From Dehalococcoidia bacterium (GTDB lineage: Bacteria; Chloroflexota; Dehalococcoidia; Lucifugimonadales; UBA3495), in the NCBI GenBank assembly GCA_965204715.1, contig OZ242009.1, positions 244,893 to 308,892 on the forward strand: a stretch of 64,000 nt of DNA. The letters are read 5' to 3'. A model generated the notes under the pieces. It did no database searches. It was not told the origin of the DNA and worked only from the letters and a program-made list of their open reading frames with translations. A program made the position numbers and the translations under genes. Position 1 is the stretch's first letter; the number at the start of each line of letters is the position of its first letter. Positions 1 through 64,000 of the stretch are shown here, one piece after another.

Positions 1-269
1 TTGCCCATAAAACTCACGACCAGGGACGTTCCCAGGACCGCGGCCGCCGTGTTCACCAGGTTGTTGCTCAGGAGCACGGTAGCCAGAAACCTTTCGGGCG
101 GCTGGAGCAGCCTGGCCACCCTGTTCGCTGCCGGGTGCCCGGTATTGACCAGATGGGTCAACCGGGCGTTGGAAAGAGCGACCATGGCCGTCTCCGAGCC
201 GGAGAAGAAACCTGAGAACACCAGGCAAACGCCGAGTAGGGCCAACCTCCATAAGTCTGAAGACTCCAT
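1..269 (-). CDS. CNNM/TlyC-type hemolysin-family membrane protein (DUF21 domain), N-terminal part; gene continues past the left edge
   Basis: Absent from the ORF track because it has no stop in the window. Reverse complement from ATG at 269..267 reads MESSDLWRLALLGVCLVFSGFFSGSETAMVALSNARLTHLVNTGHPAANRVARLLQPPERFLATVLLSNNLVNTAAAVLG. This is a typical DUF21 N-terminus (SGSETA, LLxxPxxxLxTxLxxNxxxN). Confidence 0.7.
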   Translation of the reverse strand, partial: MESSDLWRLALLGVCLVFSGFFSGSETAMVALSNARLTHLVNTGHPAANRVARLLQPPERFLATVLLSNNLVNTAAAVLGTSLVVSFMG

Positions 270-420
270 TTCCCGAGAACACCTCCGCAAACCAGGCCGG
301 TGTATTCGCTGGGGACGGACCTTATCCGCCGCTCCCCGGCCAACGCCTTGGCATGGGGCCGGGTTCTCAGCCGGACGGCCTGTTCCAGGATGATAGCACC
401 GGCCTCAAATCAGTGTAAAG

Positions 421-449
421 TTGACTCGACCGGGCCTCGTGCTTATGAT
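421..449 (+). promoter_or_regulatory. sigma70-like promoter candidate for tsaD
   Basis: TTGACT (421-426), 17-nt spacer, TATGAT (444-449). Lies about 90 nt upstream of the tsaD ATG. Confidence 0.45.
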
Positions 450-539
450 TTTCAGCGTTGCCAGACGCTGCCCGGCCATTGGAAACATGCCGGGCCAGCC
501 CACCGCGAATCTAATTTGCCCCCGGTATGCCGAGGTGAG

Positions 540-1577
540 ATGGGCCTGAAAGTCCTGGGCATTGAAACATCCTGCGACGAGACTGCCGTTGGAGTGGTTG
601 AAGACGGACGCCGCCTGCGGACGAACATCATCGCTTCCCAGGTAGACCTCCACTCCATCTACGGGGGAATCGTCCCGGAGGTGGCGTCGCGCCAGCACGT
701 CCGGGACATGGTCCCGGTGGTGGAAAAAGCGGTTTCGGACGCCGGCCTGGAACTGGAGGACATCGACGCCATCGGCGTAACCTACGGCCCCGGCCTGGGC
801 GGGGCGTTGATAACCGGGCTGAACACGGCCAAGGCCCTCGCCTTCGCCCTGGACCGGCCGTTGATCGGCGTCAACCACCTGGAGGGACACATCTATGCCT
901 CGTGGCTGACGTCCCATGTACCGGACGAGGACCCCGGTTTCCCCCTTGCGTGCCTGATCGCCTCCGGCGGCCACACCGACCTGGCGCTGATGGAAGGCCA
1001 CGGGAACTACAAGCTGTTGGGCCGGACCCGGGATGACGCCGCGGGTGAGGCTTTCGACAAGGCGGCCCGCATCCTCGGACTGGGCTTCCCCGGCGGCCCG
1101 GAGATTCAGCGGGTGTCGGCAGGGGCGACAGGGCAGGAGCGTCTCCCCAGGGCCTGGATGCGGGGCACGCTGGATTTCAGTTTCAGCGGCGTCAAGACCG
1201 CGCTGCTGCACCTGGCCCAGGCCAAGGGCATGTACCCCGAAGTCGCTGCGGAGCTGGACGAAGGCGAACTTGCGGGCCTTATCAGGGAGATGGCGGCGGC
1301 TTTCCAGGAGTCGCTGGTTGACGTGATGAGCGCCAAGCTGTTCGAGGCCGCCGAAAGCTACGGGGCCAAGGGACTGGTGCTTGGCGGTGGAGTTGCGGCC
1401 AACGCGCTTTTGCGGCAGGAAGTATCCGGGCGGTCTCCGCTGCCGGTGATCATCCCGCCGCCCATCCTGTGCACGGACAACGGGGCGATGATCGCCGCCT
1501 GCGCCTACTTCCAGTACATCCGCGGCGACCAGTTCGGCCTGGAATTGGACATCGACCCCAGCCTCACCCTGGGTTGA
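540..1577 (+). CDS. tsaD: tRNA N6-adenosine threonylcarbamoyltransferase TsaD (Kae1/Gcp family)
   Basis: ORF 300..1577. The homologous part starts at ATG 540 (MGLKVLGIETSCDETAVGVVEDG...). Family hallmarks GIETSCDET, GPGLGGAL and NHLEGH are present. Confidence 0.9.
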   Translation: MGLKVLGIETSCDETAVGVVEDGRRLRTNIIASQVDLHSIYGGIVPEVASRQHVRDMVPVVEKAVSDAGLELEDIDAIGVTYGPGLGGALITGLNTAKALAFALDRPLIGVNHLEGHIYASWLTSHVPDEDPGFPLACLIASGGHTDLALMEGHGNYKLLGRTRDDAAGEAFDKAARILGLGFPGGPEIQRVSAGATGQERLPRAWMRGTLDFSFSGVKTALLHLAQAKGMYPEVAAELDEGELAGLIREMAAAFQESLVDVMSAKLFEAAESYGAKGLVLGGGVAANALLRQEVSGRSPLPVIIPPPILCTDNGAMIAACAYFQYIRGDQFGLELDIDPSLTLG

Positions 1578-1685
1578 CCGGGTTTCCGGAAACCGGCCGC
1601 CCCGAAAACCCACTGTCACACCTGGGCGTCTTTCCGGTAGACTGTCCCATTCACAACCCGGAAATCGGGGCCTTAACACAGACCT

Positions 1686-2360
1686 TTAACCTGCCCGTCC
1701 CCGCGCCTGAAAGACCGCGTCCAGCAGTTCGTAGACGTGCTCCCTGGCCTTACGGCTCCGGCATGGGAACGAGAATGACCACGTGCCTCCCTGGAACGAT
1801 ATGGAACCTCCCTGGCCGGTGAAGTAGTGCTTCCACATTAGCCAGGCGGCCACGACCACCGCAAGCAGGACCGCGACGGCTCCCGCGTCCATGCGGATGA
1901 TGGGCATGACCGGTCCTTCAAAACTGCCGGTCAACTGGTAGGCCAACACCAAGTACACAGCCAGCGCGCCCAGGACCAGCAACAGCCCCTGGAAGAGAGA
2001 CCCCGTGCCCCTGGACTCCCTTCTGTACACCACGCCCTGCAGGGATTCCAGGGTGGCAAGATAGGTCTCATCGCTCCTGTCGTCCTGGGCGAACGCCAGG
2101 ACGCGGTGGGTGGTGGTTACAAGCAGGTAGCCCCGCTCCGATGGTTCATCGACGAAACCGAGGGACGGGGTAAACAGGTGTGTCACCCGCTCCCCCGGCA
2201 GCAGGGACACATTGCGGACCCGGGTGAGGTAGCTATCGCGCGTAGGAACCCCGTTCACCACTCCTTCTCCGCGCAATATAGTAACACACCCCACCAAACC
2301 GCGGTGGGTTTCCCCGGAACCGGGCGCCCGTATGCTGGAAGCTCGCGACTGCCTCCGCAT
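1686..2360 (-). CDS. hypothetical membrane protein (N-terminal PH-like region, two central TM helices)
   Basis: 224-aa ORF with two hydrophobic helices (LFQGLLLVLGALAVYLVLAY and AGAVAVLLAVVVAAWLMW). No family recognised and the start codon is uncertain. Confidence 0.45.
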   Translation of the reverse strand: MRRQSRASSIRAPGSGETHRGLVGCVTILRGEGVVNGVPTRDSYLTRVRNVSLLPGERVTHLFTPSLGFVDEPSERGYLLVTTTHRVLAFAQDDRSDETYLATLESLQGVVYRRESRGTGSLFQGLLLVLGALAVYLVLAYQLTGSFEGPVMPIIRMDAGAVAVLLAVVVAAWLMWKHYFTGQGGSISFQGGTWSFSFPCRSRKAREHVYELLDAVFQARGRAG

Positions 2361-2806
2361 ATCGAACGCTCACTGCTCTACGGCATCCCGTGCCTGTTGC
2401 CGGTCAAAATCATGGTGGTATACTTCCCGCATCGTGGCCCGATGTAATATTCAATACGCGAAACGGCCGGCTCCGCCCTCGACCGGCAGTGTAGACGACA
2501 TGAGGCATATAGCCGTCCGTATGGCAGCTATTTGAGTTGTGTATGGATCGTATTAGCGTAAATTGCCCTCTGCATGAAGCTATCCTGCCCATTCCCCCTT
2601 CTTTCCATATTCCGGGGCATTGCAGTGAGCTGTTATCCGGGCTTGTTGCCACGGCTATGCTCCTGCCCTCGCCTCTGCCCACCGCAAGCACGTGTTCAAC
2701 ACAACCTTCCGGATCACGGTCAGCCCAATTACAAATGCCGCAGTGTTAATCGGGAACGCTCTTGGGAATTATGGCATCATCGCCTCGATAGAATGGAGGA
2801 ATCGAC

Positions 2807-3973
2807 ATGACGGTCCAGAGAGCCGCTACAACCCAAGACGAACTGCTCAGCGAGTGGCACAAGAAAGCGTGGCTCAAGCGATTGTTCCTGCCTGGGGATT
2901 TCCTGGAGCAGGTCAGCATGGACGGGGCAGAAAACATGGTATGTCATAAGACCACTATGGAATATCTGTCTATGATCGACCAGGTAGAGACAAAGACCGT
3001 CAAAGTTTCTGAATCCCGCAAGCACTCAACCGACGTGGATTACCGCCCGCAGGAATTCAAGGACGAGATCCTCAAAATCATTACCAACGCTGCGAAAGTC
3101 AAATGCGACAGTTGCTCCGGGAGAGGGAGGAGTACCTGCGGGAAGTGTTCCGGAGATGGGAAAGTCACCTGTGGCAAGTGTTCCGGGAGAGGCGAAGTCA
3201 ACTGCGATACCACAAAGAATTGCGGATCCTGCGGGGGAAGCGGCAAACGCCGGGAGAATTGCGGGTCCTGCGGCGGCAGAGGCAAACATGAGAGGAAATG
3301 CGGGACTTGCGGCGGCGGCGGCGTTACTGGCCGCGGCGGCAGCGGCGCCGGGCCGTGCTACTCTTGCGGCGGGAGCGGCAAACATAGCAAGGATTGCGGC
3401 AGTTGCAGCGGGGGTAAAGTCACCAGGAATTGCGGCCGTTGCAGAGGAGGCAAAGTGACTTGCGACCGGTGCGGCGGGAGGGGCAGCGTTGGTTGTAACC
3501 GCTGCAACAGGAGCGGCATTCTGACCTGCAACCGGTGCAACGGGAGCGGCAGCGTGGTCTGCGGCACATGCGATGGGGCAGGCGAGCTGGTGAAGGGGGA
3601 TATCATCACCAGGAAATTTTCATGCTCAACGGACCTGACGTACCGGTTATCCGGGCTGGCCGCCAATGAGTTCAAGAACGGGCTGGCGGCCAAACACTTC
3701 GAGTCCGTAACCGGGGACCTGGTGCAAGAGGAATTACAGACCCCCGCCAGCAACGATATTGTGTTACAGCGGCAGACTGTCCACTCCTATGACGTGCTTT
3801 CGCACGGCTACTCCTACAACGGTGCGGAGTTCCGGTTAAACCGGATAACCACCGGCAACGGCTTGAAGTACGTCGCCTTGGGTATGCCCTTTTCCAAGAC
3901 CAGGACTGCCATAGCTGGCGCTGTATTCTTTGTTGCTGCGGCGGCAGTCTCAGCCCTATTGATATTTCTCTAA
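2807..3973 (+). CDS. tail-anchored protein with an array of 13 CxxC (DnaJ cysteine-rich-domain-like CxxCxGxG) zinc-finger motifs
   Basis: GGAGGA lies 6 nt before ATG 2807. Residues ~100-265 contain CDSC, CGKC x2, CGSC x3, CGTC x2, CYSC, CGRC, CDRC and CNRC x2, mostly followed by xGxG. The C-terminus is the hydrophobic AIAGAVFFVAAAAVSALLIFL. Confidence 0.75.
   Translation: MTVQRAATTQDELLSEWHKKAWLKRLFLPGDFLEQVSMDGAENMVCHKTTMEYLSMIDQVETKTVKVSESRKHSTDVDYRPQEFKDEILKIITNAAKVKCDSCSGRGRSTCGKCSGDGKVTCGKCSGRGEVNCDTTKNCGSCGGSGKRRENCGSCGGRGKHERKCGTCGGGGVTGRGGSGAGPCYSCGGSGKHSKDCGSCSGGKVTRNCGRCRGGKVTCDRCGGRGSVGCNRCNRSGILTCNRCNGSGSVVCGTCDGAGELVKGDIITRKFSCSTDLTYRLSGLAANEFKNGLAAKHFESVTGDLVQEELQTPASNDIVLQRQTVHSYDVLSHGYSYNGAEFRLNRITTGNGLKYVALGMPFSKTRTAIAGAVFFVAAAAVSALLIFL
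3218..3334 (+). repeat. three tandem 39-nt coding repeats inside the zinc-finger array
   Basis: Units begin at 3218, 3257 and 3296 (aattgcggatcctgcgggggaagcggcaaacgccgggag / aattgcgggtcctgcggcggcagaggcaaacatgagagg / aaatgcgggacttgcggcggc...). They encode NCGSCGGSGKRRE, NCGSCGGRGKHER and KCGTCGGGG. Confidence 0.7.
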
Positions 3974-4010
3974 GCGGCGTCCGGCGCTTTGGCGAAATGA
4001 GGCCTAAAGG

Positions 4011-4041
4011 TTGACATTAAGATTGTGAAACACCCTATGAT
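4011..4041 (+). promoter_or_regulatory. promoter candidate in front of the vWA/PP2C/kinase gene string
   Basis: TTGACA (4011-4016), 19-nt spacer (long), TATGAT (4036-4041). Lies about 90 nt upstream of ATG 4130. Confidence 0.35.
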
Positions 4042-4129
4042 ATGAACGCCTCAGCGCCTGAATGCTCTTGATGAGTCCTTCAGGCCCAATCCATCTGGAC
4101 TATCGAAATCTGAAAGGAGCGAAACAGCC

Positions 4130-4996
4130 ATGCCATATACTGCCGACATCAGCCGGGCCAACCCCGCCTGCTTCCTTTTCCTGATCGACCAGTCGGGATC
4201 GATGGAACAGGCATTGTCCGGCCAGCCCGGTTTTCGCAAGATGGACCAGGCGGCAATCGCGCTCAACGGCATCCTCAACGCCCTGTCACTGCGCTGCTCC
4301 CAGGGCATGGAGGTGCGAGACTACTTCCACATCGGCGTAATCGGCTACAATACCGACAGCTCCGGAAATCCAACGGTGCGAAGCGCCCTCCAGGGCACGT
4401 CCCCCGATTCGCCCTTCCTCCTGGTCAGCCAGGTGGTTGACCTCGCAGAAGTCGAAGACCGGCAGGTCAAGGAACCCGACGGCGCGGGCGGCCTGGTGGA
4501 AGTCACCCGGAAAGTGCCCGTCTGGTTCCACCCCCACGCCCAGTACGGCACCCCCATGTGCGAGGCTTTGGGGGATGCCGCCGCAGCCTTGCGGACCTGG
4601 ACCGGCGAATATCCCGACTCCTTCCCGCCCATAGTGATCAACATCTCCGACGGCATGGCCACCGACGGAGACCCGCAGGCCCCGGCAGACGAGATAATGG
4701 GGCTCGGCACCTCCGACGGCAACACCCTGCTCTTCAACATCCACCTTTCCGAAACGGCGGCAGTGCCCATCCAGTACCCCGACAGTGAGGATGGCCTGCC
4801 CGACGAGCACTCCAGGACGCTGTTCCGCATGTCCTCGGTGCTGCCTGAGTCCAGCCGGAGCATGGCCGTCACCCTGGACCTGTCGGTGAACGAGAACTCC
4901 CGCGGCTTCGTCTTCAACGCCAACATGGAGTCGCTGGTGCAATTCCTGGACATCGGCACCCGAGGGCCTTCCAACGCGCCTTCCGATCTGCACTGA
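4130..4996 (+). CDS. TerY-like von Willebrand factor A (vWA) domain protein, paralog 1
   Basis: N-terminus MPYTADISRANPACFLFLIDQSGSM carries the MIDAS DxSxS motif. The downstream MIDAS Thr (YGTPMCEAL) and Asp (NISDGMATDGD) are also present. No signal peptide. Confidence 0.8.
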   Translation: MPYTADISRANPACFLFLIDQSGSMEQALSGQPGFRKMDQAAIALNGILNALSLRCSQGMEVRDYFHIGVIGYNTDSSGNPTVRSALQGTSPDSPFLLVSQVVDLAEVEDRQVKEPDGAGGLVEVTRKVPVWFHPHAQYGTPMCEALGDAAAALRTWTGEYPDSFPPIVINISDGMATDGDPQAPADEIMGLGTSDGNTLLFNIHLSETAAVPIQYPDSEDGLPDEHSRTLFRMSSVLPESSRSMAVTLDLSVNENSRGFVFNANMESLVQFLDIGTRGPSNAPSDLH

Positions 4997-5055
4997 CAGC
5001 CAGGGGCAGGGGCGCCCTGCCAGCCACCAGCCACCGGAGAGGAGGAGAGCCGGAC

Positions 5056-6003
5056 ATGCCATACACCGCCGACATCAGCCGGGCCAATCCCAGTTGCTTC
5101 ATGTTCCTGGTTGACCAGTCCTACTCCATGGAGGGAGCGCTGGCAGGCCAGCCGGGGCAGCACAAAATGAACGCTGCCGCCGACACGATAAACCGAGTCC
5201 TGGAGAGTCTCACCCTGCGCTGTTCCCAGGGGATGGACGTTCGTGACTACTTCGACATCGGTATCCTGGGCTACGGCTGTGAACAGAAGGCGGAATACGA
5301 CCCGAATCAAGTCTACGGTTACCTGGATGCAAACGAGGTGTATCACGAAATACCACATGCCCAGTTGGACAAAGACAACCTCGTCGAATGCGTAGTAATC
5401 AGCGCCCTTCCTGGGACCACCCTGGAACAGCCCTTCCTGCCCATCAGCAGGGTGGTGGAAGTGGCCGAAATGGTGGACCGGCAGGTGAGAGAGAGCGACG
5501 GCAGAGGAGGAACAACCGAAGTAACCCGCAAGATGCCCGTCTGGTTACGGCCTCATGCCGGGGCGCAAACCCCGATGTGCGAAGCTCTGGCCCACGCCGG
5601 ACAGGCCATCGAACGATGGATCTCCCGGCACCCCGACTCCTTCCCCCCTGCCGTTATCAACATCAGCGACGGCGAGGCCAACGACGGCGACCCTGAGCCT
5701 GTGGCCCAGCAGATCATGGGCCTGCAAACGTCCGATGGCAACGTACTGATGTACAACTGCCACCTGTCCGAGTTGGCGGCAATGCCCATCCAATACCCCG
5801 ACCGGGAGGACGGCCTGCCCGACCAGTTCGCCCGGAGCCTGTTCCGCATGTCGTCGGTACTGCCCGATTCCATCCGGGGACTGGCGGCAACCCTGGCCCT
5901 GCCGGTCAGGGACAACTCCCGCGGCTTCGTCTTCAACGCCGACATGACTGCCCTGGTGCAATTCCTCGACATCGGCACCCGCGGCCCTTCCAACCTGCAT
6001 TAG
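5056..6003 (+). CDS. TerY-like vWA domain protein, paralog 2 (with ~30-aa insertion)
   Basis: MPYTADISRANPSCFMFLVDQSYSM (DxSxS), AQTPMCEAL and NISDGEANDGD. Collinear with paralog 1 except for an extra segment, EQKAEYDPNQVYGYLDANEVYHEIPHAQLDKDNLVECVV. Confidence 0.8.
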   Translation: MPYTADISRANPSCFMFLVDQSYSMEGALAGQPGQHKMNAAADTINRVLESLTLRCSQGMDVRDYFDIGILGYGCEQKAEYDPNQVYGYLDANEVYHEIPHAQLDKDNLVECVVISALPGTTLEQPFLPISRVVEVAEMVDRQVRESDGRGGTTEVTRKMPVWLRPHAGAQTPMCEALAHAGQAIERWISRHPDSFPPAVINISDGEANDGDPEPVAQQIMGLQTSDGNVLMYNCHLSELAAMPIQYPDREDGLPDQFARSLFRMSSVLPDSIRGLAATLALPVRDNSRGFVFNADMTALVQFLDIGTRGPSNLH

Positions 6004-6078
6004 GGACGCGGGTCCTCTGCACGGCGGAGGGCCGGAGCAGCCGTGGAGGATCCACGTTTCAGAAATTGAGAGGCATCT

Positions 6079-6852
6079 ATGGAACTGCGAGGTCTCAGAA
6101 CACTCTGGATGGCCAAAGCCGGCAATCGCCCGGAAGAATGTGAAGACTCCTACGCCTTCGACCCTCTGGCCTGCCGCGTGGGTTCAATGGGCGTTAATAC
6201 CGCCAGGATCGCGGTTTCCGATGGGGCCAGCGAGTCGGCCTTTGCCCGGAGCTGGTCGCAGGTCCTGAGCCAATCATTTATCGACAGGCCCCTGGACCTG
6301 TCAGGCATCGGCCAGGACGCCCTGGAAAGCTGGCTCGCTCCAGGCCAGCAGGCATGGGACGCAACAGTGCCCTGGGACCGCATCCCCTGGCACGGGGAGG
6401 CCAAGGCGCGGGCCGGAGCGCTGGCGACACTGCTCGGTCTGACCATCTCCCCGGCGGGCGCGGGGGCCCTGTCCTGGCAAGCAGTTGCCATAGGCGACTG
6501 CTGCCTCTTCATAGTCCGCGACGGCAAGTTGCTCCGGTCCTTCCCCCTCGACGATGCCGCCCAGTTCAACAACACCCCGGTCCTGATTTGCAGCAACCCG
6601 GCCAATAACCGGGGCCTTGGCGGTCACGTCCGGCAGGAACGGGGGGACTGCGCCCCCGGAGACCTGTTCCTCCTGGCCTCCGACGCCCTGGCCTGCTGGA
6701 TGCTGGAGGACCACGCCCAGGGCGGCAGCCCCTGGGACACCCTGCTGGCCTTGGACTCCCACCAGGCTTGGGAAGAATGGGTCAACACCCAGAGGCAAGA
6801 ACGCATAATGAAGAACGACGACACCACGCTGGTTGTTGTAGAGGTGGAGTAA
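6079..6852 (+). CDS. PP2C-family Ser/Thr protein phosphatase
   Basis: Acidic metal-binding motifs appear in PP2C order: PEECEDSY, AVSDGASES, ASDAL and a C-terminal KNDDTTLVVVEV. Its position between the vWA and kinase genes matches TerY-P triads. Confidence 0.7.
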   Translation: MELRGLRTLWMAKAGNRPEECEDSYAFDPLACRVGSMGVNTARIAVSDGASESAFARSWSQVLSQSFIDRPLDLSGIGQDALESWLAPGQQAWDATVPWDRIPWHGEAKARAGALATLLGLTISPAGAGALSWQAVAIGDCCLFIVRDGKLLRSFPLDDAAQFNNTPVLICSNPANNRGLGGHVRQERGDCAPGDLFLLASDALACWMLEDHAQGGSPWDTLLALDSHQAWEEWVNTQRQERIMKNDDTTLVVVEVE

Positions 6853-6873
6853 CAGAAAAAGTGAGGTGAGCTT

Positions 6874-8274
6874 ATGGCCTGGCCGCCGCCTGTTGACTTC
6901 AGGGACGCCGTCCAGAACCCCCAGAATTGCTTCGAGGTCCAGGATCTGGCCCAGGGGGCCACTGCGGTCACCCGCATGGGCACCCCGGTAGTCTGGTCGG
7001 GCAACTTCGCCTGCGTGTTCAAGGTGGCCACCCCCGGCGGCGACGTGGCCGTGCGCTGCTTCACCCGGGAGGTCAGGGACCAGCAGCAGCGCTACGGCCA
7101 TTTGAGCGAATACCTCGCCGGAGTCAGGCCGGGGTTCCTCGTGGGCTTTGAGTACGTGGAGCGGGGGATCAGGGTCAAGGGCGACTGGTATCCCATAGTC
7201 AGGATGGAGTGGGCCGAGGGAGACCGGCTGGACAAGTTCATCGAGGGACATCTAAACAGGCCGGACGTCATCATGGGTCTGGCCGCCAGTTGGCGCGGCG
7301 TAAACGGCGGGCTCCGGGGCCTTGAAATCGCCCACAACGACCTTCAGCACGGCAACGTCATGGTCCAGGAGCAGGGCGGCCTCCACCTCGTCGACTACGA
7401 CGGCATATACCTGCCCCGGTTCGAGGGAGAGCCCAGCCCCGAGATCGGCCACCGGCACTACCAGCACCCCAGGAGGACAGACCGGGACTACCATGCGGAG
7501 ATCGACAACTTCCCTTCCCTGGTCGTCTACCTGACCCTGATGGCCCTGGGCGTAGACCCCCAACTCTGGGACAGGTTCTACAACCAGGAAAACATGCTCT
7601 TCACCAGGGATGACTTCGCCGACCCCGCCAACTCCGATTGCTTCAAAGCCTTGAAGTCCAGCCCCGACGCCTACGTCGCCGAGCTGACCGGCATACTCGA
7701 AGGGTTCTGCTCCCAACCTGTGGAACAGGTGCCCCGGCTGGAGAACGTCCTGCGCGGCGTTACGGCCTCTCCGCCAACAGCGTCCACGTCCGCACCGGCA
7801 CCCGCGCCTGCTCCCGCTCCGGCGCCACCCGCACCCGCGCCCGGCGCTCCCACGGCTCCTCCATCATCAGCGCCTGCACCTCCACCTGCGCCACCTATCC
7901 CGCCGTCGTCATGGCCCGCGCCTGCACCGCCACCTCCGCCAGCGCCAGCGCCGCCTGTGCCCCCGTCGTCACGGCCCGCGCCACAACCGCCGCCCGTTCC
8001 CGGCGCTCCGGCGCCGCCCCCGCTTCCGCGGCCACGGGTCCCGTCAGCTTCGTCGCCAGGTCCGGGGGGACTCTTCGAAATGGCGAGAGAGTCCAACAAG
8101 CCGATATTTATCCTGGCTGGTCTCTGGCTCTTCTGCGCCATGCTGGGATCGTTTCTGCCCTTCTTCGGGGGGTTCGGCCTCATAGTCTTACTGGCGCTGA
8201 TTTGCGCCATCTGCTACAGAATACGGCCGGTACGTGAATGGATTGGCGACCGTTTAAGCAATCTCAGGAGATGA
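6874..8274 (+). CDS. Ser/Thr protein kinase-like protein 1: kinase domain + Pro-rich linker + C-terminal TM hairpin
   Basis: Catalytic loop [13 protein letters not shown] and DFG-equivalent [10 protein letters not shown]. The beta3 position reads VAVRCF (Arg, not Lys). About 90 aa of the linker are PA/PP-rich. The C-terminus PIFILAGLWLFCAMLGSFLPFFGGFGLIVLLALICAICYRIR forms two TM helices. Confidence 0.75.
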   Translation: MAWPPPVDFRDAVQNPQNCFEVQDLAQGATAVTRMGTPVVWSGNFACVFKVATPGGDVAVRCFTREVRDQQQRYGHLSEYLAGVRPGFLVGFEYVERGIRVKGDWYPIVRMEWAEGDRLDKFIEGHLNRPDVIMGLAASWRGVNGGLRGLEIAHNDLQHGNVMVQEQGGLHLVDYDGIYLPRFEGEPSPEIGHRHYQHPRRTDRDYHAEIDNFPSLVVYLTLMALGVDPQLWDRFYNQENMLFTRDDFADPANSDCFKALKSSPDAYVAELTGILEGFCSQPVEQVPRLENVLRGVTASPPTASTSAPAPAPAPAPAPPAPAPGAPTAPPSSAPAPPPAPPIPPSSWPAPAPPPPPAPAPPVPPSSRPAPQPPPVPGAPAPPPLPRPRVPSASSPGPGGLFEMARESNKPIFILAGLWLFCAMLGSFLPFFGGFGLIVLLALICAICYRIRPVREWIGDRLSNLRR

Positions 8275-8366
8275 CCAGCCCCGCGAACGGCGTCGAGTCA
8301 GACCGGCCATCGGGAACGCGGTCCCCCGGCGAGGGGGATGGCGTTCCGGAGAAAGCGAGGTGAGCC

Positions 8367-9689
8367 ATGGCACAGCCAACCAGGTCTCCAGCGCCCGCAT
8401 CAGCGCCTGCGTCGAGTAGTGGAGAAGACCTCGGCAACCAGTTCCTCCTGAGCGGCAAGTTCATAGCTGCCCTGTTTGTGACCGCCCTCATACTCGCTGC
8501 GCTATCTTTCTTCGCCGACCTATTCGGGCCGATTTCCCTCATAGTCCTTGCGTTGGCGATTTGCGCTCTCTGTTACAGGTTGAGACTCGCCATGAGGTTC
8601 CTGATATGCGCCCTGGTGCTGGCCGGTATAAGCCTTTACGTGGCCAGACCCATGCTGTCGGAGACCTTCTACGATGTGGGTTTGAAAGTCCTGAGTTCCT
8701 ACGGCGACCCCGGTGAGAGAGCAATCTGGCCCGACCCGGCCAGGAGGGACCTGCCGGACACGGTCGTCACAGAAGTCCCATACGGCGACGGCTTGCAGGG
8801 CTTCGACACCACCACCGCGGAAGGCAGGGTTGGGGCGATCTCGGGCCTGAAGTATGAAACGGGCGCAAGATACCTGGGGTACGCCGCTGCCGCACTACTG
8901 TTTACCGGGCTGGTCATTGCCTGCCTCGGCACAGCCTTGAGGCTGCTGGGAGTTACCAGGGAGCCGGCAGCGGCACCGGCATCCACGTCCAGCGCGTCGG
9001 GACTGTTCAGCAAGATTGGTCGAGACGTCAGGGTGGGGCTGGCCATGGTGGCCATCGGGTGGGTATTGTTCCTGGTCGGCGGGCTTCCGCAAGATATCTT
9101 CAATGGGTCACTCCCAGGGGGCGTGGACTATCTCAGAGGGGAGGGCATAAATTCGGAAGCCGCGCATCTATTCTGGCCAATGATGATACTCGATAAAGTC
9201 CAGTATATGGGTGGCGCACTCATTTGGATGGGGATTGCCTTCTCCTTCTTCCCATTGGTTAGAAGAGCATGGAGATGGGCCTGTTCAAAACATGACCACT
9301 ATTACAGAAAACTGGGATTTGCATTGGTGGCGTTCGGGACCCCAGTAAGTGTTTTCTCTCTGAATGTTCTGCCGGCGTTGATCATCCCAACGGTCCGGGA
9401 AACCGCGGCCCCGCCCGGCGATTTCATGTTTCTTTCCAGCTTCACCTACTACCCAGAGTGGCTCAGGACAAGTATGTCAATCATGGACATTCTGGGGCCG
9501 GCATGCATAATCGCCGGGATTCTCTTTATCCTGTTCGGAGAAAACACTCTGCCCTGGATTTGTAAACTTATAGCAAAATACTTTAGCTCCTGGTTCGCCT
9601 CGCCCGGTCGTCCGTCAAGTTCTGGTTCCCCCAGCAGCAGCGAAAGAGACAGCGGGCCGCCTACCCTATTTGACGGCAGGCCACGCTGA
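8367..9689 (+). CDS. polytopic membrane protein of unknown family, paralog P1 (~8 TM, Ser-rich C-terminal tail)
   Basis: 440 aa with a Pro/Ser-rich N-terminus and about 8 hydrophobic helices. Conserved blocks shared with P2 include ETFYDVGLKVLSSYGDP, LFWPMMILDKVQYMGGALIWMG, IPTVRE and WLRTSMSI. The tail is PGRPSSSGSPSSSERDSG. Confidence 0.6.
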   Translation: MAQPTRSPAPASAPASSSGEDLGNQFLLSGKFIAALFVTALILAALSFFADLFGPISLIVLALAICALCYRLRLAMRFLICALVLAGISLYVARPMLSETFYDVGLKVLSSYGDPGERAIWPDPARRDLPDTVVTEVPYGDGLQGFDTTTAEGRVGAISGLKYETGARYLGYAAAALLFTGLVIACLGTALRLLGVTREPAAAPASTSSASGLFSKIGRDVRVGLAMVAIGWVLFLVGGLPQDIFNGSLPGGVDYLRGEGINSEAAHLFWPMMILDKVQYMGGALIWMGIAFSFFPLVRRAWRWACSKHDHYYRKLGFALVAFGTPVSVFSLNVLPALIIPTVRETAAPPGDFMFLSSFTYYPEWLRTSMSIMDILGPACIIAGILFILFGENTLPWICKLIAKYFSSWFASPGRPSSSGSPSSSERDSGPPTLFDGRPR

Positions 9690-9714
9690 TCATAGGCGTT
9701 CTCGGAGGTAAGCT

Positions 9715-10947
9715 ATGGACCAGCCAACTAACCCGCCGACCCCCGCACCGACGCCTTCACCCGCATCACCACCTGAGACCGAGTCCGTTACGTTTTGGCC
9801 TCGCGGACTAATCTGTATCGGGGTCGGGATCATACTTATGATATTGGCCCCGATTGTGCAGGCGATCACGGGAAGTCTAGTCCTCCTATTCGTTAGCCTG
9901 ATAATCTTCGCCGTGGGATACTGCGTTGTCTCTTTCGATTTTAGACTGGTCCCCAGGCTGTTGGTGTTGGCCGTTATGGGAATTGCAATCATCTCTTTTC
10001 TGTCCACATTATTCCTGGGGGAAGTCTTCTATGATGCGGTGCTTAAAGTCCTGAATTCCTATACCGACCCGGTGCAAAGGGAGTTTTTGCCAGACCCAGA
10101 GCAAGCAGAGGCGGCGAAAGACATGCCCTTTGGTGTCGAGTCCAAATCTGAAATGGGTTCTCAACTCCTGGAGTTCACCGGGTACATATCCTTTGCGCTC
10201 GGAGTCATCGTTACTTGTCTTGGCGCATTGCTCAAATTTGCAGGCAAGTTTCGCGGGGTAATCGGAGTTGGACTGTCAATGATAATTATTGGCCTGTTCC
10301 TGCTTCTCACCCCCGCGCTTCCGCAGTACATCCTGGATGAGGTTCTCAGAGAAGGCACAGGTTATTCGAATGGGGCAATCAGCCCTAACTCCCCGGTCCC
10401 GTGGTTGTTCTGGCCGCTTTTCGCCCTTGACAAGGCATCGTACGTAGGCGGCGTAATCATGTGGCTTGGGGTATTCATCCTCATATTGGGCCTGATCGAC
10501 CGTCTGATCAACAGAAGGGGAGAGGATGCCGAGGTCAAGAGGCTGGGCCTGGCGTTATTCGCAATTGGAACACTCGGAGGCATCTTCCATTTTTATGTTC
10601 TGGAGGATTTCCTTATTCCAACTGCCCGGGAAATCGGAATTGCCGCGATACCGGGATGGCTCAGAACATCCATAAGCATCCTGGGCTACACGTGGTGGAT
10701 ACCCACATTGCTTGGGACCATATTCTTCATCGCAGGAATCAGGACCATGCGCAAGATTGGCTCTGCCGCAGAAAAAACCCTGGGCGCCATACATGACCAT
10801 ATTCCCGAACCATCTCCATCAAGCGGCGCGTCTTCCGAGAGTAGCAGCAGCAACGAGTCACCAGTCCCTGGAGGCGCCATCCAGGAAGCCAACAGAGCCG
10901 CACGTCGAGGCAACAGGGGCAGACGTGGCGGCGGTAGAGGCAGATAA
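9715..10947 (+). CDS. polytopic membrane protein of unknown family, paralog P2 (Ser-rich then Arg/Gly-rich tail)
   Basis: 410 aa. Blocks shared with P1 include EVFYDAVLKVLNSYTDP, LFWPLFALDKASYVGGVIMWLG, IPTARE and WLRTSISI. The tail is PSPSSGASSESSSSNESP...RRGNRGRRGGGRGR. Confidence 0.6.
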   Translation: MDQPTNPPTPAPTPSPASPPETESVTFWPRGLICIGVGIILMILAPIVQAITGSLVLLFVSLIIFAVGYCVVSFDFRLVPRLLVLAVMGIAIISFLSTLFLGEVFYDAVLKVLNSYTDPVQREFLPDPEQAEAAKDMPFGVESKSEMGSQLLEFTGYISFALGVIVTCLGALLKFAGKFRGVIGVGLSMIIIGLFLLLTPALPQYILDEVLREGTGYSNGAISPNSPVPWLFWPLFALDKASYVGGVIMWLGVFILILGLIDRLINRRGEDAEVKRLGLALFAIGTLGGIFHFYVLEDFLIPTAREIGIAAIPGWLRTSISILGYTWWIPTLLGTIFFIAGIRTMRKIGSAAEKTLGAIHDHIPEPSPSSGASSESSSSNESPVPGGAIQEANRAARRGNRGRRGGGRGR

Positions 10948-11082
10948 CCACATGACACAGTCGAGACCGACCCCGGCTCCTGTGCTGTGGACCCAGGAAC
11001 TTGCAATCAGCAGCCATAAGGCTACTCTAAGCGTTGTGGCATTCCAGCAGCACACGGGAGTCCCAGACCCAGGAGGTTGAAC

Positions 11083-12396
11083 ATGGCCTGGCCCGCGCCC
11101 ACTGATTTCAGGGATGCCGTCCAGAACCCCGAGAACTGCTTCGAGGTCCAGGACCTCGCCCAGGGAACGGCTTCGGTTACGCGCATGGGAACGCCGATGG
11201 TCTTCTCGGGCAACTTCGCCTGCGTGTTCAGGCTGGAAACCCCTGGCGGCAACGTGGCCGTGCGCTGCTTCACCCGGGAGGTGAAGGACCAGCAGGAACG
11301 CTACGGCCACCTCAGCTCCTACCTCGCCGGAGTCAGACCCGAGTTCCTCGTGGGTTTCGAGTACGTTGAACGGGGCATAAAGGTCAAGGGCGACTGGTAT
11401 CCCATCGTCAGGATGGACTGGGCCGAGGGGGACCGGCTGGACAAGTTCATTGGAGACCATCTGGACAGGCCGGACATCTTCATGGACCTGGCCGCCAGGT
11501 GGCGGGGCGTGAACGGCACCCTGCGAGGGCTGGGAATCGCCCACAACGACCTGCAGCACGGGAACGTTATGGTCCAGGAGCAGGGCGCGCTCCGCCTGGT
11601 CGACTACGACGGCATCTACCTGCCCCGGTTCGAGGGGGAACCCAGCCCCGAGATCGGCCACCGGCACTACCAGCACCCGAAGCGGACTTCCCAGAACTAC
11701 TATGAGGGCATAGACAACTTCCCCTCCCTGGTGGTCTACCTGACCTTCCTGGCGCTGCGGGCTGACCCTCAACTATGGGACAGGTTCTACAACCAGGAAA
11801 ACATGCTCTTTACCAGGGAAGACTTTGCCAACCCCGCCAACTCGGACTGCTTCAAGGCACTGAAGAGCAGCCCCGATGCCAACGTTGCCGAATTGACCGC
11901 CGTGCTAGAGGGACTCTGCTTTCAGCCCGTGGACCAGGTCCCTACCCTGGAAGAGGCTCTTCGCGGCGTCACCGTTGCCCCGTCAAGCGCGCCAGCCCCT
12001 CCGTCCCCGTCGAATGCGCCTGCTCCGCCCGCGCCGGCTCCCGCACCTGCCCCTCTGCCGTCCGCGCCCGCGCCGTCGGCGGGGTCTTCGTACCGGGACC
12101 TGCTCCAGTCCGGCCAGGCTGCCGCACCCGCATCACCCCCACCCGCGCCTCCATCATCAGCGCCCGCTCCGCCGCCGACGCCCACGCCGCCGCCTGCTCC
12201 CGCGGGCCCGGTGCTGGTTTGCCCCGGCTGCAACCGGACGAGCTCCACGGAGCATATATACTGCGGCTACGAAGACTGCGCCGCCGTGCTCCTTCCAGGG
12301 AGAAAGACCTGCAACGGCTGCAATTCCTCGATTCCGCTCAACGCCTACTTCTGCCCCGACTGCGGTGTCAATCTGGCGGCACCCGCCTCTATATGA
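11083..12396 (+). CDS. Ser/Thr protein kinase-like protein 2: kinase domain + Pro-rich linker + C-terminal double zinc ribbon
   Basis: AGGAGG lies 6 nt before ATG 11083. About 83% identical to kinase 1 over ~299 aa by manual alignment, with the same [13 protein letters not shown] and VAVRCF. The C-terminus is CPGCN...C..EDC...CNGCN...CPDCG. Confidence 0.75.
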
Positions 12397-13484
12397 AGTG
12401 CCCAACCTGCCAGTCCGTAGTACCAAGCACGGTCAGGTTCTGCGCTTATTGCGGGGCCGGGATTCTGGCGGCTCCGCCGTCTCCCGCTGCCCGACGGTCT
12501 GGGTTGTTCGGTTTCCTCTGGGCGCACAAGGCGCTGAGTTTCTTCTTCGGTCTCGGGTCCTTGCTGCTGATTGTGGCGCTGTTCTACGCGATGAATACGG
12601 GAGATGAGGAACCGGCAATGGCCTTGGCGCTGCCGCCCCCGACTGCCACCGCCGAGCCTGCCCCTGAGCCGGCAATTATACCTACGGAGACACCGGTCCC
12701 GACGGTTGGGCCGACAGAGGCTCCCGTGCCGGCAGTTGTGCCAACGGATACTCCGGCGCCGACAGCCACGCCCATTCCTACGCCCGAGCCGACGGAGACA
12801 CCGGTCCCGACAGTAACCCCAACCCCGAGTCCGACACCCATCCCAGCCGCGACTCCGACGCCTACGCCGGTCCCAACGGCGACGCTGATTCCGACAAATA
12901 CGCCGAGGCCGACGGCGACACCAGTCCCGACGGATACGCCTCAGCCAACGCCAACACTTCGTCCAACAGCCACCCCGACGCCCACGCCGCGTCCAACGCC
13001 CACACAGGTCCCGTGGAAGGACCACACCGGTAAGGGCGATAAGTGGGGCTACACAGTGGAAATCCCTGGAAACTGGAGGTCTGCGCGGGGCGGAAAGCAA
13101 GCAGAGTTGCGCTCTTCTGATGGCCGGGCTACCCTTACAATTAGCGTCAAGGACTATCCCGAAAAACTACCGCCGCAGCAGTTCGCCGAGGAGCACCGGG
13201 CCTCGCTGATCGCCAAATATGCCTATGATGCAAATTTTTTCAACATCCTGGGCTTCCGGGGAGTCCCGCTGGACGGCCACCAGTGGTTCCGGTTGTCGTG
13301 GCGCTTGCAGCAGAAGTCCGACTCATGTGTGCTGGACATCACCGACCTGGTCTCCCGTTCCCGGAACTTCCCCGGCTGGGACCAGGGGTATATCCTGAGC
13401 TTCCGGGTGTGCGATGAACATCTTCCCGCACATCTGAAGGACCGCAAGCGGATCCTGGACAGTTTCCGGGAACTCGCTCCATGA
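12393..13484 (+). CDS. zinc-ribbon / single-TM / Pro-Thr-rich linker / C-terminal globular-domain protein
   Basis: ATG 12393 overlaps the kinase-2 stop (ATGA). Sequence [21 protein letters not shown], then TM helix [21 protein letters not shown], then ~120 aa of PT-rich linker, then ~150 aa of non-repetitive C-terminus. The upstream part of track ORF 11775..13484 is a shadow frame. Confidence 0.65.
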
Positions 13485-13535
13485 GGCCGGAGCAGCCCTG
13501 TCCGGAAAGTTGCCCGATGACCCCATTCATCCTGT

Positions 13536-13564
13536 TTGACACCCGTTGCCATTCGTGATACGTT
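13536..13564 (+). promoter_or_regulatory. promoter candidate for the T-box leader / ilvB
   Basis: TTGACA (13536-13541), 17-nt spacer, TACGTT (13559-13564), preceded by TGa (extended -10 like). It sits just upstream of T-box stem I. Confidence 0.5.
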
Positions 13565-13690
13565 TCGCAATAGCAAAGGCTGTGATGGAGACGAGTAGGC
13601 AGGGGTAGGCGGTTAGCGAGCCTGGTACGGTGAAAGCAGGCGCGCCGAGCTTGTCCGAAAATCCCTCCGGAGCCGCCAGCCGAACCCCCG

Positions 13691-13715
13691 GTCAGTCGGC
13701 TACGGACTACAATAC
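13691..13715 (+). repeat. copy D of the 25-nt repeat (gtcagtcggctacggactacaatac), embedded in the T-box leader
   Basis: Matches the three copies at 59604, 59702 and 59806 at about 21-22 of 25 positions. It is flanked by complementary ccccgg/ccgggg, so it would sit in a hairpin loop. Confidence 0.6.
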
Positions 13716-13841
13716 ACGCCGGGGTATGTAAGCCGGGCCGGGCTCGCCGCCCGTTACCAACGGCGGGGCATGTTGGTGTCCTTATCGAGAGGTCTCCGCC
13801 CACGCGGGGGCAATTAGGGTGGTAACGCGGGAACTCGTTGA

Positions 13842-13871
13842 GTCTCGTCCCTAGAGGGGCGGGGCTTTTTT
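13842..13871 (+). terminator. intrinsic terminator of the T-box leader
   Basis: gtctcgtccc / taga / ggggcggggc gives a 10 bp stem (3 G-U pairs), followed by tttttt. Confidence 0.75.
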
Positions 13872-13950
13872 ATTTGCCCTGAATCAAGACCGTTGCGAGG
13901 CAACGCCCCTTCTCCCGGTAAGGCGCGCATAAGGGAACACTCTGGAGGTT

Positions 13951-15648
13951 ATGGTGAAACTCAAAGGCGCTGATATCATGTGCGAAGCTCTGCTCCGGGA
14001 AGGGGTTGACGTGGTTTTCGGCTACCCCGGCGGAGCAATCCTGCCCTTCTATGACGCCCTGTGGGGCCACCCGCAGCTCCGGCACATCCTGGTCCGGCAC
14101 GAGCAGGCCGCGGCCCACGCCGCCGACGGCTACGCCCGGGTAACCGGCAAGGCAGGCGTCTGCCTGGCGACCTCCGGGCCTGGGGCCACCAACCTGGTCA
14201 CCGGCATCATGGGGGCCAAGGCCGATTCCGTGCCGATGGTGGCCATCACCGGGCAGGTGGCCCGCACTGCATTGGGGTCGGAGGCGTTCCAGGAATGCGA
14301 CACCTGCTCCATCACCGCCCCATGCACCAAGAAGACCTACATGGTCATGTCGGCCCGGGACCTGGCTCCTACTATCCGGGAGGCATTCCAGGTCGCCCAG
14401 GAGGGAAGACCCGGCCCGGTGCTCATCGACGTGCCCCGTGACGTACAGTTGGAGGAGGCCGAGCTCGAGTTTTCCGACATGGACCGGGGCCGCAACGCTC
14501 CCCTGTCCAGGGAAACATTGCAGCACGTCTCCGAAGCGGCCAGGTTGATTAACGATGCCGAGCGTCCGGTCATCATCAGCGGGCACGGCATCCTCGCCTC
14601 GGGGGCCCACGAGGAACTGCGGGAACTGGCCGAGACCACAGGAATCCCGGTAATCACCACCCTGCTGGGACTGAGCGGGTTCCCCGGCAATCACCCCCTC
14701 AGCCTGGGGATGCTGGGGATGCACGGCATGTACTGGGCCAACCTGGCCGTGGACCAGGCCGACCTGGTCATCGGGTTGGCGATGCGCTTCGACGACCGGG
14801 TCACCGGCAGGACCTCGGGCTTCGCTCCCCACGCCCGGATCATTCACCTGGACATCGAGCCGACCCAGGTAGGCCGCAACGTTCCGGTGGAGGTCCCGCT
14901 GGTGGGGGACGCCAAGAAGGTGCTGTCGGCCCTGACGCCGCTGGTGAAGTACAAAGAACGCTCTGAGTGGATGGGCTACATCGACACCCTGCGCCGGGAG
15001 CACCCGTCTCTGGCCATCCCCAACGGCCACAGGTTGCAGGTGCAGCACGTTCTGCGAGACATGAACGGACTGCTGGAGGAAGACGACCGCACGGTGGTGG
15101 TCACCGGGGTAGGGCAGCACCAGATGTGGGCCGCCCAGTTCCTGTCCTTCAACCGCTCCAATACCTTCGTCTCGTCGGGCGGGCTGGGGGCAATGGGATT
15201 CGAGCTTCCCGCGGCGATGGGAGTGCAGGCAGGCAAGCCGGATATTCCGGTCTGGAGCATCGCTGGCGACGGGGGATTCCAGATGGTCTCCCAGGAGTTG
15301 GCCACGGTCGCCGAAGAGAATCTGCCGGTGAAGATCGCCCTGTTCAACAACGGCTACCTGGGAATGGTGCGCCAGTGGCAGGAGATGTTCTTCGAGAAGC
15401 ACTTGAAGGCAGTCCCGATCTCCGGCCCCGATTATGTCAAGCTGTCAGAGGCGTATGGAGTCCCGGCGCTCCGGGTCAGCGACCGGGAGGAGGTGATGCC
15501 GGCCCTGCGGCAGGCCCAGGCCCACGACGGCCCCTTCCTGATTGAGTTCATCGTGGACCCGGACGCCAACGTGTACCCGATGGTCCCGCCAGGCGGTTCC
15601 CTGGCCGACACTATCGAAGACCCGCTGGTGACCAACGGGTCCGGGTAA
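13951..15648 (+). CDS. ilvB: acetolactate synthase (acetohydroxyacid synthase) large subunit, TPP-dependent
   Basis: GGAGG precedes ATG 13951. MVKLKGADIMCEALLREGVDVVFGYPGGAILPFYDAL...HEQAAAHAADGYARVTGK...GDGGFQM. The T-box leader supports a biosynthetic role. No ilvN-like gene follows. Confidence 0.85.
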   Translation: MVKLKGADIMCEALLREGVDVVFGYPGGAILPFYDALWGHPQLRHILVRHEQAAAHAADGYARVTGKAGVCLATSGPGATNLVTGIMGAKADSVPMVAITGQVARTALGSEAFQECDTCSITAPCTKKTYMVMSARDLAPTIREAFQVAQEGRPGPVLIDVPRDVQLEEAELEFSDMDRGRNAPLSRETLQHVSEAARLINDAERPVIISGHGILASGAHEELRELAETTGIPVITTLLGLSGFPGNHPLSLGMLGMHGMYWANLAVDQADLVIGLAMRFDDRVTGRTSGFAPHARIIHLDIEPTQVGRNVPVEVPLVGDAKKVLSALTPLVKYKERSEWMGYIDTLRREHPSLAIPNGHRLQVQHVLRDMNGLLEEDDRTVVVTGVGQHQMWAAQFLSFNRSNTFVSSGGLGAMGFELPAAMGVQAGKPDIPVWSIAGDGGFQMVSQELATVAEENLPVKIALFNNGYLGMVRQWQEMFFEKHLKAVPISGPDYVKLSEAYGVPALRVSDREEVMPALRQAQAHDGPFLIEFIVDPDANVYPMVPPGGSLADTIEDPLVTNGSG

Positions 15649-15776
15649 CGGGCATGTCCGGGGCCGCCGACGGCTTCTTGCGGCTCGCCGGTGAATCGCC
15701 TAGACTTGCAGCAAAACGGCCGTGTCGTCGATCAGCGCACGCGCGCCATCGCGCAGGTGACTAATCGGAGGTAGCA

Positions 15777-16172
15777 GTGGAGAAGGTAACTATACAAGAG
15801 GCCTCGCGGCGGCTGAACCTGTCCCAGGCCGACATCCGGGAGTCGATCCGCAACGGGGAACTGAAGGCCACGCGGGAGCCCAGCCCGTCCGGGCGCCGCT
15901 GGATGGTGGAGATGCCCGAGGACGGCTGGGAGCACCGGTTCACGTCGTCGCTGAGAAACCTGGCCCAGTCCATGACCCCCTGGTGGTGGTCCAACGCGCA
16001 GAACACCGGGTTCGTCCACTACGTGCAGGACCTGGGAATCGAGGAGATCGAACCTCTATACCTGTGCGGACTGAAGGGGGACAACGTCTGGGACGCCGCG
16101 GACCACACCATGGAGCAGCGTTGCCCGGAGTGCGCCGCCATCGCCAAGGAACGGGACCTGCCCCACGCCTGA
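15777..16172 (+). CDS. small HTH (excisionase/MerR-like) DNA-binding protein, hypothetical
   Basis: GTG start after GGAGG. N-terminus VTIQEASRRLNLSQADIRESIRNGELKA resembles excisionase-family HTH domains. The C-terminus carries a CPEC motif. Confidence 0.45.
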   Translation: MEKVTIQEASRRLNLSQADIRESIRNGELKATREPSPSGRRWMVEMPEDGWEHRFTSSLRNLAQSMTPWWWSNAQNTGFVHYVQDLGIEEIEPLYLCGLKGDNVWDAADHTMEQRCPECAAIAKERDLPHA

Positions 16173-16256
16173 CCCGCGCCGGTCTATCCACGAAGGACGC
16201 GGAGTTTCACTGACAATAAAGTCTTTGCGTCCGTTTCGCCGAAATAGGACGGGGGT

Positions 16257-17675
16257 CTAACCGCCCCCGCCTCCAACATTCACGCCCGGTTCGGTCATGG
16301 CCGCCGGGTCCAACAGTTCGTCCAGTTCCGAGTCGGACAGGCTGGTCTTCAGCTTGGCCACTTCCCGGATGGTCTTGCCTGTCGCCGCGGCCTCCTTGGC
16401 AATATCCGCTGCGGCATCGTAGCCGATGGCCGGCGACAGCCCCGTACCCAGCATCAACCCCTTCTCGACCATGTCCGGTCCCACACCGGTGGCCTCAATG
16501 CCCTTGACGCACTGCTCGGCGAAGTTGTTGGCCGACGAGGCCAGCAACGCTATGGACTCGAGGATATTGTGGGCCGCCACCGGCATCATGGTGTTCAGCT
16601 CGAAGTAGCTGCCGTGTCCCGCCATTGCTACCGTCGTGTGGTTGCCGAATACCTGGGCCACCACCTGGACCACCGACTCGGAGATAACCGGGTTGACCTT
16701 GCCGGGCATGATGGAACTGCCGGGCTGCACCTCCGGGACCGTGATTTCTCCGATTCCGGCCCTCGGCCCGCAGGCCAGAAACCGGACGTCGTTGGCGATC
16801 TTATGCAGACTGATAGCAATGGTCTTGAGAATGCCGCTGGCTTCCACCACCGCGTCGAGGGCCGCCTGAGCCTGGAAATGGTTGCTGGTCTCACGGATGT
16901 CCACGCCGGTCATCCCGGACAGCAGTTGGCAGGTGCGGGATGAGAACTCCGGGTGGGTGTTCACCCCGGTGCCGACCGCCGTACCGCCAAGGGCGACTTC
17001 CGCGAGCGCGTCCTGTGCCCTGCCCAGCCGCTTGATGCCGATCTCCGCCTGCCCCGCGAACCCCAGGAACTGCTGGCCCAACCGGATGGGCGTAGCGTCC
17101 TGCAAGTGGGTTCGCCCGGTCTTGATCACCGGCCAGAACTCATCGGACTTCTTGCGGAGTTCCCCGGCCAGGAACTGGAGGCCGGGAACCAGGTCTTCCC
17201 TGATGGCAATCAGGGATGCCAGGTGAATGCAGGTGGGGATAACGTCGTTGGACGATTGGCCCATGTTCACGTGATCATTGGGGTGGACCAGCCGGGAGCC
17301 CAGGTCACCGCCCATGATCTGGGAGGCGCGGTTGGCGATGACCTCGTTGGCGTTGGTATTGGTGGAAGTGCCGGAGCCGGTCTGGAAGATGTCCAGCACG
17401 AAATGCTCGTCCAACTTCCCGTCGGCCACCTCCTGGGCGGCGGTGACGATAGCGTCGGCTATGTTCTGGTCCAACAGGCCCAGGGAGGCATTGGTACGCG
17501 CCGCGGCCAGCTTCACCAGCCCCAGGGCGCGGATGAAGGTCCGGGAGAACCGCAGGTCGCTGATGGGAAAGTTGAGCACGGCCCTCATGGTGGAAGCGCC
17601 GTAGAGGGCATCCGCGGGCACTTCCATAGGCCCCATCGAGTCGCGTTCGACCCGGACGTTGGCATTGGTGGTCAT
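16257..17675 (-). CDS. fumC: class II fumarate hydratase / aspartase-family lyase (fumarase-like)
   Basis: Start at ATG 17675 (MTTNANVRVERDSMGPMEVPADALYG). Contains QTGSGTSTNTNANEVIANRA and the GSSIMPGKVNP signature. Confidence 0.8.
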   Translation of the reverse strand: MTTNANVRVERDSMGPMEVPADALYGASTMRAVLNFPISDLRFSRTFIRALGLVKLAAARTNASLGLLDQNIADAIVTAAQEVADGKLDEHFVLDIFQTGSGTSTNTNANEVIANRASQIMGGDLGSRLVHPNDHVNMGQSSNDVIPTCIHLASLIAIREDLVPGLQFLAGELRKKSDEFWPVIKTGRTHLQDATPIRLGQQFLGFAGQAEIGIKRLGRAQDALAEVALGGTAVGTGVNTHPEFSSRTCQLLSGMTGVDIRETSNHFQAQAALDAVVEASGILKTIAISLHKIANDVRFLACGPRAGIGEITVPEVQPGSSIMPGKVNPVISESVVQVVAQVFGNHTTVAMAGHGSYFELNTMMPVAAHNILESIALLASSANNFAEQCVKGIEATGVGPDMVEKGLMLGTGLSPAIGYDAAADIAKEAAATGKTIREVAKLKTSLSDSELDELLDPAAMTEPGVNVGGGGG

Positions 17676-17704
17676 ATTCCTGCTACCTCTCTTCCGAAGC
17701 TTGT

Positions 17705-18001
17705 CTAGTCTTCCATTCCGTATACTTCCCGGCATATCTGCCGGGCACCGCGGCGGCGTCCGGAACCGGTCAAGCTGAGGAACTGCTCCCTGGTCAGACC
17801 GGCGAGTTCAATAGCTCTGCCCAAAATTGCCGGATCCACATCGTGGCGCCGGTGGTCGGGAAAGATGAGGCTGACGCCTGGCATATTCGGATGCACCAAA
17901 CGAAGGTGCGAACCTCTCTGCGTATGTTCCTGCCAGCCCACCGACTCTAATCTGGCTACTGCGTCGGTGAAAGGGACACCCCTAATGAACGGGGGCATCA
18001 A
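17705..18001 (-). CDS. hicA: HicA-family toxin (mRNA interferase)
   Basis: ARLESVGWQEHTQRGSHLRLVHPNMPGVSLIFPDH has the HicA-type GSH motif and fold pattern. Overlaps the hicB 3' end by 20 nt. Confidence 0.65.
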   Translation of the reverse strand: MMPPFIRGVPFTDAVARLESVGWQEHTQRGSHLRLVHPNMPGVSLIFPDHRRHDVDPAILGRAIELAGLTREQFLSLTGSGRRRGARQICREVYGMED

Positions 18002-18308
18002 TAACTTTCCGGTCTATGCTAACCGTGGCTGTCTTGGCCGGAAAGCCGCCTTCCCGATATTCTGCCAGCCACTTCTCCTTACGACGTTCTGCATCATCCA
18101 CAGCGCCTTCCAGCCATAGACTGATGGCCTCTTGAATGTTCTCCAAGGCTTCAGCCTCACTATCGCCCTGTGAGAAGCAGCCGAGCAGCGCGGGACACAT
18201 TACCGCCCAACCCTCTCCAGACTCAACCAGTATCACCTCGTAGGTGATGCCAGTCTCCGTGATCCCCACCGCTGCGGCCTTGTTGATTGCAACTTCCTTG
18301 CCTTCCAT
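17982..18308 (-). CDS. hicB: HicB-family antitoxin
   Basis: ATG 18308 follows GGAGGA. YEVILVESGEGWAVMCPALLGCFSQGDSEAEALENIQEAISLWLE is a typical HicB/UPF0150 N-domain. Confidence 0.7.
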   Translation of the reverse strand: MEGKEVAINKAAAVGITETGITYEVILVESGEGWAVMCPALLGCFSQGDSEAEALENIQEAISLWLEGAVDDAERRKEKWLAEYREGGFPAKTATVSIDRKVIDAPVH

Positions 18309-18349
18309 CACTCCTCCAATGGGTCCATTGATCAGCCAGCTACCAACCG

Positions 18350-19900
18350 CTACTTCCCCTCCCTGATCCAGTCGGCCACGCGCTCGGCAATCATCAGTGT
18401 GGTGGCGTTGGTGTTGGCGCGGATGACGTCGGGCATCACCGAGGCGTCCACCACCCGCAAGGACTCCAGGCCGTGGACGTGGCAATACTGGTCAACCACG
18501 GCCATCGGGTCCGAAGCCTGGCCCATCTTGCAGGTGCCGGAGATGTGGTGCTGGGTGTAGGCGTTGCGCAGCATCCAGTTGTCCAGCGCATCGTCCGAGG
18601 CCAGGTCGGCGTCCGTCGGGTTCAAACGCTCGGCGATCATCTCCCGGAAGGGAGACTGCTCAGCCACCCGCAGGGCCAGCCGCAGCGCCTCGCGCATCCG
18701 CTGCCGGTCGTAGGGGTCGGAAAGGTAGTCGTAGTTGAAGTTGGGCTGCACGTGAGGGTCGGTGGACGCCAGGCGAAGCTCGCCCGCCGACACCGCGTTC
18801 TGCAGGGCGCAGCTAAGGCCGAAATGGAAGTCATCGCTCTCGATCCGCACGCTGGCCGGGCGGTGCTCGCTGCTCATCAGGATAGGACTTAGCTGGAAGT
18901 CGGCACGAGTTGGGGAGCCGGGGTTGCTGAACCTCAGACCCACCTGGATACTGGGCGCGGAGTCGTCGGGCGCCTGGCCGTTGCCGCGGAAGAGGATGAA
19001 AGCCGCCGGATGGTCTCTCAGGTTCTGGCCCACTCCCGGCATATCATGGACCACGTCGATGCCGAGGGAAGCCAATTGTTCCCTGGGGCCTACCCCCGAC
19101 AGCATCAGGACCTGTGGCGAGGCCACCGCCCCGCTGGAAAGGATGATCTGATCGCCGGTGACGGTGAACTTCTCGCCGCCGCTCTCGGCCTCGACGCCCA
19201 CAGCCCGCTTGCCATCGAAAAGGATGCGCCAGACGGTGACGCTGCCCCGGATTGTGATGTTGAGACGGTGCCGGGCCAGGGCCAGGTATGTAAGGGCTGC
19301 GCTCATGCGCACCCCGTCGATGTTGTTCAATGGCCGCGACGCGATGCCGTTGGAATCGGGATGGTTCTGGTCCGGGTCCTCGGGGAAACCCATCTCAACA
19401 CAGGCATCGTAGAATGCGCTGAAGGCTGGTAGCCAGTCCTCCCGCTTCTGCCTGCGCACCGGGATCGGCCCCTCGCTGCCGTGGAAGTCGCCGCCGGGGT
19501 AGTCCAGGTCGGTCTCCAACTTGCGAAAGTATGGCAGGACGTTGGTGAAAGACCACTCGGTGTTGCCCCACTCGGCCCAATTGTCATAGTCCTCGGGGAC
19601 GCCCCGGAACAGCACCTGCCCGTTGATGGCGCTGGAGCCGCCCATCGCCCGGCCCCGGGGAATTATGATGGGTTCGGACTGCAACGGGGTCCCGGTGGCC
19701 CGGTAGTCCCAGCTATGAGGGCCGTAGGCCGACCTCCATATGTTATAGCCCTCCTTCAGGTCGATGGGCAGATGCTCGAATTCAGGATAGTCGGGGCCGG
19801 CCTCCAGCAACAGCACCGACTTGCCGGGGTCCTCCGACAGCCGCGTGGCAAGGACACAGCCGGCGGAGCCGCCCCCAATGATTATGTAATCGTAATTCAT
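18350..19900 (-). CDS. GMC-family FAD oxidoreductase (choline dehydrogenase-like)
   Basis: Start at ATG 19900 (MNYDYIIIGGGSAGCVLATRLSEDPGKSVLLLEAGPD). Carries GMC signatures through to the C-terminus. Confidence 0.85.
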   Translation of the reverse strand: MNYDYIIIGGGSAGCVLATRLSEDPGKSVLLLEAGPDYPEFEHLPIDLKEGYNIWRSAYGPHSWDYRATGTPLQSEPIIIPRGRAMGGSSAINGQVLFRGVPEDYDNWAEWGNTEWSFTNVLPYFRKLETDLDYPGGDFHGSEGPIPVRRQKREDWLPAFSAFYDACVEMGFPEDPDQNHPDSNGIASRPLNNIDGVRMSAALTYLALARHRLNITIRGSVTVWRILFDGKRAVGVEAESGGEKFTVTGDQIILSSGAVASPQVLMLSGVGPREQLASLGIDVVHDMPGVGQNLRDHPAAFILFRGNGQAPDDSAPSIQVGLRFSNPGSPTRADFQLSPILMSSEHRPASVRIESDDFHFGLSCALQNAVSAGELRLASTDPHVQPNFNYDYLSDPYDRQRMREALRLALRVAEQSPFREMIAERLNPTDADLASDDALDNWMLRNAYTQHHISGTCKMGQASDPMAVVDQYCHVHGLESLRVVDASVMPDVIRANTNATTLMIAERVADWIREGK

Positions 19901-19931
19901 CGTGCTTGCCTTCCCGTCAATTGGACTGGGG

Positions 19932-21131
19932 CTACCAGATGGAGCGCAGGAGCGCCTCCAATTCACCCGGACCGCTCACCGGGCGGACGTTTCTCGTGAT
20001 GGCAAAGTCGGTCATGGAATCAACCGCAAGCTCTTCGATGCCCTCCTGGGGGACGCCGGCCTCTCGCAGGCGCGACGGCATACCCAGCGCGGCATAGGTC
20101 TCCTCGACCCAACGGGCCGCGCTCCCGGCGGACTCCCGGTCATCGCCGTTGGTTGCCACTCCAAGTATGGAGGCCAACCTGGCCTGTCCCGATGCGTTGG
20201 ATTCCGCGTTGAAGCGCATACCGGGAGCAGTCAGGATTGAGTACGCTGCCCCGTGGCTGCATTCGGGATACCGGGTGTCCAGGGAGTGTGCCAACGCACC
20301 CACCACACCCAGGCCCCGCCCCCCAGGGCCGCTGTCGGAGGCGCGGTTGCTCAGGTAGGCCGCGGCGCACAGGTTTAGGCGCGCCTGCCCATCCGGTCTA
20401 CCCAACGCGACGCGGGGCAGGTACTCACGCATCAGGCGCAGGGACTGGAGCAGGTCGCCTTCGGCCAGAGGGTTGGGGGGACGCTCCGACTGGAGCGCGC
20501 CGACAACCCCGCTAAGGCACGACGCGCCCGCGCTGAGGCACAGGGAAGGCGACGCGGTTAGCAGGGCATCGGTATCCCAAAACAGGGCCGAGGGCCGGGT
20601 CTTGGGGTCGAACATCTCCAGGCGGTGACCTGTCTCAGGGTCGATCACTGCGGTCCCGGCGCGGGTGGCGGCGGTAGTAGGCGTGGTCAGGACCACGATG
20701 TTGGGAATTTTGAGCTGCATCAACCGTGGACTGACCAGAGGCCGGCCGGGAGGGTATTTGGTGGCGTGGTCCCGGGCATGGCCTCCCTCTGCCAGCAGGA
20801 TTACTATCGCCCTGGCGGTCACGACGGCGCTGCCGCCGCCAAGGGCTATGATGGTGTCTGCTCCAGCATCGGATGCTGCGGCGACGCCAAGCTCGACCGA
20901 AGGCAGGGGCGAGCCGGCCTGAACGCCGTCGAACACTCCGGCGAACCTGTCTCCCAAGGCATCCTTCACCCGTTCGGGCAAGTCGGTACGGTGCGCGACG
21001 GTCTGACCGCAGACGACGAAGGCACGCTTGCCACGGGCGCGGCCCACCTCTTCACCAAGGCGTGAGAGTACACCCGTCCCGCCGTGGATGCGGATGGGGT
21101 AGCCAACGGACCGGAACTGCTCAGTGGCCAC
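19932..21131 (-). CDS. iron-containing (group III) alcohol dehydrogenase-family protein
   Basis: Fe-ADH-like layout: ...KRAFVVCGQTV...ADTIIALGGGSAVVTARA... Confidence 0.6.
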   Translation of the reverse strand: MATEQFRSVGYPIRIHGGTGVLSRLGEEVGRARGKRAFVVCGQTVAHRTDLPERVKDALGDRFAGVFDGVQAGSPLPSVELGVAAASDAGADTIIALGGGSAVVTARAIVILLAEGGHARDHATKYPPGRPLVSPRLMQLKIPNIVVLTTPTTAATRAGTAVIDPETGHRLEMFDPKTRPSALFWDTDALLTASPSLCLSAGASCLSGVVGALQSERPPNPLAEGDLLQSLRLMREYLPRVALGRPDGQARLNLCAAAYLSNRASDSGPGGRGLGVVGALAHSLDTRYPECSHGAAYSILTAPGMRFNAESNASGQARLASILGVATNGDDRESAGSAARWVEETYAALGMPSRLREAGVPQEGIEELAVDSMTDFAITRNVRPVSGPGELEALLRSIW

Positions 21132-21279
21132 TTATGTCTCCGATTCCAGGAATCTAGCCGTCTGGCAAGACCGCCATCCTATGTTGCCATCGGCCAACGC
21201 ATTTCGCAACCTGAGCGTCCGGGATGGCAGGGCCTTGGCAAAGTCCTTTCCTGCAACGAATTCCTGCCTCCAGGTAGCC

Positions 21280-21299
21280 ATTCCCGCTTTCGCGGGAAT
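21280..21299. repeat. 20-nt palindromic element ATTCCCGC-TTTC-GCGGGAAT (copy 1, intergenic)
   Basis: Perfect 8-bp stem with a 4-nt loop, lying between divergent genes. Related copies are at 26808, 31195, 41816 and 45931. Confidence 0.8.
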
Positions 21300-21383
21300 C
21301 CATTGCGTCTGGATATAAGAAGCGTGACCTTGCCAATGTCCTGGTCAACCAAGTCCCCTGTACGGCGTAGAAAGGGAATCCGG

Positions 21384-21392
21384 TGGTAAAAT
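21384..21392 (+). promoter_or_regulatory. extended -10 promoter candidate (TGgTAAAAT) for the TPP enzyme gene
   Basis: TGGTAAAAT lies about 40 nt upstream of ATG 21432. The -35 element is weak. Confidence 0.35.
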
Positions 21393-21431
21393 ACCCCGGA
21401 ATCCTAAGAGCAACATGCCGGGAGGTGAAGA

Positions 21432-23072
21432 ATGCCCGAGATGAGCGGAGCGCAGGCGCTGGTGCGTTCCCTGGCCCGGCACGGCGTCGAGGTAGTGTTC
21501 GGGCTTCCCGGCGTGCAGATCATGGACGCCTTCGACGCCCTGTACGACGAACCCGGAATCCGCATGGTACTGACCCGCCACGAGCAGGCGACGACCTACA
21601 TGGCTGACGGCTACGCCCGGACCACCGGCAAGCCCGGCGTGGCGCTGGTGGTGCCGGGGCCGGGTGCGCTGAACGCCACGGCGGGGCTGGGCACTGCCTA
21701 CGCCGCATCCTCCCCGGTGCTGCTGGTGTCGGGGCAAATCGAAAGCTACAACCTGGGCCGGAACCGGGGCGCGCTCCACGAAATCGGCGAACAGTTGGAC
21801 GTCTTCAAGCACCTGACCAAGTGGCGCCAACGTGCAGAGACCGTTCCGGACATTCCCGGCCTGGTACAGAACGCTTTCCGCCAGATGTCCTCGGGCCGGC
21901 CAAGGCCCGTGGAGATAGAGATTCCCTGGGACGTTCTCCCCATGACGGATGAAACAGACCTCCCGGAACCCGAAGGCCCCGGCAAGCAGCCGCCCGAACC
22001 CGCGCTGGTCAGGGAGGCGGCCCAGTTGCTGGCAGGGGCCAGCCGCCCCCTGATCTGGGCCGGCGGCGGCACAAGAGAGGCGGACGTTTCCGCAGAGCTT
22101 CTGGAGCTTGCCGAGTCCCTGAATGCCCCGGTGATAACAACGCCGGAGGGCAAGGGCGCAATCCCGGAAGACAATCCGTTGTCGCTGGGCAGCTTCTACT
22201 ACGCCCACGGTCCAGGCCACATGGCCCTGCCCCAGGCGGACGTGGTCCTGGCCATCGGGAGCCGGATGCTGTTCACCCCCAGCGTTCCCTGGGGTATCCA
22301 GCCCCACCAGAAGGTTGTCCAAATCGACGCCGACACCGAGGAACTGGGCCGTAACGTCCCTGCCGCGGTGGGAATCTCCGCCGACGCCCGGCTGGGGGTG
22401 CAGGCACTGCTGGCGGAACTGGGCGGCAAGACACACGCCAGCCAGTGGACCGAGGCGGAGACCACGGCCATCCGCCGGCAGGCAGACCGGGAAATCCGGG
22501 AGATGGCGCCCTTGCAGGTGGAGATCATCGAGACCATCCGCCGTGAACTGGACGACGACGCGATCATGGTGGCCGGGACCACCGACATCGGTTACTGGAG
22601 TCACCTGGCATACCCGGTTCTGGCCCCCCGTTCCTACCTCACGTCGTCCTACTTCGCCACCCTGGGGTACGCCTTCCCCACGGCCCTGGGAGCCAAGGTC
22701 GGCAACCCCGGCAGGCAGGTGGTGGCCACGACGGGGGACGGCGGGTTCGGGTACGCCTCCAGCGAACTGGCCACAGCCGTTCAAGAAGGGATCAACGTGG
22801 TAACCCTGGTGTTCAACAACGAGATGCTGGGAGCGTCGCACCACGACCAGCAGCAGCGTTTCGGCGGGCGGGTAATCGGCACCCGCCTCCACAACCCCGA
22901 CTTCGCCCAACTGGCCGAGGTATACGGGGCCGCGGGAGTCAGGCTGGACAGCCACGAGGGTCTGGGAGACGCGCTTCGCGACGCCCTGAGAGCAGACCGC
23001 CCGGTTGTGATCGAGGTGCCCATCCCCAACCTGGCCCCGCCGTTCCAGGTGGCCCCCCACGGGGCTGGATAG
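21432..23072 (+). CDS. thiamine-pyrophosphate-dependent enzyme (acetolactate synthase / benzoylformate decarboxylase-like family)
   Basis: MPEMSGAQALVRSLARHGVEVVFGLPGVQIMDAFDAL...HEQATTYMADGYARTTGK...TGDGGFGY. Confidence 0.8.
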   Translation: MPEMSGAQALVRSLARHGVEVVFGLPGVQIMDAFDALYDEPGIRMVLTRHEQATTYMADGYARTTGKPGVALVVPGPGALNATAGLGTAYAASSPVLLVSGQIESYNLGRNRGALHEIGEQLDVFKHLTKWRQRAETVPDIPGLVQNAFRQMSSGRPRPVEIEIPWDVLPMTDETDLPEPEGPGKQPPEPALVREAAQLLAGASRPLIWAGGGTREADVSAELLELAESLNAPVITTPEGKGAIPEDNPLSLGSFYYAHGPGHMALPQADVVLAIGSRMLFTPSVPWGIQPHQKVVQIDADTEELGRNVPAAVGISADARLGVQALLAELGGKTHASQWTEAETTAIRRQADREIREMAPLQVEIIETIRRELDDDAIMVAGTTDIGYWSHLAYPVLAPRSYLTSSYFATLGYAFPTALGAKVGNPGRQVVATTGDGGFGYASSELATAVQEGINVVTLVFNNEMLGASHHDQQQRFGGRVIGTRLHNPDFAQLAEVYGAAGVRLDSHEGLGDALRDALRADRPVVIEVPIPNLAPPFQVAPHGAG

Positions 23073-23225
23073 CGTCAGGGGGTATAAGTTGTGACGCATA
23101 GGGGCCTTCCGGCTGACAGGATAGCTACAGAGCGCAGCGTATATTCCTCGCTCGTCCTGCCCTGGCCAACTCCCGGAAAAAGGGGGCCTCTTGATGCGGG
23201 CTTTAAGATAAAGGGAGTGTCACAC

Positions 23226-23567
23226 ATGGGACTGGTGAAAATCACCGGAGAAATCGGCCGGACCCAGGAGGAACTGACCGAGGTGGAGTTCCTGGTGGAT
23301 ACCGGCTCCCTTTTTTCCATGATCAGCCCCGCCCTGGCTGCGGAATTGGGCATCGACCTTCCGGTAACGGCCAACATAGTGACGGCTGACAGCACTCGGT
23401 TGGAAGTCCCCGTGGGAGTAGCCTGGTTGCGTCTGAAAGACCGGGAAGGGGGAATAATGGTGGGAGCAATGGAAGTCCCAATACCCCTGCTGGGAGCCAC
23501 CGGCTTGCAGATTCTGGGCCTGAAGGTCAATCCGGTGGAAGAAACCATAGAGCACGCCTGGCCGTGA
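23226..23567 (+). CDS. retropepsin-like (clan AA) aspartic protease, paralog 1
   Basis: ATG 23226. Contains FLVDTGSLFSMIS (DTGS active-site motif) and a C-terminal LLGATGLQILGLKV. Confidence 0.65.
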   Translation: MGLVKITGEIGRTQEELTEVEFLVDTGSLFSMISPALAAELGIDLPVTANIVTADSTRLEVPVGVAWLRLKDREGGIMVGAMEVPIPLLGATGLQILGLKVNPVEETIEHAWP

Positions 23568-23674
23568 CCGGCTGTCCCGAAGCTGCGACCGCCCAAACGT
23601 CCTGTATGGCGCCTGCGCCAACGCTGAAATCGGGACCCCAAGATCGGGACCCCAAGATTGGAGAGATCAAGAAC

Positions 23675-24061
23675 TTGGCTATTGATACCCGGAGAATCCG
23701 CCGTTACCGCGACCAGAGCCTGCGACTGCTGGGCGATTCCCTGGAGCACGTCCGTTCCGGGCGCTGGAACCGGGCCGAAGACCTGCTCTGGGGCAGCCTG
23801 ACCCAGGCTGTCAAGGGGGTGGCCCTCTCCCGCGGGGTCGAGCTTGACGGAGATGAGGCGGTGCGGGCCTATGCCGCGGAACTGGGAGAGGAGACCCGGG
23901 ACCGGAGAATCCGGGAAGGGTTCAACCGCCTGCGGACTTTCGGGGAAGTGGTCCAGGGAATCCGGGACTCCCGCACCAGGGTTGACCGGCTGTTCCCTAT
24001 CGTGGAGGACATCACCAATGCCGTCGAGAGGTTATGGGAGTTGGCCCCTGTTGACTGTTAG
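23675..24061 (+). CDS. PaREP1-like helical protein (hypothetical)
   Basis: RAEDLLWGSLTQAVKGVALSRGVELDGDEAVRAYAAEL...FNRLRTFGEV resembles PaREP1-family proteins. The start is uncertain: TTG 23675 after GGAGAG, or alternatively ATG 23606 or GTG 23564. Confidence 0.45.
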   Translation: MAIDTRRIRRYRDQSLRLLGDSLEHVRSGRWNRAEDLLWGSLTQAVKGVALSRGVELDGDEAVRAYAAELGEETRDRRIREGFNRLRTFGEVVQGIRDSRTRVDRLFPIVEDITNAVERLWELAPVDC

Positions 24062-24107
24062 CAACCCGCTGCCGTTGAACAGCCTCAGTGAAGTTGCTGC
24101 GCCAACG

Positions 24108-25424
24108 GTGGCGATACAGACCCACGGCTGCAAGCTGAACCAGGCCGACAGCGACCAGCTCGCCCGGAGGTTCGTCGAGTCCGGCTACCGGGTGGTGGAC
24201 GCGGGCGAACCAGCCGACGTCTTCGTGCTCAACACCTGCACGGTTACACTCACCGCCGACTCCAAGGCCCGGCAGGCGCTCCGCAAGGCACATCGCGCCA
24301 ACCCCGGCGCGCTCATCGTGGCCACCGGCTGCTATGCCCAGCGCAGCAGAGACGAGTTGGCTCAGGTCGACGGCGTATCGTTAGTAGTGGGCAACACCGG
24401 CAAGGAAAGGCTGCCGGACATGGTGTCTGAAGCCCTTGGCCGCAACAGGCACGGCGAGACCAGCGCCGCGCCTGTACAGCCCGTTCCCGCCAATTCGGAG
24501 CATCCCGCTCCAGCGGCTGCATCACCACTGTGGCCAGGGTTATCTAGGAACCGCGCGATGGTCAAGATTCAGGAGGGCTGCAACCAGGTCTGCGCCTACT
24601 GCATCGTGCCCAAGGTCCGGGGACGGGAACGGAGCATCCCGCCGGAAACATTGGTGGACCAGATTAACGACAGGGCCGGTCGCGGCTACCGTGAAGTGGT
24701 GCTCACCGGCACGCAACTGGGAACCTACGGATACGACCTGCCGGGCATGAATCTCTCCGCGCTGATCGAGAGACTATTGGCGGATACTACCGTCCCCCGG
24801 ATAAGGGTATCATCGCTCCAGGCCCATGAGATCAACCCGCGACTTCTCGACTTGTGGCAGCACGGCCGCCTCTGTCCCCACTTCCATGTGCCGCTCCAGA
24901 GCGGGAGCGGTCCGGTGCTGCGTGCCATGAGGCGCCGTTACACGACCGGGCAGTTCGCCGCGACGCTGGAGTTGATAAGGAGCCGGATGCCCGACGCCGG
25001 CATAACCACCGACGTGATCGTGGGGTTCCCCGGAGAGGGCGACGCCGAGTTCCGGGAAAGCCTCGACTTCGCCCGGCAGATGGCCTTCAGCGACATGCAC
25101 GTCTTCCCTTTTTCGCCCCGGCCCGGAACCAGCGCGGCCTACCTTGAGGACACCACACCTGCCCGGGTCAAGAAGGAACGCACCGCCGAGATGCTGGAGC
25201 TTTCCGTCCTGGGGGCGGCGAAGTTCCGCCACAGCCAGTTGGGGAGTATCCGCCCCGTACTGTGGGAGTCGTCAAGCCGCGATGGCTCAGGGACGGTATG
25301 GCAGGGTTTGACGGACAACTACATCCGGGTCAGGACCTCAAGCGGGAGAGACCTGCGGGACAGCATTACGCTGGCCAGGCTGATAGCGCCGGACGGCGAA
25401 ACGGTCTCAGTAGAAGTCCGGTAG
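24108..25424 (+). CDS. mtaB: MiaB/MtaB-family radical-SAM tRNA methylthiotransferase
   Basis: VAIQTHGCKLNQADSDQLARRF at the N-terminus. Radical-SAM motif CNQVCAYCIVP. The start is uncertain (GTG 24108 or TTG 24075). Confidence 0.75.
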   Translation: MAIQTHGCKLNQADSDQLARRFVESGYRVVDAGEPADVFVLNTCTVTLTADSKARQALRKAHRANPGALIVATGCYAQRSRDELAQVDGVSLVVGNTGKERLPDMVSEALGRNRHGETSAAPVQPVPANSEHPAPAAASPLWPGLSRNRAMVKIQEGCNQVCAYCIVPKVRGRERSIPPETLVDQINDRAGRGYREVVLTGTQLGTYGYDLPGMNLSALIERLLADTTVPRIRVSSLQAHEINPRLLDLWQHGRLCPHFHVPLQSGSGPVLRAMRRRYTTGQFAATLELIRSRMPDAGITTDVIVGFPGEGDAEFRESLDFARQMAFSDMHVFPFSPRPGTSAAYLEDTTPARVKKERTAEMLELSVLGAAKFRHSQLGSIRPVLWESSSRDGSGTVWQGLTDNYIRVRTSSGRDLRDSITLARLIAPDGETVSVEVR

Positions 25425-25544
25425 CCGACGAACAGCGGGAAGACCGCGGGGGACGCAACAATAGCGGCGGCCCCGCAACCCTCATCCGGGGTTTGAGGGG
25501 CCGCCTGCATTGTCCTTAGCCGTGCGGTCTTTGTCGCCGGAGAG

Positions 25545-26378
25545 CTAGAGGTCCACGGGACGCAGGAACGTCATGTCTCCCTTGCGCTCCAGGTAGCCCG
25601 CGCGGACGTCATGCCCGTGAGAGAAGACCAGCAGCCATCCATCTTTCTCCGCACGACCCGATATTTCGCGCTTCTGCTCCAGGGTCACCTCCGGCGACCG
25701 GTCGAAGGCGGAGATTACCGGCAGATTCAGGTGGTGCGGCGTGGGCACGATGTCCCCCAAGAAGACTACCCGCTCGCCGCCGTGATTGAACATTACCATC
25801 TGGTGTCCCTTGGCATGTCCATCGGTAACGGCGACGTTCAGGCCCGGGAGAATTTCGGCGTCCCCGTTCAGCATCGTCAGTTGGCCGCGTTCCTGGATCG
25901 GCGCGAAGTTGTCGACACGGTGGCCGACGTGGCACCTCTCGTTGGGATTACATGCCTCGTCCCAGCAAGTCTCCTGCACGTAATACTGGGCCTTGGGGAA
26001 GGTCGGGGCCAGATTGCCGGCACGGTCCAGGCGGGTACAGCCACCGCTGTGGTCGAAATGAAGATGAGTGAGAATTACTGCATGTATGTCCTTGGGACCC
26101 AGACCCAGTCCCTTAAGCCCCTTCAGGAGCCTGCTGGGGACCAGGCCCAATTGCTCCCTGTCCTCGATAGCCGCTTCCTTGGAACCTACGCCGGTATCTA
26201 CCAGAATGTTCTGCCCGCATACCTGGAGCAGCAGGCAGTTCAAGCCCAGAGTCATCCGGTTCTTCCGGTCGGTGACCACTGAGCCTTCCCAGGCAACCTT
26301 GGGCACCTGCCCGAACATTGAACCTGCGTCCAGCTTAATCACACCATCGCTTATCACCTTTACAGCTGTCGACATCAT
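25545..26378 (-). CDS. MBL-fold metallo-hydrolase
   Basis: ILTHLHFDHSGG (HxHxDH motif). The likely start is ATG 26378 (MMSTAVKVISDG). Confidence 0.75.
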   Translation of the reverse strand: MMSTAVKVISDGVIKLDAGSMFGQVPKVAWEGSVVTDRKNRMTLGLNCLLLQVCGQNILVDTGVGSKEAAIEDREQLGLVPSRLLKGLKGLGLGPKDIHAVILTHLHFDHSGGCTRLDRAGNLAPTFPKAQYYVQETCWDEACNPNERCHVGHRVDNFAPIQERGQLTMLNGDAEILPGLNVAVTDGHAKGHQMVMFNHGGERVVFLGDIVPTPHHLNLPVISAFDRSPEVTLEQKREISGRAEKDGWLLVFSHGHDVRAGYLERKGDMTFLRPVDL

Positions 26379-26807
26379 CTTAAACACCCAAACCCTTCTG
26401 CGAATTTTAGCTTGTCCCTCGCCTTCCTCGAAGCTGCTTCCGTCAAGGGCCCGGTTAAGATGGATGACGATAACAGGGTTGCCGCCGACAATCTTGGAAA
26501 GAAGACAGGCCCATGCCAGGAACGTAGCCTCGAAGCTCATCGCGGGCGGGGTTGGAGCCGGTTGGGACTCATTGGTCCCGGTATATATGTCTCTCGACCA
26601 CCTCCTTTCTTCCCGTCTCTAAAAACACTGGGGTTGCACTCCCCCACTCCAACCCAACTGGGTATTAAGGATACGGGGTCGAAACTGGTGGCTGTCAAGA
26701 CTTTTTTACAGCAATTTTATACTAATTTCAAAATTAGACCAAATAATTGGATGTCAGACCGGCAGTGTTCCGTTTTAGGTGGTGTGGTCAACCGGCGGCG
26801 GCCGGAG

Positions 26808-26829
26808 CATTCCAGACCCCGCGGGAATG
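26808..26829. repeat. degenerate copy of the palindromic element (CATTCC-agaccccgcg-GGAATG)
   Basis: Shares the outer arms and the gcgggaat half with the 20-nt palindrome. Followed by a second hairpin, gggcggt-aataag-accgccc. Confidence 0.4.
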
Positions 26830-26884
26830 AGGGCCGGGCGGTAATAAGACCGCCCAAATCGCAACACTGAGCGCGTCGCCCGGG

Positions 26885-28585
26885 TTACCCCTGCTGCGAC
26901 TGCTCGATCCTGGCCCAGCTATCGCGCAAGGGGACTGTGCGGTTGAATACCAGTCTTTCGGGGGCGGAGTCCATCGTATCGACGCAGAAGTAGCCCTGTC
27001 TCTCGAACTGGTAGCGGCTTCCCGGCACGGCCCCGGCAAGGCTGGGCTCGACTTTGCACCCGGTCAGGACCTCCAGCGAGCCGGGGTTCAGGTCGGCCTT
27101 GAAGTCCCTGCCGTTTTCCTCGCTGCCCGGCGCCGGTGAGTTGAAGAGAGTTTCGTAGAGGCGGACCTCAGCATCCACGGCGTGTGCCGCCGAGACCCAG
27201 TGCAACGTGGCGCGCACTCTGCGTCCGTCGGGTGAGGAACCACCCCGGGACTCAGGGTCATAGGTGCAATGCAGTTCGACCACTTCCCCGGTCGACTCGT
27301 CCTTCACCACGTCAACGCAGGTGATGTAGCAGGCGTAGCGCAATCGCACCTCGCGGCCCGGGGCCAGGCGGAAGAACCGTCGCGGCGGGTCCTCCCGGAA
27401 ATCGTCCTTCTCGATGTAAATGACCCTGGAAAAAGGCACCCTGCGAGAACCCATTGCAGGGTCCTCCGGGTTGTTGATGGCGTCGAACTCCTCTTCCTCG
27501 CCTTCCGGATAGTTGTCGATGACAACCTTAAGGGGATTCAGGACAGCCATGACTCTGGGCGCTCTGAAATTCAGGTCTTCCCGGACGCAGTTTTCCAGTT
27601 GCCCCAGGTCCACCAGGGCGTTGCGCTTGACGATGCCGGTCCCATCGACGAACTTGCGGATGGCCTCGGGCGTGTAACCACGCCGGCGCATGGCCGACAG
27701 AGTGGGCATACGCGGGTCGTCCCAGCCGGAGACGTAACCCTCATTCACCAGTTGCAGCAGCCTTCGCTTGCTCACCACCGTATGGCTGACATTCAGGCGG
27801 GCGAACTCTATCTGCTGCGGGTGGTATATGTCCAGTTCGTCCAGGAACCAGTCGTAAAGCGGCCTGTGGTCCTCAAATTCCAGGGTGCAGATGGAATGGG
27901 TGATTCCCTCGATGGAGTCGGACTGGCCGTGAGCGAAATCGTAGGTCGGATAGATGCACCATTTGTCCCCGGTGCGGTGGTGCGATTCGTGGAGTATCCG
28001 GTACAGCACCGGGTCGCGCATGTTCAGGTTGGGCGAAGCCATGTCGATCTTGGCCCGCAGCACCCGCGCGCCGTCCTCGAACTCGCCCGCCTTCATCCGC
28101 TCGAACAGGTCCAGGTTCTCCTCCACCGAGCGGCCCCGGTATGGGCTGTTCCGCCCCGGCTCGGTCAGAGTGCCCCGGTACTCCCTCATCTCCTGTGCTG
28201 GCAGGTCGCAGACGTAGGCTTTGCCCTTGCGGACCAGCGCGACCGCGAAGTCGTACAGCTGGTCAAAGTAATCGGAGGCGAAGTAAAGGTGTTCCCCCCA
28301 GTCCCAACCCAGCCAGCGGATATCCTCCATGATGGACTCGACGTACTCGGTGTCCTCCCGGCTGGGGTTGGTATCGTCGAAGCGCAGGTGACACCTGCCG
28401 CCCTCATACTCAGCCGCGATGCCGAAGTCTACCGCGATTGCCTTGGCATGGCCGATGTGCAGGTAGCCGTTGGGTTCGGGAGGAAAGCGGGTCACTATCC
28501 GACCGCCGAACCGGTTACTGGCCATGTGGCCGGCAATGATCTCATGTATGAAGTCAGAGGGGCCGGAGGATTCTTCGGAGGTCAT
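26885..28585 (-). CDS. glnS: glutamine--tRNA ligase
   Basis: [24 protein letters not shown]...RFDDTNP, with full-length GlnRS-like collinearity. Confidence 0.9.
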
Positions 28586-28646
28586 TTTCCTTAACCTTCA
28601 GCGATGGTAGTGGGGATGTTGCAGGTAGTTCAAACCTGCCGGCGGG

Positions 28647-30116
28647 TTAGGTCAACTGGTTGATCACTGCGCAGGCACGGTCAAGACGCCGCAGAACCCG
28701 GTCCCTGCCCAAGACTTCCATCGTCTCGAACAGCGGCGGAGTGGCGGTGCGCCCCGTCACGGCCACGCGCAGGGAGCCGAAGAACTGCCGCGGCCCGAGA
28801 CCAAGCTCCTGTCCTGCCTCCCGGAGGGTCTGCTCCAGGCGCTCATGCTCGAAGCCGGGGCTTTCTCTCAGGTGTTCCAGGGCAGCCTGTAAAGCAGGTT
28901 TGGTCGATGCCGCGTCCATACCCCGTTGCACCAGCATGGCCGGGTCGTACTCCGGCAAGTCCTCAAAGAAGTATTGGGTCATACCAGCCGCGTCGGACAG
29001 GAGCTTGATTCGCTCCTGAATCAGCGGAGCGATGCCGGCCAGATAGTCCCGGTCCACCGGCAGTAGCTCCGGCGGCAGGTCCCGCTCCAGGAACGGCATC
29101 AGCCGGTCGGCGAGTTCCTCCGCGCTCAGGTCTCGGATGTAGACGCCGTTCATCCAGGTCAGCTTCTCACGGTCGAAGATAGCCGACGACTTGGTGACAC
29201 CCTCCAGGGAAAACTCGCGGATGATGGCATCGGTGGACATGACCTCGGTCTTGTCGTCCAGCGCCCAACCCAGCAGCACCATGAAATTCAGCAGCGCCTC
29301 CGGCAGGTAGCCCTCCTCCCGGTAGTCCAACAGCGCGGTGGCTCCGTGACGCTTGGAGAGCTTGGCGCGGTCGGGACCCATGATGATCGGCAGATGTCCA
29401 AATTTCGGCGGCTCGAAATCAAGGGCCTGGTAAAGCTGCAAGTGGCGCGGCGTGCTGGGCAGCCACTCCTCGGCCCGCAGCACGTGGCTGATCTCCATCA
29501 GGTGGTCATCGGTGACCACGCCGAGATGGTAGGTCGGGAAGCCATCGGACTTCAGGATAACGAAGTCGTCCAGCAGTTCATTGCGCCATTCGACGTGGCC
29601 GCGAATCAGGTCCTCAACCTCGGTGACCCCGGACGTAGGCATGGCGAACCGGATGACCGACGGCGCGCCCTCCGCTTCCAGGTCCCGGCGTTCCCGGTCG
29701 GAGAGATGGAGGCAGCGGCGGTCGTACCCGGACCCCTGCCTGCTGCGCTGCTGCTCCCTGCGCATCTCGTCCAGGCGTTCCCGGGTGCAGTAGCAAGGAT
29801 AGGCGGCCCCGCGCTCCACCAGCTTGTTCGCCAGCTCCTTGTAGATGTCCAACCTTTGAGACTGGACGTAAGGGGCGTGGGGGCCGTCGACGCGGGGGCC
29901 TTCTTCCCAGTCGATTTTCAGCCAGTCCAGGCTTTCCAGCACCGCTTCCAGCGCGCCGGGAACGAGCCGCTCCTGGTCGGTGTCCTCGACCCGGACCACG
30001 AACTGGCCGCCGTGCCGGCGGGCGAAGAGCCAGTTGAACAGCGCGGTGCGGATGTTGCCGATATGCGGCTCACCTGTGGGGCTGGGAGCGAACCTGACAC
30101 GGACGTTTTCCGCCAT
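28647..30116 (-). CDS. gltX: glutamate--tRNA ligase
   Basis: RVRFAPSPTGEPHIGNIRTALFNWLFARRHGGQFVVRVEDTDQER and KLSKRHG. Confidence 0.9.
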   Translation of the reverse strand: MAENVRVRFAPSPTGEPHIGNIRTALFNWLFARRHGGQFVVRVEDTDQERLVPGALEAVLESLDWLKIDWEEGPRVDGPHAPYVQSQRLDIYKELANKLVERGAAYPCYCTRERLDEMRREQQRSRQGSGYDRRCLHLSDRERRDLEAEGAPSVIRFAMPTSGVTEVEDLIRGHVEWRNELLDDFVILKSDGFPTYHLGVVTDDHLMEISHVLRAEEWLPSTPRHLQLYQALDFEPPKFGHLPIIMGPDRAKLSKRHGATALLDYREEGYLPEALLNFMVLLGWALDDKTEVMSTDAIIREFSLEGVTKSSAIFDREKLTWMNGVYIRDLSAEELADRLMPFLERDLPPELLPVDRDYLAGIAPLIQERIKLLSDAAGMTQYFFEDLPEYDPAMLVQRGMDAASTKPALQAALEHLRESPGFEHERLEQTLREAGQELGLGPRQFFGSLRVAVTGRTATPPLFETMEVLGRDRVLRRLDRACAVINQLT

Positions 30117-30167
30117 GTCTCTGCCTCCTTATGACAACGAAACCATTGTACCACGAAGGCAATAAGG

Positions 30168-31196
30168 CTATCCCGGCGTCTGTGCGCCGAGATACTCCAA
30201 GACCGCTGCCAGGTCAGTAGGAAGCACTGAATGGAAGTCCATCCACTCGCCGCTGTTTGGATGCTCGAAACCAAGGTGATGCGCGTGTAGGAACTGGCGG
30301 GCAAGCAGAGGGCTGGCGCGGCCATAGGTATCGTCACCCAGCAGCGGGTGGCCCAGGTAAGCCAGGTGGACCCGGATCTGGTGGGTGCGCCCCGTCTCCA
30401 GAAGCAGATCAAGCAGCGTGTGGCCGGACGGGTTCTCCCTGGGGACAGGTCCTGCCCGCCGCGCAAGTTGCACTTCCCCTGCCGGTATGGCGGTATGGGG
30501 CGGTATTGCCAGTAACGTTCGATAGCGGGTGCGGGCATCCCGCCCCCCGGCGGCCACCGCCATGCGCTTCCGGTTGCGGATGTCCCTGGCAATGGGCGCG
30601 TCTATCAGCCCCTCTGCCGGGGCCACTTGCCCCGTTGCCAGGGCAAGGTAGCCCTTGGCCACGCGGCGGGACTTCAACTGTCCGGAAAGGGACTGGTGGG
30701 CGGCGTGGGTCTTGGCGACGGCCATCAAGCCCGACGTATCCTTGTCCAGCCGGTGGACTATGCCGGGGCGGATGTCTCCGCCGATGCCCTGGATGTCCGG
30801 GCACAGGGCGAGCAGCCCGTTGACCAGTGTGCCGTCGGGATGGCCCGGCCCCGGATGCACCGGCAGCCCGGCGGGCTTGTCCACCACCGCCACATTTTCA
30901 TCCTCGTAGACCAGGTTCAGGGGAATCTGCTGCGGCGTCAGGTCCGTGGGGCGCGGCGGCGGCACGGTCAGAAGGACCCGGTCCCCGGTCCTCACCTTTT
31001 GCGAAGCCCGGGCCGGAGAACCGTTCAGACTCACGTATCCCTCACCTATCAGCTTCTGCAACCGGGCGCGGGTGAGGTCTGACCGTTTCTGGGCCAGGTA
31101 TACGTCGAGCCGCACCTGGCCAACGTCTACCCTATACTCTCTGGTTGCCGGTGTCGCCACTTCCAGTCCTCGCTCAAGCCTTGCCCCATCGGTCAT
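30168..31196 (-). CDS. rluD: RluA/RluD-family 23S rRNA pseudouridine synthase (S4 domain + catalytic domain)
   Basis: S4-like RLDVYLAQKRSDLTRARLQKLI and the catalytic HRLDKDTSGLM motif. The ATG overlaps the lspA stop (ATGA). Confidence 0.85.
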   Translation of the reverse strand: MTDGARLERGLEVATPATREYRVDVGQVRLDVYLAQKRSDLTRARLQKLIGEGYVSLNGSPARASQKVRTGDRVLLTVPPPRPTDLTPQQIPLNLVYEDENVAVVDKPAGLPVHPGPGHPDGTLVNGLLALCPDIQGIGGDIRPGIVHRLDKDTSGLMAVAKTHAAHQSLSGQLKSRRVAKGYLALATGQVAPAEGLIDAPIARDIRNRKRMAVAAGGRDARTRYRTLLAIPPHTAIPAGEVQLARRAGPVPRENPSGHTLLDLLLETGRTHQIRVHLAYLGHPLLGDDTYGRASPLLARQFLHAHHLGFEHPNSGEWMDFHSVLPTDLAAVLEYLGAQTPG

Positions 31197-31891
31197 TCCC
31201 GCGAAAGCGGGGGTCCGCCGTCGTCAGTTGCCTGGGCCAGAAGCGCTACACCGCATGAAGCGCATCGCCTGCCCCGGGACACAGCGTCCAGCTTCCCGCC
31301 GCAGACGGGGCAGACTGTCACGCTCACCGAGAGACCATCGGGCGGGACTGTCAGGCGCGCGGTATTCGACTCAGCGTCGGGGGTATGGCGGGCGGTCTTG
31401 CTTCCCGGCCCCAGGAAAATCCAGCCTAGAATCGCCAACCCGACCACTATGGAGGAATCGGCGATGTTGAATACCGGCCACGGTCCCACGTCCAGGAAAT
31501 CGGTTACGTGACCCAGGCGTACCCGGTCGACAAGGTTGCCGAATGCCCCGCCGATTTGCAGGGCGATGCTGGTCCGCAGCAGGTTGGTGCGCTGCCTCTG
31601 GCTGTAGTAGACCAGCACCAGGACGCCGATCCCGAAGATGGCCACCAGTATCAGGGGGAAGTTGTGGCCCTGAAACAGCCCGAATGCGCTGCCGGTGTTG
31701 TGGATGTGGGTCAGTCGGAAGAACCCTTCAGCCGGGAAGGAGTCCCGGAAGGGCAGAAAAGCCCGGACCAGGAACTTGGTGAACTGGTCGCACAGGAACA
31801 CCAGCGCAGCCAGTTGGAGGAGAATGAAGTCGGTGTATATCCCCGATGGACCTGAAGCCTTCGGGCCTGGAGCATCCCCAACACGGTCCAT
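31193..31891 (-). CDS. lspA: lipoprotein signal peptidase II with C-terminal zinc-ribbon extension
   Basis: Core motifs NTGSAFG and FNIADSSI. An extra ~60-aa tail contains CPVCGGKLDAVSRGRRCASCG. Confidence 0.8.
   Translation of the reverse strand: MDRVGDAPGPKASGPSGIYTDFILLQLAALVFLCDQFTKFLVRAFLPFRDSFPAEGFFRLTHIHNTGSAFGLFQGHNFPLILVAIFGIGVLVLVYYSQRQRTNLLRTSIALQIGGAFGNLVDRVRLGHVTDFLDVGPWPVFNIADSSIVVGLAILGWIFLGPGSKTARHTPDAESNTARLTVPPDGLSVSVTVCPVCGGKLDAVSRGRRCASCGVALLAQATDDGGPPLSRE
31195..31213. repeat. palindromic element copy 2 (ATTCCCGC-GAAA-GCGGGGG), at the lspA 3' end / rluD start
   Basis: Imperfect copy. It encodes the last residues of LspA (..PPLSRE) and abuts the rluD ATG. Confidence 0.65.
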
Positions 31892-31897
31892 AAGTTG

Positions 31898-32539
31898 TTA
31901 CTTTAGAGCTTCCAGGAAGTACGCGCCCACACGGGAGGCTAACTCTCCCTCATGGCCGCCCCAGAAGTGGTCCGCTCCGGGCACGATGTGGCATTCGGGC
32001 CGCTTGGAAAAAGTATCCAGCGCGGCTGTCAGTTCCGCTGACCCGACGAGCTTGTCGCGGTCGCCCGAGATAAAGAAGGCGGAGCGTTTGCCTTTCCTCA
32101 ACGGTGTGCTTTCCAGGGCGCGCAGGGGTGGAGAGATCAGGGCCAGCGCCTTCGACTTCTTGTGCAGTTTCTCACTGCCCATAACTACGGAGGAACCGAA
32201 GGAGTAACCGGCCAGCCCGATCTTGCGGCCATCGACTCCGGGCCATGCTTTCATCAGGTCTATCGCCGCCAGGGTTTCCTGGTGTTCCAGTTCTCCCTTG
32301 GCGTGCTCCCCCTGGCTGTTGCCAACGCCCCGGAAATTGAACCGGATCACGGCCATTCCCTGCTCCGCCAGCGCGAACGCGATGTTGAGGACGACACTGT
32401 TGTCCATGTTGCCGCCGAACAACGGGTGCGGATGGCAAATCACAACCGCCGGAAACGGCCCGGCGATACCATCCGGCTGGGCAATCACTCCCTCGATATT
32501 CAGGCCCTCGGCTTCAAAGGAAACTGCGGTCTGGCGCAC
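31898..32539 (-). CDS. alpha/beta hydrolase-fold protein
   Basis: PAVVICHPHPLFGGNMDNSVV and GYSFGS (nucleophile elbow). Confidence 0.65.
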   Translation of the reverse strand: MRQTAVSFEAEGLNIEGVIAQPDGIAGPFPAVVICHPHPLFGGNMDNSVVLNIAFALAEQGMAVIRFNFRGVGNSQGEHAKGELEHQETLAAIDLMKAWPGVDGRKIGLAGYSFGSSVVMGSEKLHKKSKALALISPPLRALESTPLRKGKRSAFFISGDRDKLVGSAELTAALDTFSKRPECHIVPGADHFWGGHEGELASRVGAYFLEALK

Positions 32540-32722
32540 GTCGCTCGGCCTCCTGTAATGTCATTCCATCTTAGGAGAGGCAACCCCCCTTTGGCAACCT
32601 GGACTACCATGGCTACGAAATCCTGCCCGGAATGATGTTCATAGAGCGCAATTGTTCCTGCTCAGCCGCCTATGTTAGTGTTAGACGATGTACCAGCCCA
32701 TCTGCGCACCGGAGATTTCCAC

Positions 32723-33496
32723 ATGAGGTTAACCAGAATAATCACCGGAGTCATGATCGTTTCCGTCGCGCTGGTCCTGATTAGCGCACTGCTCAATTCA
32801 GTAGACGTAGTTGCGATAACCAGCGCCGTAGTCGGTAAGCAGAGTAACGGGTGGTCCGGTTCACTGGCGATACTGTTGGCCATAGCGGCGCTGGCCGTAT
32901 TCGTCTACGCCTCCCGGCGGTTAATTTGGAACTGGATAATTCGAGGCGCTTTGTTGGCATTAGGGGGAATAATTTTCGTCATTGCGCTTGTCGGAATGGC
33001 GGACAACTTCGTAATGAAATTGGGGGATGGACGTGACTTCACGTGGTCTCAGGGAAGTCCATTGGGACCAGGGGAAGCATACAGGGTAGTCCACGACACA
33101 TTCGCTGTAGTCGATGTTGACTTCATGCTGGTTATGATGCTGGTTGGGAGCATCGGAATTGCCGCTGCTGCCCTTTGGGGAGCGCTCAAGTGGGAGTCGG
33201 CCAAGACCCAGGAGATCAAGGACGAGGAGCTTCGGAGCATCCCCGATGAAGCTCTAGCGAGACTGCTGGAAGATGAATTGGGCCGTCCTCCCGGCTGGAC
33301 GCAGACTGCGGCCGGCGCTTCCGGCCAAAACGCGCCCCCGGTCCAGCCACCGCAGGCCCCAACTCCTCCGGGACCATCCAATCAGTCACCCGCCCCCACG
33401 CCGCAAGCCGGCGGACGCAGGCGCCATTGTCCGCGGTGTTGGACTGAACTGGAGCCGGGCGCGCAGTCCTGCGCCGCCTGCGGGGCGGGCCGGTGA
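32723..33496 (+). CDS. membrane protein with Pro-rich linker and C-terminal zinc ribbon (hypothetical)
   Basis: ATG 32723. Four or five hydrophobic helices, then a PPVQPPQAPTPPGP linker, then CPRCWTELEPGAQSCAACG. Confidence 0.5.
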   Translation: MRLTRIITGVMIVSVALVLISALLNSVDVVAITSAVVGKQSNGWSGSLAILLAIAALAVFVYASRRLIWNWIIRGALLALGGIIFVIALVGMADNFVMKLGDGRDFTWSQGSPLGPGEAYRVVHDTFAVVDVDFMLVMMLVGSIGIAAAALWGALKWESAKTQEIKDEELRSIPDEALARLLEDELGRPPGWTQTAAGASGQNAPPVQPPQAPTPPGPSNQSPAPTPQAGGRRRHCPRCWTELEPGAQSCAACGAGR

Positions 33497-33609
33497 CTCC
33501 GCGCTTCTCTCACCCTTGGTAGTCTGACTTTGCAATTGTCCGGCCGCTTCAGGCAGTCCGCGTCCCGGCCATCCCGGTTAGCCTGGTGAATGGCCTCGCC
33601 GGTAGCCTG

Positions 33610-33638
33610 CTGACGCCCAACAGCCGGTTTGCTAGAAT
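33610..33638 (+). promoter_or_regulatory. extended -10 promoter candidate for ltaE (cTGACg-N17-TAGAAT, TGc upstream)
   Basis: TGCTAGAATGGTG at 33630-33642. The same GCTAGAATGGTG 12-mer occurs upstream of phhB on the other strand. Confidence 0.45.
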
Positions 33639-33704
33639 GGTGCAACCCCATTAGCGTAGATCCGTGCCGGACAATTATCCCACTCTCAGGAAAGGAAACC
33701 CCAG

Positions 33705-34760
33705 ATGAACGTTATCGATCTTCGCAGCGACACCGTAACCAAACCCACCGATGAAATGCGCCGCGCCATGTACGAGGCCGAGGTGGGCGACGACGTTTAC
33801 GGCGAGGACCCGTCCATCAACCGCCTCCAGGAGCGCGCCGCCGAAATGCTGGGCAAGGAGGCCGGTCTGCTTACCGCCAGCGGCACCATGAGCAACCTGG
33901 TCGCCGCCCTCACCCACTGCCAGCGTGGGGACGAGATTGTCATGGGCGACCAGGCCCACATGTTCTGGAACGAGTCGGCCGGCGCGTCGGCCCTTGCCGG
34001 GGCCCAGGTAAGGCTGGTGCCCAACGACGACCAGGGGCGCATCGACCCCGGCGACCTGGCAACCGCCATCCGTCCCAGGGGCAATGTTCACATGCCCCCG
34101 ACCACCCTGGTCTGCCTGGAAAACACCCACAACCGTTGCAGCGGCGGCGTCCTCACTCCCGAGGACACGAAGCGGGTGGCCGACATAGCCCACGCCGCCG
34201 GAGCGAAGGTCCATCTGGACGGGGCGCGCATCTTCAACGCCGCCGTATCTCTGGAGGTGCCGGCCAGCGAACTGGTGAAGGACGTTGACGACGTTTCCTT
34301 CTGCCTGTCCAAAGCCCTTAGCTGTCCCGTCGGGTCGGTGCTGTGCGGCTCCAGGGAGTTCATCGAGGACGCCCTGAAGTGGCGCAAGATGGTGGGCGGC
34401 GGTATGCGCCAGGCCGGAGTGCTGGCTGCCGCGGGCCTGGTGGCCCTGGACAGTATGGTGGAACGGCTGGCCGACGACCACGCCAACGCCCGGCGTCTGG
34501 CCCAGGGGCTGGCCAACATCAACGGCCTGAGCCTGGACCCTGACAGCATCCAGAGCAACATCGTCATCTTCGACGTGGATGAGTCCCTGGGCGCCGCCGC
34601 CGCATTCACGTCCGCGCTGGACCGGGAAGGCGTGAAAGTTTCCTCCCCAGGCCCCAAATCCATCCGCATGGTAACCCATCGCCACATCTCCAGCGAGGAC
34701 GTGGACGAAGCCCTGAACCGCGTGTCCAGGGTGTCAGGGGAGTTGTCGCGGAATGTATAG
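33705..34760 (+). CDS. ltaE: low-specificity L-threonine aldolase (PLP-dependent)
   Basis: [42 protein letters not shown]. Confidence 0.85.
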
Positions 34761-34796
34761 ATCCCAGTGCGATACCGAGGCCCGAAGGAGGTTGCC

Positions 34797-35060
34797 GTGT
34801 CAGCCCAAGACAAAGACGTGGGGGCCATTGGCAGGGCCATATACAGGGACAAGATACTGAAAGGTCTGGATGAGACGGCGGACAAGGGTAAGCTCGTGGT
34901 TATAGACGTGAACAGCGGCGACTACGAGATCGCCGATGATGATCTGTCCGCCATGCTGGTTCTGAGGGGGCGGAGGCCGGATGCGTTCTTCTGGATTGAG
35001 CGTATCGGTTTTCCCGCACCCTATAGCATGGGCGGCAGCCTACGGTTTCCGCGGCGGTGA
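34797..35060 (+). CDS. small hypothetical protein, translationally coupled partner of retropepsin-like paralog 2
   Basis: GTG 34797 follows AGGAGG. 87 aa (..KLVVIDVNSGDYEIADDDL..). The stop overlaps the next start (GTGA). Confidence 0.45.
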   Translation: MSAQDKDVGAIGRAIYRDKILKGLDETADKGKLVVIDVNSGDYEIADDDLSAMLVLRGRRPDAFFWIERIGFPAPYSMGGSLRFPRR

Positions 35061-35440
35061 TTTCAGGGCAGGTGGGTCCAGACCTGAAAGCCCGGTTGAT
35101 CGTAGACCTTATCGCCATAGGCGGGACTAACCATCCGGTGGAATTCGAGATTGATACGGGATCTACTGGTTCGATTACATTACCCAGAGACCTCATCCGC
35201 CTGCTAGGTCTGACTCAGCAGGGTACAAGCCTCGCCACACTCGCAGACGGCCAAGTGGTGGAGTTCAACATATACATAGCCCGTGCAGCATGGCATGGAC
35301 AACCGAGCAATGTCTATGTTGTCGAGTCTGAATCAGAACCCCTCCTTGGAATGTCCATGCTGAAAGGCAGCAGGCTCACCTTGGAGGCAGAGGAAGGCGG
35401 GGAGGTCACCATCGAGGAAATGCGCCTGACGACGGAGTAG
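35057..35440 (+). CDS. retropepsin-like (clan AA) aspartic protease, paralog 2
   Basis: FEIDTGSTGSITLP (DTGS motif) and a C-terminal LLGMSMLKGSRLTL. Confidence 0.65.
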   Translation: MISGQVGPDLKARLIVDLIAIGGTNHPVEFEIDTGSTGSITLPRDLIRLLGLTQQGTSLATLADGQVVEFNIYIARAAWHGQPSNVYVVESESEPLLGMSMLKGSRLTLEAEEGGEVTIEEMRLTTE

Positions 35441-35447
35441 GTGAGAT

Positions 35448-36038
35448 ATGACCGAAATCACCCTGGATAAAAGCTCCACCGCACTGCTGATTGCAGACTT
35501 CTACGCCGACGCGATGGGGAACTTGCCCCACGCCACGGAACGGGGCGTCGTGGACAGGACCCAGGCCCTGCAGGCGGCGGCACGGGACGCCGGGATTCTC
35601 GTCTGCTACTGTGCCACTGTGTTCCGGACGGGATACCCGGAGATCAGCGACAGGAACAAGACCTTCAGCCAGCGGAAGAGTTCCGGGCAACCGGCGGTCA
35701 GCGACCCGGTGGACCTGATTCATCCCTCCGTCGCCCCCGGTCCGGGGGAGATAGTCGTGGGCAAGCACCGGGTGAACGCCCTGTTCGGCACCGACCTGGA
35801 CATGACACTGCGGGCCAATGGGATTGAGACGCTGATCATCCTGGGCTACGCCACCAGCGGGGTCGTTCTCTCCACCGTCCGCTACGCCGCCGACCTGGAC
35901 TACCGGCTTCTGGTTATCGAGGACTGCTGCGCCGACCAGGACAGCGAAGTCCACGACTTCCTGACCCAGCGCATCTTCCCCAGGCAGACCGACGTCGTGA
36001 TCTCTCAGGACGTTATCGGGGCACTGCGTCAACCGTGA
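35448..36038 (+). CDS. isochorismatase-family cysteine hydrolase
   Basis: TALLIADFYADAM...HRVNALFGTDLDMTLRANGIETLIILGYATSGVVLSTVRYAADLDY, with the catalytic Cys context IEDCC. Confidence 0.75.
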   Translation: MTEITLDKSSTALLIADFYADAMGNLPHATERGVVDRTQALQAAARDAGILVCYCATVFRTGYPEISDRNKTFSQRKSSGQPAVSDPVDLIHPSVAPGPGEIVVGKHRVNALFGTDLDMTLRANGIETLIILGYATSGVVLSTVRYAADLDYRLLVIEDCCADQDSEVHDFLTQRIFPRQTDVVISQDVIGALRQP

Positions 36039-36148
36039 CAACGCCCGTGCGAAAGTCACTCATGAGATGGGAGACCTTATCCCATCAAAGGAATTGAATC
36101 CGGGGCGGTCGCGTTTCAGTACGACTGTTTCGGCATGACCAATGAAGC

Positions 36149-37510
36149 CTATTCCTCACCCCTCTTTGACACACCCCCGTCATCCCAATCTCCCCACCAC
36201 TTCCTCATGCGGTCTGCAATCTGACGCTCCGCCCCTTCTTCGGTGGGCTGGTAATACCTTCTCCCCTTCAGGGAGGGCGGCAGGTATTCCTGGTCTACGA
36301 AATGGCCTTCATAGTCGTGGGAATACCTGTAGTCCTTGCCGTAACCCATCCGTCCCATCAGGCCAGTGACAGCGTTGCGCAGGTGCAACGGAACGGGTGG
36401 GTTGCCTTGCCGACGGACGTCATCCAGGGCCTTTTCGATGCCCAGGTAGGCCGCATTACTCTTGGGAGAAGTGGCCAGGTAGACAGTAGCCTCGGCCAGC
36501 GGGATGCGGCCCTCCGGCATACCCAGAAAGTGGACCGCCTGCTGGGCCGCTACAGCTACCGGCAGCGCCCCGGGCTGGGCCAGACCGATGTCCTCGGCGG
36601 CCAGAATCACCAGGCGGCGGGCGATGAACAGCGGGTCTTCCCCCGACTCGATCATGCGCGCCAACCAGTAGAGAGCGCCGTCGGGCGACGAACCCCGGAC
36701 CGACTTGATGAAGGCTGAGATAGTGTCGTAGTGAGCGTCACCAGCCCTGTCATACAGGGGAGAACGACGCTGGAGTGCGTCGGATATGGTCGCCAGGTCG
36801 ATAACTTTACTGCCCACGGCATCGGCGGCGAAGGCTGCGGTCTCCAGCGCGTTCAACGCCACCCGAGCGTCGCCGTTGGCGATGTTGATGAGGTGGTCGA
36901 GGGCGTCCGGGCCTATTCCCACACCCAAACGTCCCAGCCCGCGCTCGTCGTCACCTAACGCCCGCTGGATGATGGTTGCCACTTCCTCGGACTTGAGAGG
37001 TTCGAGGGCGAATACGCGGCACCGCGAAAGCAGTGGAGCATTGACCTCGAAAGACGGGTTCTCGGTGGTCGCCCCGATGAACGTCACCGTTCCGTCCTCC
37101 ACGTGGGGCAGGATGACGTCCTGCTGAGCCTTGTTGAAACGGTGTATCTCATCAACGAAGAGGATGGTCCCCTGCCGGTACATCCCCTGCCTGTCCTTGG
37201 CTTCCGAGACGATGCGGCGCAGGTCGGCTACCCCTGATGTTACGGCGCTTACGGGCTGGAAAGACGCTTCTGTGGCCTGGGACACCAACCGGGCCAGCGT
37301 TGTCTTGCCTGTGCCGGGCGGTCCCCACAGGATGAAGGACGGTACTCGTCCGGCAGCGATGGCCCGGCGCAGCACACGGCCTTCACCGATGACATGCTCC
37401 TGTCCGACAAACTCGTCGAATGACCTGGGGCGCATCCGGTCGGCCAGCGGTGCGTCCCTGGCGGCCTGCTGCTGGCGTTGGTGCTCGAAAAGAGACTCGG
37501 AAGAGGCCAT
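36149..37510 (-). CDS. rarA: replication-associated recombination protein A (AAA+ ATPase, MgsA/RarA)
   Basis: Walker A GPPGTGKTTLA and ILFVDEIHRFNKAQQD, with a MgsA C-terminal region. Confidence 0.9.
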   Translation of the reverse strand: MASSESLFEHQRQQQAARDAPLADRMRPRSFDEFVGQEHVIGEGRVLRRAIAAGRVPSFILWGPPGTGKTTLARLVSQATEASFQPVSAVTSGVADLRRIVSEAKDRQGMYRQGTILFVDEIHRFNKAQQDVILPHVEDGTVTFIGATTENPSFEVNAPLLSRCRVFALEPLKSEEVATIIQRALGDDERGLGRLGVGIGPDALDHLINIANGDARVALNALETAAFAADAVGSKVIDLATISDALQRRSPLYDRAGDAHYDTISAFIKSVRGSSPDGALYWLARMIESGEDPLFIARRLVILAAEDIGLAQPGALPVAVAAQQAVHFLGMPEGRIPLAEATVYLATSPKSNAAYLGIEKALDDVRRQGNPPVPLHLRNAVTGLMGRMGYGKDYRYSHDYEGHFVDQEYLPPSLKGRRYYQPTEEGAERQIADRMRKWWGDWDDGGVSKRGEE

Positions 37511-37580
37511 TTCAGTGTCCGGCGCTCAGTCGTCAGTGAATAGTTGGAAGTGGCTGGCGCTGGTCACCATCCACCGGCCA

Positions 37581-38594
37581 CTAACCCAGATGGGGCATCA
37601 CCTCGGCGGCGAAGAGACGCATCGAGGACTCCACCTGGGCATGGGTCAGCAGTCCTCCAGTGTTGAACCAGCAAATCAGTCCCTGGGGGTTGTACATCTT
37701 CCTGAACCGGAGCAGCTTGTCAGTCACCTGTTCCGGCGTGCCCACGGCGGCGAACTCGTCCAGCACCGTCTCGTAGTCCAGGGACTGGGCGCGAGAAGAG
37801 CCGCGGGCCGAACTGGCCATGTCCCGGAGAGTGTCCAGGTAGTTGTTGATGGTGGTCTCGAAACCCTTTCGGGCCTCGGTCTCAGATATGGACACGTTGA
37901 CGTGGACGGTGACGAAAACGTTGCGCTCGGACTCGTCGTGACCAGCCTCAGCCAACTCCTGCCGGTAGGATGCAAGCCCGTCTATTGCCCCCTGGGTGGA
38001 GACGATGGTCGGGGCCACCAGGATGTTGTGCCCCAGGTTCCCGACTATGCCGAATGTGTCAGCGCTGTTGGAGGCAATGAACACTGGCGGGTGTGGTTCC
38101 TGCAACGGCTTCGGCGCGATGGTCAGGTCTTCGGCCCGGTAGAACTTCCCCTGATAGGAGAACTTGTCCTTGGCCCACATACCCAGCACCATCTCCAACC
38201 CTTCCAGAAACCGGTCACGGGCCTCCTCCCGGTCAATACCATAGCCTTCAAAGTGGGTGGGGATGGAACCCCGGCCAATGCCGAAAATGGACCGGCCTCC
38301 AGACATTACGTCCAAGGTGGCAGCTTCTTCCGCCAGACGGATGGGGTGATGGAGAGGCATAAGGTGGACCGCCGTGCCAATCCTGATCCTGCTGGTAGTC
38401 TGGGCGATAGCGGAAGCAACCATCAGCGGCGCGGGCATGACAGAGAAGCGAGGGTTGAAGTGCAGTTCGGCCAGCCACGCGGAGTCGAAACCCAGCTCGT
38501 CGGCCAACTGGCATTGGGCGATGGTGTCCTGGTAACGCGCCGCGGGCGACTGGTGGGTCGCGCACGGCATCTGGTAGAACACACCAAATTTCAT
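37581..38594 (-). CDS. LLM-class (luciferase-like) flavin-dependent oxidoreductase
   Basis: ATG 38594. MKFGVFYQMP...ADELGFDSAWLAELHFNPRFSVMPAPLMVASAIAQTTSRIRIGTAV. Confidence 0.8.
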   Translation of the reverse strand: MKFGVFYQMPCATHQSPAARYQDTIAQCQLADELGFDSAWLAELHFNPRFSVMPAPLMVASAIAQTTSRIRIGTAVHLMPLHHPIRLAEEAATLDVMSGGRSIFGIGRGSIPTHFEGYGIDREEARDRFLEGLEMVLGMWAKDKFSYQGKFYRAEDLTIAPKPLQEPHPPVFIASNSADTFGIVGNLGHNILVAPTIVSTQGAIDGLASYRQELAEAGHDESERNVFVTVHVNVSISETEARKGFETTINNYLDTLRDMASSARGSSRAQSLDYETVLDEFAAVGTPEQVTDKLLRFRKMYNPQGLICWFNTGGLLTHAQVESSMRLFAAEVMPHLG

Positions 38595-38664
38595 CCGAGT
38601 CTCCTGGGAATAATGTGCCGGAGAACCAGCAGGCATGGGAACGGGGGATTGACTGCTCTTGAAA

Positions 38665-40227
38665 CTACAAGGGGATGTTCCCGTGCTTCTTGGCGGGAAG
38701 GCTGTCGCGCTTGTTCTGGAGCATTTCCAGGGCGCGAATCAGCCGCGGCCGCGTTTCCGCCGGGTCGATCACGTCGTCAATGTACCCCCGGTTGGCCGCC
38801 ACGTAGGGGTTGGTGAACTTCTCCTGGTAATCGTCGATAAGCTCCTGCCGGGTACTGGACGGGTCTTCGGCAGCGGCGATCTGCTCCCTGTAGATTATGT
38901 TAATGGCGCCGTCAGCACCCATCACCGCTATTTCGGCAGAAGGCCATACCAGGTTGATGTCGGAACGCAGGTGCTTGCTGCTCATCACGATGTACGCGCC
39001 GCCATAGGCCTTTCGGGTTATGACGCAGACCTTCGGGACCGTGGCCTCAGCATAAGCGTAGATGAGCTTGGCCCCGTGGCGTATGATCCCGCCGTATTCC
39101 TGCTCCACTCCGGGCATGAAACCGGGAACGTCCACCAACGTAATCAGGGGAATGTTGAAGCAGTCGCAGAACCGGACAAACCTGGCCGCCTTGGCCGAAG
39201 CGTCGATGTCCAGCACTCCCGCCAGGTGAATGGGCTGGTTGCCCACGATACCCACGGGACGGCCCGCTATCCGCCCGAACCCGACCACAACATTGGGGGC
39301 AAAGTTCTGATGGACTTCCATGAAATCGTCGTCAACAATGCGGTCGATGATGTCCCGCATGTCGTAGGGCCGGTTCGCATCGTCGGGTATTATGTATCTC
39401 AACCCCGGGTCGGAGGCGGTTGCAGACTTCAGGTTAGGTCCCATCGGCGGATCTTCAAGGTTGTTGCCGGGTAGAAAACCCAGCAGCCGACGCACCTCGG
39501 CCAGACACTCCTCTTCAGTGCCGTACACGAACTGGGCAACGCCGCTGCGGGTAGCATGGGAGGCCGCTCCTCCCAACTCCTCATGGGTCACGTCTTCCCC
39601 GGTAACCGCCTTGATGACGTCGGGGCCGGTGATGTACATCTGCCCCGTGCCCTGGACCATGAATATGAAGTCCGTTATGGCCGGGGAATATACCGCGCCT
39701 CCCGCAGCCGGGCCTACAATCACGGAGATTTGCGGCACTACCCCGGAGAACAGCGTGTTGCGCAGGAAGATGTCCCCGTATCCGGCGAGGCTGTTGACTC
39801 CTTCCTGAATCCGCGCCCCCCCGGAGTCGTTCAGGCCGATGAAGGGGCACCCAGTCTTGGCAGCCAAGTCCATGGCCTTGCATATCTTCTGGCTGACGAC
39901 CTCTGACAGGGACCCGCCGAACACGGTGAAGTCCTGTGCCGAGACGAAGACCTGCCGCCCTTCCACGCGCCCGAAGCCGGTGACTACCGCGTCGCCGAGG
40001 AACTTCTGGTCGGCCAGCCCGAAGTCCGTGGTGCGGTGGGTGACAAAGGTGTCCAGTTCCTCGAAGGTCCCGGGGTCTAAGAGCGCCATGATGCGCTCTC
40101 TGGCAGTCATCTTGCCCCTGGAGTGCTGCTGGTCGATGCGACGCTGTCCACCGCCCTTGTGCGCCTCCTGGCGCATCTCATCCAGCGTGGTCAACTTCTG
40201 GTCGATCAGGCGGTCTTCCGTTGCCAC
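38665..40227 (-). CDS. acyl-CoA carboxylase carboxyltransferase (beta) subunit, propionyl-CoA carboxylase beta-like
   Basis: [21 protein letters not shown]...[24 protein letters not shown], with full-length carboxyltransferase collinearity. Confidence 0.85.
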
Positions 40228-40351
40228 GGGCCCTCCGCTCCGTAATGTGGATCCTCCACGGGATCGCCACCCATAGGCTGGTAGAGGACCCGTCCCTCAA
40301 GAGATGGTCTCAGCCGAAGATGGCAACATCCTAGCAGACGGGTATATGCGG

Positions 40352-40380
40352 TGCAAGAAACGCCTGTCCGGTGCTAGAAT
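40352..40380 (+). promoter_or_regulatory. extended -10 promoter candidate (TGCAAG-N17-TAGAAT with TGc)
   Basis: GTGCTAGAAT at 40371-40380, about 55 nt upstream of ATG 40435. Confidence 0.4.
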
Positions 40381-40434
40381 CAGATAAGTAAGCCCCCAGC
40401 CCATCGTTGTCAATCCCCATTAAGGTGGAAACTA

Positions 40435-40818
40435 ATGGCGGAGAACAACCAGCCAGCCACCATCTTCTAGGATGCGCAAGTCCTCTACGCGGACGCACTG
40501 GAAGAACCGGAGCGCAGCAAGCTGAGGAACTCAGCGGAGAAGGCACGGGGCGCCACCAGGCGCGCTACCGATGTCCTCATACTGGCCCAGACTGGCAAGT
40601 TGACCGAATTTACATCCAATACATCCCAGGAACCGGTCCGGTTGGCCAACCAGCTGGATGGTGGCGAGAGTCTGGTCAGCCGCTATTACGTTCGGACCGG
40701 ACGTCTGCAAGGAGATTGCTTCTACAAGGGTCTGTGTGACCCTATAGAAGACACAGAACGACGCATAAGAGAAACCATTGACTATATCCAGGACGCCGAA
40801 AGGCTGGCGTCCCCCTGA
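40435..40818 (+). pseudogene. PaREP1-like gene interrupted by an in-frame TAG at codon 12
   Basis: AAGGTGG SD, then ATG 40435: MAENNQPATIF-TAG(40468)-DAQVLYADALEEPERSKLRNSAEKARGATRRATDVLILAQTGK... This runs in frame into track ORF 40600..40818. Confidence 0.5.
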
Positions 40819-40830
40819 CCGGAACCTGAT

Positions 40831-41712
40831 TTGCCATCTCCCAAGAAAACACTTAAGGAGTTGACCGTATCCGGCGGGGAACCGTTAATCTGGGGACAAC
40901 GCACCTACGTCATGGGGATCGTCAATGTCACCCCCGATTCCTTCTCCGGTGACGGCCTGGCCACTGACATTCCCAGAACTGTCGATCAGGCTCTGCGGAT
41001 GGAAGACGAGGGGGTGGATATCCTCGACGTGGGCGCGGAGTCCACCCGCCCCGGCTCAACTCCTGTCGCGGCGGACGAAGAAGCGCGCCGCCTAGTCCCG
41101 GCACTGGACGCAATCGCCCATCGGGTGCGGGTGCCCATCAGCGCCGACACCTACAAGCCCGAGGTTGCCAGGCAGGCGTTGGAGGCAGGGGCGACGATCA
41201 TCAACGACCAGTGGGGGCTGCTGGCCGACCCGGGTATGGCGACGCTGGCCGCCGAGTCCAATGCGCCCGTCATTCTTATGCACAACCAGTGTGGTAGCAT
41301 ATACCACGACCTTTTATCCGACATACGCACATCATTGTCCCGCAGTGTCGGTATTGCCCTGGACGCCGGTGTCTCGCCGGAGAACATCGTCCTCGACCCT
41401 GGAATCGGGTTTGGCAAGACAGCAGACCATAACCTGGAGGTCCTCAGGCGGCTGGGTGAGATCAGAGACCTGGGTTACCCGCTGCTGGTCGGCGCTTCCC
41501 GTAAGTCCACTATCGGGCGGGTCCTGGACCTTCCGGTGGGTCAGCGGGTGGAAGGAACGGCGGCGGCGGTGAGCCAGTCCATCAGCGGCGGAGCGGACAT
41601 AGTGCGCGTCCACGACGTGCAGCACATGGTCCGAGTCAGCCGCATGACCGACGCCATCGTGCGGGGGTGGAGGCCAACAGGTTGGCGGAATCGGAGCGGG
41701 GGCGGGATATAA
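40831..41712 (+). CDS. folP: dihydropteroate synthase
   Basis: YVMGIVNVTPDSFSGDG, DILDVGAESTRPG and RVHDV. The exact start is uncertain (TTG 40831). Confidence 0.85.
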   Translation: MPSPKKTLKELTVSGGEPLIWGQRTYVMGIVNVTPDSFSGDGLATDIPRTVDQALRMEDEGVDILDVGAESTRPGSTPVAADEEARRLVPALDAIAHRVRVPISADTYKPEVARQALEAGATIINDQWGLLADPGMATLAAESNAPVILMHNQCGSIYHDLLSDIRTSLSRSVGIALDAGVSPENIVLDPGIGFGKTADHNLEVLRRLGEIRDLGYPLLVGASRKSTIGRVLDLPVGQRVEGTAAAVSQSISGGADIVRVHDVQHMVRVSRMTDAIVRGWRPTGWRNRSGGGI

Positions 41713-41714
41713 AC

Positions 41715-42260
41715 GTGGCATCAGTAACCGCCTACCTGGGCCTGGGGTCAAACCTAGGAGACCGCTTCAACAATCTTCGCATGGCCTACAGGTTGCTCCG
41801 CCTCCCCCAATCGCCATTCCCGCGAAAGTGGGAATCCACTCCCAACGGCGTCCTGACTCACTTGAGATCATCCCCGGTATATGAGACCGCTCCCTGGGGA
41901 ATCACCGAACAACCCGATTTCCTCAACTGCGTCCTAGAAGTCCAGACCTCCCTGTCTCCGCAGGACCTCCTTTGCTGGGTGAAGCGGGTGGAAGCCAACA
42001 TGGGCAGACAGGAAGGTCCCAGATTCGGTCCCAGGAACATCGATGTGGACGTCCTCGTATACGGAGACACAACCGTCGAAGAGCCGGACCTGCGAGTCCC
42101 CCATCCCCGAATGCACGAACGGGCCTTCGTGCTGATTCCCCTAGCGGGTCTGGCGCCCCAGTTGCGTCACCCAACCCTCGGAACGACCATCGGGGACCTT
42201 GTGGTCGCAGCCCCGGAACCGGAGGGAGTGCGGAGATGGGGGCCGCCGCTGTCGGCTTAG
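41715..42260 (+). CDS. folK: 2-amino-4-hydroxy-6-hydroxymethyldihydropteridine diphosphokinase
   Basis: GTG 41715 lies directly after the folP stop. AYLGLGSNLGD, SSPVYETAPWG, RFGPRNIDVDVLVYG and VPHPRMHERAFVL. Confidence 0.85.
   Translation: MASVTAYLGLGSNLGDRFNNLRMAYRLLRLPQSPFPRKWESTPNGVLTHLRSSPVYETAPWGITEQPDFLNCVLEVQTSLSPQDLLCWVKRVEANMGRQEGPRFGPRNIDVDVLVYGDTTVEEPDLRVPHPRMHERAFVLIPLAGLAPQLRHPTLGTTIGDLVVAAPEPEGVRRWGPPLSA
41816..41835. repeat. palindromic element copy 3 (ATTCCCGC-GAAA-GTGGGAAT), in frame inside folK
   Basis: One stem mismatch. It is translated as ..SPFPRKWES.. within a loop that is ~12 aa longer than in E. coli FolK (comparison from memory). Confidence 0.7.
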
Positions 42261-42385
42261 TAAGCCCACGGGCAACCGGATCAGTATGGAAATCTACACC
42301 ACCATCAGTCCACGACAATGGCGGGACTTGTTCGTAATGGGATACTGTGTATCGTAATGGGATACCGTGTATAGGAGGTTGGAAG

Positions 42386-43102
42386 ATGATAAAGCCTCTG
42401 GCGATTGCGGTGGTTCTTCTGCTGGTGGTTGCTTGCGGCAGCGCGGCTACGCCCACACCGGAGCCAACGGCGATGGCCATACCAACGCCCACATCTGGAC
42501 CGGAGCCGACGGCGACGGCCGAGCCTGCTCCTTCACCCACGCCCACAATGAAACCGACGGCGACGAAACCAACGGCGACCTCGACTCCTGTTGCCACTCC
42601 TGCGCCGCCGACGGAACATGCTGAGCGGCTCCCAAGCAAATTCGACTCTCGCCTCGACGCTATCCGGGAAAAGATGGAGTCAGTCGAGCCGGTATGGACG
42701 GTCTATTTTCATAGCGAGGACTGGCAGACCCCTGGGAAAAACACCCTGATGAACGACTTGTTCGAACTGCTGAAGCTGGAAAACATCGCCACCCACGAGG
42801 GATACCAGCGAATCAGCCCGGAAATGATCACTGACCGGGAACCTGACATCATCATCGCGGACTCGATAGAAAGCGTCGTGGAAAACCCCGATTTGTCCGG
42901 CCTGCATATGGTGCAGGACGCGGCACATATCCCGGACCACATCTTCGTACTGAGCGAGGGATACTCTTTCGGCATGGACAATCATCATTTCATGGACGCC
43001 GTGGAGGAATTTGCCGCTTTTGTCTACCCAGAGGTTTTCGCTCAGGAAGAAAAGGCGGATGGGGGGCATGGCCATGAAAAAGGAGGGAAACACTCGCATT
43101 AG
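42386..43102 (+). CDS. lipoprotein with Pro/Thr-rich linker and periplasmic-binding-protein-like C-terminal region, His-rich tail
   Basis: AGGAGG precedes ATG 42386. Signal peptide and lipobox MIKPLAIAVVLLLVVACGS. PT-rich ~70 aa. Tail GGHGHEKGGKHSH. Confidence 0.6.
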   Translation: MIKPLAIAVVLLLVVACGSAATPTPEPTAMAIPTPTSGPEPTATAEPAPSPTPTMKPTATKPTATSTPVATPAPPTEHAERLPSKFDSRLDAIREKMESVEPVWTVYFHSEDWQTPGKNTLMNDLFELLKLENIATHEGYQRISPEMITDREPDIIIADSIESVVENPDLSGLHMVQDAAHIPDHIFVLSEGYSFGMDNHHFMDAVEEFAAFVYPEVFAQEEKADGGHGHEKGGKHSH

Positions 43103-43223
43103 AGGGCAGGGCAGCGCATGGACGGACCGTCAGATATCCGCACGCTCCAATAGTTAGCGTCAAAACAGGCGGAATTCCCACTGCCATTTGAGGGCAGTTG
43201 TGATGCGGAACAGCGATTTCCAG

Positions 43224-43252
43224 TTGACAATCCAACGCCTCTATCGCATATT
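43224..43252 (+). promoter_or_regulatory. promoter candidate for groL (TTGACA-N17-CATATT)
   Basis: Sits about 100 nt upstream of ATG 43353. No CIRCE-like inverted repeat was seen. Confidence 0.35.
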
Positions 43253-43352
43253 TGTAAGCGTGTAAAATTCATGTCCGCACCTGCATGGGACCGATTCCCG
43301 GTCGGCCCGGACAGGTCCCGCTGGCAAGCGGACGGTCTATCGAGGAGATAGC

Positions 43353-44978
43353 ATGGCAGATAAACAGCTAACTTTCGATGAGGACGCACGTAACAGCCTG
43401 ATGCGCGGGGTGGACGAACTGGCCCGTGTAGTCGGTTTGACCCTTGGGCCCAGCGGACGCAACGTCTTGTTGAGCCGCATGTTCGGCTTGCCGGTAGTGT
43501 GCAGTGACGGCGTTACCATAGCCAAAGAGGTGGAGTTGCCCGACGCCTACGAGAACATGGGCGCACAGTTGGTCAAGGAGGCGGCCTCCAAGACCAACGA
43601 CGTGGTGGGCGACGGCACCACTACGTCAGTGGTGCTGGCCCGGGCGATGGTGCGCACCGGCTTTATGAACGTGGCCGCGGGCGCCAGCGGCATGGCGATC
43701 AAAGAGGGAATCGACAGAGCCGTAGACGCGGTCGTAGAGGAACTGAAGAGCCTGGCCGTGCCGGTGGAGGACAAAGAGCAGATCGCAAGGGTTGCGGCCC
43801 TGTCCGCCCACGAGGAGACCATCGCCGCGCTGCTGGCCGACGCGATGGACAAGGTCGGGCGCGACGGCGTGATCACCGTGGAAGAATCCAAGGCCCTGGC
43901 CGACGAGTTGGAGTTTGTCGAAGGCGTGAGGGTTGACCGGGGTTACCTGTCGCCCCACTTCGTTACCGACACGGAGCGGATGGAGGCGTCCCTGGAAGAA
44001 CCTCTCATTCTCCTGACCGACCAGAAGATCAGCGCACCCAACGACGTTGTACCCATCATGGAGAAGGTAATCCAGGGAGGACGCCGCCCGCTGGTGATCA
44101 TTGCCGAGGACGTGGAAGGGGAGGCTCTGGCCACTCTGGTGGTGAACAAGATGCGGGGCACCCTCGACTGTGTGGCCATCAAGGCCCCGGGTTTCGGTGA
44201 GCGGCGGAAGGCCCTTCTGCAGGACATCGGAATCCTCACTGGAGCAACCGTCATAAGCTCTGATGTGGGTTTGAAGCCCGAGACGGCGGAATTGGAGCAG
44301 CTCGGTTCTGCCCGCAGAGTGGTTGTGGCCAAGGACGACAGCACCATCGTCGAGGGCCGGGGTTCGACACAGGACATCCGGGAGCGGGCCGAGCAACTGC
44401 GGGTGCAGGTCGAAGAGACCACCTCCGATTACGACCGGGAGAAACTGCAAGAGCGCATGGCCTCCCTGGTCGGCGGCGTCGCCGTCGTCAAGGTCGGCGG
44501 GGTCACCGAGCCGGAGGTCAACGAGCGCAAGTCCCGCACCGAGGACGCGCTTTCAGCCACGCGGGCCGCGGTGGAGGAAGGCATAGTTCCCGGCGGCGGC
44601 GTGGCCATGATCAGATCTGAACATGTGCTGGCGGATCTGGAAGCCAGCATGGCGGGAGATGAAGCCCTGGGCGTCCGCCTGGTGCGCAACGCTCTGAGCG
44701 CGCCCCTGGTACTGATCGCCAACAACGCCGGTTATTCCGGTGAGGTCATCGTGGACGGCGTCCGCAAGGGAGAGGGCGACTGGGGGTTCGACGCGGAGAA
44801 AGGCGAATTCTGCCACCTCATCCAGCAGGGTATCGTCGATCCGGTCAAGGTCACCCGCTCCGCCCTGGAAAATGCCGGCAGCATCGCCGGCATGATGCTG
44901 ACCACCAGGGCCGTAATCACCGAGATACCCAAGGAAGAGCCGCTGCCTGCCGACGTTCAGGACTTCATGCACGATTAG
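43353..44978 (+). CDS. groL: chaperonin GroEL (Cpn60)
   Basis: [40 protein letters not shown]...[13 protein letters not shown].. with full-length collinearity. No groES is adjacent. Confidence 0.92.
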
Positions 44979-44989
44979 GGGCACAGTGG

Positions 44990-45014
44990 CTCGCCGGTAG
45001 TCAGTACCGGCGAG
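44990..45014 (+). terminator. perfect 10-bp hairpin after groL (ctcgccggta-gtcag-taccggcgag), no U-tract
   Basis: Lies 12 nt after the groL stop. The missing T-run makes intrinsic-terminator function uncertain. Confidence 0.35.
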
Positions 45015-45038
45015 AGCGGCGGGAATCAAATCGGATCC

Positions 45039-45090
45039 AGACCGGCCCGGGAACACCGTCTACGTATGACGCTGGCGCCCGGGCCGGTCT
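45039..45090 (+). other. perfect 13-bp GC-rich inverted repeat (agaccggcccggg-N26-cccgggccggtct)
   Basis: Arms at 45039-45051 and 45078-45090. It is followed by ctcttt and ends 4 nt before the SD of the next gene. Confidence 0.5.
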
Positions 45091-45104
45091 CTTTGGAAGG
45101 AGCT

Positions 45105-45623
45105 ATGACTACCACCGCCTTGGATAGGGAGTCCATCGGGGACCTGGTATTGGGCAAACCTCCCTTGATTGAGGAATATATCTCCCTTGATGAACAGCTA
45201 CAGCCCAACGGGTTCGATCTGACTCTACGCGACGTTAAGAGCATGACATCTGCCGGCAGCATGGGGGATACCCCGGACCAGAGGGAGTTGGCTGGTACGG
45301 AGCCCGTTCCATTCGGGGCTCATGGCTGGCTCGATCTCCGGCCGGGGTCATACCTGCTGACCTTCAACGAAATCATCAACCTCCCCCTCAACCTGACGGC
45401 TTTGGGTTTCCCCCGCTCCAGCCTGCTACGAAGCGGCGTAAGCATCCACACCGCCGTCGGCGACGCGGGTTACCGGGGCCGCCTTCAGGCGTTGATGGTA
45501 GTCCACAACCCCGCCGGCTACCGGGTCAGGCGCAACGCCAGGCTGTGGCAGTTGGTGTTCTTCCAACTTGCCAGGACGGTAAGCCAAGGCTACCAGGGCC
45601 GGTTCCTGGGTGAGAACCTGTAA
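45105..45623 (+). CDS. dCTP deaminase/dUTPase-family protein (probable dUTP diphosphatase)
   Basis: GGAAGGAG precedes ATG 45105. PNGFDLTLRDV, FPRSSLLRSGVSIHTAVGDAGYRGRL and ARLWQLVFF. Confidence 0.7.
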   Translation: MTTTALDRESIGDLVLGKPPLIEEYISLDEQLQPNGFDLTLRDVKSMTSAGSMGDTPDQRELAGTEPVPFGAHGWLDLRPGSYLLTFNEIINLPLNLTALGFPRSSLLRSGVSIHTAVGDAGYRGRLQALMVVHNPAGYRVRRNARLWQLVFFQLARTVSQGYQGRFLGENL

Positions 45624-45686
45624 CATCCGAGGCACACTGGGATGGCAGAAAACCGTAGACTGATGAGCTAACGACGGAAGCCCTCC

Positions 45687-46934
45687 TTGGAAATTGAACA
45701 GCTAGTCAAGGACCATGCCAAAGCCCTGGGCTTCGATCTGGTCAGAATCGCCTCCGCGGAGGAGTTCGTCGAGGACAGGGATGCGGCGTTGGAGCGTGTG
45801 CGGGACGGACACATGGACGGGCTGCCCTGGTTCACCGGGTCGCGGGTGCGACGCGGAGCGGACCCGCAGACGTTGCTGACGGGAGCGCGTTCCATCATTT
45901 GCCTGGGCCTGAGCTACATTCCGGGCGAAGATCCCCGCTTTCGCGGGAATGACGGGCAAGTAGATGAAACTCCGGAGCCGCCGCTTCCCATGTCCGGCAG
46001 GGTGGCCCGCTACGCGCGGCTCCGGGACTACCACCGGGTGATGAAACGGCGGATGCGCGCCTTGGTCCGCGAGTTGTCCAATGCCCTGGAAACACAGGTG
46101 TCCGCCCGCTGGTACGTGGACGATGGCCCGATGCTGGACCGGGCTGCGGCCAACCGTGCGGGACTCGGCTGGTTCGGCAAGAACACCAACATCCTCACCC
46201 CCAGTCATGGCTCTTGGGTCTTCCTCGGCCAGGTGATCACCGACCTGGAACTGACCCCCGACCTTCCCCTGAGTAAGACTTGCGGCGCGTGCGTCCGCTG
46301 CATAGACGCCTGCCCTACCGGGGCCATCGTCGCGCCCTACGTCATCGACAACTCCCGGTGCATCTCCTACCTGACCATCGAGAACCGGGGGCCGATACCG
46401 CGGGGCCTTCGCCCTCAGATGCTGGACTGGGTGTTCGGCTGCGACATTTGCCAGGAGGTCTGCCCCGTGAACCGCAAGGCGTCCACAGGTGACCCCTTGG
46501 TCTGGAAACGGGCCGGAGAATCCCTCCGGCGCCGTGACCCTCAAGACACCAGCGGGCATACAGACGATGGTCCATCACCGGCCCGGAATGGTGGTCTGGA
46601 GCTGTTGGACCTTGTAGAGCTGCTTCGTATGAGCGAGGGAGACTTCCAGGAGCGGTTCAAGGGCACGCCCATCATGCGTGCGAAGTGGGACGGGATGCGG
46701 CGCAACGCCTGCGTGGCCCTGGGCAACCTCGCCGCCCCGGAGTCTGTCCCGGCGCTGCGCGACGCTCTGGAAACCGGCAGCGTCCTGGTGCGAAGTCACG
46801 CGGCATGGGCACTGGGCCGCATTGATACACTGGATGCCCAACGGGCCCTCGAAAATGCCGCAACCACGGAGACTGACGAGGTTGTAACCGGGGAAATAGA
46901 AGCCGCGCTGGCCCAGATGCTCAGTCCAGGTTAG
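45687..46934 (+). CDS. queG: tRNA epoxyqueuosine(34) reductase QueG
   Basis: GRVARYARLRDYH, CGACVRCIDACPTGAI, RCISYLTIE and GCDICQEVCPVN, plus a C-terminal HEAT-like region. TTG start. Confidence 0.85.
   Translation: MEIEQLVKDHAKALGFDLVRIASAEEFVEDRDAALERVRDGHMDGLPWFTGSRVRRGADPQTLLTGARSIICLGLSYIPGEDPRFRGNDGQVDETPEPPLPMSGRVARYARLRDYHRVMKRRMRALVRELSNALETQVSARWYVDDGPMLDRAAANRAGLGWFGKNTNILTPSHGSWVFLGQVITDLELTPDLPLSKTCGACVRCIDACPTGAIVAPYVIDNSRCISYLTIENRGPIPRGLRPQMLDWVFGCDICQEVCPVNRKASTGDPLVWKRAGESLRRRDPQDTSGHTDDGPSPARNGGLELLDLVELLRMSEGDFQERFKGTPIMRAKWDGMRRNACVALGNLAAPESVPALRDALETGSVLVRSHAAWALGRIDTLDAQRALENAATTETDEVVTGEIEAALAQMLSPG
45931..45950. repeat. palindromic element copy 4 (ATCCCCGC-TTTC-GCGGGAAT), in frame inside queG
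   Basis: Translated as ..DPRFRGND.. in a loop ~10 aa longer than in E. coli QueG (comparison from memory). Confidence 0.7.
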
Positions 46935-46972
46935 GTACTAACCAACCGTCAGTTGCCAGGTGAAGAATGGGG

Positions 46973-47584
46973 CTAGGCAGGCGTGCGCCGCCTTTGTCCC
47001 CGAGGCTTCGCAGGAGCATTCGCGGCCTCACTCTGGGGTCTGGCGCGGGATGAGTCCCTGTTGCGGCTCCTTCTGGAACCGCTCTTCTTACGGCGGGCCG
47101 TCTCACCTATGGGTGGGGCCGAGTCCGGGTCGTAGTCCGCGCCAAGGCTGAGCTTCTTCATCTCCTCCTCTATGAGCAGGAAGTCGCTCTTGGGCAGCAG
47201 GTGCAGGTTGCCCTGAAACGCCATGTACCAGTCCTCGGGGGGCCAACGGCGCACGTAGTCCAGCCTCGGCGCCAACAAGTTGGCATCGATGAATTGGCTG
47301 TCGTCCAAAACAATTGCGGGCACAGTCTTGACCCGATAGGGCCAGTCTGACACACCTTCTTTTTCCCAAATGGGCGTTGCGTCCTCGACGTAGGAGTCCG
47401 TGGCCGTAGCCGTGGCGGCAAAGCAGCGGACGTGGGTGACGTAGAAGAGGATGCGGTCCCCGTTGCCGATGCGCTGGACCTTGCGGCGGTGCTGCCCCTT
47501 GAGTCCCAGCAGCGTAAAACCCATGTCATGCGTGATTCTAAAATTCTTCTCGTTGCTGACAACCATCCAGAAATTATGAGGCAT
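46973..47584 (-). CDS. EVE (PUA-like) domain protein with basic C-terminal tail
   Basis: ATG 47584. MPHNFWMVVSNEKNFRITHDMGFTLLGLKGQHRRKVQRIGNGDRILFYV...WPYRVKTVP has an EVE-like pattern. The tail is RRKKSGSRRSRNRDSSRARP...RGQRRR. Confidence 0.6.
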   Translation of the reverse strand: MPHNFWMVVSNEKNFRITHDMGFTLLGLKGQHRRKVQRIGNGDRILFYVTHVRCFAATATATDSYVEDATPIWEKEGVSDWPYRVKTVPAIVLDDSQFIDANLLAPRLDYVRRWPPEDWYMAFQGNLHLLPKSDFLLIEEEMKKLSLGADYDPDSAPPIGETARRKKSGSRRSRNRDSSRARPQSEAANAPAKPRGQRRRTPA

Positions 47585-47742
47585 ATCTATCCCGGCGCAT
47601 TCCGCGCCGCCAAACAAATTCAAGAGTTGGACACTCTTCAATATTCTACCACGGAGACGCCGCAGCATCCGGGAGTCTGCGGCGAGTGTTGAGGATATTG
47701 GGAGTTACAGGAAAGCCATGGGCCTTACCGCAAGAGGGCTTG

Positions 47743-48474
47743 CTAATCTTCCCATTCGAACGATAAAGATGGCTTGAGGCGAAGGTATTGCACTCTCCAA
47801 CTGGCCATCTCCTTCAACCCGGTCAGCCCGATGCGCACCCGGAATTCTTCCCCGCGAGACGGCGCATTCCTGCCCGCCAGCCAGAATGTTGTCGCCGGAT
47901 TGGGATTATACCGTTCTTGGAGCATTCCATTAGGGAGGCAAGTGATGCTAATTGAGTGAAGTTGGTTGCCAACCTCCGGGATTTCCTCGTAATTGTACTT
48001 CACAAATATGGTAGTGGTAAGAAACGCGAGGTTGTCCCTGTCGCGGTAGATAAGAGGGACCGTACCCGGAACGTCGACGGCTGCTCCAGACCGGACCTGA
48101 CGAACTCTCATGGAGGTCTGAGAGGTCTGAGAAGTCTGAATCGTGACGGTTCTTGAACCCTCTACTTTCTCCGCTTTCGAGTCGACGAACAGCGCTTGGC
48201 GCAGGGAAAAGTCGGGAGAGAAGAGATAGCGAGCCCGCTTATAATCGATGGTGCCGAAAAGCCTTACCGGAATGATGGACGTGCCAATTCGGTCCATTGC
48301 CTCTCGAGTGACGTCCTCTGCGATGTCCTGTACGTCGTCCCTCTCGTTCTCGAATATGTCTGCCGCTTCAGTGGCAAATGAATATATCGCCTGGACTACA
48401 AGCCTGAGAGAGGCTTTTTCCACCGATTCAAGCAAGTCCAGGTCTTGATCAAGTGAAGCCGGGTCAAGAGTCAT
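47743..48474 (-). CDS. putative type II restriction endonuclease (PD-(D/E)xK-like)
   Basis: Lies immediately downstream of the methyltransferase (3-nt gap). Candidate motif ..IDYK...FVDSKAEK. No family recognised. Lower GC: 30 of 60 on line 48001. Confidence 0.4.
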   Translation of the reverse strand: MTLDPASLDQDLDLLESVEKASLRLVVQAIYSFATEAADIFENERDDVQDIAEDVTREAMDRIGTSIIPVRLFGTIDYKRARYLFSPDFSLRQALFVDSKAEKVEGSRTVTIQTSQTSQTSMRVRQVRSGAAVDVPGTVPLIYRDRDNLAFLTTTIFVKYNYEEIPEVGNQLHSISITCLPNGMLQERYNPNPATTFWLAGRNAPSRGEEFRVRIGLTGLKEMASWRVQYLRLKPSLSFEWED

Positions 48475-48477
48475 GAC

Positions 48478-49473
48478 CTACGAATGCGACTCCAACGCGA
48501 TTCTGCCGGATGCCATTTCCACGTATTCGGGCACGGAGTCAATGCCTATGTAGCTGCGCCCCTCTCGAATCGCAGCCACGGCCATTGTTCCCAGCCCCAT
48601 GAACGGGTCGATTACCAGGTCGCCGTGACCGGAGAAAATGCGAATTACCCGCCTCGGGAGTTCGACTGGAAATTGGGCTTCGTGTTTGGTGTTGCTTCTG
48701 ACGGAGGGTATGTTCCAGACTGCCCTTGATCCCCAATCACTCCATTCCTCTTTACTCAGCCGGTTCCGGTCAATGACGGAAATTCCCGGTTTCCAGAACA
48801 CATAGACGTACTCGAACTCGTCAACCGCCCGGTAGGAGAGGCTATGCCAGCGAGAGTTCTCCCAACAGGGGTCCTTAACCCATGCCCTCCGGTCATAGAG
48901 GAAGAACCCAGCTGCCTCGGCCCATTCCTGCACCATGCCGCCGACCAGCAATACCTTGGTCTGGGTCGAGTATTTGCCTCCGCGGACGTTATTATGGTTC
49001 AGCCGCCGGTCAATGGTCTGCTCACTGCAACCCAGCATCTCGGCCAACTGATAGCGATTGAGATGCGGGTGAGTCAACTTCGCAGATAAGACCTGTTCCC
49101 TGGTAACTCCGGACCGTTTCAAGGTCACGTTGTCGGCTTGAATTCTCGGCATCTCAGGATCGGGAAAAGCCAGAATATCAGCGATATTTATGGCAAGAAA
49201 TCCCCCCGGAGCAATCAAGTCGAAGTGCAAAGCGATCACTTCCTTGAGGAGCGCCTGCCACTCGTCGAACAGCAGGTCTTTCTCGTAGCTCTTCCCCACG
49301 AAATAAGGTGGAGACCAGAAACTCAGGGCAACTGTCTCCGGTTCGATCCGCCGCATAAGCCCGCGGCAATCGCCGCAATAGAGGCGGTTGACGGCAAGGC
49401 ATTCGGTCTCATTAGGGTGTCCGAGAGGCAACCGGAGAGGAATCGGAGTGTTATACCTCGAGTCAATGTCCAT
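48478..49473 (-). CDS. beta-class DNA methyltransferase (SPPY motif IV before FxGxG motif I; likely N4-cytosine or N6-adenine) with internal HTH insert
   Basis: ATG 49473. FWSPPYFVGKSYE (motif IV) and LVIDPFMGLGTMAVAAIREGRSYIGID (motif I). HTH-like insert RYQLAEMLGCSEQTIDRRL. Confidence 0.75.
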   Translation of the reverse strand: MDIDSRYNTPIPLRLPLGHPNETECLAVNRLYCGDCRGLMRRIEPETVALSFWSPPYFVGKSYEKDLLFDEWQALLKEVIALHFDLIAPGGFLAINIADILAFPDPEMPRIQADNVTLKRSGVTREQVLSAKLTHPHLNRYQLAEMLGCSEQTIDRRLNHNNVRGGKYSTQTKVLLVGGMVQEWAEAAGFFLYDRRAWVKDPCWENSRWHSLSYRAVDEFEYVYVFWKPGISVIDRNRLSKEEWSDWGSRAVWNIPSVRSNTKHEAQFPVELPRRVIRIFSGHGDLVIDPFMGLGTMAVAAIREGRSYIGIDSVPEYVEMASGRIALESHS

Positions 49474-49723
49474 CAATGAAACCCTTGCAACTCCGTCTCG
49501 GCCCGCCGGGCAACATTTCACCACGGAAAAGCCGCAACAAGCAATCCTTCGCACGTCAGGGGCGGGGCATTTCCATTTCCAGGGAAGTCGCGGCAGAAGG
49601 TCGAGTCCCACTAACCAATGGTTGTTGTCGGCCCCTGGTTAGTGTACCATCGCCAAAGCCTTTGACCTGATGGCGGACCAACCAGCCGCCTCGGTTCAGG
49701 CACACTTATCAGAGGGTATTGGA

Positions 49724-50899
49724 ATGACATCTAGCACTCGCGGGGAACGGGACATCGCAATTGTCGGTGTCGCCGAGTCCGATGAGATGGGCACCGTTCC
49801 CAACAAGTCGTCCCTGCAACATCATGCCGAGGCAGCCCACAACGCCTTGGAGGATGCGGGCCTATCCAAGTCCGACGTGGACGGCGTGTTTACCGCCGGG
49901 TTCTCCACTCTAGCCACCGCGGAGTACCTGGGGATTCAACCGGGGTACACCGACAACACCTCGGTCGGCGGGTCCTCCTTCGTGATTCACGTGGCCCATG
50001 CCGTCGCGGCCATCCGCGCCGGGTTCTGCGAAGTGGCGCTGATTACCCACGGTCAGGCCGGGCGCTCAACCAGGGGCAGGGTCGGCGGCGACCCCAACCA
50101 GCCTACGGCGCAGTACGAGGCCCCCTTCGGGATGATCGGGCCACCCATCAATTATGCGATGGCCTGCTCCCGCTACATGCACCAGTACGGCGAGGACAAG
50201 ACCCGCCAGGGCATGGCCGAGATCGCCGTATCCACCCGCAAGTGGGCCAACCTCAACCCCAAGGCGGTGATGCACGAGACGCCGATGAGCTTCGACGACT
50301 ACCACAACTCCCGGTGGGTCGCATGGCCCTTCCATCTGTTTGACTGCTGCCTGGTCACCGATTCGGGGGCGGCCATCATAGTGACCACCGCGGAGCGGGC
50401 GCGAAACTGCGCCAAGGAGCCAGTCTGGGTCCTGGGAGCGGCAGAGGGCCACGACCACAACATGATCACCATGATGCCCGACCTGACATCCCTCATCGCG
50501 CGGGAAACCGGCCCCAGGGCTTTCGGACGGGCAGGCATGACACCCGACGACATTGACCTGACCATGATTTACGACTCCTTTACATACACGGTGATGCTCA
50601 CCCTGGAGGCCCTCGGGTTCTGCGGGCCGGGGGAGGCGGCGGACTTCGTGGCAGGCCAGCGTACCGCACCGGGCGGAGACTTCCCGCTGAACACCAGCGG
50701 CGGCGGCCTGTCCTATACCCACCCCGGCATGTACGGCAGTTTCCTGCTGGTAGAGGCGGCACGGCAACTCCGGGGCGAAGCCGGGGAACGCCAGGTCAAG
50801 GGCAGGCGCGACCCGTCCCAGAATCCGAAGACCTCCGTGGTCAACGGCACCGGCGGCTCTCTTTCATCCACCGGCACGGTAGTCCTGGCTACGGGGTAG
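49724..50899 (+). CDS. thiolase-like (SCP-x/lipid-transfer type) acetyl-CoA acetyltransferase-family protein
   Basis: ATG 49724. RDIAIVGVAESDEMG...FDCCLVTDSGAAIIVT...NTSGGGLS. Confidence 0.7.
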   Translation: MTSSTRGERDIAIVGVAESDEMGTVPNKSSLQHHAEAAHNALEDAGLSKSDVDGVFTAGFSTLATAEYLGIQPGYTDNTSVGGSSFVIHVAHAVAAIRAGFCEVALITHGQAGRSTRGRVGGDPNQPTAQYEAPFGMIGPPINYAMACSRYMHQYGEDKTRQGMAEIAVSTRKWANLNPKAVMHETPMSFDDYHNSRWVAWPFHLFDCCLVTDSGAAIIVTTAERARNCAKEPVWVLGAAEGHDHNMITMMPDLTSLIARETGPRAFGRAGMTPDDIDLTMIYDSFTYTVMLTLEALGFCGPGEAADFVAGQRTAPGGDFPLNTSGGGLSYTHPGMYGSFLLVEAARQLRGEAGERQVKGRRDPSQNPKTSVVNGTGGSLSSTGTVVLATG

Positions 50900-50974
50900 C
50901 CGGACCGATGTATTCGGCCTGGCAGTCCGGCTGCTGACCGGCGTCCTGCCAGATGGCTGACAAAGCCGCTTTCG

Positions 50975-51010
50975 CCTCCCTCCCGCAGCGTTGCGGGAGG
51001 GAGGTTTTTT
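50975..51010 (+). terminator. intrinsic terminator after the thiolase-like gene
   Basis: Perfect 12-bp stem cctccctcccgc-agcgtt-gcgggagggagg, followed by tttttt. Confidence 0.85.
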
Positions 51011-51237
51011 CGCTGTTTGGAGACGGACACTCCGGCGGGCGGGACGCCCGGCGCTCCGGGTTGCGGTCCATCTGGGTGAGCGGCGAACCTGCGCTAACTC
51101 GTATCCGGGATGCTAGGGAAATTTTCTGGCGCTGTGCTAGAGTGGCCCTACGAATTACTGGCGCGGCGGCTTGCCGACCGTGTCATCTTTGTACACCCGT
51201 GGCGACTCATTCGCCGGAGGTGAAAGGATATGAACAT

Positions 51238-52152
51238 ATGGAGCCGTCTATTCGTTCGTTTCTAGAGCATCTTATTGTCGAAAAGGGATTCTCACAAAAC
51301 ACATCCGACGCCTACCGCAACGACCTGACCCAGTTCTGGGAGTTTTATCAGCAGAAGCGCAGCCCCCACAGCAACGGTCACAGTCCCTGGGCCTACGTGG
51401 ACATCGACCTGCTGAACGAGTACATAGAGAGCCTCCGCGGCGCACGCGGCTACCGTGAGACCACTACCGCCCGCAAGGTGGCAGCCATCAAGTCATTCTT
51501 CGGTTTCCTGTCCGAAAACGGCGTCGTCACGGAAGACCCCACCCAGTCCCTGGGTTCCCCCAAAGTAGGCCGCAACCTCCCCAAGTACCTCACCGAAGAC
51601 GAAGTCAACCGGCTTCTGGACGGCGCCGCACACTCCGGCACCCCGGAAGGGCAACGGGACGCCACCATCCTGGAACTGCTGTACGCCACCGGACTGCGCG
51701 TAGGGGAACTGGTCTCCCTGGACGTTTCAAGTCTGGACCTCAACGAGTCCTACATCCGGTGTTGGGGTAAAGGCTCCAAGGAACGCATCGTGTATGTGTA
51801 TCCCAAGGCGTGGGACTCCCTGCAGGACTACATAAAACGGGGAAGAAAGAACCTCGTGGGGTCCCGCAAGGACCAGAAGGCCCTGTTCGTGAACCACCGG
51901 GGGGAACGGCTGACCCGGCAATGGGTCTGGAACATCATGAAGAGATATGGGGCCAAGGCGAACATCAACGCCCACATCACACCCCACACCCTGCGGCACA
52001 GCTTCGCCACCCACCTGCTCCAGAACGGCGCGTCCCTCCGGCACGTGCAGGAATTGCTGGGCCATTCCAGCATCTCCACCACTCAGGTATATACACACCT
52101 TACGGACAACTACGTCCACGAGGAGTACGAGAAGAGCCACCCCAGGGCGTAG
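51238..52152 (+). CDS. XerC/XerD-family tyrosine site-specific recombinase
   Basis: ATG 51238. FLEHLIVEKGFSQNTSDAYRNDL (SAM-like N-domain), ATGLRVGELV, HTLRHSFATHLL and LGHSSISTTQVYTH. Confidence 0.85.
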   Translation: MEPSIRSFLEHLIVEKGFSQNTSDAYRNDLTQFWEFYQQKRSPHSNGHSPWAYVDIDLLNEYIESLRGARGYRETTTARKVAAIKSFFGFLSENGVVTEDPTQSLGSPKVGRNLPKYLTEDEVNRLLDGAAHSGTPEGQRDATILELLYATGLRVGELVSLDVSSLDLNESYIRCWGKGSKERIVYVYPKAWDSLQDYIKRGRKNLVGSRKDQKALFVNHRGERLTRQWVWNIMKRYGAKANINAHITPHTLRHSFATHLLQNGASLRHVQELLGHSSISTTQVYTHLTDNYVHEEYEKSHPRA

Positions 52153-52281
52153 CTGGGCGGCAAGGTCAAGGCATGAAAAATTGCAGGGATAACCCTGCCT
52201 GGCTGCTGCCAAATTATGTAAATTGCTGTTATATTGGTGGGGAATTAGCCGGGCCCGCGGGGTCACTTGTGGGTCCGGCGA

Positions 52282-52290
52282 TGGTATTAT
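52282..52290 (+). promoter_or_regulatory. extended -10 promoter candidate (TGgTATTAT)
   Basis: Lies 22 nt upstream of ATG 52313, in an AT-richer spacer after the xer gene. Confidence 0.35.
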
Positions 52291-52312
52291 GGACGTGAGG
52301 AGATAGACCCCC

Positions 52313-52687
52313 ATGCCAGGCAAAGCCCGCCGCGTAGCATCGCGCCAGTCACAATTGAACCAGCGGCGCAAGAAGCAGAACCGGGGACCCAGAGGGATAC
52401 CGGCCGCCGTAGGGGCGCGCCCCAGCGTCAATAACGGCGCCGACGGGGGGCCAGAGGCCCAAGCGACGGAACCCTCTCGCGTTGCCCAGCCGGTTGCAAC
52501 AGCCGTGCGGCCGGAAAGATCCCCGGAGCGGCCAAGCCCCGTCAACAGGCAGGCCCAGGACTCTTCCCGAACGCATCGTCGAGAACCCACGGGAGCCACC
52601 AGCTACGTCGGGTATGAAATCAAGCGCATCCTGGTCCTGGCAGGGGCAGTAGTGGCGGTTATCGTTGGTCTATCTTTCGTCGTATAG
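52313..52687 (+). CDS. small basic hypothetical protein with C-terminal TM helix
   Basis: GAGGAG SD. Basic, low-complexity N-terminal half. C-terminus ILVLAGAVVAVIVGLSFVV. Confidence 0.4.
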   Translation: MPGKARRVASRQSQLNQRRKKQNRGPRGIPAAVGARPSVNNGADGGPEAQATEPSRVAQPVATAVRPERSPERPSPVNRQAQDSSRTHRREPTGATSYVGYEIKRILVLAGAVVAVIVGLSFVV

Positions 52688-52692
52688 CGATC

Positions 52693-54615
52693 ATGGCCAC
52701 ACGGTCACTAATGAGCTCGAGGTTCGAACGCCGCCTGCTGGCGGCACCCGACCGGCCGGGCGTTTACCTGATGAAAGACGCCCGGGGCAATGTGTTGTAC
52801 GTCGGCAAGGCCAGCGTTCTTAGCAACCGGCTCCGGTCCTACTTCGGTTCCCCCTCCGGTCTTCCCGCCAAGACCCGGCGAATGCTGGGACAACTTGACG
52901 ATTTCGAGTGCATCGTCACCGACACTGAGGCCGAGGCGCTGATCCTGGAAAACACGCTGATCAAGCGTCACCGGCCCCGCTACAATGCCCGTCTCAAGGA
53001 CGACAAGACCTACCCGTATCTGAAGATCGCGCTCAACGAGGACTTCCCGAGGGTGTACATCACCCGGCGGGTAGCCAAGGACGGCGCGCGCTACTTCGGC
53101 CCCTTCGCCACCACCGGGACGGTGCGGAAGACCATGGACCTGGTGAAACGGCTGTTTCCCTACAGGTCTTGCACCAAGAACATCACGGGCAAAGACCCGC
53201 GCCCATGCCTGGAATACTTCATCAACAGATGCGTTGCCCCCTGCACCGGCCATGCCACCAGGGAAGACTACGACAAGGTCATCCAGCAAGTGGTCCTGTT
53301 CATGGAAGGGGACACGGAGGCGGTTACACGGGACCTTCAGGAGAACATGCAGAAGGCATCGGACAACCTGGAGTTCGAGCGGGCCGCGGTGCTGCGGGAC
53401 CGAATGCGCAGCGTGGAGCGGGTGGCCGAGGAGCAACGCATCAAGGTAGACGCCAACCCGGTCAGCGATATGGACGTTATCGCCCTGGCCCAGAAGGACC
53501 AGGAGACCTGGATGGAAGTGTTCTTCGTCCGGCGCAACAAGCTCATCGGACGGGACCACTTCTTCATGGAGGGGGCGCAGGAGGACGACCCGGGGCTGAT
53601 CATCGGCCAGTTCATCAAGCAGTTCTACCAGTCGGCGTCGGAGATTCCCCGCCGCATACTGGTCCAGCACCCGCTGGAAGAGGAGGAGCTTATCCGGGAG
53701 TGGCTGCAAGGCCTGCGGGATGGTCCGGTACGCATAGTCCTCCCCAAGCGGGGCCAGCACAAGAAGCTGGTCAATCTGGTGGCGGAGAACGCCAGCCAGG
53801 GCCTGGACCAGTACCGTGTCCGTTGGCTGGACAATGCCGACGTCATCAGGAGCGCGATGGCGGAGTTGCGGGAGGAGTTGGGCTTGCCCCAGGCCCCAGG
53901 GTCTGACAGCTTGCGCCGGATGGAGTGCTACGACATCTCCCACATCCAGGGGTCCAACACCGTCGGCAGCATGGTGGTGTTCGAGGAGGGCAAGCCAAAG
54001 CCATCCCAATACCGCCGCTTTCGGGTAAAGACCGTCGAGGGCGTGGACGACTTCGAGAGCATGAGGGAGGTTCTTCGCCGGAGGTTCAACCGGATGGCCG
54101 AGGTCCGGGCGCGTCAGGCCCGCGAAAGAGGCACGGGGGACGACGGGGATTCCCGCCCGGCCCCGGCTGAAGAAGACCATACGTGGGGAATCTTCCCGGA
54201 TCTGGTCCTGATTGACGGCGGGAAGGGACAGCTCTCAGCGGCCCTGGAAGTGCTCCTGGAGATGGGACTGGACAACGTGCCACTGGCCTCCCTGGCCAAG
54301 GAGAACGAATGGCTGTTCGTCCCCCACACTCCGGAGCCCATCATTCTCCCAAGGGACTCCCAGGCGCTGTACCTGGTGCAGCGGATCCGCGACGAGGCGC
54401 ACCGCTTCGCCGTCACCTACCACCGAAACCTGCGCAGTAAGAGCAGCCTGCGTTCGCCCATCGACTCGGTCAACGGCATAGGGCCGAAACGGAAGCGGAT
54501 GCTGATGCGGAAGTTCGGTTCTCTGAATGGCATCAAACAGGCGTCGATTGACGAGATCGCCGCCGTTCCGGGGATGACCCGTTCCCTTGCCCTGCTGGTC
54601 AAGCAGAGCATCTAA
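52693..54615 (+). CDS. uvrC: excinuclease ABC subunit C
   Basis: GIY-YIG N-terminus (PGVYLMKDARGNVLYVGKA), a UVR domain, an endonuclease domain and a C-terminal (HhH)2. Confidence 0.92.
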   Translation: MATRSLMSSRFERRLLAAPDRPGVYLMKDARGNVLYVGKASVLSNRLRSYFGSPSGLPAKTRRMLGQLDDFECIVTDTEAEALILENTLIKRHRPRYNARLKDDKTYPYLKIALNEDFPRVYITRRVAKDGARYFGPFATTGTVRKTMDLVKRLFPYRSCTKNITGKDPRPCLEYFINRCVAPCTGHATREDYDKVIQQVVLFMEGDTEAVTRDLQENMQKASDNLEFERAAVLRDRMRSVERVAEEQRIKVDANPVSDMDVIALAQKDQETWMEVFFVRRNKLIGRDHFFMEGAQEDDPGLIIGQFIKQFYQSASEIPRRILVQHPLEEEELIREWLQGLRDGPVRIVLPKRGQHKKLVNLVAENASQGLDQYRVRWLDNADVIRSAMAELREELGLPQAPGSDSLRRMECYDISHIQGSNTVGSMVVFEEGKPKPSQYRRFRVKTVEGVDDFESMREVLRRRFNRMAEVRARQARERGTGDDGDSRPAPAEEDHTWGIFPDLVLIDGGKGQLSAALEVLLEMGLDNVPLASLAKENEWLFVPHTPEPIILPRDSQALYLVQRIRDEAHRFAVTYHRNLRSKSSLRSPIDSVNGIGPKRKRMLMRKFGSLNGIKQASIDEIAAVPGMTRSLALLVKQSI

Positions 54616-54654
54616 CACCCCGGCGCGTTAGTCACACTTTTGCCGTTTCTCCGG

Positions 54655-54683
54655 TTGCCCAACATGGTGTTGTCCGGTAGTAT
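54655..54683 (+). promoter_or_regulatory. promoter candidate (TTGCCC-N17-TAGTAT)
   Basis: Lies about 50 nt upstream of ATG 54735. Confidence 0.4.
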
Positions 54684-54734
54684 TGGAGCCGTACACCCAA
54701 CTTTGGGCCGGGACAATCGGACGGGTTTGGGTCC

Positions 54735-55478
54735 ATGATCAAGGTCTCTATCTCGCTCCCAAACAACGCACTGATCACCTTCGAATCGGAGGAGACTGCT
54801 GTCGTCCAGGAAGTAGTCACCGCCGTCTTGCGGGACCTTCCGCGCGACCTGATGCAGGCCGGCCAGCCAGTCCACAGCAACGGCCACACCCCCGGAAATT
54901 GGGAAGACGGCGACGGCGCAGCCCCCCATACTTCCGCGGATAATGGGATGGCCTCCCAGGTTCCTCCAGCCGTATCCCAGCCCCAGGTCGCCGTGGAGAG
55001 CAACGGCATCCACATGACTCCAACGCAGGCGCAGTCAACGCACCAACCTGAGACGATTCCGGACCACGCTCCAATAACTCCCAACCCTCGGGAGACTGCT
55101 CCGAATTTCCAGGAAGGGATACAGGAGAAGATTGGCGAGGTTAGCATTACGGACCGGCGGATCGCCGAAAAAGCCGCCCTGTCTGCGGCGGCAGACCTGG
55201 CGTTCATCCAGTTCTGCCAGTCGGCCAATCCTGTAGGAGACATGCGCAAGGTGGTCGTTGCCGCCGAAGGGGCCGCCCAATTCCTGGAAATGCCCAGCGT
55301 GTCCGCGGAGGACCTGGAAGACCTCTTCGACAGGGTAGGCTGGCTCCAGCCGCACAACTTCACTCAGACTCTCAGGAACGCTGCCCGCAGCAAGTTCCGG
55401 TGGCTGGAGCGGGTCCCCGGCCGCGCCGGGCAGTACACCGTCACCTCGTTAGGGCGGGAAACAACCTTGAACACGTGA
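54735..55478 (+). CDS. hypothetical protein (low-complexity middle, possible C-terminal winged-helix region)
   Basis: 247-aa ORF. No motif recognised. The C-terminus is ..FRWLERVPGRAGQYTVTSLG. Confidence 0.4.
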   Translation: MIKVSISLPNNALITFESEETAVVQEVVTAVLRDLPRDLMQAGQPVHSNGHTPGNWEDGDGAAPHTSADNGMASQVPPAVSQPQVAVESNGIHMTPTQAQSTHQPETIPDHAPITPNPRETAPNFQEGIQEKIGEVSITDRRIAEKAALSAAADLAFIQFCQSANPVGDMRKVVVAAEGAAQFLEMPSVSAEDLEDLFDRVGWLQPHNFTQTLRNAARSKFRWLERVPGRAGQYTVTSLGRETTLNT

Positions 55479-55726
55479 CGGCCTAATTCCCCACGGTCTT
55501 CCGTCCGCGCAGCCCCATCCCAATCGCCCCTCATGTTTAACCCAGTGCCTTTCCGTTCCTGGAAAAGCTCTACTATCCCTTGAGGAGAGGGGAATAAACA
55601 GACTCCCACGTTTACCTGCGCCGGGTTGCAGCCAAGACGCTCCGGGACTATTCTAGACATGGTTGCGCTGCCCCGAAGCGGGGGCGAGCCGCAACGCCGC
55701 GAAATCAGCAAACTGGAGTGTGGGCC

Positions 55727-57139
55727 ATGAGGATGTACCTGAACGGCAACTGGGTAGACCGGGACGAGACTATACCGGTGTTCAACCCCTTCGACCAGAC
55801 GGTGATCGACACCGTACCCAAGGGGAATGCCGCCGACGTTGACCTGGCCATCAGCAGCGCCGTCCGGGGCGCCGAAGCGATGGCCAAGCTCCCCGCCTAC
55901 GAGCGTTACGCCATCCTCCGCCGCACCGCCGACCTGATGGCCGAGCGGGCCGAAGACCTGGGACGCACCATCACCCTGGAGGAAGGGAAGGTCATCTCTG
56001 AAGGCCGCGGCGAGGTGCAACGGGCCATCCAGACCATCACCACGTCCGCCGAGGAAGCCAAGCGACTGCACGGCGAGACGGTGCCCCTGGACGCCGCTCC
56101 GGGCAACGTGAGCCAGTTCGGGTTCACTATCCGGGTCCCGGTTGGGGTGGTCGCAGCCATCGCTCCCTTCAACTTCCCCCTAAACCTGGTCTGCCACAAG
56201 GTCGGCCCAGCCCTGGCCGCGGGCAACTCGGTAGTGCTCAAGCCCGCAGGTGACACGCCTCTCTCGGCGCTGAAGCTGGTGGAGCTTCTTTTGGAGGCGG
56301 GTCTGCCGGACGAGGCAATACAGTGCATCACCGGCCCCGGCAGCGAGATCGGCGACGTCCTCACCGGAGACCCGCGGGTACGCAAGATCACTTTCACCGG
56401 CAGCATGGAGATCGGTGAGCGCATCTGCCGCAACGCCGGCATCAAGAAGGTAACGATGGAACTTGGCTCCAACAGCCCGCTCATCGTCATGTCCGACGCT
56501 GACCTGGAGAGGGTCGCCGCCGCCACCGTGGCCAGCGGGTTCGCCAACGCCGGACAGGTCTGCATCTCCACCCAGCGGGTCTTCGCCGACCGCCGCATCT
56601 ACGCCGACTTCCTGGATGCCCTGGTCGCTCCCACCGAGGCTTTCTCCACCGGCAATCCGCTGGATGAAGCGATACGAATGGGACCCATGATCCGGGCAAC
56701 CGACGCCGACCGTGTGGGACAGTGGATTACCGAGGCCGTGCAGGGCGGCGCACGAGTGATCGCCGGCGGCGACCACGAGGGCACCATGCACGCCCCCACG
56801 GTGGTAGCCGATGCCACACCCGATATGCGCGTCTCCCGCGAGGAGCTTTTCGGCCCTGCCGTGGCCGTGGCCGCCTTTGACGACATCGACGACGCTATCG
56901 CCAAGGCCAACGACACCCGGTTCGGCCTGTCTGCGGGAATTTTCACCCAGAACGTGGACTGGGCCATGCGGTTCGCCAGGGAAGTCCATTCCGGCAACCT
57001 GCACATCAACTCCCACCCCCAATGGCGCGCCGACCTGATGCCCTACGGTGGCCTCAAAGACAGCGGCATGGGCAAGGAAGGCCCCGCCTACGCGGTGCAG
57101 GAAATGACGGAGTTGAAGATGGTGGTCTTCCACCAGTAG
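55727..57139 (+). CDS. NAD(P)-dependent aldehyde dehydrogenase-family protein
   Basis: MRMYLNGNWVD..., FNFPLNL, VTMELGSNSP (catalytic Glu context) and NAGQVCIS (catalytic Cys). Confidence 0.85.
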   Translation: MRMYLNGNWVDRDETIPVFNPFDQTVIDTVPKGNAADVDLAISSAVRGAEAMAKLPAYERYAILRRTADLMAERAEDLGRTITLEEGKVISEGRGEVQRAIQTITTSAEEAKRLHGETVPLDAAPGNVSQFGFTIRVPVGVVAAIAPFNFPLNLVCHKVGPALAAGNSVVLKPAGDTPLSALKLVELLLEAGLPDEAIQCITGPGSEIGDVLTGDPRVRKITFTGSMEIGERICRNAGIKKVTMELGSNSPLIVMSDADLERVAAATVASGFANAGQVCISTQRVFADRRIYADFLDALVAPTEAFSTGNPLDEAIRMGPMIRATDADRVGQWITEAVQGGARVIAGGDHEGTMHAPTVVADATPDMRVSREELFGPAVAVAAFDDIDDAIAKANDTRFGLSAGIFTQNVDWAMRFAREVHSGNLHINSHPQWRADLMPYGGLKDSGMGKEGPAYAVQEMTELKMVVFHQ

Positions 57140-57196
57140 AAGCGGAGCGCGGGCATCCCGCCCCGGGAAAGGAATACTCCTTTGCAAAAACCAGAA

Positions 57197-57955
57197 ATGA
57201 CCAACACCGGCATGGAACTGATCACCCAGCCGCCCAGGCGGGCTATGGCCGTCACGCCTCACCCCGACGATTGCGAGGGCGGCTGCGGCGGCACCCTGTC
57301 CAGGTGGATCCGGGAAGCCGCAACGGAGGTCGTCATAGTGCTTTGCACCAACGGCGACAAGGGCACCTCAGACCGGGACATGACCTCTGCCAGGTTGGCG
57401 GAAACCAGGGAGCGGGAGCAGCAGGAGGCGGCCGACGTGCTGGGCGCAAAGGAGGTGGTGTTCCTTTCCTATCCCGACGGCGGGCTGGAAGACACCAAGC
57501 TCTTCCGCAGTCAGGTGGTCCGTGCCATTCGACGCCACAAGCCGGAGGTGGTCCTGGCTATCGACCCCTATCGCAGCGTCAGCCATACCCACCGCGACCA
57601 CCGGATGAGCGGACAGGTGGCCGTGGACGCAGCCTACTCTTACGCCTGGAGCTATCTCCACTTCCCGGAGCAAATCACCGAAGAGGGGCTGGAGCCGCAC
57701 CGGGTCCGCGAGGCGTACCTATGGGGCAGTGAATCACCGGACATCTGCGTGGACATCGAAGGCTTCATGGACGACAAGATCGACTCCCTTTCCAGGCACG
57801 CCAGCCAGATGGGAGGCAGGCTGGTTGACAGGGGAGACCGCTACCGGCGCTGGGCATCCCACAGCGCGGAACGCACCGGCCTGCCTTACGCTGAATCGTT
57901 TCGGAGAATACAGTTCGAGATCGGTTCCCCGGCCTGGCAGTTCCTGAACACGTAG
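57197..57955 (+). CDS. PIG-L/LmbE-family N-acetylglucosaminyl deacetylase
   Basis: MAVTPHPDDCEGGCGGTL and HTHRDH metal-binding motifs. The start is uncertain (57182, 57197 or 57212). Confidence 0.75.
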   Translation: MTNTGMELITQPPRRAMAVTPHPDDCEGGCGGTLSRWIREAATEVVIVLCTNGDKGTSDRDMTSARLAETREREQQEAADVLGAKEVVFLSYPDGGLEDTKLFRSQVVRAIRRHKPEVVLAIDPYRSVSHTHRDHRMSGQVAVDAAYSYAWSYLHFPEQITEEGLEPHRVREAYLWGSESPDICVDIEGFMDDKIDSLSRHASQMGGRLVDRGDRYRRWASHSAERTGLPYAESFRRIQFEIGSPAWQFLNT

Positions 57956-58019
57956 GATATGCGGCCAGTGGATCAGGGTAACCACAAGGGTTGCCCCTGC
58001 CAACGGAGGACCATTTCGC

Positions 58020-58050
58020 AGGGCGTCCCTCGTGGACGCCCTTATTGCTT
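58020..58050. terminator. hairpin between convergent genes (agggcgtcc-ctcgt-ggacgccct + tattgctt)
   Basis: Perfect 9-bp stem with a moderately T-rich tail on the + strand. Confidence 0.5.
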
Positions 58051-58127
58051 GAAACCATGACAAAATCGGCTGCCCATTATTTCAAGGATTTCGGACTGCC
58101 GGCGGCCGGTATCAGACGGCGTGGCCA

Positions 58128-59150
58128 TCACCCCGCGTCATGGAATCGGCGGATGATCCGCCGCAACTGCTCTTCTTCTACCGGGGCGCTGGTGGTCAGG
58201 GACAGGCTCATCTCGTCCAGCAGGCCGCCGTAGCGTTCCAGGTACTTGTCGGCGATCTCGTCGTACTCGCCGATTACGGCGAAGGCGTCCAGCATCTCGT
58301 CGCTGACCAGTTCTCCCATCTCCGCCCACTCTCCCCTCAGCGACATCTGGTGCAGCTGCGGGCCGACTTCAGTGAAGCCGTGGCATTCCAATACCGGGAA
58401 GTAAGTGCGGGTGGACGCATAGAAAGCGATGCGCCGCCTCACCTCTGCCTTGGCTTCATTGATGCTCGACTGGTCCGGGCCGGTGATGATAAATCCACCG
58501 CCGCTGACCTTAATGTCCGGCATGCGGCGTTCCGATTTCTCAGCGCCCAGGGCGACGCCGGGGCGTACTATGTCCCGGACGTACTCCGCCGACGTCAGGC
58601 TGTGCAGCATCAGGCCGTCGCACACCTCCCCCGCGACCCGGCAGTTGTAACCGTTCACCGCACCGGTGAACACCTGGGGCGGGTCGTAAGCGGAAGGCCC
58701 GGGGTTGAAGAACGGAGTCATCAATGAGAACTGGTAGTAACGGCCCTGGTAGTCCAGCCGGCCGCCATTGTCCCAACAGTCCCAGATGTGGCGCAGGGAC
58801 TCGACGTACTCCCGCAGCCTGGGGCCGGCCGGTTCCCAGCGGGTGGAAAACCTCCGCTCGATATGCCCCTTCACCTGTGTTCCCAAGCCAAGGCGGAACC
58901 GGCCCCTGGAAAGGTCCTGGATGTCCCGGCTCGTGTGGGCCACCACCATCGGCGAGCGGGGAAAGGCGATGGCCACCCGGGTCTCAAGAGTGACCCGTGA
59001 AGTGCTGGTGGCCGCCAAAATCAACGGGATGAACGGGTCGTGGGAGGTCTCGCTGCTAGAAATGCCGTCGTAGCCCATCGATTCAGCCCAAGCAGCCTCG
59101 GAGGCCACTGCGTTCAGGTCCCTGGAATGGAGGCGGTAAATTACTCTCAT
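58128..59150 (-). CDS. LLM-class F420-dependent oxidoreductase-like protein
   Basis: WAESMGYDGISSSETSHDPFIPL...RFRLGLGTQVKGHIERRF, resembling F420-dependent LLM families. Confidence 0.7.
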   Translation of the reverse strand: MRVIYRLHSRDLNAVASEAAWAESMGYDGISSSETSHDPFIPLILAATSTSRVTLETRVAIAFPRSPMVVAHTSRDIQDLSRGRFRLGLGTQVKGHIERRFSTRWEPAGPRLREYVESLRHIWDCWDNGGRLDYQGRYYQFSLMTPFFNPGPSAYDPPQVFTGAVNGYNCRVAGEVCDGLMLHSLTSAEYVRDIVRPGVALGAEKSERRMPDIKVSGGGFIITGPDQSSINEAKAEVRRRIAFYASTRTYFPVLECHGFTEVGPQLHQMSLRGEWAEMGELVSDEMLDAFAVIGEYDEIADKYLERYGGLLDEMSLSLTTSAPVEEEQLRRIIRRFHDAG

Positions 59151-59189
59151 TTGGCCCTCAGCTTCCTGTTTAACGGTACTCCTTTAACG

Positions 59190-59546
59190 CTACTTCGAGG
59201 GGGACATTTCCTGGTAGATTCCGTCGGACTTGGCAGCCATTATGAAGTCGTTGACGTGCAGGTTGCGAATCTTATGAGTCCACCAAGTCACCCTGACGCG
59301 GCCCCACTCGGTCACCAGCCTTGGATGGTGGCCCTCATCGTCGGCGGCTTCACCCACGGCTTTGGTGAAGTTCAACGCCTGCTCGAAGTCCTTGAACCGG
59401 AAGACCCGGTCCAGTTTCGGAATCCCGTCCTCGGTCACCAAGTCCCAGTCGGGCACCTCCGGGGACAATTCGGCCATTTCGGAGTCGGTTGCCGGGGGAG
59501 AGTCGCGGCGGCAGGCGGTACACTTTCGGCTGGTCAGTTGAGTCAT
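59190..59546 (-). CDS. phhB: 4a-hydroxytetrahydrobiopterin (pterin-4a-carbinolamine) dehydratase
   Basis: WDLVTEDGIPKLDRVFRFKDFEQALNFTKAVGEAADDEGHHPRL..W.RV.V.WWTH. Confidence 0.85.
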   Translation of the reverse strand: MTQLTSRKCTACRRDSPPATDSEMAELSPEVPDWDLVTEDGIPKLDRVFRFKDFEQALNFTKAVGEAADDEGHHPRLVTEWGRVRVTWWTHKIRNLHVNDFIMAAKSDGIYQEMSPSK

Positions 59547-59596
59547 TTCGCCTCCTTAATGGCCTCCTCCGGCCGCGGGAAATATGGATTCACACC

Positions 59597-59625
59597 ATTC
59601 TAGCTCAGTCGGCTACGGACTACAA
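59597..59625 (-). promoter_or_regulatory. promoter candidate for phhB (TTGTAG-N17-TAGAAT on minus strand), overlapping repeat copy A
   Basis: Minus strand reads TTGTAGtccgtagccgactgagcTAGAATGGTG. The -10 element is ~50 nt upstream of the phhB ATG. Confidence 0.4.
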
Positions 59626-59628
59626 AAC
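59604..59628 (+). repeat. 25-nt direct repeat, copy A (ctcagtcggctacggactacaaaac)
   Basis: First of three copies in the 298-bp phhB / TIM-barrel intergenic region. Confidence 0.75.
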
Positions 59629-59701
59629 AGCGGGCATCCCGGCCACGCACCAAGCCTGTTGCCTCTGCAGAGAGACAAACTGCGTCTTCCTGCCACTGAT
59701 T

Positions 59702-59726
59702 CTCAGTCGGCCACGGACTACAAAAC
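59702..59726 (+). repeat. 25-nt direct repeat, copy B (ctcagtcggccacggactacaaaac)
   Basis: 24 of 25 identical to copy A, 98 nt downstream. A partial ttctcagcgggcca follows at ~59774. Confidence 0.75.
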
Positions 59727-59805
59727 GGTAGTGACAAAGAGACTCCCCGGCACTTAATATGGCTCCAGACCAATTCTCAGCGGGCCATCTCAACCCGGCC
59801 CGCAT

Positions 59806-59830
59806 CTCAGCCGGCTACGGACTACGAGAC
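59806..59830 (+). repeat. 25-nt direct repeat, copy C (ctcagccggctacggactacgagac)
   Basis: 22 of 25 identical to copy A. It ends 4 nt before the AGGAGG SD of the gene starting at 59845. Confidence 0.7.
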
Positions 59831-59844
59831 GCAGGAGGACCGCT

Positions 59845-60663
59845 ATGATTCCCGGAGCGATTACGAATTCCTGGAGGCTGCAACTGGCAGACCGGGACCT
59901 CATCAGCCTGATAGAGGAAGCAAAGAGCAAGGGCGCACGCCACGTAGAGCTACGCCAGACGTGCCTGGGCGATTGCGAGACCGGCGAGGGAGCGGACTGG
60001 CGGCCCGTCCTGCCAAAACTTCGGGCCGTTGTCGATGCGTTCCCGGACATGACCTTCGATCTGGCGATGGCCTATCCCTGCCTGACCCAGGAAGCCGAAC
60101 CTGCCGGGGAGCAGTTCCAGGCTGCGTTGGAGGCTGCCAAGCTGGTCGGGAAGGATACACCCCACCTGCGCATGGTGGACCCCAACACGGCTGACCAGCC
60201 GTGGGAGCAGGCAGAAGAGCTTCCCAAAGAGGCTCTGGGACTGGCCGACCTAGCCCGGGAGGCCGCACGGCAGGGGGTCATCCTGTCCGTGGAGAACTCG
60301 GGCCAGCCGCTGCGGAGCATGGCGCTCCTCACCCGGGAGGCCCGGTCACGCCTCACCAACGAGGAAGGTCAATACTTGGGACTGTGCCCCGATCCCACCA
60401 ACCAGTTGCGGCGTCACCCGGACAGCAACCCGTTGGCGGAGCTGGATGCCCTGCCGCTGGACATGGTCAAGATCGTCCACTTCAAGCAGGCCCGCAACGG
60501 CGCGGCCCTCCCCAGCGTGGACACCGGCGACCTCGACTGCATCCAGATGCGGGAGATACTGGAGCGCAACGGTTACGACGGCCCCGCCGTGATGGAAATC
60601 CCTCCGGACCAGCAGGTCTTTGGCAATCTGGAGTCCAGCTTTGCCTACCTGGGAGTCGGATAA
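59845..60663 (+). CDS. sugar-phosphate isomerase/epimerase-like (xylose isomerase-like TIM barrel) protein
   Basis: AGGAGG SD. The length and the pattern (..ARHVELRQ.., ..ILSVENS.., ..VHFKQ..) suggest this fold. Assignment is tentative. Confidence 0.45.
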   Translation: MIPGAITNSWRLQLADRDLISLIEEAKSKGARHVELRQTCLGDCETGEGADWRPVLPKLRAVVDAFPDMTFDLAMAYPCLTQEAEPAGEQFQAALEAAKLVGKDTPHLRMVDPNTADQPWEQAEELPKEALGLADLAREAARQGVILSVENSGQPLRSMALLTREARSRLTNEEGQYLGLCPDPTNQLRRHPDSNPLAELDALPLDMVKIVHFKQARNGAALPSVDTGDLDCIQMREILERNGYDGPAVMEIPPDQQVFGNLESSFAYLGVG

Positions 60664-60689
60664 ACTTGGACTTTTAAGAAGGGGAGGTG

Positions 60690-61073
60690 ATGGGGTTGAC
60701 CAGTGTAAACATCGAGATTGCCAACCCGTCCGAACTGAGCATGACAGAAACGGTCAAATTGTTGGTGGATTCGGGAGCCTATCTTTCTGTGGTCCCCCGC
60801 GAGATATTGGAAGGGTTGGGAATCCGGCCTCACTCAGAACGGCGACTCCGGCTTGCCGACGGGTCGGTGATCGTCCGCGAGCGGGGGACAGCATCGTTCA
60901 AGTACGGTGAAAGAATTGGCGGCGCGGACGTGATCTTCGGGAACCCGGGAGACGCTCACATCCTGGGAGTAATCGCCCTCGAATCCCTTGGTTTGGGCCT
61001 TGACCCGATACGACGGGAACTGGTGGACATTCCCACTGTCCTGTACGGGTCTATTGACCTGGGGCCCGGATGA
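60690..61073 (+). CDS. retropepsin-like (clan AA) aspartic protease, paralog 3
   Basis: LLVDSGAYLSVVP (DSGA motif) and ILGVIALESLGLGLD. The stop overlaps the argH ATG (ATGA). Confidence 0.6.
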   Translation: MGLTSVNIEIANPSELSMTETVKLLVDSGAYLSVVPREILEGLGIRPHSERRLRLADGSVIVRERGTASFKYGERIGGADVIFGNPGDAHILGVIALESLGLGLDPIRRELVDIPTVLYGSIDLGPG

Positions 61074-62419
61074 ACAGCTACAACGACTACACGGTTTCCA
61101 TCCACTACGACCGGCGGCTGTACCGGCAGGACATTGACGGGTCAATCGTCCACTCCCGGATGCTGGCCCGTCAGGGCATCATCTCCAATGAGGACGCGGC
61201 TCTCATCGTTGAGGGCCTGGGGAAAATCCGGGCAGAGATAGAATCGGGAGAATTCCCCTGGGACAGTTCACTGGAAGACCTCCACATGAACATCGAGACC
61301 CGCCTGCGCCAGCTTATCGGCCCGGCGGCGGGACGGCTTCATACCGGCCGTTCCCGCAACGACCAGATTGCGCTCGATATGCGCCTCTACACCAGGGAGG
61401 TTATCGAGAACACCATCAAGGGCCTGAGAGGTGTTCAGCAAGCGTTGGTGTCCCTGGCGGAGCGATACCGGGACACAGTGATGCCCGGTTATACCCACTT
61501 GCAGAGGGCGCAGCCCGTCCTCTTTGCCCACCACATGCTGGCCTACTTCCAGATGTTCCAGCGCGACATGGAGCGGTTCCAAGACTGCCACACACGGACC
61601 GACGTACTGCCCCTGGGCAGCGGAGCGTTGGCCGGGGTTGCATACCAGACTGACAGAGAGTACCTGGCGCGGGAATTGGGGTTCAGCCGGACCAGCGCCA
61701 ACAGCATGGACGCGGTATCGGACAGGGACTTCCTGCTGGAATACCTGTCCGCGGCCTCCATCTGCATGATGCACCTATCCCGCCTGTCTGAGGAGATCGT
61801 GGTCTGGTCGAGCCGGGAGTTCGAGTTCATCCGACTCAGCGATGAGTTCACCACCGGCAGCAGCATCATGCCGCAGAAGCGCAACCCGGACTTCGCCGAG
61901 CTTGCCCGAGGCAAGACGGGACGTGTCTACGGCCACCTCATGGGCCTGCTGACGGTGATGAAGGGCCTGCCACTGACCTACAACAGAGACCTCCAGGAAG
62001 ACAAGGAAGGGTTCTTCGACAGCTCGGACACCCTGCTGGCAACACTGCACGTTTTCCAGGGGATGCTCAACGGGTTGACCTTGAACACGGAGAGGGTCAC
62101 GCAGGTCTCGGGGGAGAGCTTCGTGCTGGCAACCGATATGGCGGACTACCTGGTGGGGAATGGAGTGCCGTTCCGGGAGGCCCACGGCACGATGCGGGAG
62201 TTGTGCGGGTACTGCGAGTCCAAGGGCAAAGAGTTGCTCGACCTCTCCCTGGAAGAGTTGCAGCGTTTCTCACCCCGATTTGGCGAGGACGTGTACCGGA
62301 TCACTCCCGCCAGTTCAGCCGCGGCCAGAGACAATCCCGGCGGCACCGCACCCAACCGGGTGGCGCATGAACTGGAGCAGGCCAGGAAGCTATTGCAGGA
62401 GGGGCCGGATGGTCTCTGA
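61070..62419 (+). CDS. argH: argininosuccinate lyase
   Basis: HTGRSRNDQIALDMRLY and GSSIMPQKRNPD. The N-terminus looks ~15-20 aa shorter than usual, beginning at ..SIHYDRRLYRQDI. Confidence 0.88.
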   Translation: MNSYNDYTVSIHYDRRLYRQDIDGSIVHSRMLARQGIISNEDAALIVEGLGKIRAEIESGEFPWDSSLEDLHMNIETRLRQLIGPAAGRLHTGRSRNDQIALDMRLYTREVIENTIKGLRGVQQALVSLAERYRDTVMPGYTHLQRAQPVLFAHHMLAYFQMFQRDMERFQDCHTRTDVLPLGSGALAGVAYQTDREYLARELGFSRTSANSMDAVSDRDFLLEYLSAASICMMHLSRLSEEIVVWSSREFEFIRLSDEFTTGSSIMPQKRNPDFAELARGKTGRVYGHLMGLLTVMKGLPLTYNRDLQEDKEGFFDSSDTLLATLHVFQGMLNGLTLNTERVTQVSGESFVLATDMADYLVGNGVPFREAHGTMRELCGYCESKGKELLDLSLEELQRFSPRFGEDVYRITPASSAAARDNPGGTAPNRVAHELEQARKLLQEGPDGL

Positions 62420-63098
62420 CGCCCGAATTCTAATCGCGCCTTCCGTCCTCGCGGCGGACTTCGCCAACCTGGGCCGACAGGTACACGAGGCCACCGAGGC
62501 TGGTGCGGACCTGATCCACGTGGACGTGATGGACGGACGCTTCGTCCCCAACATCTCCTTTGGAGAGGCAGTGGTGGACGCCATACGCAGGTCAACAGAC
62601 GCGCCGCTGAACATCCACCTGATGATCGTGGAACCGGACGACCTGCTGCCGGGGTTTATGAAGTCGGCGGAAGACCAGGTAATCGTCCACGCGGAGGCGT
62701 GCCGGCACCTGCACCGCACAGTCACTCGGATTAAAGAAGCGGGGTGTCAGGCGGGCGTGGCCATCAACCCCGGAACGCCCATCACAGCCGTGGAGGAAGT
62801 CCTGCCCCTCTTGGACCTGGTGCTGGTGATGACTGTGAACCCCGGTTTCGGCGGACAAGCCTTCATCCCCGGCGCGTTGACCAAGGTCGAGAGACTGTAC
62901 CGTACCATTCAGAGGGAAGGGTACGATGCTCACCTGGAAGTGGACGGGGGCATCAAGGCCGACTGGACCGCACAGGACTCGGTGAAAGCGGGGGCGGACA
63001 TACTGGTGGCTGGCACCGCCATCTTCAACGACTCTGAACCCGTATCGCAAGCAATGGCGGGGATGCGGAGCTGCGTCCACGGGATACGGCCAGTCTAG
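62409..63098 (+). CDS. rpe: ribulose-phosphate 3-epimerase
   Basis: ATG 62409. ILIAPSVLAADFANLG...IHVDVMDGRFVPNISFG...MTVNPGFGGQAF. Confidence 0.9.
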   Translation: MVSDARILIAPSVLAADFANLGRQVHEATEAGADLIHVDVMDGRFVPNISFGEAVVDAIRRSTDAPLNIHLMIVEPDDLLPGFMKSAEDQVIVHAEACRHLHRTVTRIKEAGCQAGVAINPGTPITAVEEVLPLLDLVLVMTVNPGFGGQAFIPGALTKVERLYRTIQREGYDAHLEVDGGIKADWTAQDSVKAGADILVAGTAIFNDSEPVSQAMAGMRSCVHGIRPV

Positions 63099-63150
63099 GA
63101 TACAGGGGAGCGGGTGTTCGCTGACCCGGCCGAAACCGGCAGCGGCCCCT

Positions 63151-63360
63151 TCACTTGATGGCAGCCAGCGCCTTGCGCACCTTGGCCGACTTGTGCAGCG
63201 ACCGCAGGCAGCGGCTGCAAATCTTCACCTTTATGGCTCTGCCGTCCTGAAACAAGGTCTGCTTGTGGACGTTGGCCTTGAACCTGGTCTTGGTGTGGCG
63301 GTTGGAGTGGCTGACGTTGTTGCCGCTCATGCCCGACTTCAGGCAAATCTCACATCTCAT
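63151..63360 (-). CDS. rpmB: 50S ribosomal protein L28
   Basis: MRCEICLKSGMSGNNVSHSNRHTKTRFKANVHK. Confidence 0.85.
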   Translation of the reverse strand: MRCEICLKSGMSGNNVSHSNRHTKTRFKANVHKQTLFQDGRAIKVKICSRCLRSLHKSAKVRKALAAIK

Positions 63361-63413
63361 GCCGTTAAAGTGTCTCCCGTCCGGGACTTATACGCCCTCG
63401 TGTAATTGTCCAG

Positions 63414-63443
63414 AGTATATCACGGCTCACGCAGCCCAACCAA
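63414..63443 (-). promoter_or_regulatory. promoter candidate for rpmB (TTGGTT-N18-TATACT, TGa upstream of -10)
   Basis: Read on the minus strand. Lies about 54 nt upstream of the rpmB ATG. Confidence 0.3.
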
Positions 63444-63504
63444 CCGCTTGAATCGTGACCGGCGAGAGAGTTTCATCCGGCAGCAAGTCGAAAGACCCCT
63501 GCCG

Positions 63505-63888
63505 TCACCCTCTGGCGCGATAGATTTCGACCGCAGCGTGTTCGATTACAGAGCCGCGAACCGGGGGCCTGGGTTTTTTGACCCTGACATGCACCGCATC
63601 CACGGGGTACCCGGCAAGGACAACCGCGGCGATTTCGTGGGCCGTGGCCTCCAGCAGGTTCTTGGGCTGGCCTTCGACCACGGACTGGACCGACCTATAG
63701 AGATGGGGGTAGCTGACCGTGTCCTCCAGCCGGTCCGACTCACCCGCGCTGCTCAGGTCCAACTCCACCGCCAGGTCCACCACGTAAGCCTGCCCCAACG
63801 CCCGTTCCTCCGGGTTTACGCCGTGGTAGCCGTAGAACTGCATCCCCTCCAGGACTATGCGGTCCGGATAATCAGGGCGAACCGTCAT
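63505..63888 (-). CDS. folB: dihydroneopterin aldolase
   Basis: DRIVLEGMQFYGYHGVNPEERALGQAYVVDL...DTVSY... Confidence 0.85.
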   Translation of the reverse strand: MTVRPDYPDRIVLEGMQFYGYHGVNPEERALGQAYVVDLAVELDLSSAGESDRLEDTVSYPHLYRSVQSVVEGQPKNLLEATAHEIAAVVLAGYPVDAVHVRVKKPRPPVRGSVIEHAAVEIYRARG

Positions 63889-63894
63889 GGAACG

Positions 63895-64000
63895 TCAGCT
63901 GCTCCTCGACTCGATAGCCGCCATGCGAGCCAGCAGGTTCTCGGCCCGCTTGAACACGGGAACGTCGATCATCCTGCCGTCCAGGTCAGCCGAGCCGCGC
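63895..64000 (-). CDS. C-terminal fragment of a possible HpcH/CitE-like aldolase/lyase (gene starts beyond right edge)
   Basis: Reverse-strand frame reads ..RGSADLDGRMIDVPVFKRAENLLARMAAIESRSS-stop(63895-63897). The resemblance to CitE-type C-termini is weak. Confidence 0.3.
   Translation of the reverse strand, partial: RGSADLDGRMIDVPVFKRAENLLARMAAIESRSS

Follow-up and report, generated by a model that had tools for sequence, protein, structure and literature searches.

Candidate membrane partners of a TerY-P switch in an uncultured Dehalococcoidia bacterium

The TerY-P locus described here is chromosomal and comes from an uncultured Dehalococcoidia bacterium; it lies within an analyzed stretch of 64,000 nucleotides (the window). 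The reading we favor, with about equal measures of confidence and doubt, is that it encodes a TerY-P Ser/Thr switch in which two receptor-like kinase arms feed a single phosphatase/vWA set. Arm 1, made up of kinase 2 and a zinc-ribbon membrane protein (ZnTM), would be ancestral in the class, and arm 2, made up of kinase 1 and membrane proteins of the P1 family, would be a later insertion between the PP2C gene and kinase 2; resetting would fall to the PP2C phosphatase, and the phospho-regulated output or scaffold of the switch would be the TerY vWA proteins. To our knowledge, neither an input nor an output has been identified for the TerY-P mechanism, and the Dehalococcoidia form offers two candidate inputs, namely a conserved, apparently surface-exposed kinase partner and a second kinase tied to a family of 8-TM proteins. 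If these partners are sensors, the TerY-P switch would read signals at the cell surface, ZnTM and P1 would be handles toward its ligand and substrates, and the repertoire of bacterial receptor-kinase modules would gain a new membrane domain in the P1 family. Serious practical limits are set by an uncultured host, a tiny P1 family, and functional steps that, together with the physical contacts, the direction of signaling, and the physiological role, we infer throughout.

The TerY-P core and its setting

Nine open reading frames occupy the + strand between 2807 and 13484, comprising eight co-directional genes from 4130 onward and an upstream gene for a CxxC-rich protein (Table 1); their coordinates bear out the arrangement, the gaps, and the 4-nt overlap given in a preliminary description of this DNA. 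From 4130 onward, the intergenic gaps are 59, 75, 21, 92, 25, and 135 nt, the last presuming that kinase 2 starts at the ATG at 11083 (an open alternative is the TTG at 11077). The kinase 2 stop and the ZnTM start overlap by 4 nt (ATGA, 12393/12396), and 156 nt separate the end of the CxxC gene from the vWA gene start at 4130. The same description placed the genes behind a single promoter. A consensus site is indeed present, but the claim depends on that one match, and since its 19-nt spacer is outside the range of the promoter scanner (16 to 18 nt), which does not list it, and promoter-like sites are not in excess across the region (5 found against 3.4 expected), it should be read as a consensus match only.

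Table 1. Features of the TerY-P locus, with coordinates counted from the first nucleotide of the window
Feature	Coordinates	Strand	Evidence
CxxC gene: tail-anchored protein, 13 DnaJ-type CxxCxGxG motifs	2807-3973	+	Motif count; C-terminal TM aa 366-388
Promoter-like match, TTGACA-19 nt-TATGAT	4011-4041	+	Read directly from sequence
TerY-like vWA protein 1, MIDAS motif DQSGS	4130-4996	+	PADLOC TerY 7e-84, full profile length
TerY-like vWA protein 2, MIDAS motif DQSYS	5056-6003	+	PADLOC TerY 3e-81; Pfam VWA 1.5e-5
PP2C-type Ser/Thr phosphatase	6079-6852	+	PADLOC PP2C 5e-35, profile positions 10-239/242
Kinase 1: kinase domain aa 1-300, Pro-rich linker, two-pass TM hairpin	6874-8274	+	STK_OB 1e-71
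P1: ~8-TM protein of rare undescribed family	8367-9689	+	~8 hydrophobic helices
P2: P1 paralog (~33% identity), Ser-rich, RGG-rich C-terminal tail	9715-10947	+	~8 hydrophobic helices
Kinase 2: TerY-P-type kinase domain, Pro-rich linker, putative C-terminal double zinc ribbon	11083-12396	+	STK_OB 2e-72; DZR
ZnTM: putative N-terminal zinc ribbon, one TM, Pro/Thr linker, C-terminal domain	12393-13484	+	

The island is flanked by genes for TsaD (tsaD), a 224-aa 2-TM protein, a TPP enzyme, a fumarase, and a GMC oxidoreductase, and its position is fixed, with tsaD on one side and a T-box-regulated ilvB-like gene on the other; inheritance there is vertical. No defense-island signature was found in the flanks; both here and at four more distant loci (L036 to L039) they are metabolic or housekeeping in character, with defense or mobile genes only further out. 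That neither repeats nor a tRNA mark the island as mobile, as had been stated, agrees with our searches: no flanking repeats bounding it were found, and the sole tRNA call (1267-1361, 95 nt), upstream of the island and inside tsaD, is probably spurious.

By profile, the core is an ordinary TerY-P set of two TerY proteins, one PP2C, and two kinases, and the PADLOC matches thus confirm the earlier identification of a TerY-P triad with doubled vWA and kinase genes. The two vWA proteins are paralogs (59% identity) that both carry the MIDAS DxSxS motif and cover the TerY profile nearly whole, and vWA protein 1 is 92-98% identical across the syntenic loci. The phosphatase scores 24.0 bits against Pfam PP2C_2, exactly at the cut-off. 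Kinases 1 and 2 match STK_OB at positions 1-299 and 1-301 of 562, respectively, and neither covers its OB-fold part (positions 301-562); both are therefore without the OB-fold domain. The H-N-D...N catalytic loop (HNDLQHGN in kinase 1) and the D-Y-D motif align with the HRD..N and DFG motifs of MEK1, and neither kinase shows an evident canonical beta-3 lysine in this alignment (VAVRCF), which leaves kinase activity to be assumed by analogy with E. coli YegI. Co-directional vWA, PP2C, and kinase genes in this order occur here and in at least 20 loci from Chloroflexota, Armatimonadota, Thermoplasmata, and Bacteroidota. Anantharaman and colleagues, in 2012, reportedly recognized a broad TerY-P triad with such a conserved co-directional neighborhood.

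E. coli gains protection from T7-like phages through the TerY-P form whose kinase has an OB-fold (reported by Gao et al. 2020, cited through PMC7699616). This form resembles the Dehalococcoidia locus in its families (PADLOC TerY, PP2C, STK_OB), its vWA-PP2C-kinase order, its co-direction, and its tight spacing. However, the OB-fold is replaced here by a TM hairpin in kinase 1 and a putative double zinc ribbon in kinase 2, vWA and kinase genes come in pairs, and three membrane-protein genes are added. The two kinases thus do carry different C-terminal modules, as first described, but the contention that the triad concept leaves the rest of the island unexplained went too far. CoCoNuT systems of Types II and III-A include TerY-P with kinase-zinc-ribbon fusions and duplicated TerY-like vWA genes (PMC11090510), to which the duplicated TerY genes here are alike, as the putative kinase-zinc-ribbon arrangement of kinase 2 would be, and a membrane kinase also has a precedent in the two-pass TerY-P kinase YegI of E. 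coli (bioRxiv 10.1101/819920). Genes for the McrBC-type GTPase, the CnuH helicase, CnuE, and HEPN proteins are absent from the island and its flanks. Unlike in the CoCoNuT-associated TerY-P, the kinase-zinc-ribbon gene is followed here by a conserved zinc-ribbon-TM-ectodomain gene.

Kinase 2 and ZnTM

That following gene, ZnTM, is a conserved fifth gene of the Dehalococcoidia TerY-P. The kinase 2 C-terminus has the pattern CxxC...CxxC twice and matches the DZR profile at 4e-4 (20.8 bits, below the cut-off of 27.3), and the putative zinc ribbon at the ZnTM N-terminus likewise has a Pfam match under the curated cut-off. The C-terminal domain of ZnTM spans ~150 aa with two invariant Cys residues. 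A scan of GTDB species genomes for this domain returned six loci, all Dehalococcoidia, and in 6 of 6 genome matches ZnTM lies directly after TerY(-TerY)-PP2C-kinase(ZnR). Four more distant ZnTM proteins, those of L036 to L039, have 41-51% identity and are preceded by kinase 2 orthologs; between these loci, the conserved genes are TerY (one or two copies), PP2C, kinase(ZnR), and ZnTM only, the sampled flanking genes being unrelated. The kinase stop and the ZnTM start overlap or abut in the window, L001, L037, L038, and L039. The proposed coupling of ZnTM to kinase 2 is thus upheld by the recurrence of the order and of the overlap among unrelated flanks. A Chloroflexi TerY-P locus, L016, follows the same logic, with a kinase-ZnR followed by a ZnR-WD40 protein.

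In the favored scheme, both kinases would be receptor kinases assembled from separate parts. ZnTM would sense something at the cell surface through its predicted extracytoplasmic, Cys-containing domain and may signal onward to kinase 2, the two zinc-ribbon modules in the cytoplasm forming the link. A kinase-linker-TM-outward module with an operon PP2C is also the layout of PknB/PrkC with PstP/PrpC, and both kinase 2 plus ZnTM and the kinase-P1 fusions considered below resemble it. The differences are that the candidate sensor modules here are neither PASTA nor any described domain, that arm 1 is split into two polypeptides that would be joined via zinc ribbons, that arm 2 uses an 8-TM domain, and that vWA proteins belong to the set.

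Kinase 1 and the P1 family

E. coli YegI is a two-pass inner-membrane kinase with both ends cytoplasmic and no extracytoplasmic sensor domain, and its DFG position holds a non-canonical D-x-D (bioRxiv 10.1101/819920). Kinase 1, with its DYD motif, has a layout like that of YegI in the TerY-P-type YegI/PphC (YegK)/YegL set of E. coli. We take it to be probably a two-pass membrane kinase of the YegI kind; behind it lie one to three P1-family genes. Unlike that of YegI, its hairpin (aa 409-454, nt 8098-8235) lies at the extreme C-terminus and is similar to helices 1 and 2 of the neighboring P1 proteins: it matches positions 7-75 of the P1 profile in every ortholog (E from 3e-4 to 2e-3; BLASTP E 3e-7), a similarity that is short and falls within compositionally biased TM sequence. 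P1 proteins may associate with kinase 1 through this shared hairpin and may be its exchangeable sensing module or, possibly, its substrate.

The preliminary view of P1 and P2 as paralogous ~8-TM proteins outside the described families stands. Only 39 relatives were found among 1.84 billion representatives, neither protein matches Pfam, NCBIfam, or PADLOC, and Foldseek found no fold match for the AF2 model of P1 (pLDDT 79), with best E values of 0.55 in the PDB (TM <=0.21) and 0.52 in BFVD; judged by profiles and model together, the pair belongs to no described family. Four metagenomic proteins (P0071, P0072, P0073, and P0076, the last a fragment) are kinase-linker-P1-domain fusions, the P0071 kinase domain sharing 50-56% identity with kinases 1 and 2, and a fifth (P0061) retains only a kinase N-terminal remnant. 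Since the fusions put a cytoplasmic kinase ahead of TM1, the predicted topology of P1 is N-in, and the loop charges agree (loop 299-315, K+R 6 against D+E 1; loop 99-168, D+E 12 against K+R 7). The conserved motifs TDPxERxFWPDP, LFWPMxxLDKV, IPTxRE, and YPGWL then fall in predicted outward loops, and both termini are predicted inside, with a Ser/Thr-rich cytoplasmic loop and tail.

The suggested tie of P1 and P2 to TerY-P therefore holds in part: fusions to kinases exist elsewhere, but the link of the family to the vWA/PP2C pair is not a strict one. The L033 and L040 fusions have neither TerY nor PP2C in the surrounding available DNA. Stand-alone P1-like genes occur at L006/L014 and, beside a resolvase, at L007, and the genome of L006/L014 also holds the TerY-P operon L039, which is without P1. 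All adjacencies of P1 with TerY-P are orthologous, in one syntenic tsaD/ilvB-like slot and one subclade, and therefore go back to a single evolutionary event. From this perspective, P1 and P2 could be unrelated passengers, a mobile membrane cassette inserted by chance beside a duplicated kinase, as would suit the solitary P1-like genes elsewhere (one beside a resolvase), the low GC3 of P1 and P2, and the single origin of the adjacencies. This is very improbable, given that the P1 domain has fused independently to the same kinase type, that all orthologs of kinase 1 have the P1-like hairpin, and that the cassette, though remodeled, is retained across the subclade with short gaps of 92 and 25 nt.

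The variable P1 cassette and the CxxC gene

In the comparison with strain L002/L013, identity is 94-99% for most core proteins and 87% for kinase 2 but only 58% for P1. Homology to L013 is lost near aa 246 of P1 and regained in the P2 tail, and block identities place the N-half and C-half of P1 in different family subtypes. Copy number in the family varies from 1 to 3, and P2 is absent from L002/L013 and L001. GC3 is 0.67 for P1 and 0.60 for P2 against 0.78-0.87 for the core, a lowering to which Pro-rich and hydrophobic segments would be expected to contribute. On these alignments, the P1 cassette is evidently mosaic, recombining, and variable in copy number.

Such variation can be read in more than one way. 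It might reflect relaxed constraint, with no arms race, in a housekeeping receptor-kinase module for envelope or stress signals, PknB/PrkC-like and with the vWA proteins as scaffolds. Vertical inheritance in the fixed tsaD/ilvB-like slot and the metabolic or housekeeping flanks here and at L036 to L039 would suit such a module, and no role is known for E. coli YegI/PphC either. We nevertheless regard it as doubtful: every core protein strongly matches defense-system profiles, mosaics and copy-number change between strains 94-97% identical would be unusual for housekeeping sensors, and P1-type and CxxC-type genes lie beside resolvase or transposases elsewhere.

A different reading is that of an abortive-infection system, in which the P1 proteins would be effectors: phosphorylated by the kinase on the Ser-rich cytoplasmic loop or tail when phage is sensed, they would open or disrupt the membrane, and PP2C would restrain them as long as the cell is uninfected. 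The three-gene TerY-P is without an obvious effector, and multi-TM effectors are common in defense systems; the Ser/Thr-rich cytoplasmic segments of the P1 proteins and the variable mosaic cassette would also fit a conflict system, as does the reported protection of E. coli from T7-like phages by the OB-fold form. However, the conserved P1 motifs point outward instead of to a pore or into the cytoplasm, receptor kinases, and not kinase-gated toxins, are usually laid out like the kinase-linker-TM fusion, P1 genes that stand alone are without nearby restraint by a kinase or phosphatase, and the AF2 model is unlike any known channel or pore. An effector role is thus unlikely. Returning to the two-armed switch, its likeliest role would be phage or envelope-stress sensing. 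A more specific version, to be held tentatively and with considerable doubt, is that the P1 proteins are exchangeable, recombining 8-TM sensor domains that together with ZnTM give two-channel surface sensing of phage or envelope damage, the mosaic cassette being a specificity determinant under diversifying selection.

The CxxC gene had been proposed as a further partner in the island. The count of its CxxC motifs and its C-terminal TM were correct, all of the motifs being of the CxxCxGxG kind, but partnership with TerY-P is rejected: TerY-P genes are absent beside 5 homologs in four other loci, and the body of the gene (2937-3995) is deleted in the near-identical strain L013 (94-97% identical). 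The protein is better described as a DnaJ-type repeat protein. Many of its ~40 full-length homologs have precomputed PF00684 matches; the protein itself is below the Pfam reporting level, and its sequence match to the DnaJ cysteine-rich domain in the PDB is only E 0.87. The GC3 of the gene is 0.71. Genes of the CxxC type, like those of the P1 type, adjoin resolvase or transposases elsewhere.

The TerY-P core and its conserved fifth gene

Two features of this island merit attention: a conserved partner gene, ZnTM, that accompanies the TerY-P genes, and P1, a rare and mosaic membrane-protein family linked to kinases. In other respects the locus is less remarkable than the preliminary description held, because the CxxC gene at its 5′ edge is unlinked to it, several of its features have precedents, and the adjacency of P1 genes to the triad is one event. 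All nine plus-strand ORFs of that description are present, and the spacing it gave from TerY1 onwards (gaps of 59, 75, 21, 92, 25 and 135 nt, then a 4-nt overlap) is correct. The single promoter-like site placed ahead of the eight genes from TerY1 onwards fares less well: TTGACA-19 nt-TATGAT does occur at 4011-4041, but only as a consensus match, with no regional excess of such sites.

Coordinates of the island genes and of features at its borders (window positions)
Feature	Position	Strand	Remark
tRNA-Trp call (ARAGORN), 95 nt	1267-1361	+	inside tsaD ORF 300-1577; probably false positive
224-aa protein, two TM	1686-2360	-	between tsaD and island; no Pfam match
CxxC gene	2807-3973	+	upstream neighbour
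TerY1	4130-4996	+	vWA protein
TerY2	5056-6003	+	vWA protein
PP2C	6079-6852	+	phosphatase
Kinase 1	6874-8274	+	
P1	8367-9689	+	
P2	9715-10947	+	
Kinase 2	11083-12396	+	
ZnTM	12393-13484	+	zinc ribbon, TM helix, Pro/Thr linker, ectodomain
T-box leader, full-length	13573-13855	+	upstream of ilvB-like TPP enzyme gene at 13951
Intrinsic terminator stem	13840-13867		end of T-box leader

The core itself is ordinary. Both TerY proteins match PADLOC profiles (7e-84 and 3e-81) with intact MIDAS motifs; the PP2C does so at 5e-35, with nothing significant among PDB sequences; and the 2 kinases, whose domains are 83% identical over the first 300 nt, match STK_OB of PADLOC at 1e-71 and 2e-72, over the kinase half of the profile only. 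The kinases retain the catalytic-loop Asp and Asn and carry D-Y-D where DFG is expected, and no canonical beta-3 lysine can be made out. YegI, from a TerY-P-type set of E. coli, shares the two-pass membrane layout of kinase 1; it too departs from the canonical kinase residues at several positions, with DSD where DFG is expected, and is active all the same (bioRxiv 10.1101/819920). CoCoNuT-associated TerY-P is on record with both fusions of kinase to zinc ribbon and duplicated TerY genes (PMC11090510). These cases are therefore precedents for the core and for several features that had been called unexplained.

The proposed coupling of ZnTM to kinase 2 holds up well, since gene order and start/stop overlap recur in other Dehalococcoidia loci. 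Many database matches to the ZnTM protein are driven by the Pro/Thr linker and are not true homologs; the true ones, roughly ten in number, have in common a ribbon at the N-terminus (MKCPxC...FCAYCG), a single TM helix, a PT linker and a C-domain of ~150 aa with 2 invariant Cys. This C-domain has no family match in Pfam, NCBIfam or PADLOC and no significant PDB sequence match; in other proteins it is also placed after LRR or trypsin-like modules. Used as the query against GTDB species genomes, it returned 6 loci, all from Dehalococcoidia. In the 4 that are new (41-51% identity), ZnTM lies directly 3′ of TerY(x1-2)-PP2C-kinase(ZnR), where ZnR is a zinc ribbon; conservation between these loci is limited to those genes and ZnTM, and their sampled flanks are unrelated housekeeping genes. 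Overlap or abutment of the kinase stop and ZnTM start is retained in the window and in 4 homologous loci (L001, L037, L038 and L039); the L001 ZnTM gene is full-length by translation, its automated gene call being too short. At a Chloroflexi locus a kinase-ZnR is followed by a ZnR-WD40 protein, an arrangement which suggests that coupling goes through a constant ribbon, with the remainder of the partner variable.

Two further ZnTM-like sequences were encountered. P0100, a ZnTM-type database protein with a C-domain 70% identical, has leucine-rich repeats after its TM helix and ahead of the C-domain, a layout like the ectodomain of an LRR receptor. Within the window, the plus-strand ORF at 42347-43102 resembles the PT linker and C-terminal part of ZnTM by tblastn (24.7% over 223 aa, E 1e-6); that match is probably linker-driven, because the C-domain profile does not detect the ORF.

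The P1 family and its kinase link

P1 and P2 are paralogs with about 33% identity, and the earlier view that their family is an unrecognised one stands: neither has a match in Pfam, NCBIfam or PADLOC. The family is also rare. A word-indexed search across 5.8 billion proteins turned up six relatives, and when 1.84 billion representatives were searched exhaustively with a profile there were 39 matches, 21 of them below 1e-30. No record of P1 was found by exact look-up in an assembly index. Scanning JGI metagenomes with the membrane domain of the fusions, and GTDB with the P0062-P0067 subgroup, yielded no relatives. With 7 sequences as input, AF2 gave a model of P1 of unusable quality (pLDDT 58.5); the improved model, from 24 sequences, reached pLDDT 79 and pTM 0.67, and a Foldseek search of PDB and BFVD found no match for it (TM <=0.21, with E about 0.5 at best).

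The domain is found fused to TerY-P-type kinases through a Pro-rich linker in P0071, P0072, P0073 and the fragment P0076, while P0061 has only a kinase remnant before it. Against GTDB, P0071 hit ordinary TerY-P kinases and nothing else; the species genomes there do not contain the fusion. In all orthologs the C-terminal hairpin of kinase 1 matches helices 1 and 2 of the P1 profile. In P0065 a J-domain (DnaJ, PF00226, 2e-17) stands at the N-terminus, where other members have the kinase, which hints at chaperone recruitment to the P1 membrane domain.

The kinase-P1 fusions place the P1 N-terminus in the cytoplasm, and an 8-TM, N-in/C-in topology fits the loop charges; the conserved motifs would thus lie on the outer side. 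In this family the loop and tail on the cytoplasmic side are Ser/Thr-rich, often with an RGG run at the tail end. Because of the outward motifs and the receptor-kinase-like fusions, we favour, from sequence, a role for P1 proteins as sensors rather than as substrates or effectors. The layout is best read as 2 receptor-kinase arms that would have a phosphatase and vWA proteins in common.

P1-like genes also occur away from TerY-P, at L006/L014, whose genome also carries a TerY-P operon without P1 (L039), and at L007, beside a resolvase; and the available sequence around 2 kinase-P1 fusions (L033 and L040) contains neither TerY nor PP2C. The firm association is therefore that of the P1 domain with the kinase, and it does not extend to the triad as a whole. 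The adjacency of P1 genes to the triad counts as one evolutionary event. We interpret TerY(-TerY)-PP2C-kinase(ZnR)-ZnTM as the ancestral unit in Dehalococcoidia, and one subclade as having gained the second kinase and P1-family genes between PP2C and the original kinase. Of the 2 stand-alone fusions, one lies beside large ankyrin-repeat proteins (L033, region 1-7530) and the other beside a 1625-aa LRR protein (L040, region 3787-8664).

The P1/P2 cassette is mosaic and variable. Against L013, a near-identical strain with flanks at 94-97% DNA identity, homology runs over 3996-9104, breaks inside P1 at about aa 246 and picks up again at 10895, within the P2 tail. By block identities, P1 aa 1-200 are 72-88% identical to one family subtype, to which the C-half has about 30% identity, being closer to another subtype. 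Copy number at the island ranges from one (L002) to three (L001, where the count takes in a 200-aa short form likened to family members by eye). GC3 is 0.60-0.67 in the cassette vs 0.78-0.87 in the core.

Borders of the island and the CxxC neighbour

Upstream lie tsaD and the 224-aa two-TM gene, the latter conserved at 72-97% across every syntenic locus, and downstream the ilvB-like gene and a fumarase gene. The T-box leader (82.3 bits, E 2e-18, under the Rfam gathering score of 93, and missed by a default Rfam scan) and its terminator belong to the ilvB-like gene and form the 3′ limit of the island. Three more genome lineages (L004, L002/L013 and L001/L005/L012) have the island in the same slot, and locus relatives, close and distant, come only from uncultured Dehalococcoidia (Chloroflexota) assemblies. 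The island has no bounding repeats and the sole tRNA call falls within tsaD, so that a mobile island bounded by such elements was rejected, in agreement with the preliminary description. A defence-island setting was also considered, and rejected on the gene content of the island flanks and the sampled flanks of other loci. As between phage defence and envelope signalling, the variable cassette points somewhat towards conflict, the housekeeping flanks somewhat away from it. A HicA/HicB toxin-antitoxin pair, absent from the window, is inserted beside the fumarase gene at L002 (18387-19276).

The CxxC protein, which is of DnaJ type, does have exactly the 13 CxxC motifs claimed, every one of the CxxCxGxG type. 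It has no family match of its own in Pfam, NCBIfam or PADLOC and finds nothing significant among PDB sequences; about 40 full-length homologs exist, many with PF00684. Its proposed partnership with TerY-P fails on 2 counts, homolog loci without TerY-P and deletion of the gene body in L013. None of 5 homologs at 4 other loci has TerY-P nearby; one such locus is in a genome whose TerY-P island is 1.8 Mb away, and 2 adjoin transposase-type genes. A link to the J-domain-P1 fusion P0065 was rejected as well, there being no P1-profile match near any CxxC homolog. The gene is treated here as a neighbour, not a component. What L013 keeps of it is a 5′ remnant. At 4970-5142 L013 (equivalent to L002) also has a second copy of the opening 173 nt of the TerY1 region, 96.5% identical, and after it, at 5274-5617, come the CxxC gene's 5′ end and the stretch upstream of that. 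This arrangement is the scar of a local rearrangement at the 5′ edge of the island.

Follow-up and report, generated by a model that had tools for sequence, protein, structure and literature searches.

A protein with 13 CxxC motifs, encoded next to genes for TerY, a PP2C phosphatase and a Ser/Thr kinase, raises two questions: what such a protein does, and whether it belongs with its neighbours. We addressed both for the gene at 2807..3973 of the window, by which we mean the whole 64,000-nucleotide stretch of DNA that was analysed. A sequence-only reading had described its product as a tail-anchored protein with a DnaJ-like zinc-finger array and had proposed a functional link to the adjacent vWA/PP2C/kinase string.

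The gene and its cysteine array

The ORF begins with ATG and encodes 388 aa. The features discussed below are as follows.

2711..2806, + strand: ~96 nt of upstream DNA travelling with the gene (blastn against locus L001), presumed to be its own promoter and leader
2795..2799, + strand: Shine-Dalgarno-like GGAGG, 7 nt 5' of the ATG, read from the sequence
2807..3973 including the stop codon, + strand: gene of the predicted zinc-ladder protein (ORF list and translation; orthologs of 38-88% identity; dN/dS)
2807..3103, + strand: base domain, N-terminal half, aa 1-99; three short helices followed by long beta strands; conserved motifs LPxDF, VCxKTT and YxPxxFK
3104..3310, + strand: ascending arm of the CR-like ladder, aa 100-168; CxxC at 100, 111 and 122, lone Cys133 (CDTT, a degenerate motif), CxxC at 139, 152 and 165
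3311..3355, + strand: Gly-rich tip loop, aa 169-183, GGGVTGRGGSGAGP, of varying length among relatives
3356..3577, + strand: descending arm of the ladder, aa 184-257; CxxC at 184, 197, 209, 219, 230, 241 and 252, with spacings that mirror the ascending arm
3578..3892, + strand: base domain, C-terminal half, aa 258-362; motifs ITRKF, SGLxxNEFKNGL, QTP and SYDV; AF2 pLDDT >90
3902..3970, + strand: C-terminal transmembrane anchor, aa 366-388, preceded by K364 and R366 (hydropathy; AF2 helix 364-387)
4130..8274, + strand: TerY-P triad, neighbours not shown to belong with the gene (PADLOC); TerY 4130-4996, TerY 5056-6003, PP2C 6079-6852, Ser/Thr kinase 6874-8274

Sequence comparison marks the ORF as a real gene and not a chance reading frame, since every Cys of its product is retained in the ortholog of 88% amino-acid identity (locus L001), the dN/dS against that ortholog is 0.41 over the whole gene and 0.32 in the array, and ~40 full-length relatives share the same layout. 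A dN/dS of 0.41 indicates constraint that is only moderate. Two antisense ORFs (3026-3385 and 3358-3753) were rejected as genes, being shadows of the GC-rich repeat region.

The protein has exactly 13 CxxC motifs at the positions listed above, 10 of them in the full CxxCxGxG form, in agreement with the sequence-only reading; the exceptions are CGSCSGGK at 197, CGRCRGGK at 209 and CNRCNRSG at 230. Three further Cys (46, 133 and 273) lie outside the motifs, making 29 Cys in 388 aa alongside 57 Gly, and the array itself packs 27 Cys, all conserved, into 158 residues. From base to tip the motifs are spaced 11, 11, 11, 6, 13 and 13 residues apart on the ascending arm and 11, 11, 11, 10, 12 and 13 on the descending arm, while at the tip the gap between the flanking CxxC motifs ranges from 17 to 69 aa among relatives. 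Over 40 members of the family, the ascending and descending CxxC counts are (3,4), (4,5), (5,6), (6,7) or (10,11), and each unequal count is accompanied by a single additional Cys, outside any CxxC, in the ascending arm, such that ascending CxxC plus this lone Cys equals descending CxxC; P0036, which has no lone Cys, shows counts of (4,4). The total per ortholog does vary, a point that the sequence-only reading had put as a question, and amounts to 6/7, 9, 11, 13 or 21.

In the cysteine-rich (CR) domain of DnaJ, CxxC knuckles on the outgoing and the returning strand jointly hold one zinc, and there are two such rungs. From the motif pattern we read the array as a hairpin ladder stapled by zinc, with 4, 5, 6, 7 (the window protein) or 11 rungs, the length of which would be altered within the family by one added knuckle per arm. 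For the window protein this geometry implies about seven predicted metal sites, six of them Cys4 and the seventh, at the degenerate CDTT, Cys3, and not the six or so that had been estimated from the number of motifs. The seven-rung ladder is derived from homology with a shorter ortholog and from motif counting, as the array in the AF2 model of the window protein itself has a pLDDT <50.

At the DNA level, TRF detected 39-nt repeats at 3216-3316 and 33-nt repeats at 3095-3206, the former with 2.6 copies matching the consensus at 80%, the latter with 3.4 copies at 72%. The 39-nt units at 3218, 3257 and 3296 had been called near-identical and taken to imply recent expansion and possible copy-number variability, a view that the comparisons do not support: taken in pairs, these units agree at 74%, 64% and 54% of positions, and for the 33-nt units the identity lies between 58% and 73%. 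The strain variant L022, which is 98.8% identical, and the ortholog at L001 (~92% nucleotide, 88% amino-acid identity) both have the full 13 motifs, which argues that the expansion is old, and no copy-number polymorphism was seen between these two sequences and the window.

Relationship to DnaJ, base domain and membrane anchor

Profile and model comparisons agree on homology between the array and the DnaJ CR domain, as had been proposed from the motifs. The family profile matches bona fide DnaJ proteins, and hhalign of the family against DnaJ, with the J-fused members left out, gave a probability of 98% (E 2.5e-13) in an alignment that extends into the strand leaving the CR domain; with P0037 included, hhalign had paired its J domain and nothing else. 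Against the PDB, the same profile matched the CR domain of E. coli DnaJ (1exk, E 8.4e-11) as well as 6jzb, 7zhs, 2ctt and 1nlt. PF00684 is on record for most orthologs, and the window sequence taken alone matches it with an E of 0.16, below Pfam significance. The AF2 model of a 7-CxxC ortholog, P0018, reached a pLDDT of 89.9, array included, and its confident Foldseek matches in the PDB were DnaJ CR domains alone (2ctt, probability 1.00; 1exk, 0.99), DnaJ/CR proteins being found again in BFVD, a viral structure library. The model of the window protein, in which the array is badly modelled, gave no Foldseek match in the PDB at E <= 0.001.

With the type I DnaJ/Hsp40 CR domain (PF00684; 1exk, 2ctt, 1nlt) the protein has in common the CxxCxGxG knuckles, profile-level homology and, in the ortholog model, what appears to be the same hairpin fold, and some members of the family also carry a J domain. 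The predicted hairpin, like that of DnaJ, is inserted between strands of a beta-rich domain, a likeness of architecture only, since neither sequence nor Foldseek comparison links the base to DnaJ. DnaJ carries four motifs and binds two zinc ions, against 13 motifs, a lone Cys and about seven predicted rungs here. The window protein lacks the J domain, the G/F region and DnaJ_C (CTD I/II), Pfam detecting neither PF00226 nor PF01556, and it has a C-terminal transmembrane anchor. A literature lead to LEA-2/TMEM106B was set aside because it concerned one CxxCxGxG motif only.

Expanded, mirror-symmetric CR-like arrays also occur in a set of uncharacterised proteins (P0038-P0061), for example as 5+5 motifs spaced 11,11,11,11,~36,11,11,11,11 and with up to 24 motifs, so that ladder expansion is not unique to the present family. 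These proteins share the array alone (35-45% of the query covered), and differ in their flanks and in having no C-terminal anchor of this type. In the present family, the two-zinc DnaJ hairpin would appear to have been extended modularly to several times as many rungs, apparently through matched additions on both arms. If the ladder reading is true, it would describe a simple, natural, length-tunable and metal-stapled beta-rod, of use for protein design and for understanding the DnaJ CR domain.

The regions on either side of the array, ~100 aa and ~120 aa, had been put down as unassignable. That description held: searches of Pfam, NCBIfam, PADLOC and PHROGs with the whole protein and with its three parts returned nothing significant, the profile of the C-terminal base half had no match in the PDB, and the split domain had none in Pfam, NCBIfam, the PDB or BFVD. 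The two regions are not independent domains, however: in the AF2 models they come together as a single beta-rich base in two parts, with the array projecting from it. In the window protein the pLDDT is 84-97 over aa 10-100, and both base halves exceed 90 in two AF2 models (the window protein and P0018). Neither Foldseek nor profile comparison revealed any likeness of the base to CTD I/II of DnaJ or Ydj1; matches to pore-forming toxin and viral fusion glycoprotein folds had Foldseek probabilities <= 0.1 and were rejected. The base is the most conserved part of the protein, suggesting that function lies there too.

By hydropathy, aa 366-388 form the sole hydrophobic segment and the protein has no N-terminal signal-like segment; a similar C-terminal hydrophobic segment ends 57 of the 62 full-length relatives. 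Given this single C-terminal segment, the K/R residues on its N-terminal side, the lack of a signal peptide and the occurrence of J-fused relatives without an intervening transmembrane segment, the window protein is most likely tail-anchored with its array in the cytoplasm, and on this point we concur with the sequence-only reading.

The family so defined is, on the evidence of the searches, very rare, unannotated, membrane-anchored and dehalococcoidial. The profile of the C-terminal base half retrieved 56 representatives among 1.84 billion proteins, and all matches in species-representative genomes were in Dehalococcoidia. In five distant representatives (P0037, P0102, P0115, P0117 and P0123; ~27-36% identity) a J domain, recognised by Pfam with E from 1e-13 to 7e-23, stands at the N terminus and is joined directly to the same module of N-domain, CR, C-domain and transmembrane segment. 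These fusions support a cytoplasmic, membrane-tethered, DnaJ-like client-binding role and render the chaperone hypothesis directly testable. Near the J-less family genes of Dehalococcoidia, neither dnaK nor grpE was found.

A possible client-binding role

Taken as a whole, the reading that we tentatively favour, at slightly less than an even chance, is that of a cytoplasm-facing, tail-anchored protein with a predicted CR-type zinc ladder on a beta base, acting as a J-less client-binding module and encoded by an autonomous gene. The C-terminal tail would hold the protein on the membrane with its soluble part facing the cytoplasm, where the first ~100 aa would fold together with the ~105 aa that precede the anchor into a beta-rich base sitting on the membrane. 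From this base would project the long, CR-homologous beta-hairpin with its seven rung positions, and ladder and base together would form a binding surface, possibly also a dimerisation surface. Such a membrane-tethered, J-less DnaJ-like module would be a holdase or an assembly factor for membrane-proximal proteins, and the distant J-carrying members would pass clients to DnaK. Zinc binding, the number of occupied sites, client binding and any DnaK link of the J-less form are what we infer.

The nearest functional analogy is with two plant proteins, OR (ORANGE), a J-less membrane protein that acts as a holdase of phytoene synthase and dimerises via its zinc finger (PMC6985574), and FIP, a J-less, membrane-anchored DnaJ-type zinc-finger protein that is a partner of the FtsH5 protease (PMC5915565). 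Like the window protein, both are J-less and membrane-anchored and carry CxxCxGxG repeats in their soluble part. Among the roles considered for the window protein, that of a chaperone-like client holder is the likeliest. The plant proteins differ in having two to four motifs, N-terminal or internal anchors and no split base, and in being eukaryotic and plastid-located, and no sequence relationship to them was found beyond the CR motif. LQY1 and BSD2 are relatives of these plastid J-less DnaJ-like zinc-finger proteins.

Hsp33 and RsrA release zinc from a site on oxidation, and the ladder might likewise be redox- or metal-responsive, through zinc release on oxidation or through thiol-disulfide exchange, making the protein a membrane-bound sensor of oxidative stress or metals or a zinc buffer. 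The density of conserved Cys in the array and the anaerobe-rich Dehalococcoidia as hosts are consistent with this, as are the thiol-disulfide exchange reported in vitro for the DnaJ CR domain, the oxidoreductase activity reported for it as relevant under oxidative stress (PMC8262869), and the proposal that TerY-P is metal-sensing (PMC11090510). However, both an output domain and a conserved partner gene are absent, the conservation of the base points to a function outside the ladder as well, and the strict Gly pattern and mirror-symmetric spacing argue for a structural scaffold and against either a switch that is labile or buffering in the manner of a metallothionein. We consider a redox or metal response unlikely as the main role.

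A rigid spacer or oligomerisation rod, which would fix a distance from the membrane or form a lattice, with its length tuned by the rungs and with short and long paralogs as heteromers, strikes us as distinctly improbable as the full explanation. It would account for rung numbers that change in discrete steps (4 to 11) on a conserved base, for the short and expanded paralogs that lie side by side in tandem at L006, L016 and L018, and for a tip loop that is variable and Gly-rich, which makes a specific binding site there unlikely; the CR domain of plant OR, moreover, mediates dimerisation (PMC6985574). Against it, the distal tip carries nothing that needs spacing. A rod of this kind is compatible with the client-binding explanation and does not exclude it.

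Genomic neighbourhood and the TerY-P genes

To judge by its surroundings, the gene is autonomous and recurs on its own, as a block of one gene, in contexts that are unrelated. In blastn comparison, window positions 2711-3972 correspond to 9905-11166 of L001 at 91% identity between unrelated flanks; homology with this copy covers the gene and 96 nt upstream only, and the neighbours vary from locus to locus. All-against-all clustering of ORFs from 14 loci revealed no conserved neighbour; what recurred were antisense ORFs that merely shadow the gene, and members of the multi-copy Uma2 family. A clade-specific synteny (Bac_luciferase, PEP_mutase, a membrane protein of ~410-450 aa and a small PH-like protein) does not reach the window.

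The adjacent genes were identified by PADLOC as a TerY-P triad (TerY, E 7e-84 and 3e-81; PP2C, 5e-35; STK_OB, 1e-71). TerY-P has been described as a signalling switch and as a stand-alone defence system (PMC11090510), and the CxxC protein could be its accessory membrane partner, serving as a scaffold, as a substrate of the kinase and phosphatase or as a ligand of the TerY vWA (MIDAS) domain, and tying a phosphorylation switch to the membrane. The gene lies immediately upstream of TerY-TerY-PP2C-STK on the same strand, the adjacency is retained in the strain variant L022, and locus L009/L020 has the order CxxC-TerY-PP2C-STK as in the window. The block has been kept over substantial divergence, since protein identities between the two are 48% for the CxxC protein, 64% for TerY, 54% for PP2C and 47% for the kinase. 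These two are, however, the only independent instances among the 18 loci examined; at the other 16, including those of the closest ortholog (88% amino-acid identity) at two different sites, there is no vWA, PP2C or kinase gene within 7-10 kb. The similarity of the window to L001 breaks off precisely at the stop codon, the 157-nt gap between the gene and TerY holds a promoter-like TTGACA..TATGAT pair, the CxxC protein matches none of the PADLOC models, and published descriptions of TerY-P list three components only (PMC11090510). A role as a TerY-P partner is therefore rather improbable, and the adjacency in the window reflects no more than an occasional association within particular lineages. 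The functional link proposed from the position of the gene is not supported, its orthologs lying mostly away from vWA/kinase genes, an outcome that the sequence-only reading had itself named as refuting, and a survey of neighbourhoods here corrects a case of guilt by association with a defence cluster.

A still wider proposal, that the family is an undescribed bacterial class of membrane-tethered co-chaperones or sensors with a length-tunable rod of 4-11 rungs, in some lineages acting as a fourth, membrane-anchoring TerY-P component that links membrane proteostasis or metal status to an anti-phage kinase system, is very unlikely.

The recurrence of the TerY-P adjacency at 48% protein identity exceeds chance expectation, and a general chaperone role does not explain it. 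At L009 the gene has an in-frame stop; a selenocysteine was considered for this site and rejected, since the stop stands in place of a Thr, not of a Cys, and the copy from the metagenome is uninterrupted.

The CxxC array, its anchor and its flanks

The longest ORF in its neighbourhood (2807..3973, + strand) starts with an ATG at 2807, seven bases downstream of a GGAGG, and its translation gives 388 aa. A motif script counted exactly 13 CxxC motifs in this protein (residues 100, 111, 122, 139, 152, 165, 184, 197, 209, 219, 230, 241 and 252), 10 of them with the full CxxCxGxG context, and three non-motif cysteines (46, 133 and 273). The only hydrophobic segment identified by hydropathy analysis is formed by the protein's last residues, 366–388, with K and R just before it, and a helix spans 364–387 in the AlphaFold2 model. 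The 13-motif array and C-terminal transmembrane segment described in the sequence-only reading were thus borne out. The array is overlapped by two antisense ORFs (− strand, 3026–3385 and 3358–3753; 119 and 131 aa) that appear 'conserved' across loci; they were rejected as genes and are regarded as shadows of the GC-rich repeat region.

In a single-sequence Pfam search, the array alone matched the DnaJ cysteine-rich (CR) domain, PF00684, at E 0.16, below significance. A family profile search retrieved genuine DnaJ chaperones, and hhalign matched the family to a DnaJ alignment with a probability of 98% (E 2.5e-13), the alignment spanning the CR domain and continuing into the strand that exits it. 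The top hit of the profile search of PDB sequences was the E. coli DnaJ CR (1exk, E 8.4e-11), followed by DnaJ (6jzb), DNAJA2 (7zhs), DNAJA3 (2ctt) and Ydj1 (1nlt). The AlphaFold2 model of the window protein had pLDDT <50 in the array and >90 in both flanks. That of a seven-motif ortholog, P0018, was good throughout (mean pLDDT 89.9), and Foldseek found no confident PDB match to it other than the DnaJ CR structures 2ctt (probability 1.00) and 1exk (0.99). DnaJ/CR proteins were also returned from the viral structure library BFVD. Judging from its motifs and the profile comparisons, the array is a member of the DnaJ CR domain family, with a predicted hairpin topology and presumed zinc binding. 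DnaJ/Hsp40 proteins have a J domain and a CTD, and since the window protein has neither, it is not a DnaJ/Hsp40.

The best-conserved parts of the family are the ~100-aa N-terminal and ~105-aa pre-anchor regions. Both form long beta strands in the two models, and the strands entering and leaving the array adjoin other strands of a single base. This base domain matched nothing in Pfam, NCBIfam, PHROGs, PADLOC, PDB sequences, PDB folds or BFVD.

Array geometry and repeat history

DnaJ has four motifs and two zinc sites, with two motifs per zinc; in its hairpin one zinc is held by the outer motif pair and the other by the inner pair (PMC6985574). We took the longest gap in each family member's array to be the tip loop and split the array there. 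Ascending and descending arms then carried (3,4) CxxC motifs in 17 members, (4,5) in 18, (5,6) in two, (6,7) in two and (10,11) in one, and in every member of these classes the ascending arm had a lone extra Cys in the context C-[PDS]-T-T, a CxxC whose second Cys has turned into Thr. The lone Cys is missing from one member, P0036, whose arms are (4,4). From the counts and the lone-Cys pattern, ascending rung positions therefore equal descending ones throughout. Base-to-tip spacings in the window protein are 11, 11, 11, 6, 13, 13 outward and 11, 11, 11, 10, 12, 13 on the return. This mirror symmetry and the growth by two-motif steps are what would be expected of a zinc-stapled hairpin ladder, each rung contributed by one CxxC from each arm. 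On that model the window protein would have seven rung positions, of which six are Cys4 and the one at Cys133 is Cys3, in a putative pairing register, rather than the approximately six Zn sites estimated previously. Long mirror-symmetric CR-like arrays (for example 5+5 arrays, up to 24 motifs) also occur in unrelated uncharacterised proteins, so ladder expansion as such is not exclusive to this family.

The 39-nt units at 3218, 3257 and 3296, earlier described as near-identical and recent, have pairwise identities of 74%, 64% and 54%, and the 33-nt units of 58–73%; Tandem Repeats Finder reported 2.6 copies that match their consensus at 80%, and 3.4 copies that match at 72%. Both sets of units are old, diverged duplications. 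Nor was the suggested strain-level copy-number variability seen: L022, a strain-level copy of the whole window locus with 98.8% identity over 8.7 kb, keeps the same 13 motifs, and within the gene its only differences are point changes and a single base inserted in a homopolymer. Motif number does vary among orthologs at deeper divergence (6/7, 9, 11, 13 and 21 motifs). The L022 insertion falls within an A run of the array at ~9800 (window ~3256) and breaks the gene into calls of 161 and 172 aa. The contig is a long-read one at 3.5x coverage whose downstream genes are fragmented too, and the insertion is probably an assembly error.

Family distribution, J-domain fusions and proposed role

A search of 5.8 billion proteins yielded ~35 full-length relatives at 38–88% identity, with the same three-part layout and terminal anchor. 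When 1.84 billion representatives were scanned exhaustively with HMMER, using a profile built from the C-terminal base half, only 56 proteins were found, and all 10 hits in GTDB species-representative genomes were Dehalococcoidia MAGs. The hydrophobic anchor is present at the C-terminus of 57 of the 62 full-length members. The closest relative (L001; 92% nt and 88% aa identity) keeps 29/29 Cys, with a dN/dS against the window gene of 0.41, or 0.32 within the array alone. This very rare family, centred on Dehalococcoidia, has an expanded CR ladder inserted into a base domain for which no match was detected.

Five of the 56 representatives (P0037, P0102, P0115, P0117 and P0123) have an N-terminal J domain (Pfam E 1e-13 to 7e-23), followed by the N-half, ladder, C-half and anchor with no membrane segment between. 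DnaK is cytoplasmic, and because of these fusions we place the family module in the cytoplasm; they also tie it functionally to the Hsp70 system. Three other representatives carry a polytopic ~300-aa membrane N-terminus and one carries N-terminal zinc ribbons. The J-fused P0117 gene lies inside a UbiA/flavoprotein/RibD_C/UbiE-methyltransferase operon (L023 5244–9755), beside cytochrome c maturation genes and with CcmF, CcmH and ActD nearby, which is a membrane-biogenesis (respiratory) setting, observed once. Tandem paralogs occur at L006 8926–10978, L016 6456–8730 and L018 7051–9394, where a short copy with seven CxxC motifs precedes an expanded one, of 11 motifs in L016 (P0002) and 21 in L018 (P0030).

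The best supported reading, which we hold tentatively, is that the window protein would be a tail-anchored, J-less DnaJ-like module facing the cytoplasm, its base resting on the membrane while the zinc ladder projects inward; it would be a holdase, or an assembly factor, whose clients are close to the membrane, and J-fused relatives would hand theirs to DnaK. The closest functional counterparts are membrane-anchored DnaJ-type zinc-finger proteins of plants: OR, a holdase whose zinc finger mediates dimerisation (PMC6985574), and FIP, which partners with FtsH (PMC5915565). A redox or metal switch, for which the reported oxidoreductase activity of the DnaJ CR speaks (PMC8262869), is unlikely and overlaps with the holdase/assembly reading. 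A length-tuned spacer or oligomerisation rod overlaps with it as well and is more doubtful still. To the specialist, the modular ladder and the J-fusions are noteworthy; the chemistry is familiar. Homology, arm symmetry, anchor, fusions and genomic context are shown by the analysis, whereas zinc occupancy, pairing register, clients and activity are what we infer.

Genomic context and the TerY-P genes

Downstream of the gene, PADLOC models identified a TerY-P triad, a system described as a vWA/PP2C/kinase switch and as stand-alone anti-phage defence (PMC11090510).

PADLOC assignments downstream of the gene (window coordinates)
4130–4996, + strand, TerY (E 7e-84)
5056–6003, + strand, TerY (E 3e-81)
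6079–6852, + strand, PP2C (E 5e-35)
6874–8274, + strand, Ser/Thr kinase (E 1e-71)
11077–12396, second kinase copy

From its place upstream of these genes, a role as scaffold, redox/metal sensor or holdase had been proposed for the array protein. We examined 18 distinct loci carrying family genes (the window, L001/L011, L002, L003/L013, L004–L006, L007/L015, L008, L009/L020, L010, L012, L014, L016, L017, L018/L019, L021, L023 and L024; L022, a strain copy, was not counted apart). TerY-PP2C-kinase genes adjoin the family gene only in the window (with L022) and L009/L020, that is, in 2 of 18 loci; orthologs are mostly found away from vWA/kinase genes, and little is left of the striking connection with the kinase cluster. 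All-against-all clustering of neighbour genes found no conserved neighbour. The closest ortholog occurs at two different sites, and window homology with L001 is confined to 2711–3972, the gene and the 96 nt before it. A TTGACA...TATGAT pair, its elements 19 nt apart, lies in the 157 nt that separate the gene from TerY. In the second lineage with the adjacency (L009/L020) the CxxC protein shares just 48% identity, TerY, PP2C and the kinase having diverged to a similar degree, and such recurrence is more than chance. Because of it we retain a lineage-specific association, with the window protein as a TerY-P accessory, as a rival; the scarcity of the adjacency and the other sites of the closest ortholog count against it, and we consider it as doubtful as the spacer role. 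The window protein shows none of the features that define a TerY-P component.

The gene block (window 2711–3972; L001 9905–11166; L012 8840–9790) has 91% nt identity and unrelated flanks in another Dehalococcoidia genome, one copy directly adjoining a DDE transposase; so discrete a block suggests single-gene mobility or recombination. A Uma2-family (PF05685) gene lies directly downstream, convergent on the opposite strand, in L006, L010, L016, L018, L021 and L024; Uma2 is multi-copy in these genomes and its recurrence may be coincidence. Immediately before the family gene, L017 (7343–7819; bPH_2 E 1e-8), L018 (5930–6469) and L021 (7348–7884) encode small PH-like or DUF6232-like membrane proteins, which have no counterpart in the window; the matches in the last two are weak. 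In the species-representative genome, P0023 is interrupted by an in-frame stop at a Thr codon (L009 10631–10633; ITRKF*CSTE), either a pseudogene or an assembly error; the L020 metagenome copy is intact.

The window's TerY-P locus (4130–13484) is partly duplicated, with two TerY and two Ser/Thr kinase genes. The kinases (6874–8274 and 11077–12396) share 84% nt identity over the kinase part, and between them lie two paralogous unknown membrane proteins, 31% identical (8367–9689 and 9715–10947). The second kinase ORF overlaps out of frame with an ORF at 11775–13484 that carries a zinc ribbon (aa 198–227). The L020 equivalent is a single 771-aa kinase + zinc-ribbon protein, and window 11077–13484 probably contains a frameshift or assembly indel.

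Follow-up and report, generated by a model that had tools for sequence, protein, structure and literature searches.

The window analyzed here, a whole stretch of 64,000 nucleotides from a Dehalococcoidia genome, carries on its (+) strand what is, by its predicted gene content, a TerY-P-type operon. The conserved cluster comprises, in order, two TerY vWA genes, a PP2C gene, a kinase gene (K1), two genes for P-type membrane proteins (P1 and P2), a second kinase gene (K2), and a gene for a zinc-ribbon membrane protein. The two TerY-like vWA paralogues, of 288 residues (4130–4996) and 315 residues (5056–6003), match the PADLOC TerY model with E-values of 6.9e-84, over the full length, and 2.9e-81, respectively; the second contains an internal insertion and is also recognized by Pfam VWA (E 1.5e-5). 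The PP2C-type phosphatase (257 aa; 6079–6852) is identified by PADLOC PP2C (E 4.9e-35) and, at the cut-off, by Pfam PP2C_2. K1 (466 aa; 6874–8274) matches Pfam Pkinase and PADLOC STK_OB (E 1.4e-71), the latter over the kinase part only, positions 1–299 of 562. A spacer of 92 nt (8275–8366) separates it from P1 (440 aa; 8367–9689), a P-type membrane protein with ~8 predicted transmembrane (TM) helices. P2 (410 aa; 9715–10947) is a diverged P-type paralogue with a Ser-rich and RGG-rich C-terminal tail, scoring 400 bits against the P-family HMM. K2 (439 aa; 11077–12396) belongs to the same kinase family as K1 (STK_OB 1–301 of 562, E 2.1e-72) and ends in a double zinc ribbon (Pfam DZR). The cluster is closed by a 363-aa protein (12393–13484), whose gene overlaps the K2 stop by 4 nt and whose zinc ribbon, TM segment, Pro/Thr-rich region, and C-terminal domain were read from its translation; the gene is syntenic in loci L001, L002, and L006.

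As summarized in PMC10542128, the TerY-P triad (Anantharaman, Iyer & Aravind 2012) combines a TerY-like vWA protein with a PP2C phosphatase and a Ser/Thr kinase that bears a zinc ribbon at its C-terminus. The locus shares these components, with TerY in two copies and with identical order and strand, and the PADLOC models find all three: TerY, PP2C, and a Ser/Thr kinase of the TerY-P clade. The C-terminal zinc ribbon or OB fold is lacking in K1, which has a TM hairpin instead and leaves STK_OB positions 300–562 unmatched, but it is present as the Pfam DZR match in K2, so the operon falls within the triad definition through K2. The locus differs from the triad in having this second kinase with a TM hairpin in place of the zinc ribbon, and two P-type membrane genes between the two kinases. 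To our knowledge, the triad as described includes no membrane partner. TerY-P is also reportedly an anti-phage defense system, attributed to Gao et al. in 2020 and represented in PADLOC by the models TerY, PP2C, and STK_OB. All three match strongly here (E 1e-35 to 1e-84), although both kinases match the kinase half of STK_OB alone, the OB fold is absent in both, and a role in defense is putative at this locus, whose host organism is known from metagenomes only.

The P-type proteins form what is, by sequence, a very small and rare family with ~8 predicted TM helices. An exhaustive HMM search recovered 38 representative clusters among 1.84 billion, and this type of search was needed because word-indexed searches, started from either P1 or the family alignment, returned only 6–8 matches. 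The family is known from a few metagenome-assembled genomes only; a profile scan of genome contigs with a narrow alignment found it in three Dehalococcoidia MAGs, and a scan of IMG/VR yielded no P genes. Neither P1 nor P2 matched a family in Pfam, NCBIfam, or PADLOC, and a Foldseek comparison of the P1 model with PDB and BFVD gave nothing better than E 0.6 and TM 0.25. The AF2 model of P1 (pLDDT 78, pTM 0.67) contains disordered Ser/Pro-rich parts at the N-tail, the middle loop, and the C-tail. By the positive-inside rule, the N-tail, the YRLRLAMR turn, the 199–219 loop, and the C-tail are assigned to the cytoplasm, and all of these segments are Ser/Thr-rich with low pLDDT. Beyond the first helical hairpin, the remaining approximately six helices of the P domain carry the motifs FYDxG..LNSxTDP..R.FWPDP, Y.RG.GI...LFWP..LDK, IPT.RE, and YPGWL, all of which are present in both P1 and P2. 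Recombination is frequent at this locus, to judge from the visibly mosaic proteins P0003, P0004, and P0005, which are 80–92% identical to P1 over the first ~200 columns and 10–56% identical beyond. P genes also occur alone, with no TerY-P neighbors, at L009 and L010, which suggests that P function is not strictly tied to the kinase.

The K1 protein is built from a Ser/Thr kinase domain (residues 1 to ~300), a Pro-rich linker (~300–400), a C-terminal TM hairpin (residues 407–451; 8092–8226), and a basic tail, and its C-terminal end reads ...FGLIVLLALICAICYRIRPVREWIGDRLSNLRR. The hairpin consists of TM1 (~8104–8166), a GG turn, and TM2 (~8173–8217), terminating in CAICYRIR (8203–8226). The N-terminal region of P1 carries ...ISLIVLALAICALCYRLRLAMR, where a TM hairpin of the same length (residues 29–73; 8451–8585) ends in CALCYRLR (8562–8585). 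The two hairpins align without gaps over their whole 45 residues, 21 of which are identical. The original prediction had noticed this likeness by eye, placing it at 8095–8560. The likeness stands, with 11 of 16 positions identical in the segments it compared and a Pro/Ser-rich segment ahead of both hairpins, but the end coordinate does not, since the P1 hairpin reaches 25 nt past 8560. The shared CxxCYRxR end that it had singled out is likewise borne out: in the coding frames of the window the pattern occurs at these two sites only, with one further match in a non-coding frame.

By sequence comparison, the K1 hairpin and TM1–TM2 of the P domain are homologous, with a likeness far above chance. 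One objection would be that chance or composition accounts for the resemblance of two hydrophobic helices of a generic kind, each with a positive-inside stop, given segments of just 45 aa in which Leu, Ile, Ala, and Val abound and a DNA identity of only 53%. However, the local BLOSUM62 score of 83 was reached by none of 5000 composition-matched shuffles (mean 26.9, sd 5.3, maximum 58), corresponding to z = 10.6. Similarly, an HMM built from 21 P-family sequences, with K1 left out, was run on a database of 771 sequences and matched K1 and its three orthologues with 15.5–23.6 bits (E 1e-4 to 1e-6), aligning them to HMM positions ~11–78, while all other kinase homologues, including dozens with other TM anchors, and the remaining ORFs of the window scored at most 5 bits. 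Fusions between kinases and P domains, described below, provide independent support. Chance is exceedingly improbable on these grounds, and this reading can be regarded as effectively refuted. The sequence statements of the original prediction are all borne out. It had also described P2 as more diverged, in line with the 34% identity between P2 and P1 and with hairpin scores: the P1–P2 comparison reaches weak significance (z = 4.1), and the K1–P2 comparison is not significant (28, versus 26±5 in shuffles).

The homology extends to a part of the P domain only. The remaining approximately six helices and their motifs are absent from K1, which stops 15 residues past TM2; K1 thus bears a P-domain fragment and does not itself belong to the family. 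It fits the family mark at the hairpin end, small-C-x-x-[CSA]-[FY]-[RK]-x-[RK]. A metal or redox role of the CxxC was considered but not adopted, since the Cys residues are not conserved as a pair: one K1 orthologue and several P proteins lack the first Cys, and S, A, or P often takes the place of the second. The hairpin itself is retained among K1 orthologues, with 72–90% identity, and in two of three comparisons it is better conserved than the linker beside it. Its pN/pS ratios are 0.36–0.52, against 0.12–0.24 for the kinase core, and the hairpin is under purifying selection in this group. The ~120 kinase homologues differ freely in their C-terminal module (DZR, single TM, other multi-TM, ADP-ribosylglycohydrolase, LRR), and the P-type hairpin is confined to K1 orthologues. 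A scan of JGI metagenomes for further hairpin-bearing kinases, using the K1-tail alignment and the degenerate DNA pattern CYRIRP[VI]REW, found none.

The P domain is a recurrent companion of TerY-P-type kinases, at times encoded by a separate gene next door, like P1 and P2, and at times attached whole to the kinase C-terminus. A whole P domain is fused behind kinases of this family in four proteins (P0055, P0110, P0128, and P0132), with a fragment of such a fusion in P0134; the similarity of P0110c to P1 has an E-value of 4e-33. In these fused relatives, a Pro-rich linker connects a cytoplasmic kinase to a membrane domain whose outward-facing motifs are conserved, and their existence suggests that the kinase works jointly with the P domain. 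At the orthologous locus L006, the gene next after K1 encodes P0129, which joins 47 residues of a kinase N-terminus to a complete P domain through a Pro linker. The layout of the fused relatives resembles that of receptor-type Hanks kinases such as PknB and PrkC, which comprise a cytoplasmic kinase, a linker, a TM segment, and an extracellular sensor. Those receptors have a single TM segment and PASTA repeats, whereas the membrane part of the fused relatives is polytopic, with ~8 TM helices, and their kinase belongs to the TerY-P clade. K1 departs further from the receptor layout, retaining the first hairpin only, with the rest as a separate gene. The arrangement is also reminiscent of Rosetta-stone pairs and of domain accretion by linker recombination, in that neighboring genes here are one polypeptide elsewhere and the mosaic paralogues break at disordered loops; it differs in that K1 retains a sub-domain fragment, two of ~8 helices.

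The source of the hairpin can be narrowed down by comparing subtypes. K1 hairpins from four lineages score 66–89 against P1-type hairpins and 20–64 against other P subtypes, except for P0002 (70), a P1 homologue with 75% identity; the K1 hairpin is, on these scores, specifically of the P1 type. The kinase domains of K1 and K2 are 83% identical. Their close relatives P0019 and P0014 (73–78%) bear zinc ribbons or other modules, and identity to the fused kinases is only 50–58%. K1 is most likely, judging from these sequences, a recent kinase paralogue whose C-terminal module gave way to the start of a P1-type gene. K1 would be a recent paralogue of the zinc-ribbon kinase K2, its C-terminal module having been swapped by recombination with a P1-type gene. 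The simplest route may be a kinase–P fusion later truncated past TM2, the kinase-side breakpoint probably falling within the Pro/Ser-rich linker of low complexity. The copied hairpin is old rather than recent, as argued by its DNA identity of 53% and its near-saturated synonymous sites (pS ~0.49). No breakpoints are visible in the hairpin DNA, and recent gene conversion between the two hairpins was rejected because of the low nucleotide identity and a longest identical run of only 10 nt.

Could K1 and P1 instead be the two halves of one ancestral kinase–P fusion, with the hairpin duplicated when the gene split and no fragment captured? Fused genes of this kind exist, a decayed fusion sits at the same locus in L006, and P1 directly follows K1 in the same orientation, 92 nt away. 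Yet the K1 kinase domain is much closer to K2 and other non-P kinases (73–86%) than to any fused kinase, the hairpins of the fused kinases are among the least similar to that of K1 (scores 22–36), and fission would require an extra 224 nt between the hairpin copies (tail, spacer, and new N-terminus) that bear no likeness to P sequence. We consider fission improbable. A sequencing error splitting a single gene was rejected, as both hairpins exist and independent assemblies and runs show the stop and spacer again; contigs of three other public runs span the K1 stop, the spacer, and the P1 start, which rules out an assembly artefact at this junction. The direction and order of events are beyond proof, and an old fusion, instead of a zinc-ribbon kinase, could still be the ancestor of K1. 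Overall, the best explanation, to which we assign a probability of roughly three in four, is that the K1 anchor is a diverged copy of P-domain TM1–TM2 acquired by recombination with a P1-type gene. The homology, the P1-type scores, the fusions, and the K1/K2 identity lend good support, in substance, to the original suggestion that the anchor arose when part of a P-type gene was duplicated.

The spacer between K1 and P1 holds a nested GC-rich stem-loop (8313–8347, + strand; dG −31.2 kcal/mol, z = −5.2 versus shuffles), as foreseen, with a GAGG ribosome-binding site downstream. The structure is real yet strain-specific, confined to the closest strains: L002-type strains carry it, altered by one pair-breaking change plus a 1-nt insertion, and the L001 and L006 spacers lack it. 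It matched nothing in Rfam (scan of 3500–14500) and has no second copy in the window. An intrinsic (Rho-independent) terminator was rejected; the stem is present, but the letters behind it, CGGAGAAAGCGAGG, include no T run that would give a U tract, and a terminator scan reports nothing there.

As for function, the hairpin would hold the K1 kinase domain next to P1 and P2 at the cytoplasmic side of the membrane. The disordered cytoplasmic tails of P1 and P2, rich in Ser/Thr, are likely substrates of both K1 and PP2C, and the zinc ribbon of K2 may direct that kinase elsewhere. A sensor role is suggested by the motifs conserved on the outer face of the P proteins. An addition to the recombination scenario, compatible with it and raised by the original prediction as its second option, is that the hairpin would serve as a docking module, packing against or replacing TM1–TM2 in P1 oligomers. 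The fusions place kinase and P domain in one complex, the hairpin is conserved among K1 orthologues, it is confidently modeled within P1 (pLDDT 84–88), and at L006 both K1 (IAAVCYRIR) and the neighboring P0129 (VIALCFKLK) lack the first Cys, a single coincidence. On the other hand, the L006 K1 hairpin scores 66–75 against P1-type hairpins of other genomes and just 48 against its own neighbor, the K1 hairpin is at background against P2, and the Cys pair is not jointly conserved. Among the four lineages available, no co-variation between the K1 hairpin and the neighboring P hairpin was detected: L006 K1 stays P1-like beside the diverged P0129, and hence gives no signal of co-evolution. We regard such docking as putative and somewhat unlikely. 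A broader scheme, more doubtful still, would make the P domain the outward sensor of an unrecognized TerY-P membrane branch in signaling or defense, a receptor kinase either fused or split. In its split form, the K1 hairpin would be an adapter into P1/P2 assemblies; envelope or phage signals would lead to phosphorylation of the Ser-rich P tails, PP2C would reset them, and the TerY vWA proteins would provide the readout.

TerY-P modules occur widely and include proven anti-phage systems; we know of no account of what they sense and act on. At this locus, fusion, neighborhood, and a sub-domain in common link a TerY-P kinase to a novel family of polytopic membrane proteins for which no fold is known. 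The P family is a concrete candidate partner, as sensor or substrate, for one branch of TerY-P. The locus also appears to offer a clean natural case of a soluble signaling enzyme gaining a membrane anchor, probably by capturing the first helical hairpin of a neighboring membrane protein when low-complexity linkers recombined, with intermediates persisting in sister genomes.

The cluster at 4130–13484 comprises eight tightly packed genes, all on the + strand, of an uncultured Dehalococcoidia bacterium known mainly from sponge and coral metagenomes. Two TerY-like vWA genes (4130–4996 and 5056–6003; PADLOC TerY, E = 7e-84 and 3e-81) and a PP2C phosphatase gene (6079–6852; PADLOC PP2C, 5e-35) precede kinase K1 (6874–8274), which ends in a C-terminal TM hairpin. 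These are followed by the membrane proteins P1 (8367–9689) and P2 (9715–10947), kinase K2 with its double zinc ribbon (11077–12396), and a zinc-ribbon/TM/Pro-Thr-rich protein (12393–13484). Both kinases match positions 1–299 of the 562-position PADLOC model STK_OB (E = 1e-71 for K1, 2e-72 for K2), i.e., its kinase half only, and the OB fold is absent from both. The matches to TerY, PP2C, and the kinase half of STK_OB identify the locus, at the level of sequence, as a TerY-P-type module, as defined in PMC10542128.

The original prediction held that the K1 hairpin resembles the N-terminal TM hairpin of P1. The sequences it quoted are correct, and the resemblance is confirmed, spanning the entire hairpin and hence wider than first seen. 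K1 residues 407–451 (nt 8092–8226) align without gaps to P1 residues 29–73 (nt 8451–8585), with 21 of 45 positions identical; the BLOSUM62 local score of 83 compares with a maximum of 58 in 5000 shuffles (mean 26.9, sd 5.3). Natural TM segments provided another control: a profile HMM of 21 P-family sequences, with K1 left out, was run against 771 sequences, made up of every kinase homologue retrieved, many of them anchored by other TM segments, and all window ORFs of at least 60 aa. K1 and three orthologues alone stood out, with 15.5–23.6 bits at the N-terminal hairpin, and no other sequence among the 771 exceeded 5 bits. The pattern at the hairpin end, small-C-x-x-[CSA]-[FY]-[RK]-x-[RK], is a P-family feature, and the similarity between the K1 and P2 hairpins is at background level. 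The succession of K1 stop, 92-nt spacer, and P1 start recurs in the independent assemblies L001, L002, L006, and L011 and is also seen on contigs of three additional sequencing runs. Within the K1 Pro-rich linker, at 7926–7977, strains from different runs differ by in-frame indels of 3, 9, and 12 nt.

P1 and P2 have no match in Pfam, NCBIfam, or PADLOC, and when 1.84 billion cluster representatives were searched exhaustively with a profile, relatives numbered only 38, of which 25 had E < 1e-10. For P1, AlphaFold2 (23-sequence alignment; pLDDT 78, pTM 0.67) models about eight long helices along with a small β-hairpin insert at 132–147; the N-tail, 203–209, and 412–440 are disordered and Ser/Thr-rich, and the model has no analogue in PDB or BFVD (best E 0.6, TM ≤ 0.25). 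By hydrophobicity and charge, the cytoplasmic parts include the two termini, the YRLRLAMR turn that follows TM2, and the 199–219 and 300–315 loops. The outer face holds the best-conserved motifs of the family (FYDxG..LNSxTDP..R.FWPDP, Y.RG.GI..LFWP..LDK, IPT.RE, YPGWL). Some P genes are mosaics: P0003, P0004, and P0005 are 80–92% identical to P1 across the first ~200 alignment columns and 10–56% thereafter, the switch falling in the disordered cytoplasmic loop. Paralogue tails are also swapped, RGG-rich versus ...FDGRPR (P0003/P0004/P0005 compared with window 8367–9689; L001 8434–9789). A nearly identical ribosome-binding context, AAGCGAGGTRAGCC-ATG, precedes every P-type cassette (window 8350–8366 and 9697–9714; L001 7763–7779, 8417–8433, and 9984–10000; L010 5791–5807), the proteins starting M-x-QPT, and this shared 5' end may be a site of recombination or translational coupling. 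In L001/L011, a 200-aa membrane protein that seems unrelated has the same context and starts M(N/H)QPTGP.

Common to the ~120 K1 homologues are the conserved kinase domain and a Pro-rich linker, after which come freely varying C-terminal modules, including a double zinc ribbon, a single TM, two other multi-TM modules, ADP-ribosylglycohydrolase, and LRR; among them, the hairpin is limited to K1 orthologues. All homologues examined have Arg at the expected β3 lysine position (K1 VAVRCFT, 7050–7070; placed by eye rather than by kinase-model alignment) and a conserved Lys one strand earlier (CVFKV), which suggests a non-canonical ATP-site arrangement, with HxDLxxxN and DYDG (DFG-like) intact. A K1-family kinase is fused to a complete P domain in P0055, P0110, P0128, and P0132 (771–795 aa) and in the fragment P0134; P0110c matches P1 over the full length (E = 4e-33). 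P0129 (529 aa; L006 11560–13149, directly after K1) joins kinase residues 1–47 and a Pro-rich linker to a full P domain, and is a decayed fusion, now lacking the core of the kinase. A DnaJ-type J domain precedes the P domain in P0135, and partial P domains stand behind N-terminal zinc ribbons in P0155, P0157, and P0161; judged from these architectures, the family can exchange its cytoplasmic N-terminal module. Some P genes, at L009 and L010, are solitary or adjoin resolvase genes. The full fusions at L004 10001–12361 and L005 2633–4948 have no TerY or PP2C neighbors among annotated genes, several ORFs being unannotated, and their surroundings, rich in transposase, resolvase, integrase, PIN, NERD, ankyrin, and LRR genes, suggest mobile or defence-island contexts.

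These fusions bear on the origin of the K1 hairpin, for which partial duplication of a P-type gene had been proposed. This reading is supported and also extended: what K1 carries is part of a novel membrane domain, and in other genomes the whole of that domain is fused to such kinases. Between K1 and K2, the kinase domains share 83% identity. Kinases of the K1/K2 type have 73–78% identity with non-P kinases, for example P0019 (zinc ribbon) and P0014, and only 50–58% with P-fused kinases, of which P0055, P0110, and P0128 cluster at 68–70% and P0132 is further off. The K1 hairpins of all four lineages are nearest to P1-type hairpins (scores 66–89), scoring 70 against the P1 homologue P0002 (75% identical), and 20–64 against all other P subtypes, among them the hairpins of fused kinases at 22–36. 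In the simplest history, recombination within the low-complexity Pro/Ser-rich stretch would have joined a K2-like paralogue to a P1-type gene, and the resulting kinase–P fusion would later have been truncated after TM2 to give K1. The acquisition is old, as the two hairpin DNAs retain 53% nucleotide identity (pS ~0.49, longest identical run 10 nt) and the hairpin is present in 4/4 sampled lineages. Among K1 orthologues, pN/pS is 0.36–0.52 in the hairpin and 0.12–0.24 in the kinase core, values indicative of purifying selection that is looser on the hairpin.

The hairpin might also be a docking module that recognizes P1 specifically. It is well conserved, and in L006 the first Cys is missing from both K1 and the neighboring P protein; however, the L006 K1 hairpin scores 48 against its own neighbor and 66–75 against P1-type hairpins of other genomes, so that this comparison reveals no co-variation, and the two Cys are not jointly conserved. 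The hairpin would enter and exit the membrane on the cytoplasmic side, with YRIR as positive stop and a basic tail at its end, and probably holds the kinase at the inner membrane face by a ~100-residue Pro-rich tether. The Ser/Thr-rich tails and loop of P1/P2 would lie at the same face, beside the tethered kinase. Mainly because whole-domain kinase–P fusions exist, the P proteins are probably membrane partners of K1 and PP2C, as sensor and/or substrate, with K2 probably sent elsewhere by its zinc ribbon.

The GC-rich nested stem-loop predicted in the K1–P1 gap is real (nt 8313–8347; 7+7 bp, dG −31.2 kcal/mol, z = −5.2). It has no U tract, Rfam match, or second copy within the window. L002-type strains keep it with one pair-breaking T>C and a 1-nt insertion, the L001 and L006 spacers downstream of K1 are unrelated in sequence, and comparison of these spacers gives no support for a conserved role; the element may affect mRNA stability or relative K1/P1 expression. 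At the other end of the cluster, its last gene (12393–13484) has a 4-nt overlap with the K2 stop. The product, which matches no family, combines a zinc ribbon and a TM helix with a long Pro/Thr-rich spacer and a conserved C-terminal domain; the L006 orthologue (14524–16245) has an LRR block inserted within the spacer. A T-box leader (13573–13855, +; 82 bits, E = 5e-17, slightly below the Rfam gathering score of 93) lies upstream of a TPP-enzyme (acetolactate-synthase-like) gene (13951–15648), and its terminator arm (13840–13867) is the sole convincing terminator match in the region.

In summary, the locus is a TerY-P variant with an uncharacterised membrane partner family. Present thus far in only a handful of uncultured genomes, this family provides a TerY-P kinase with a partner that can be tested.
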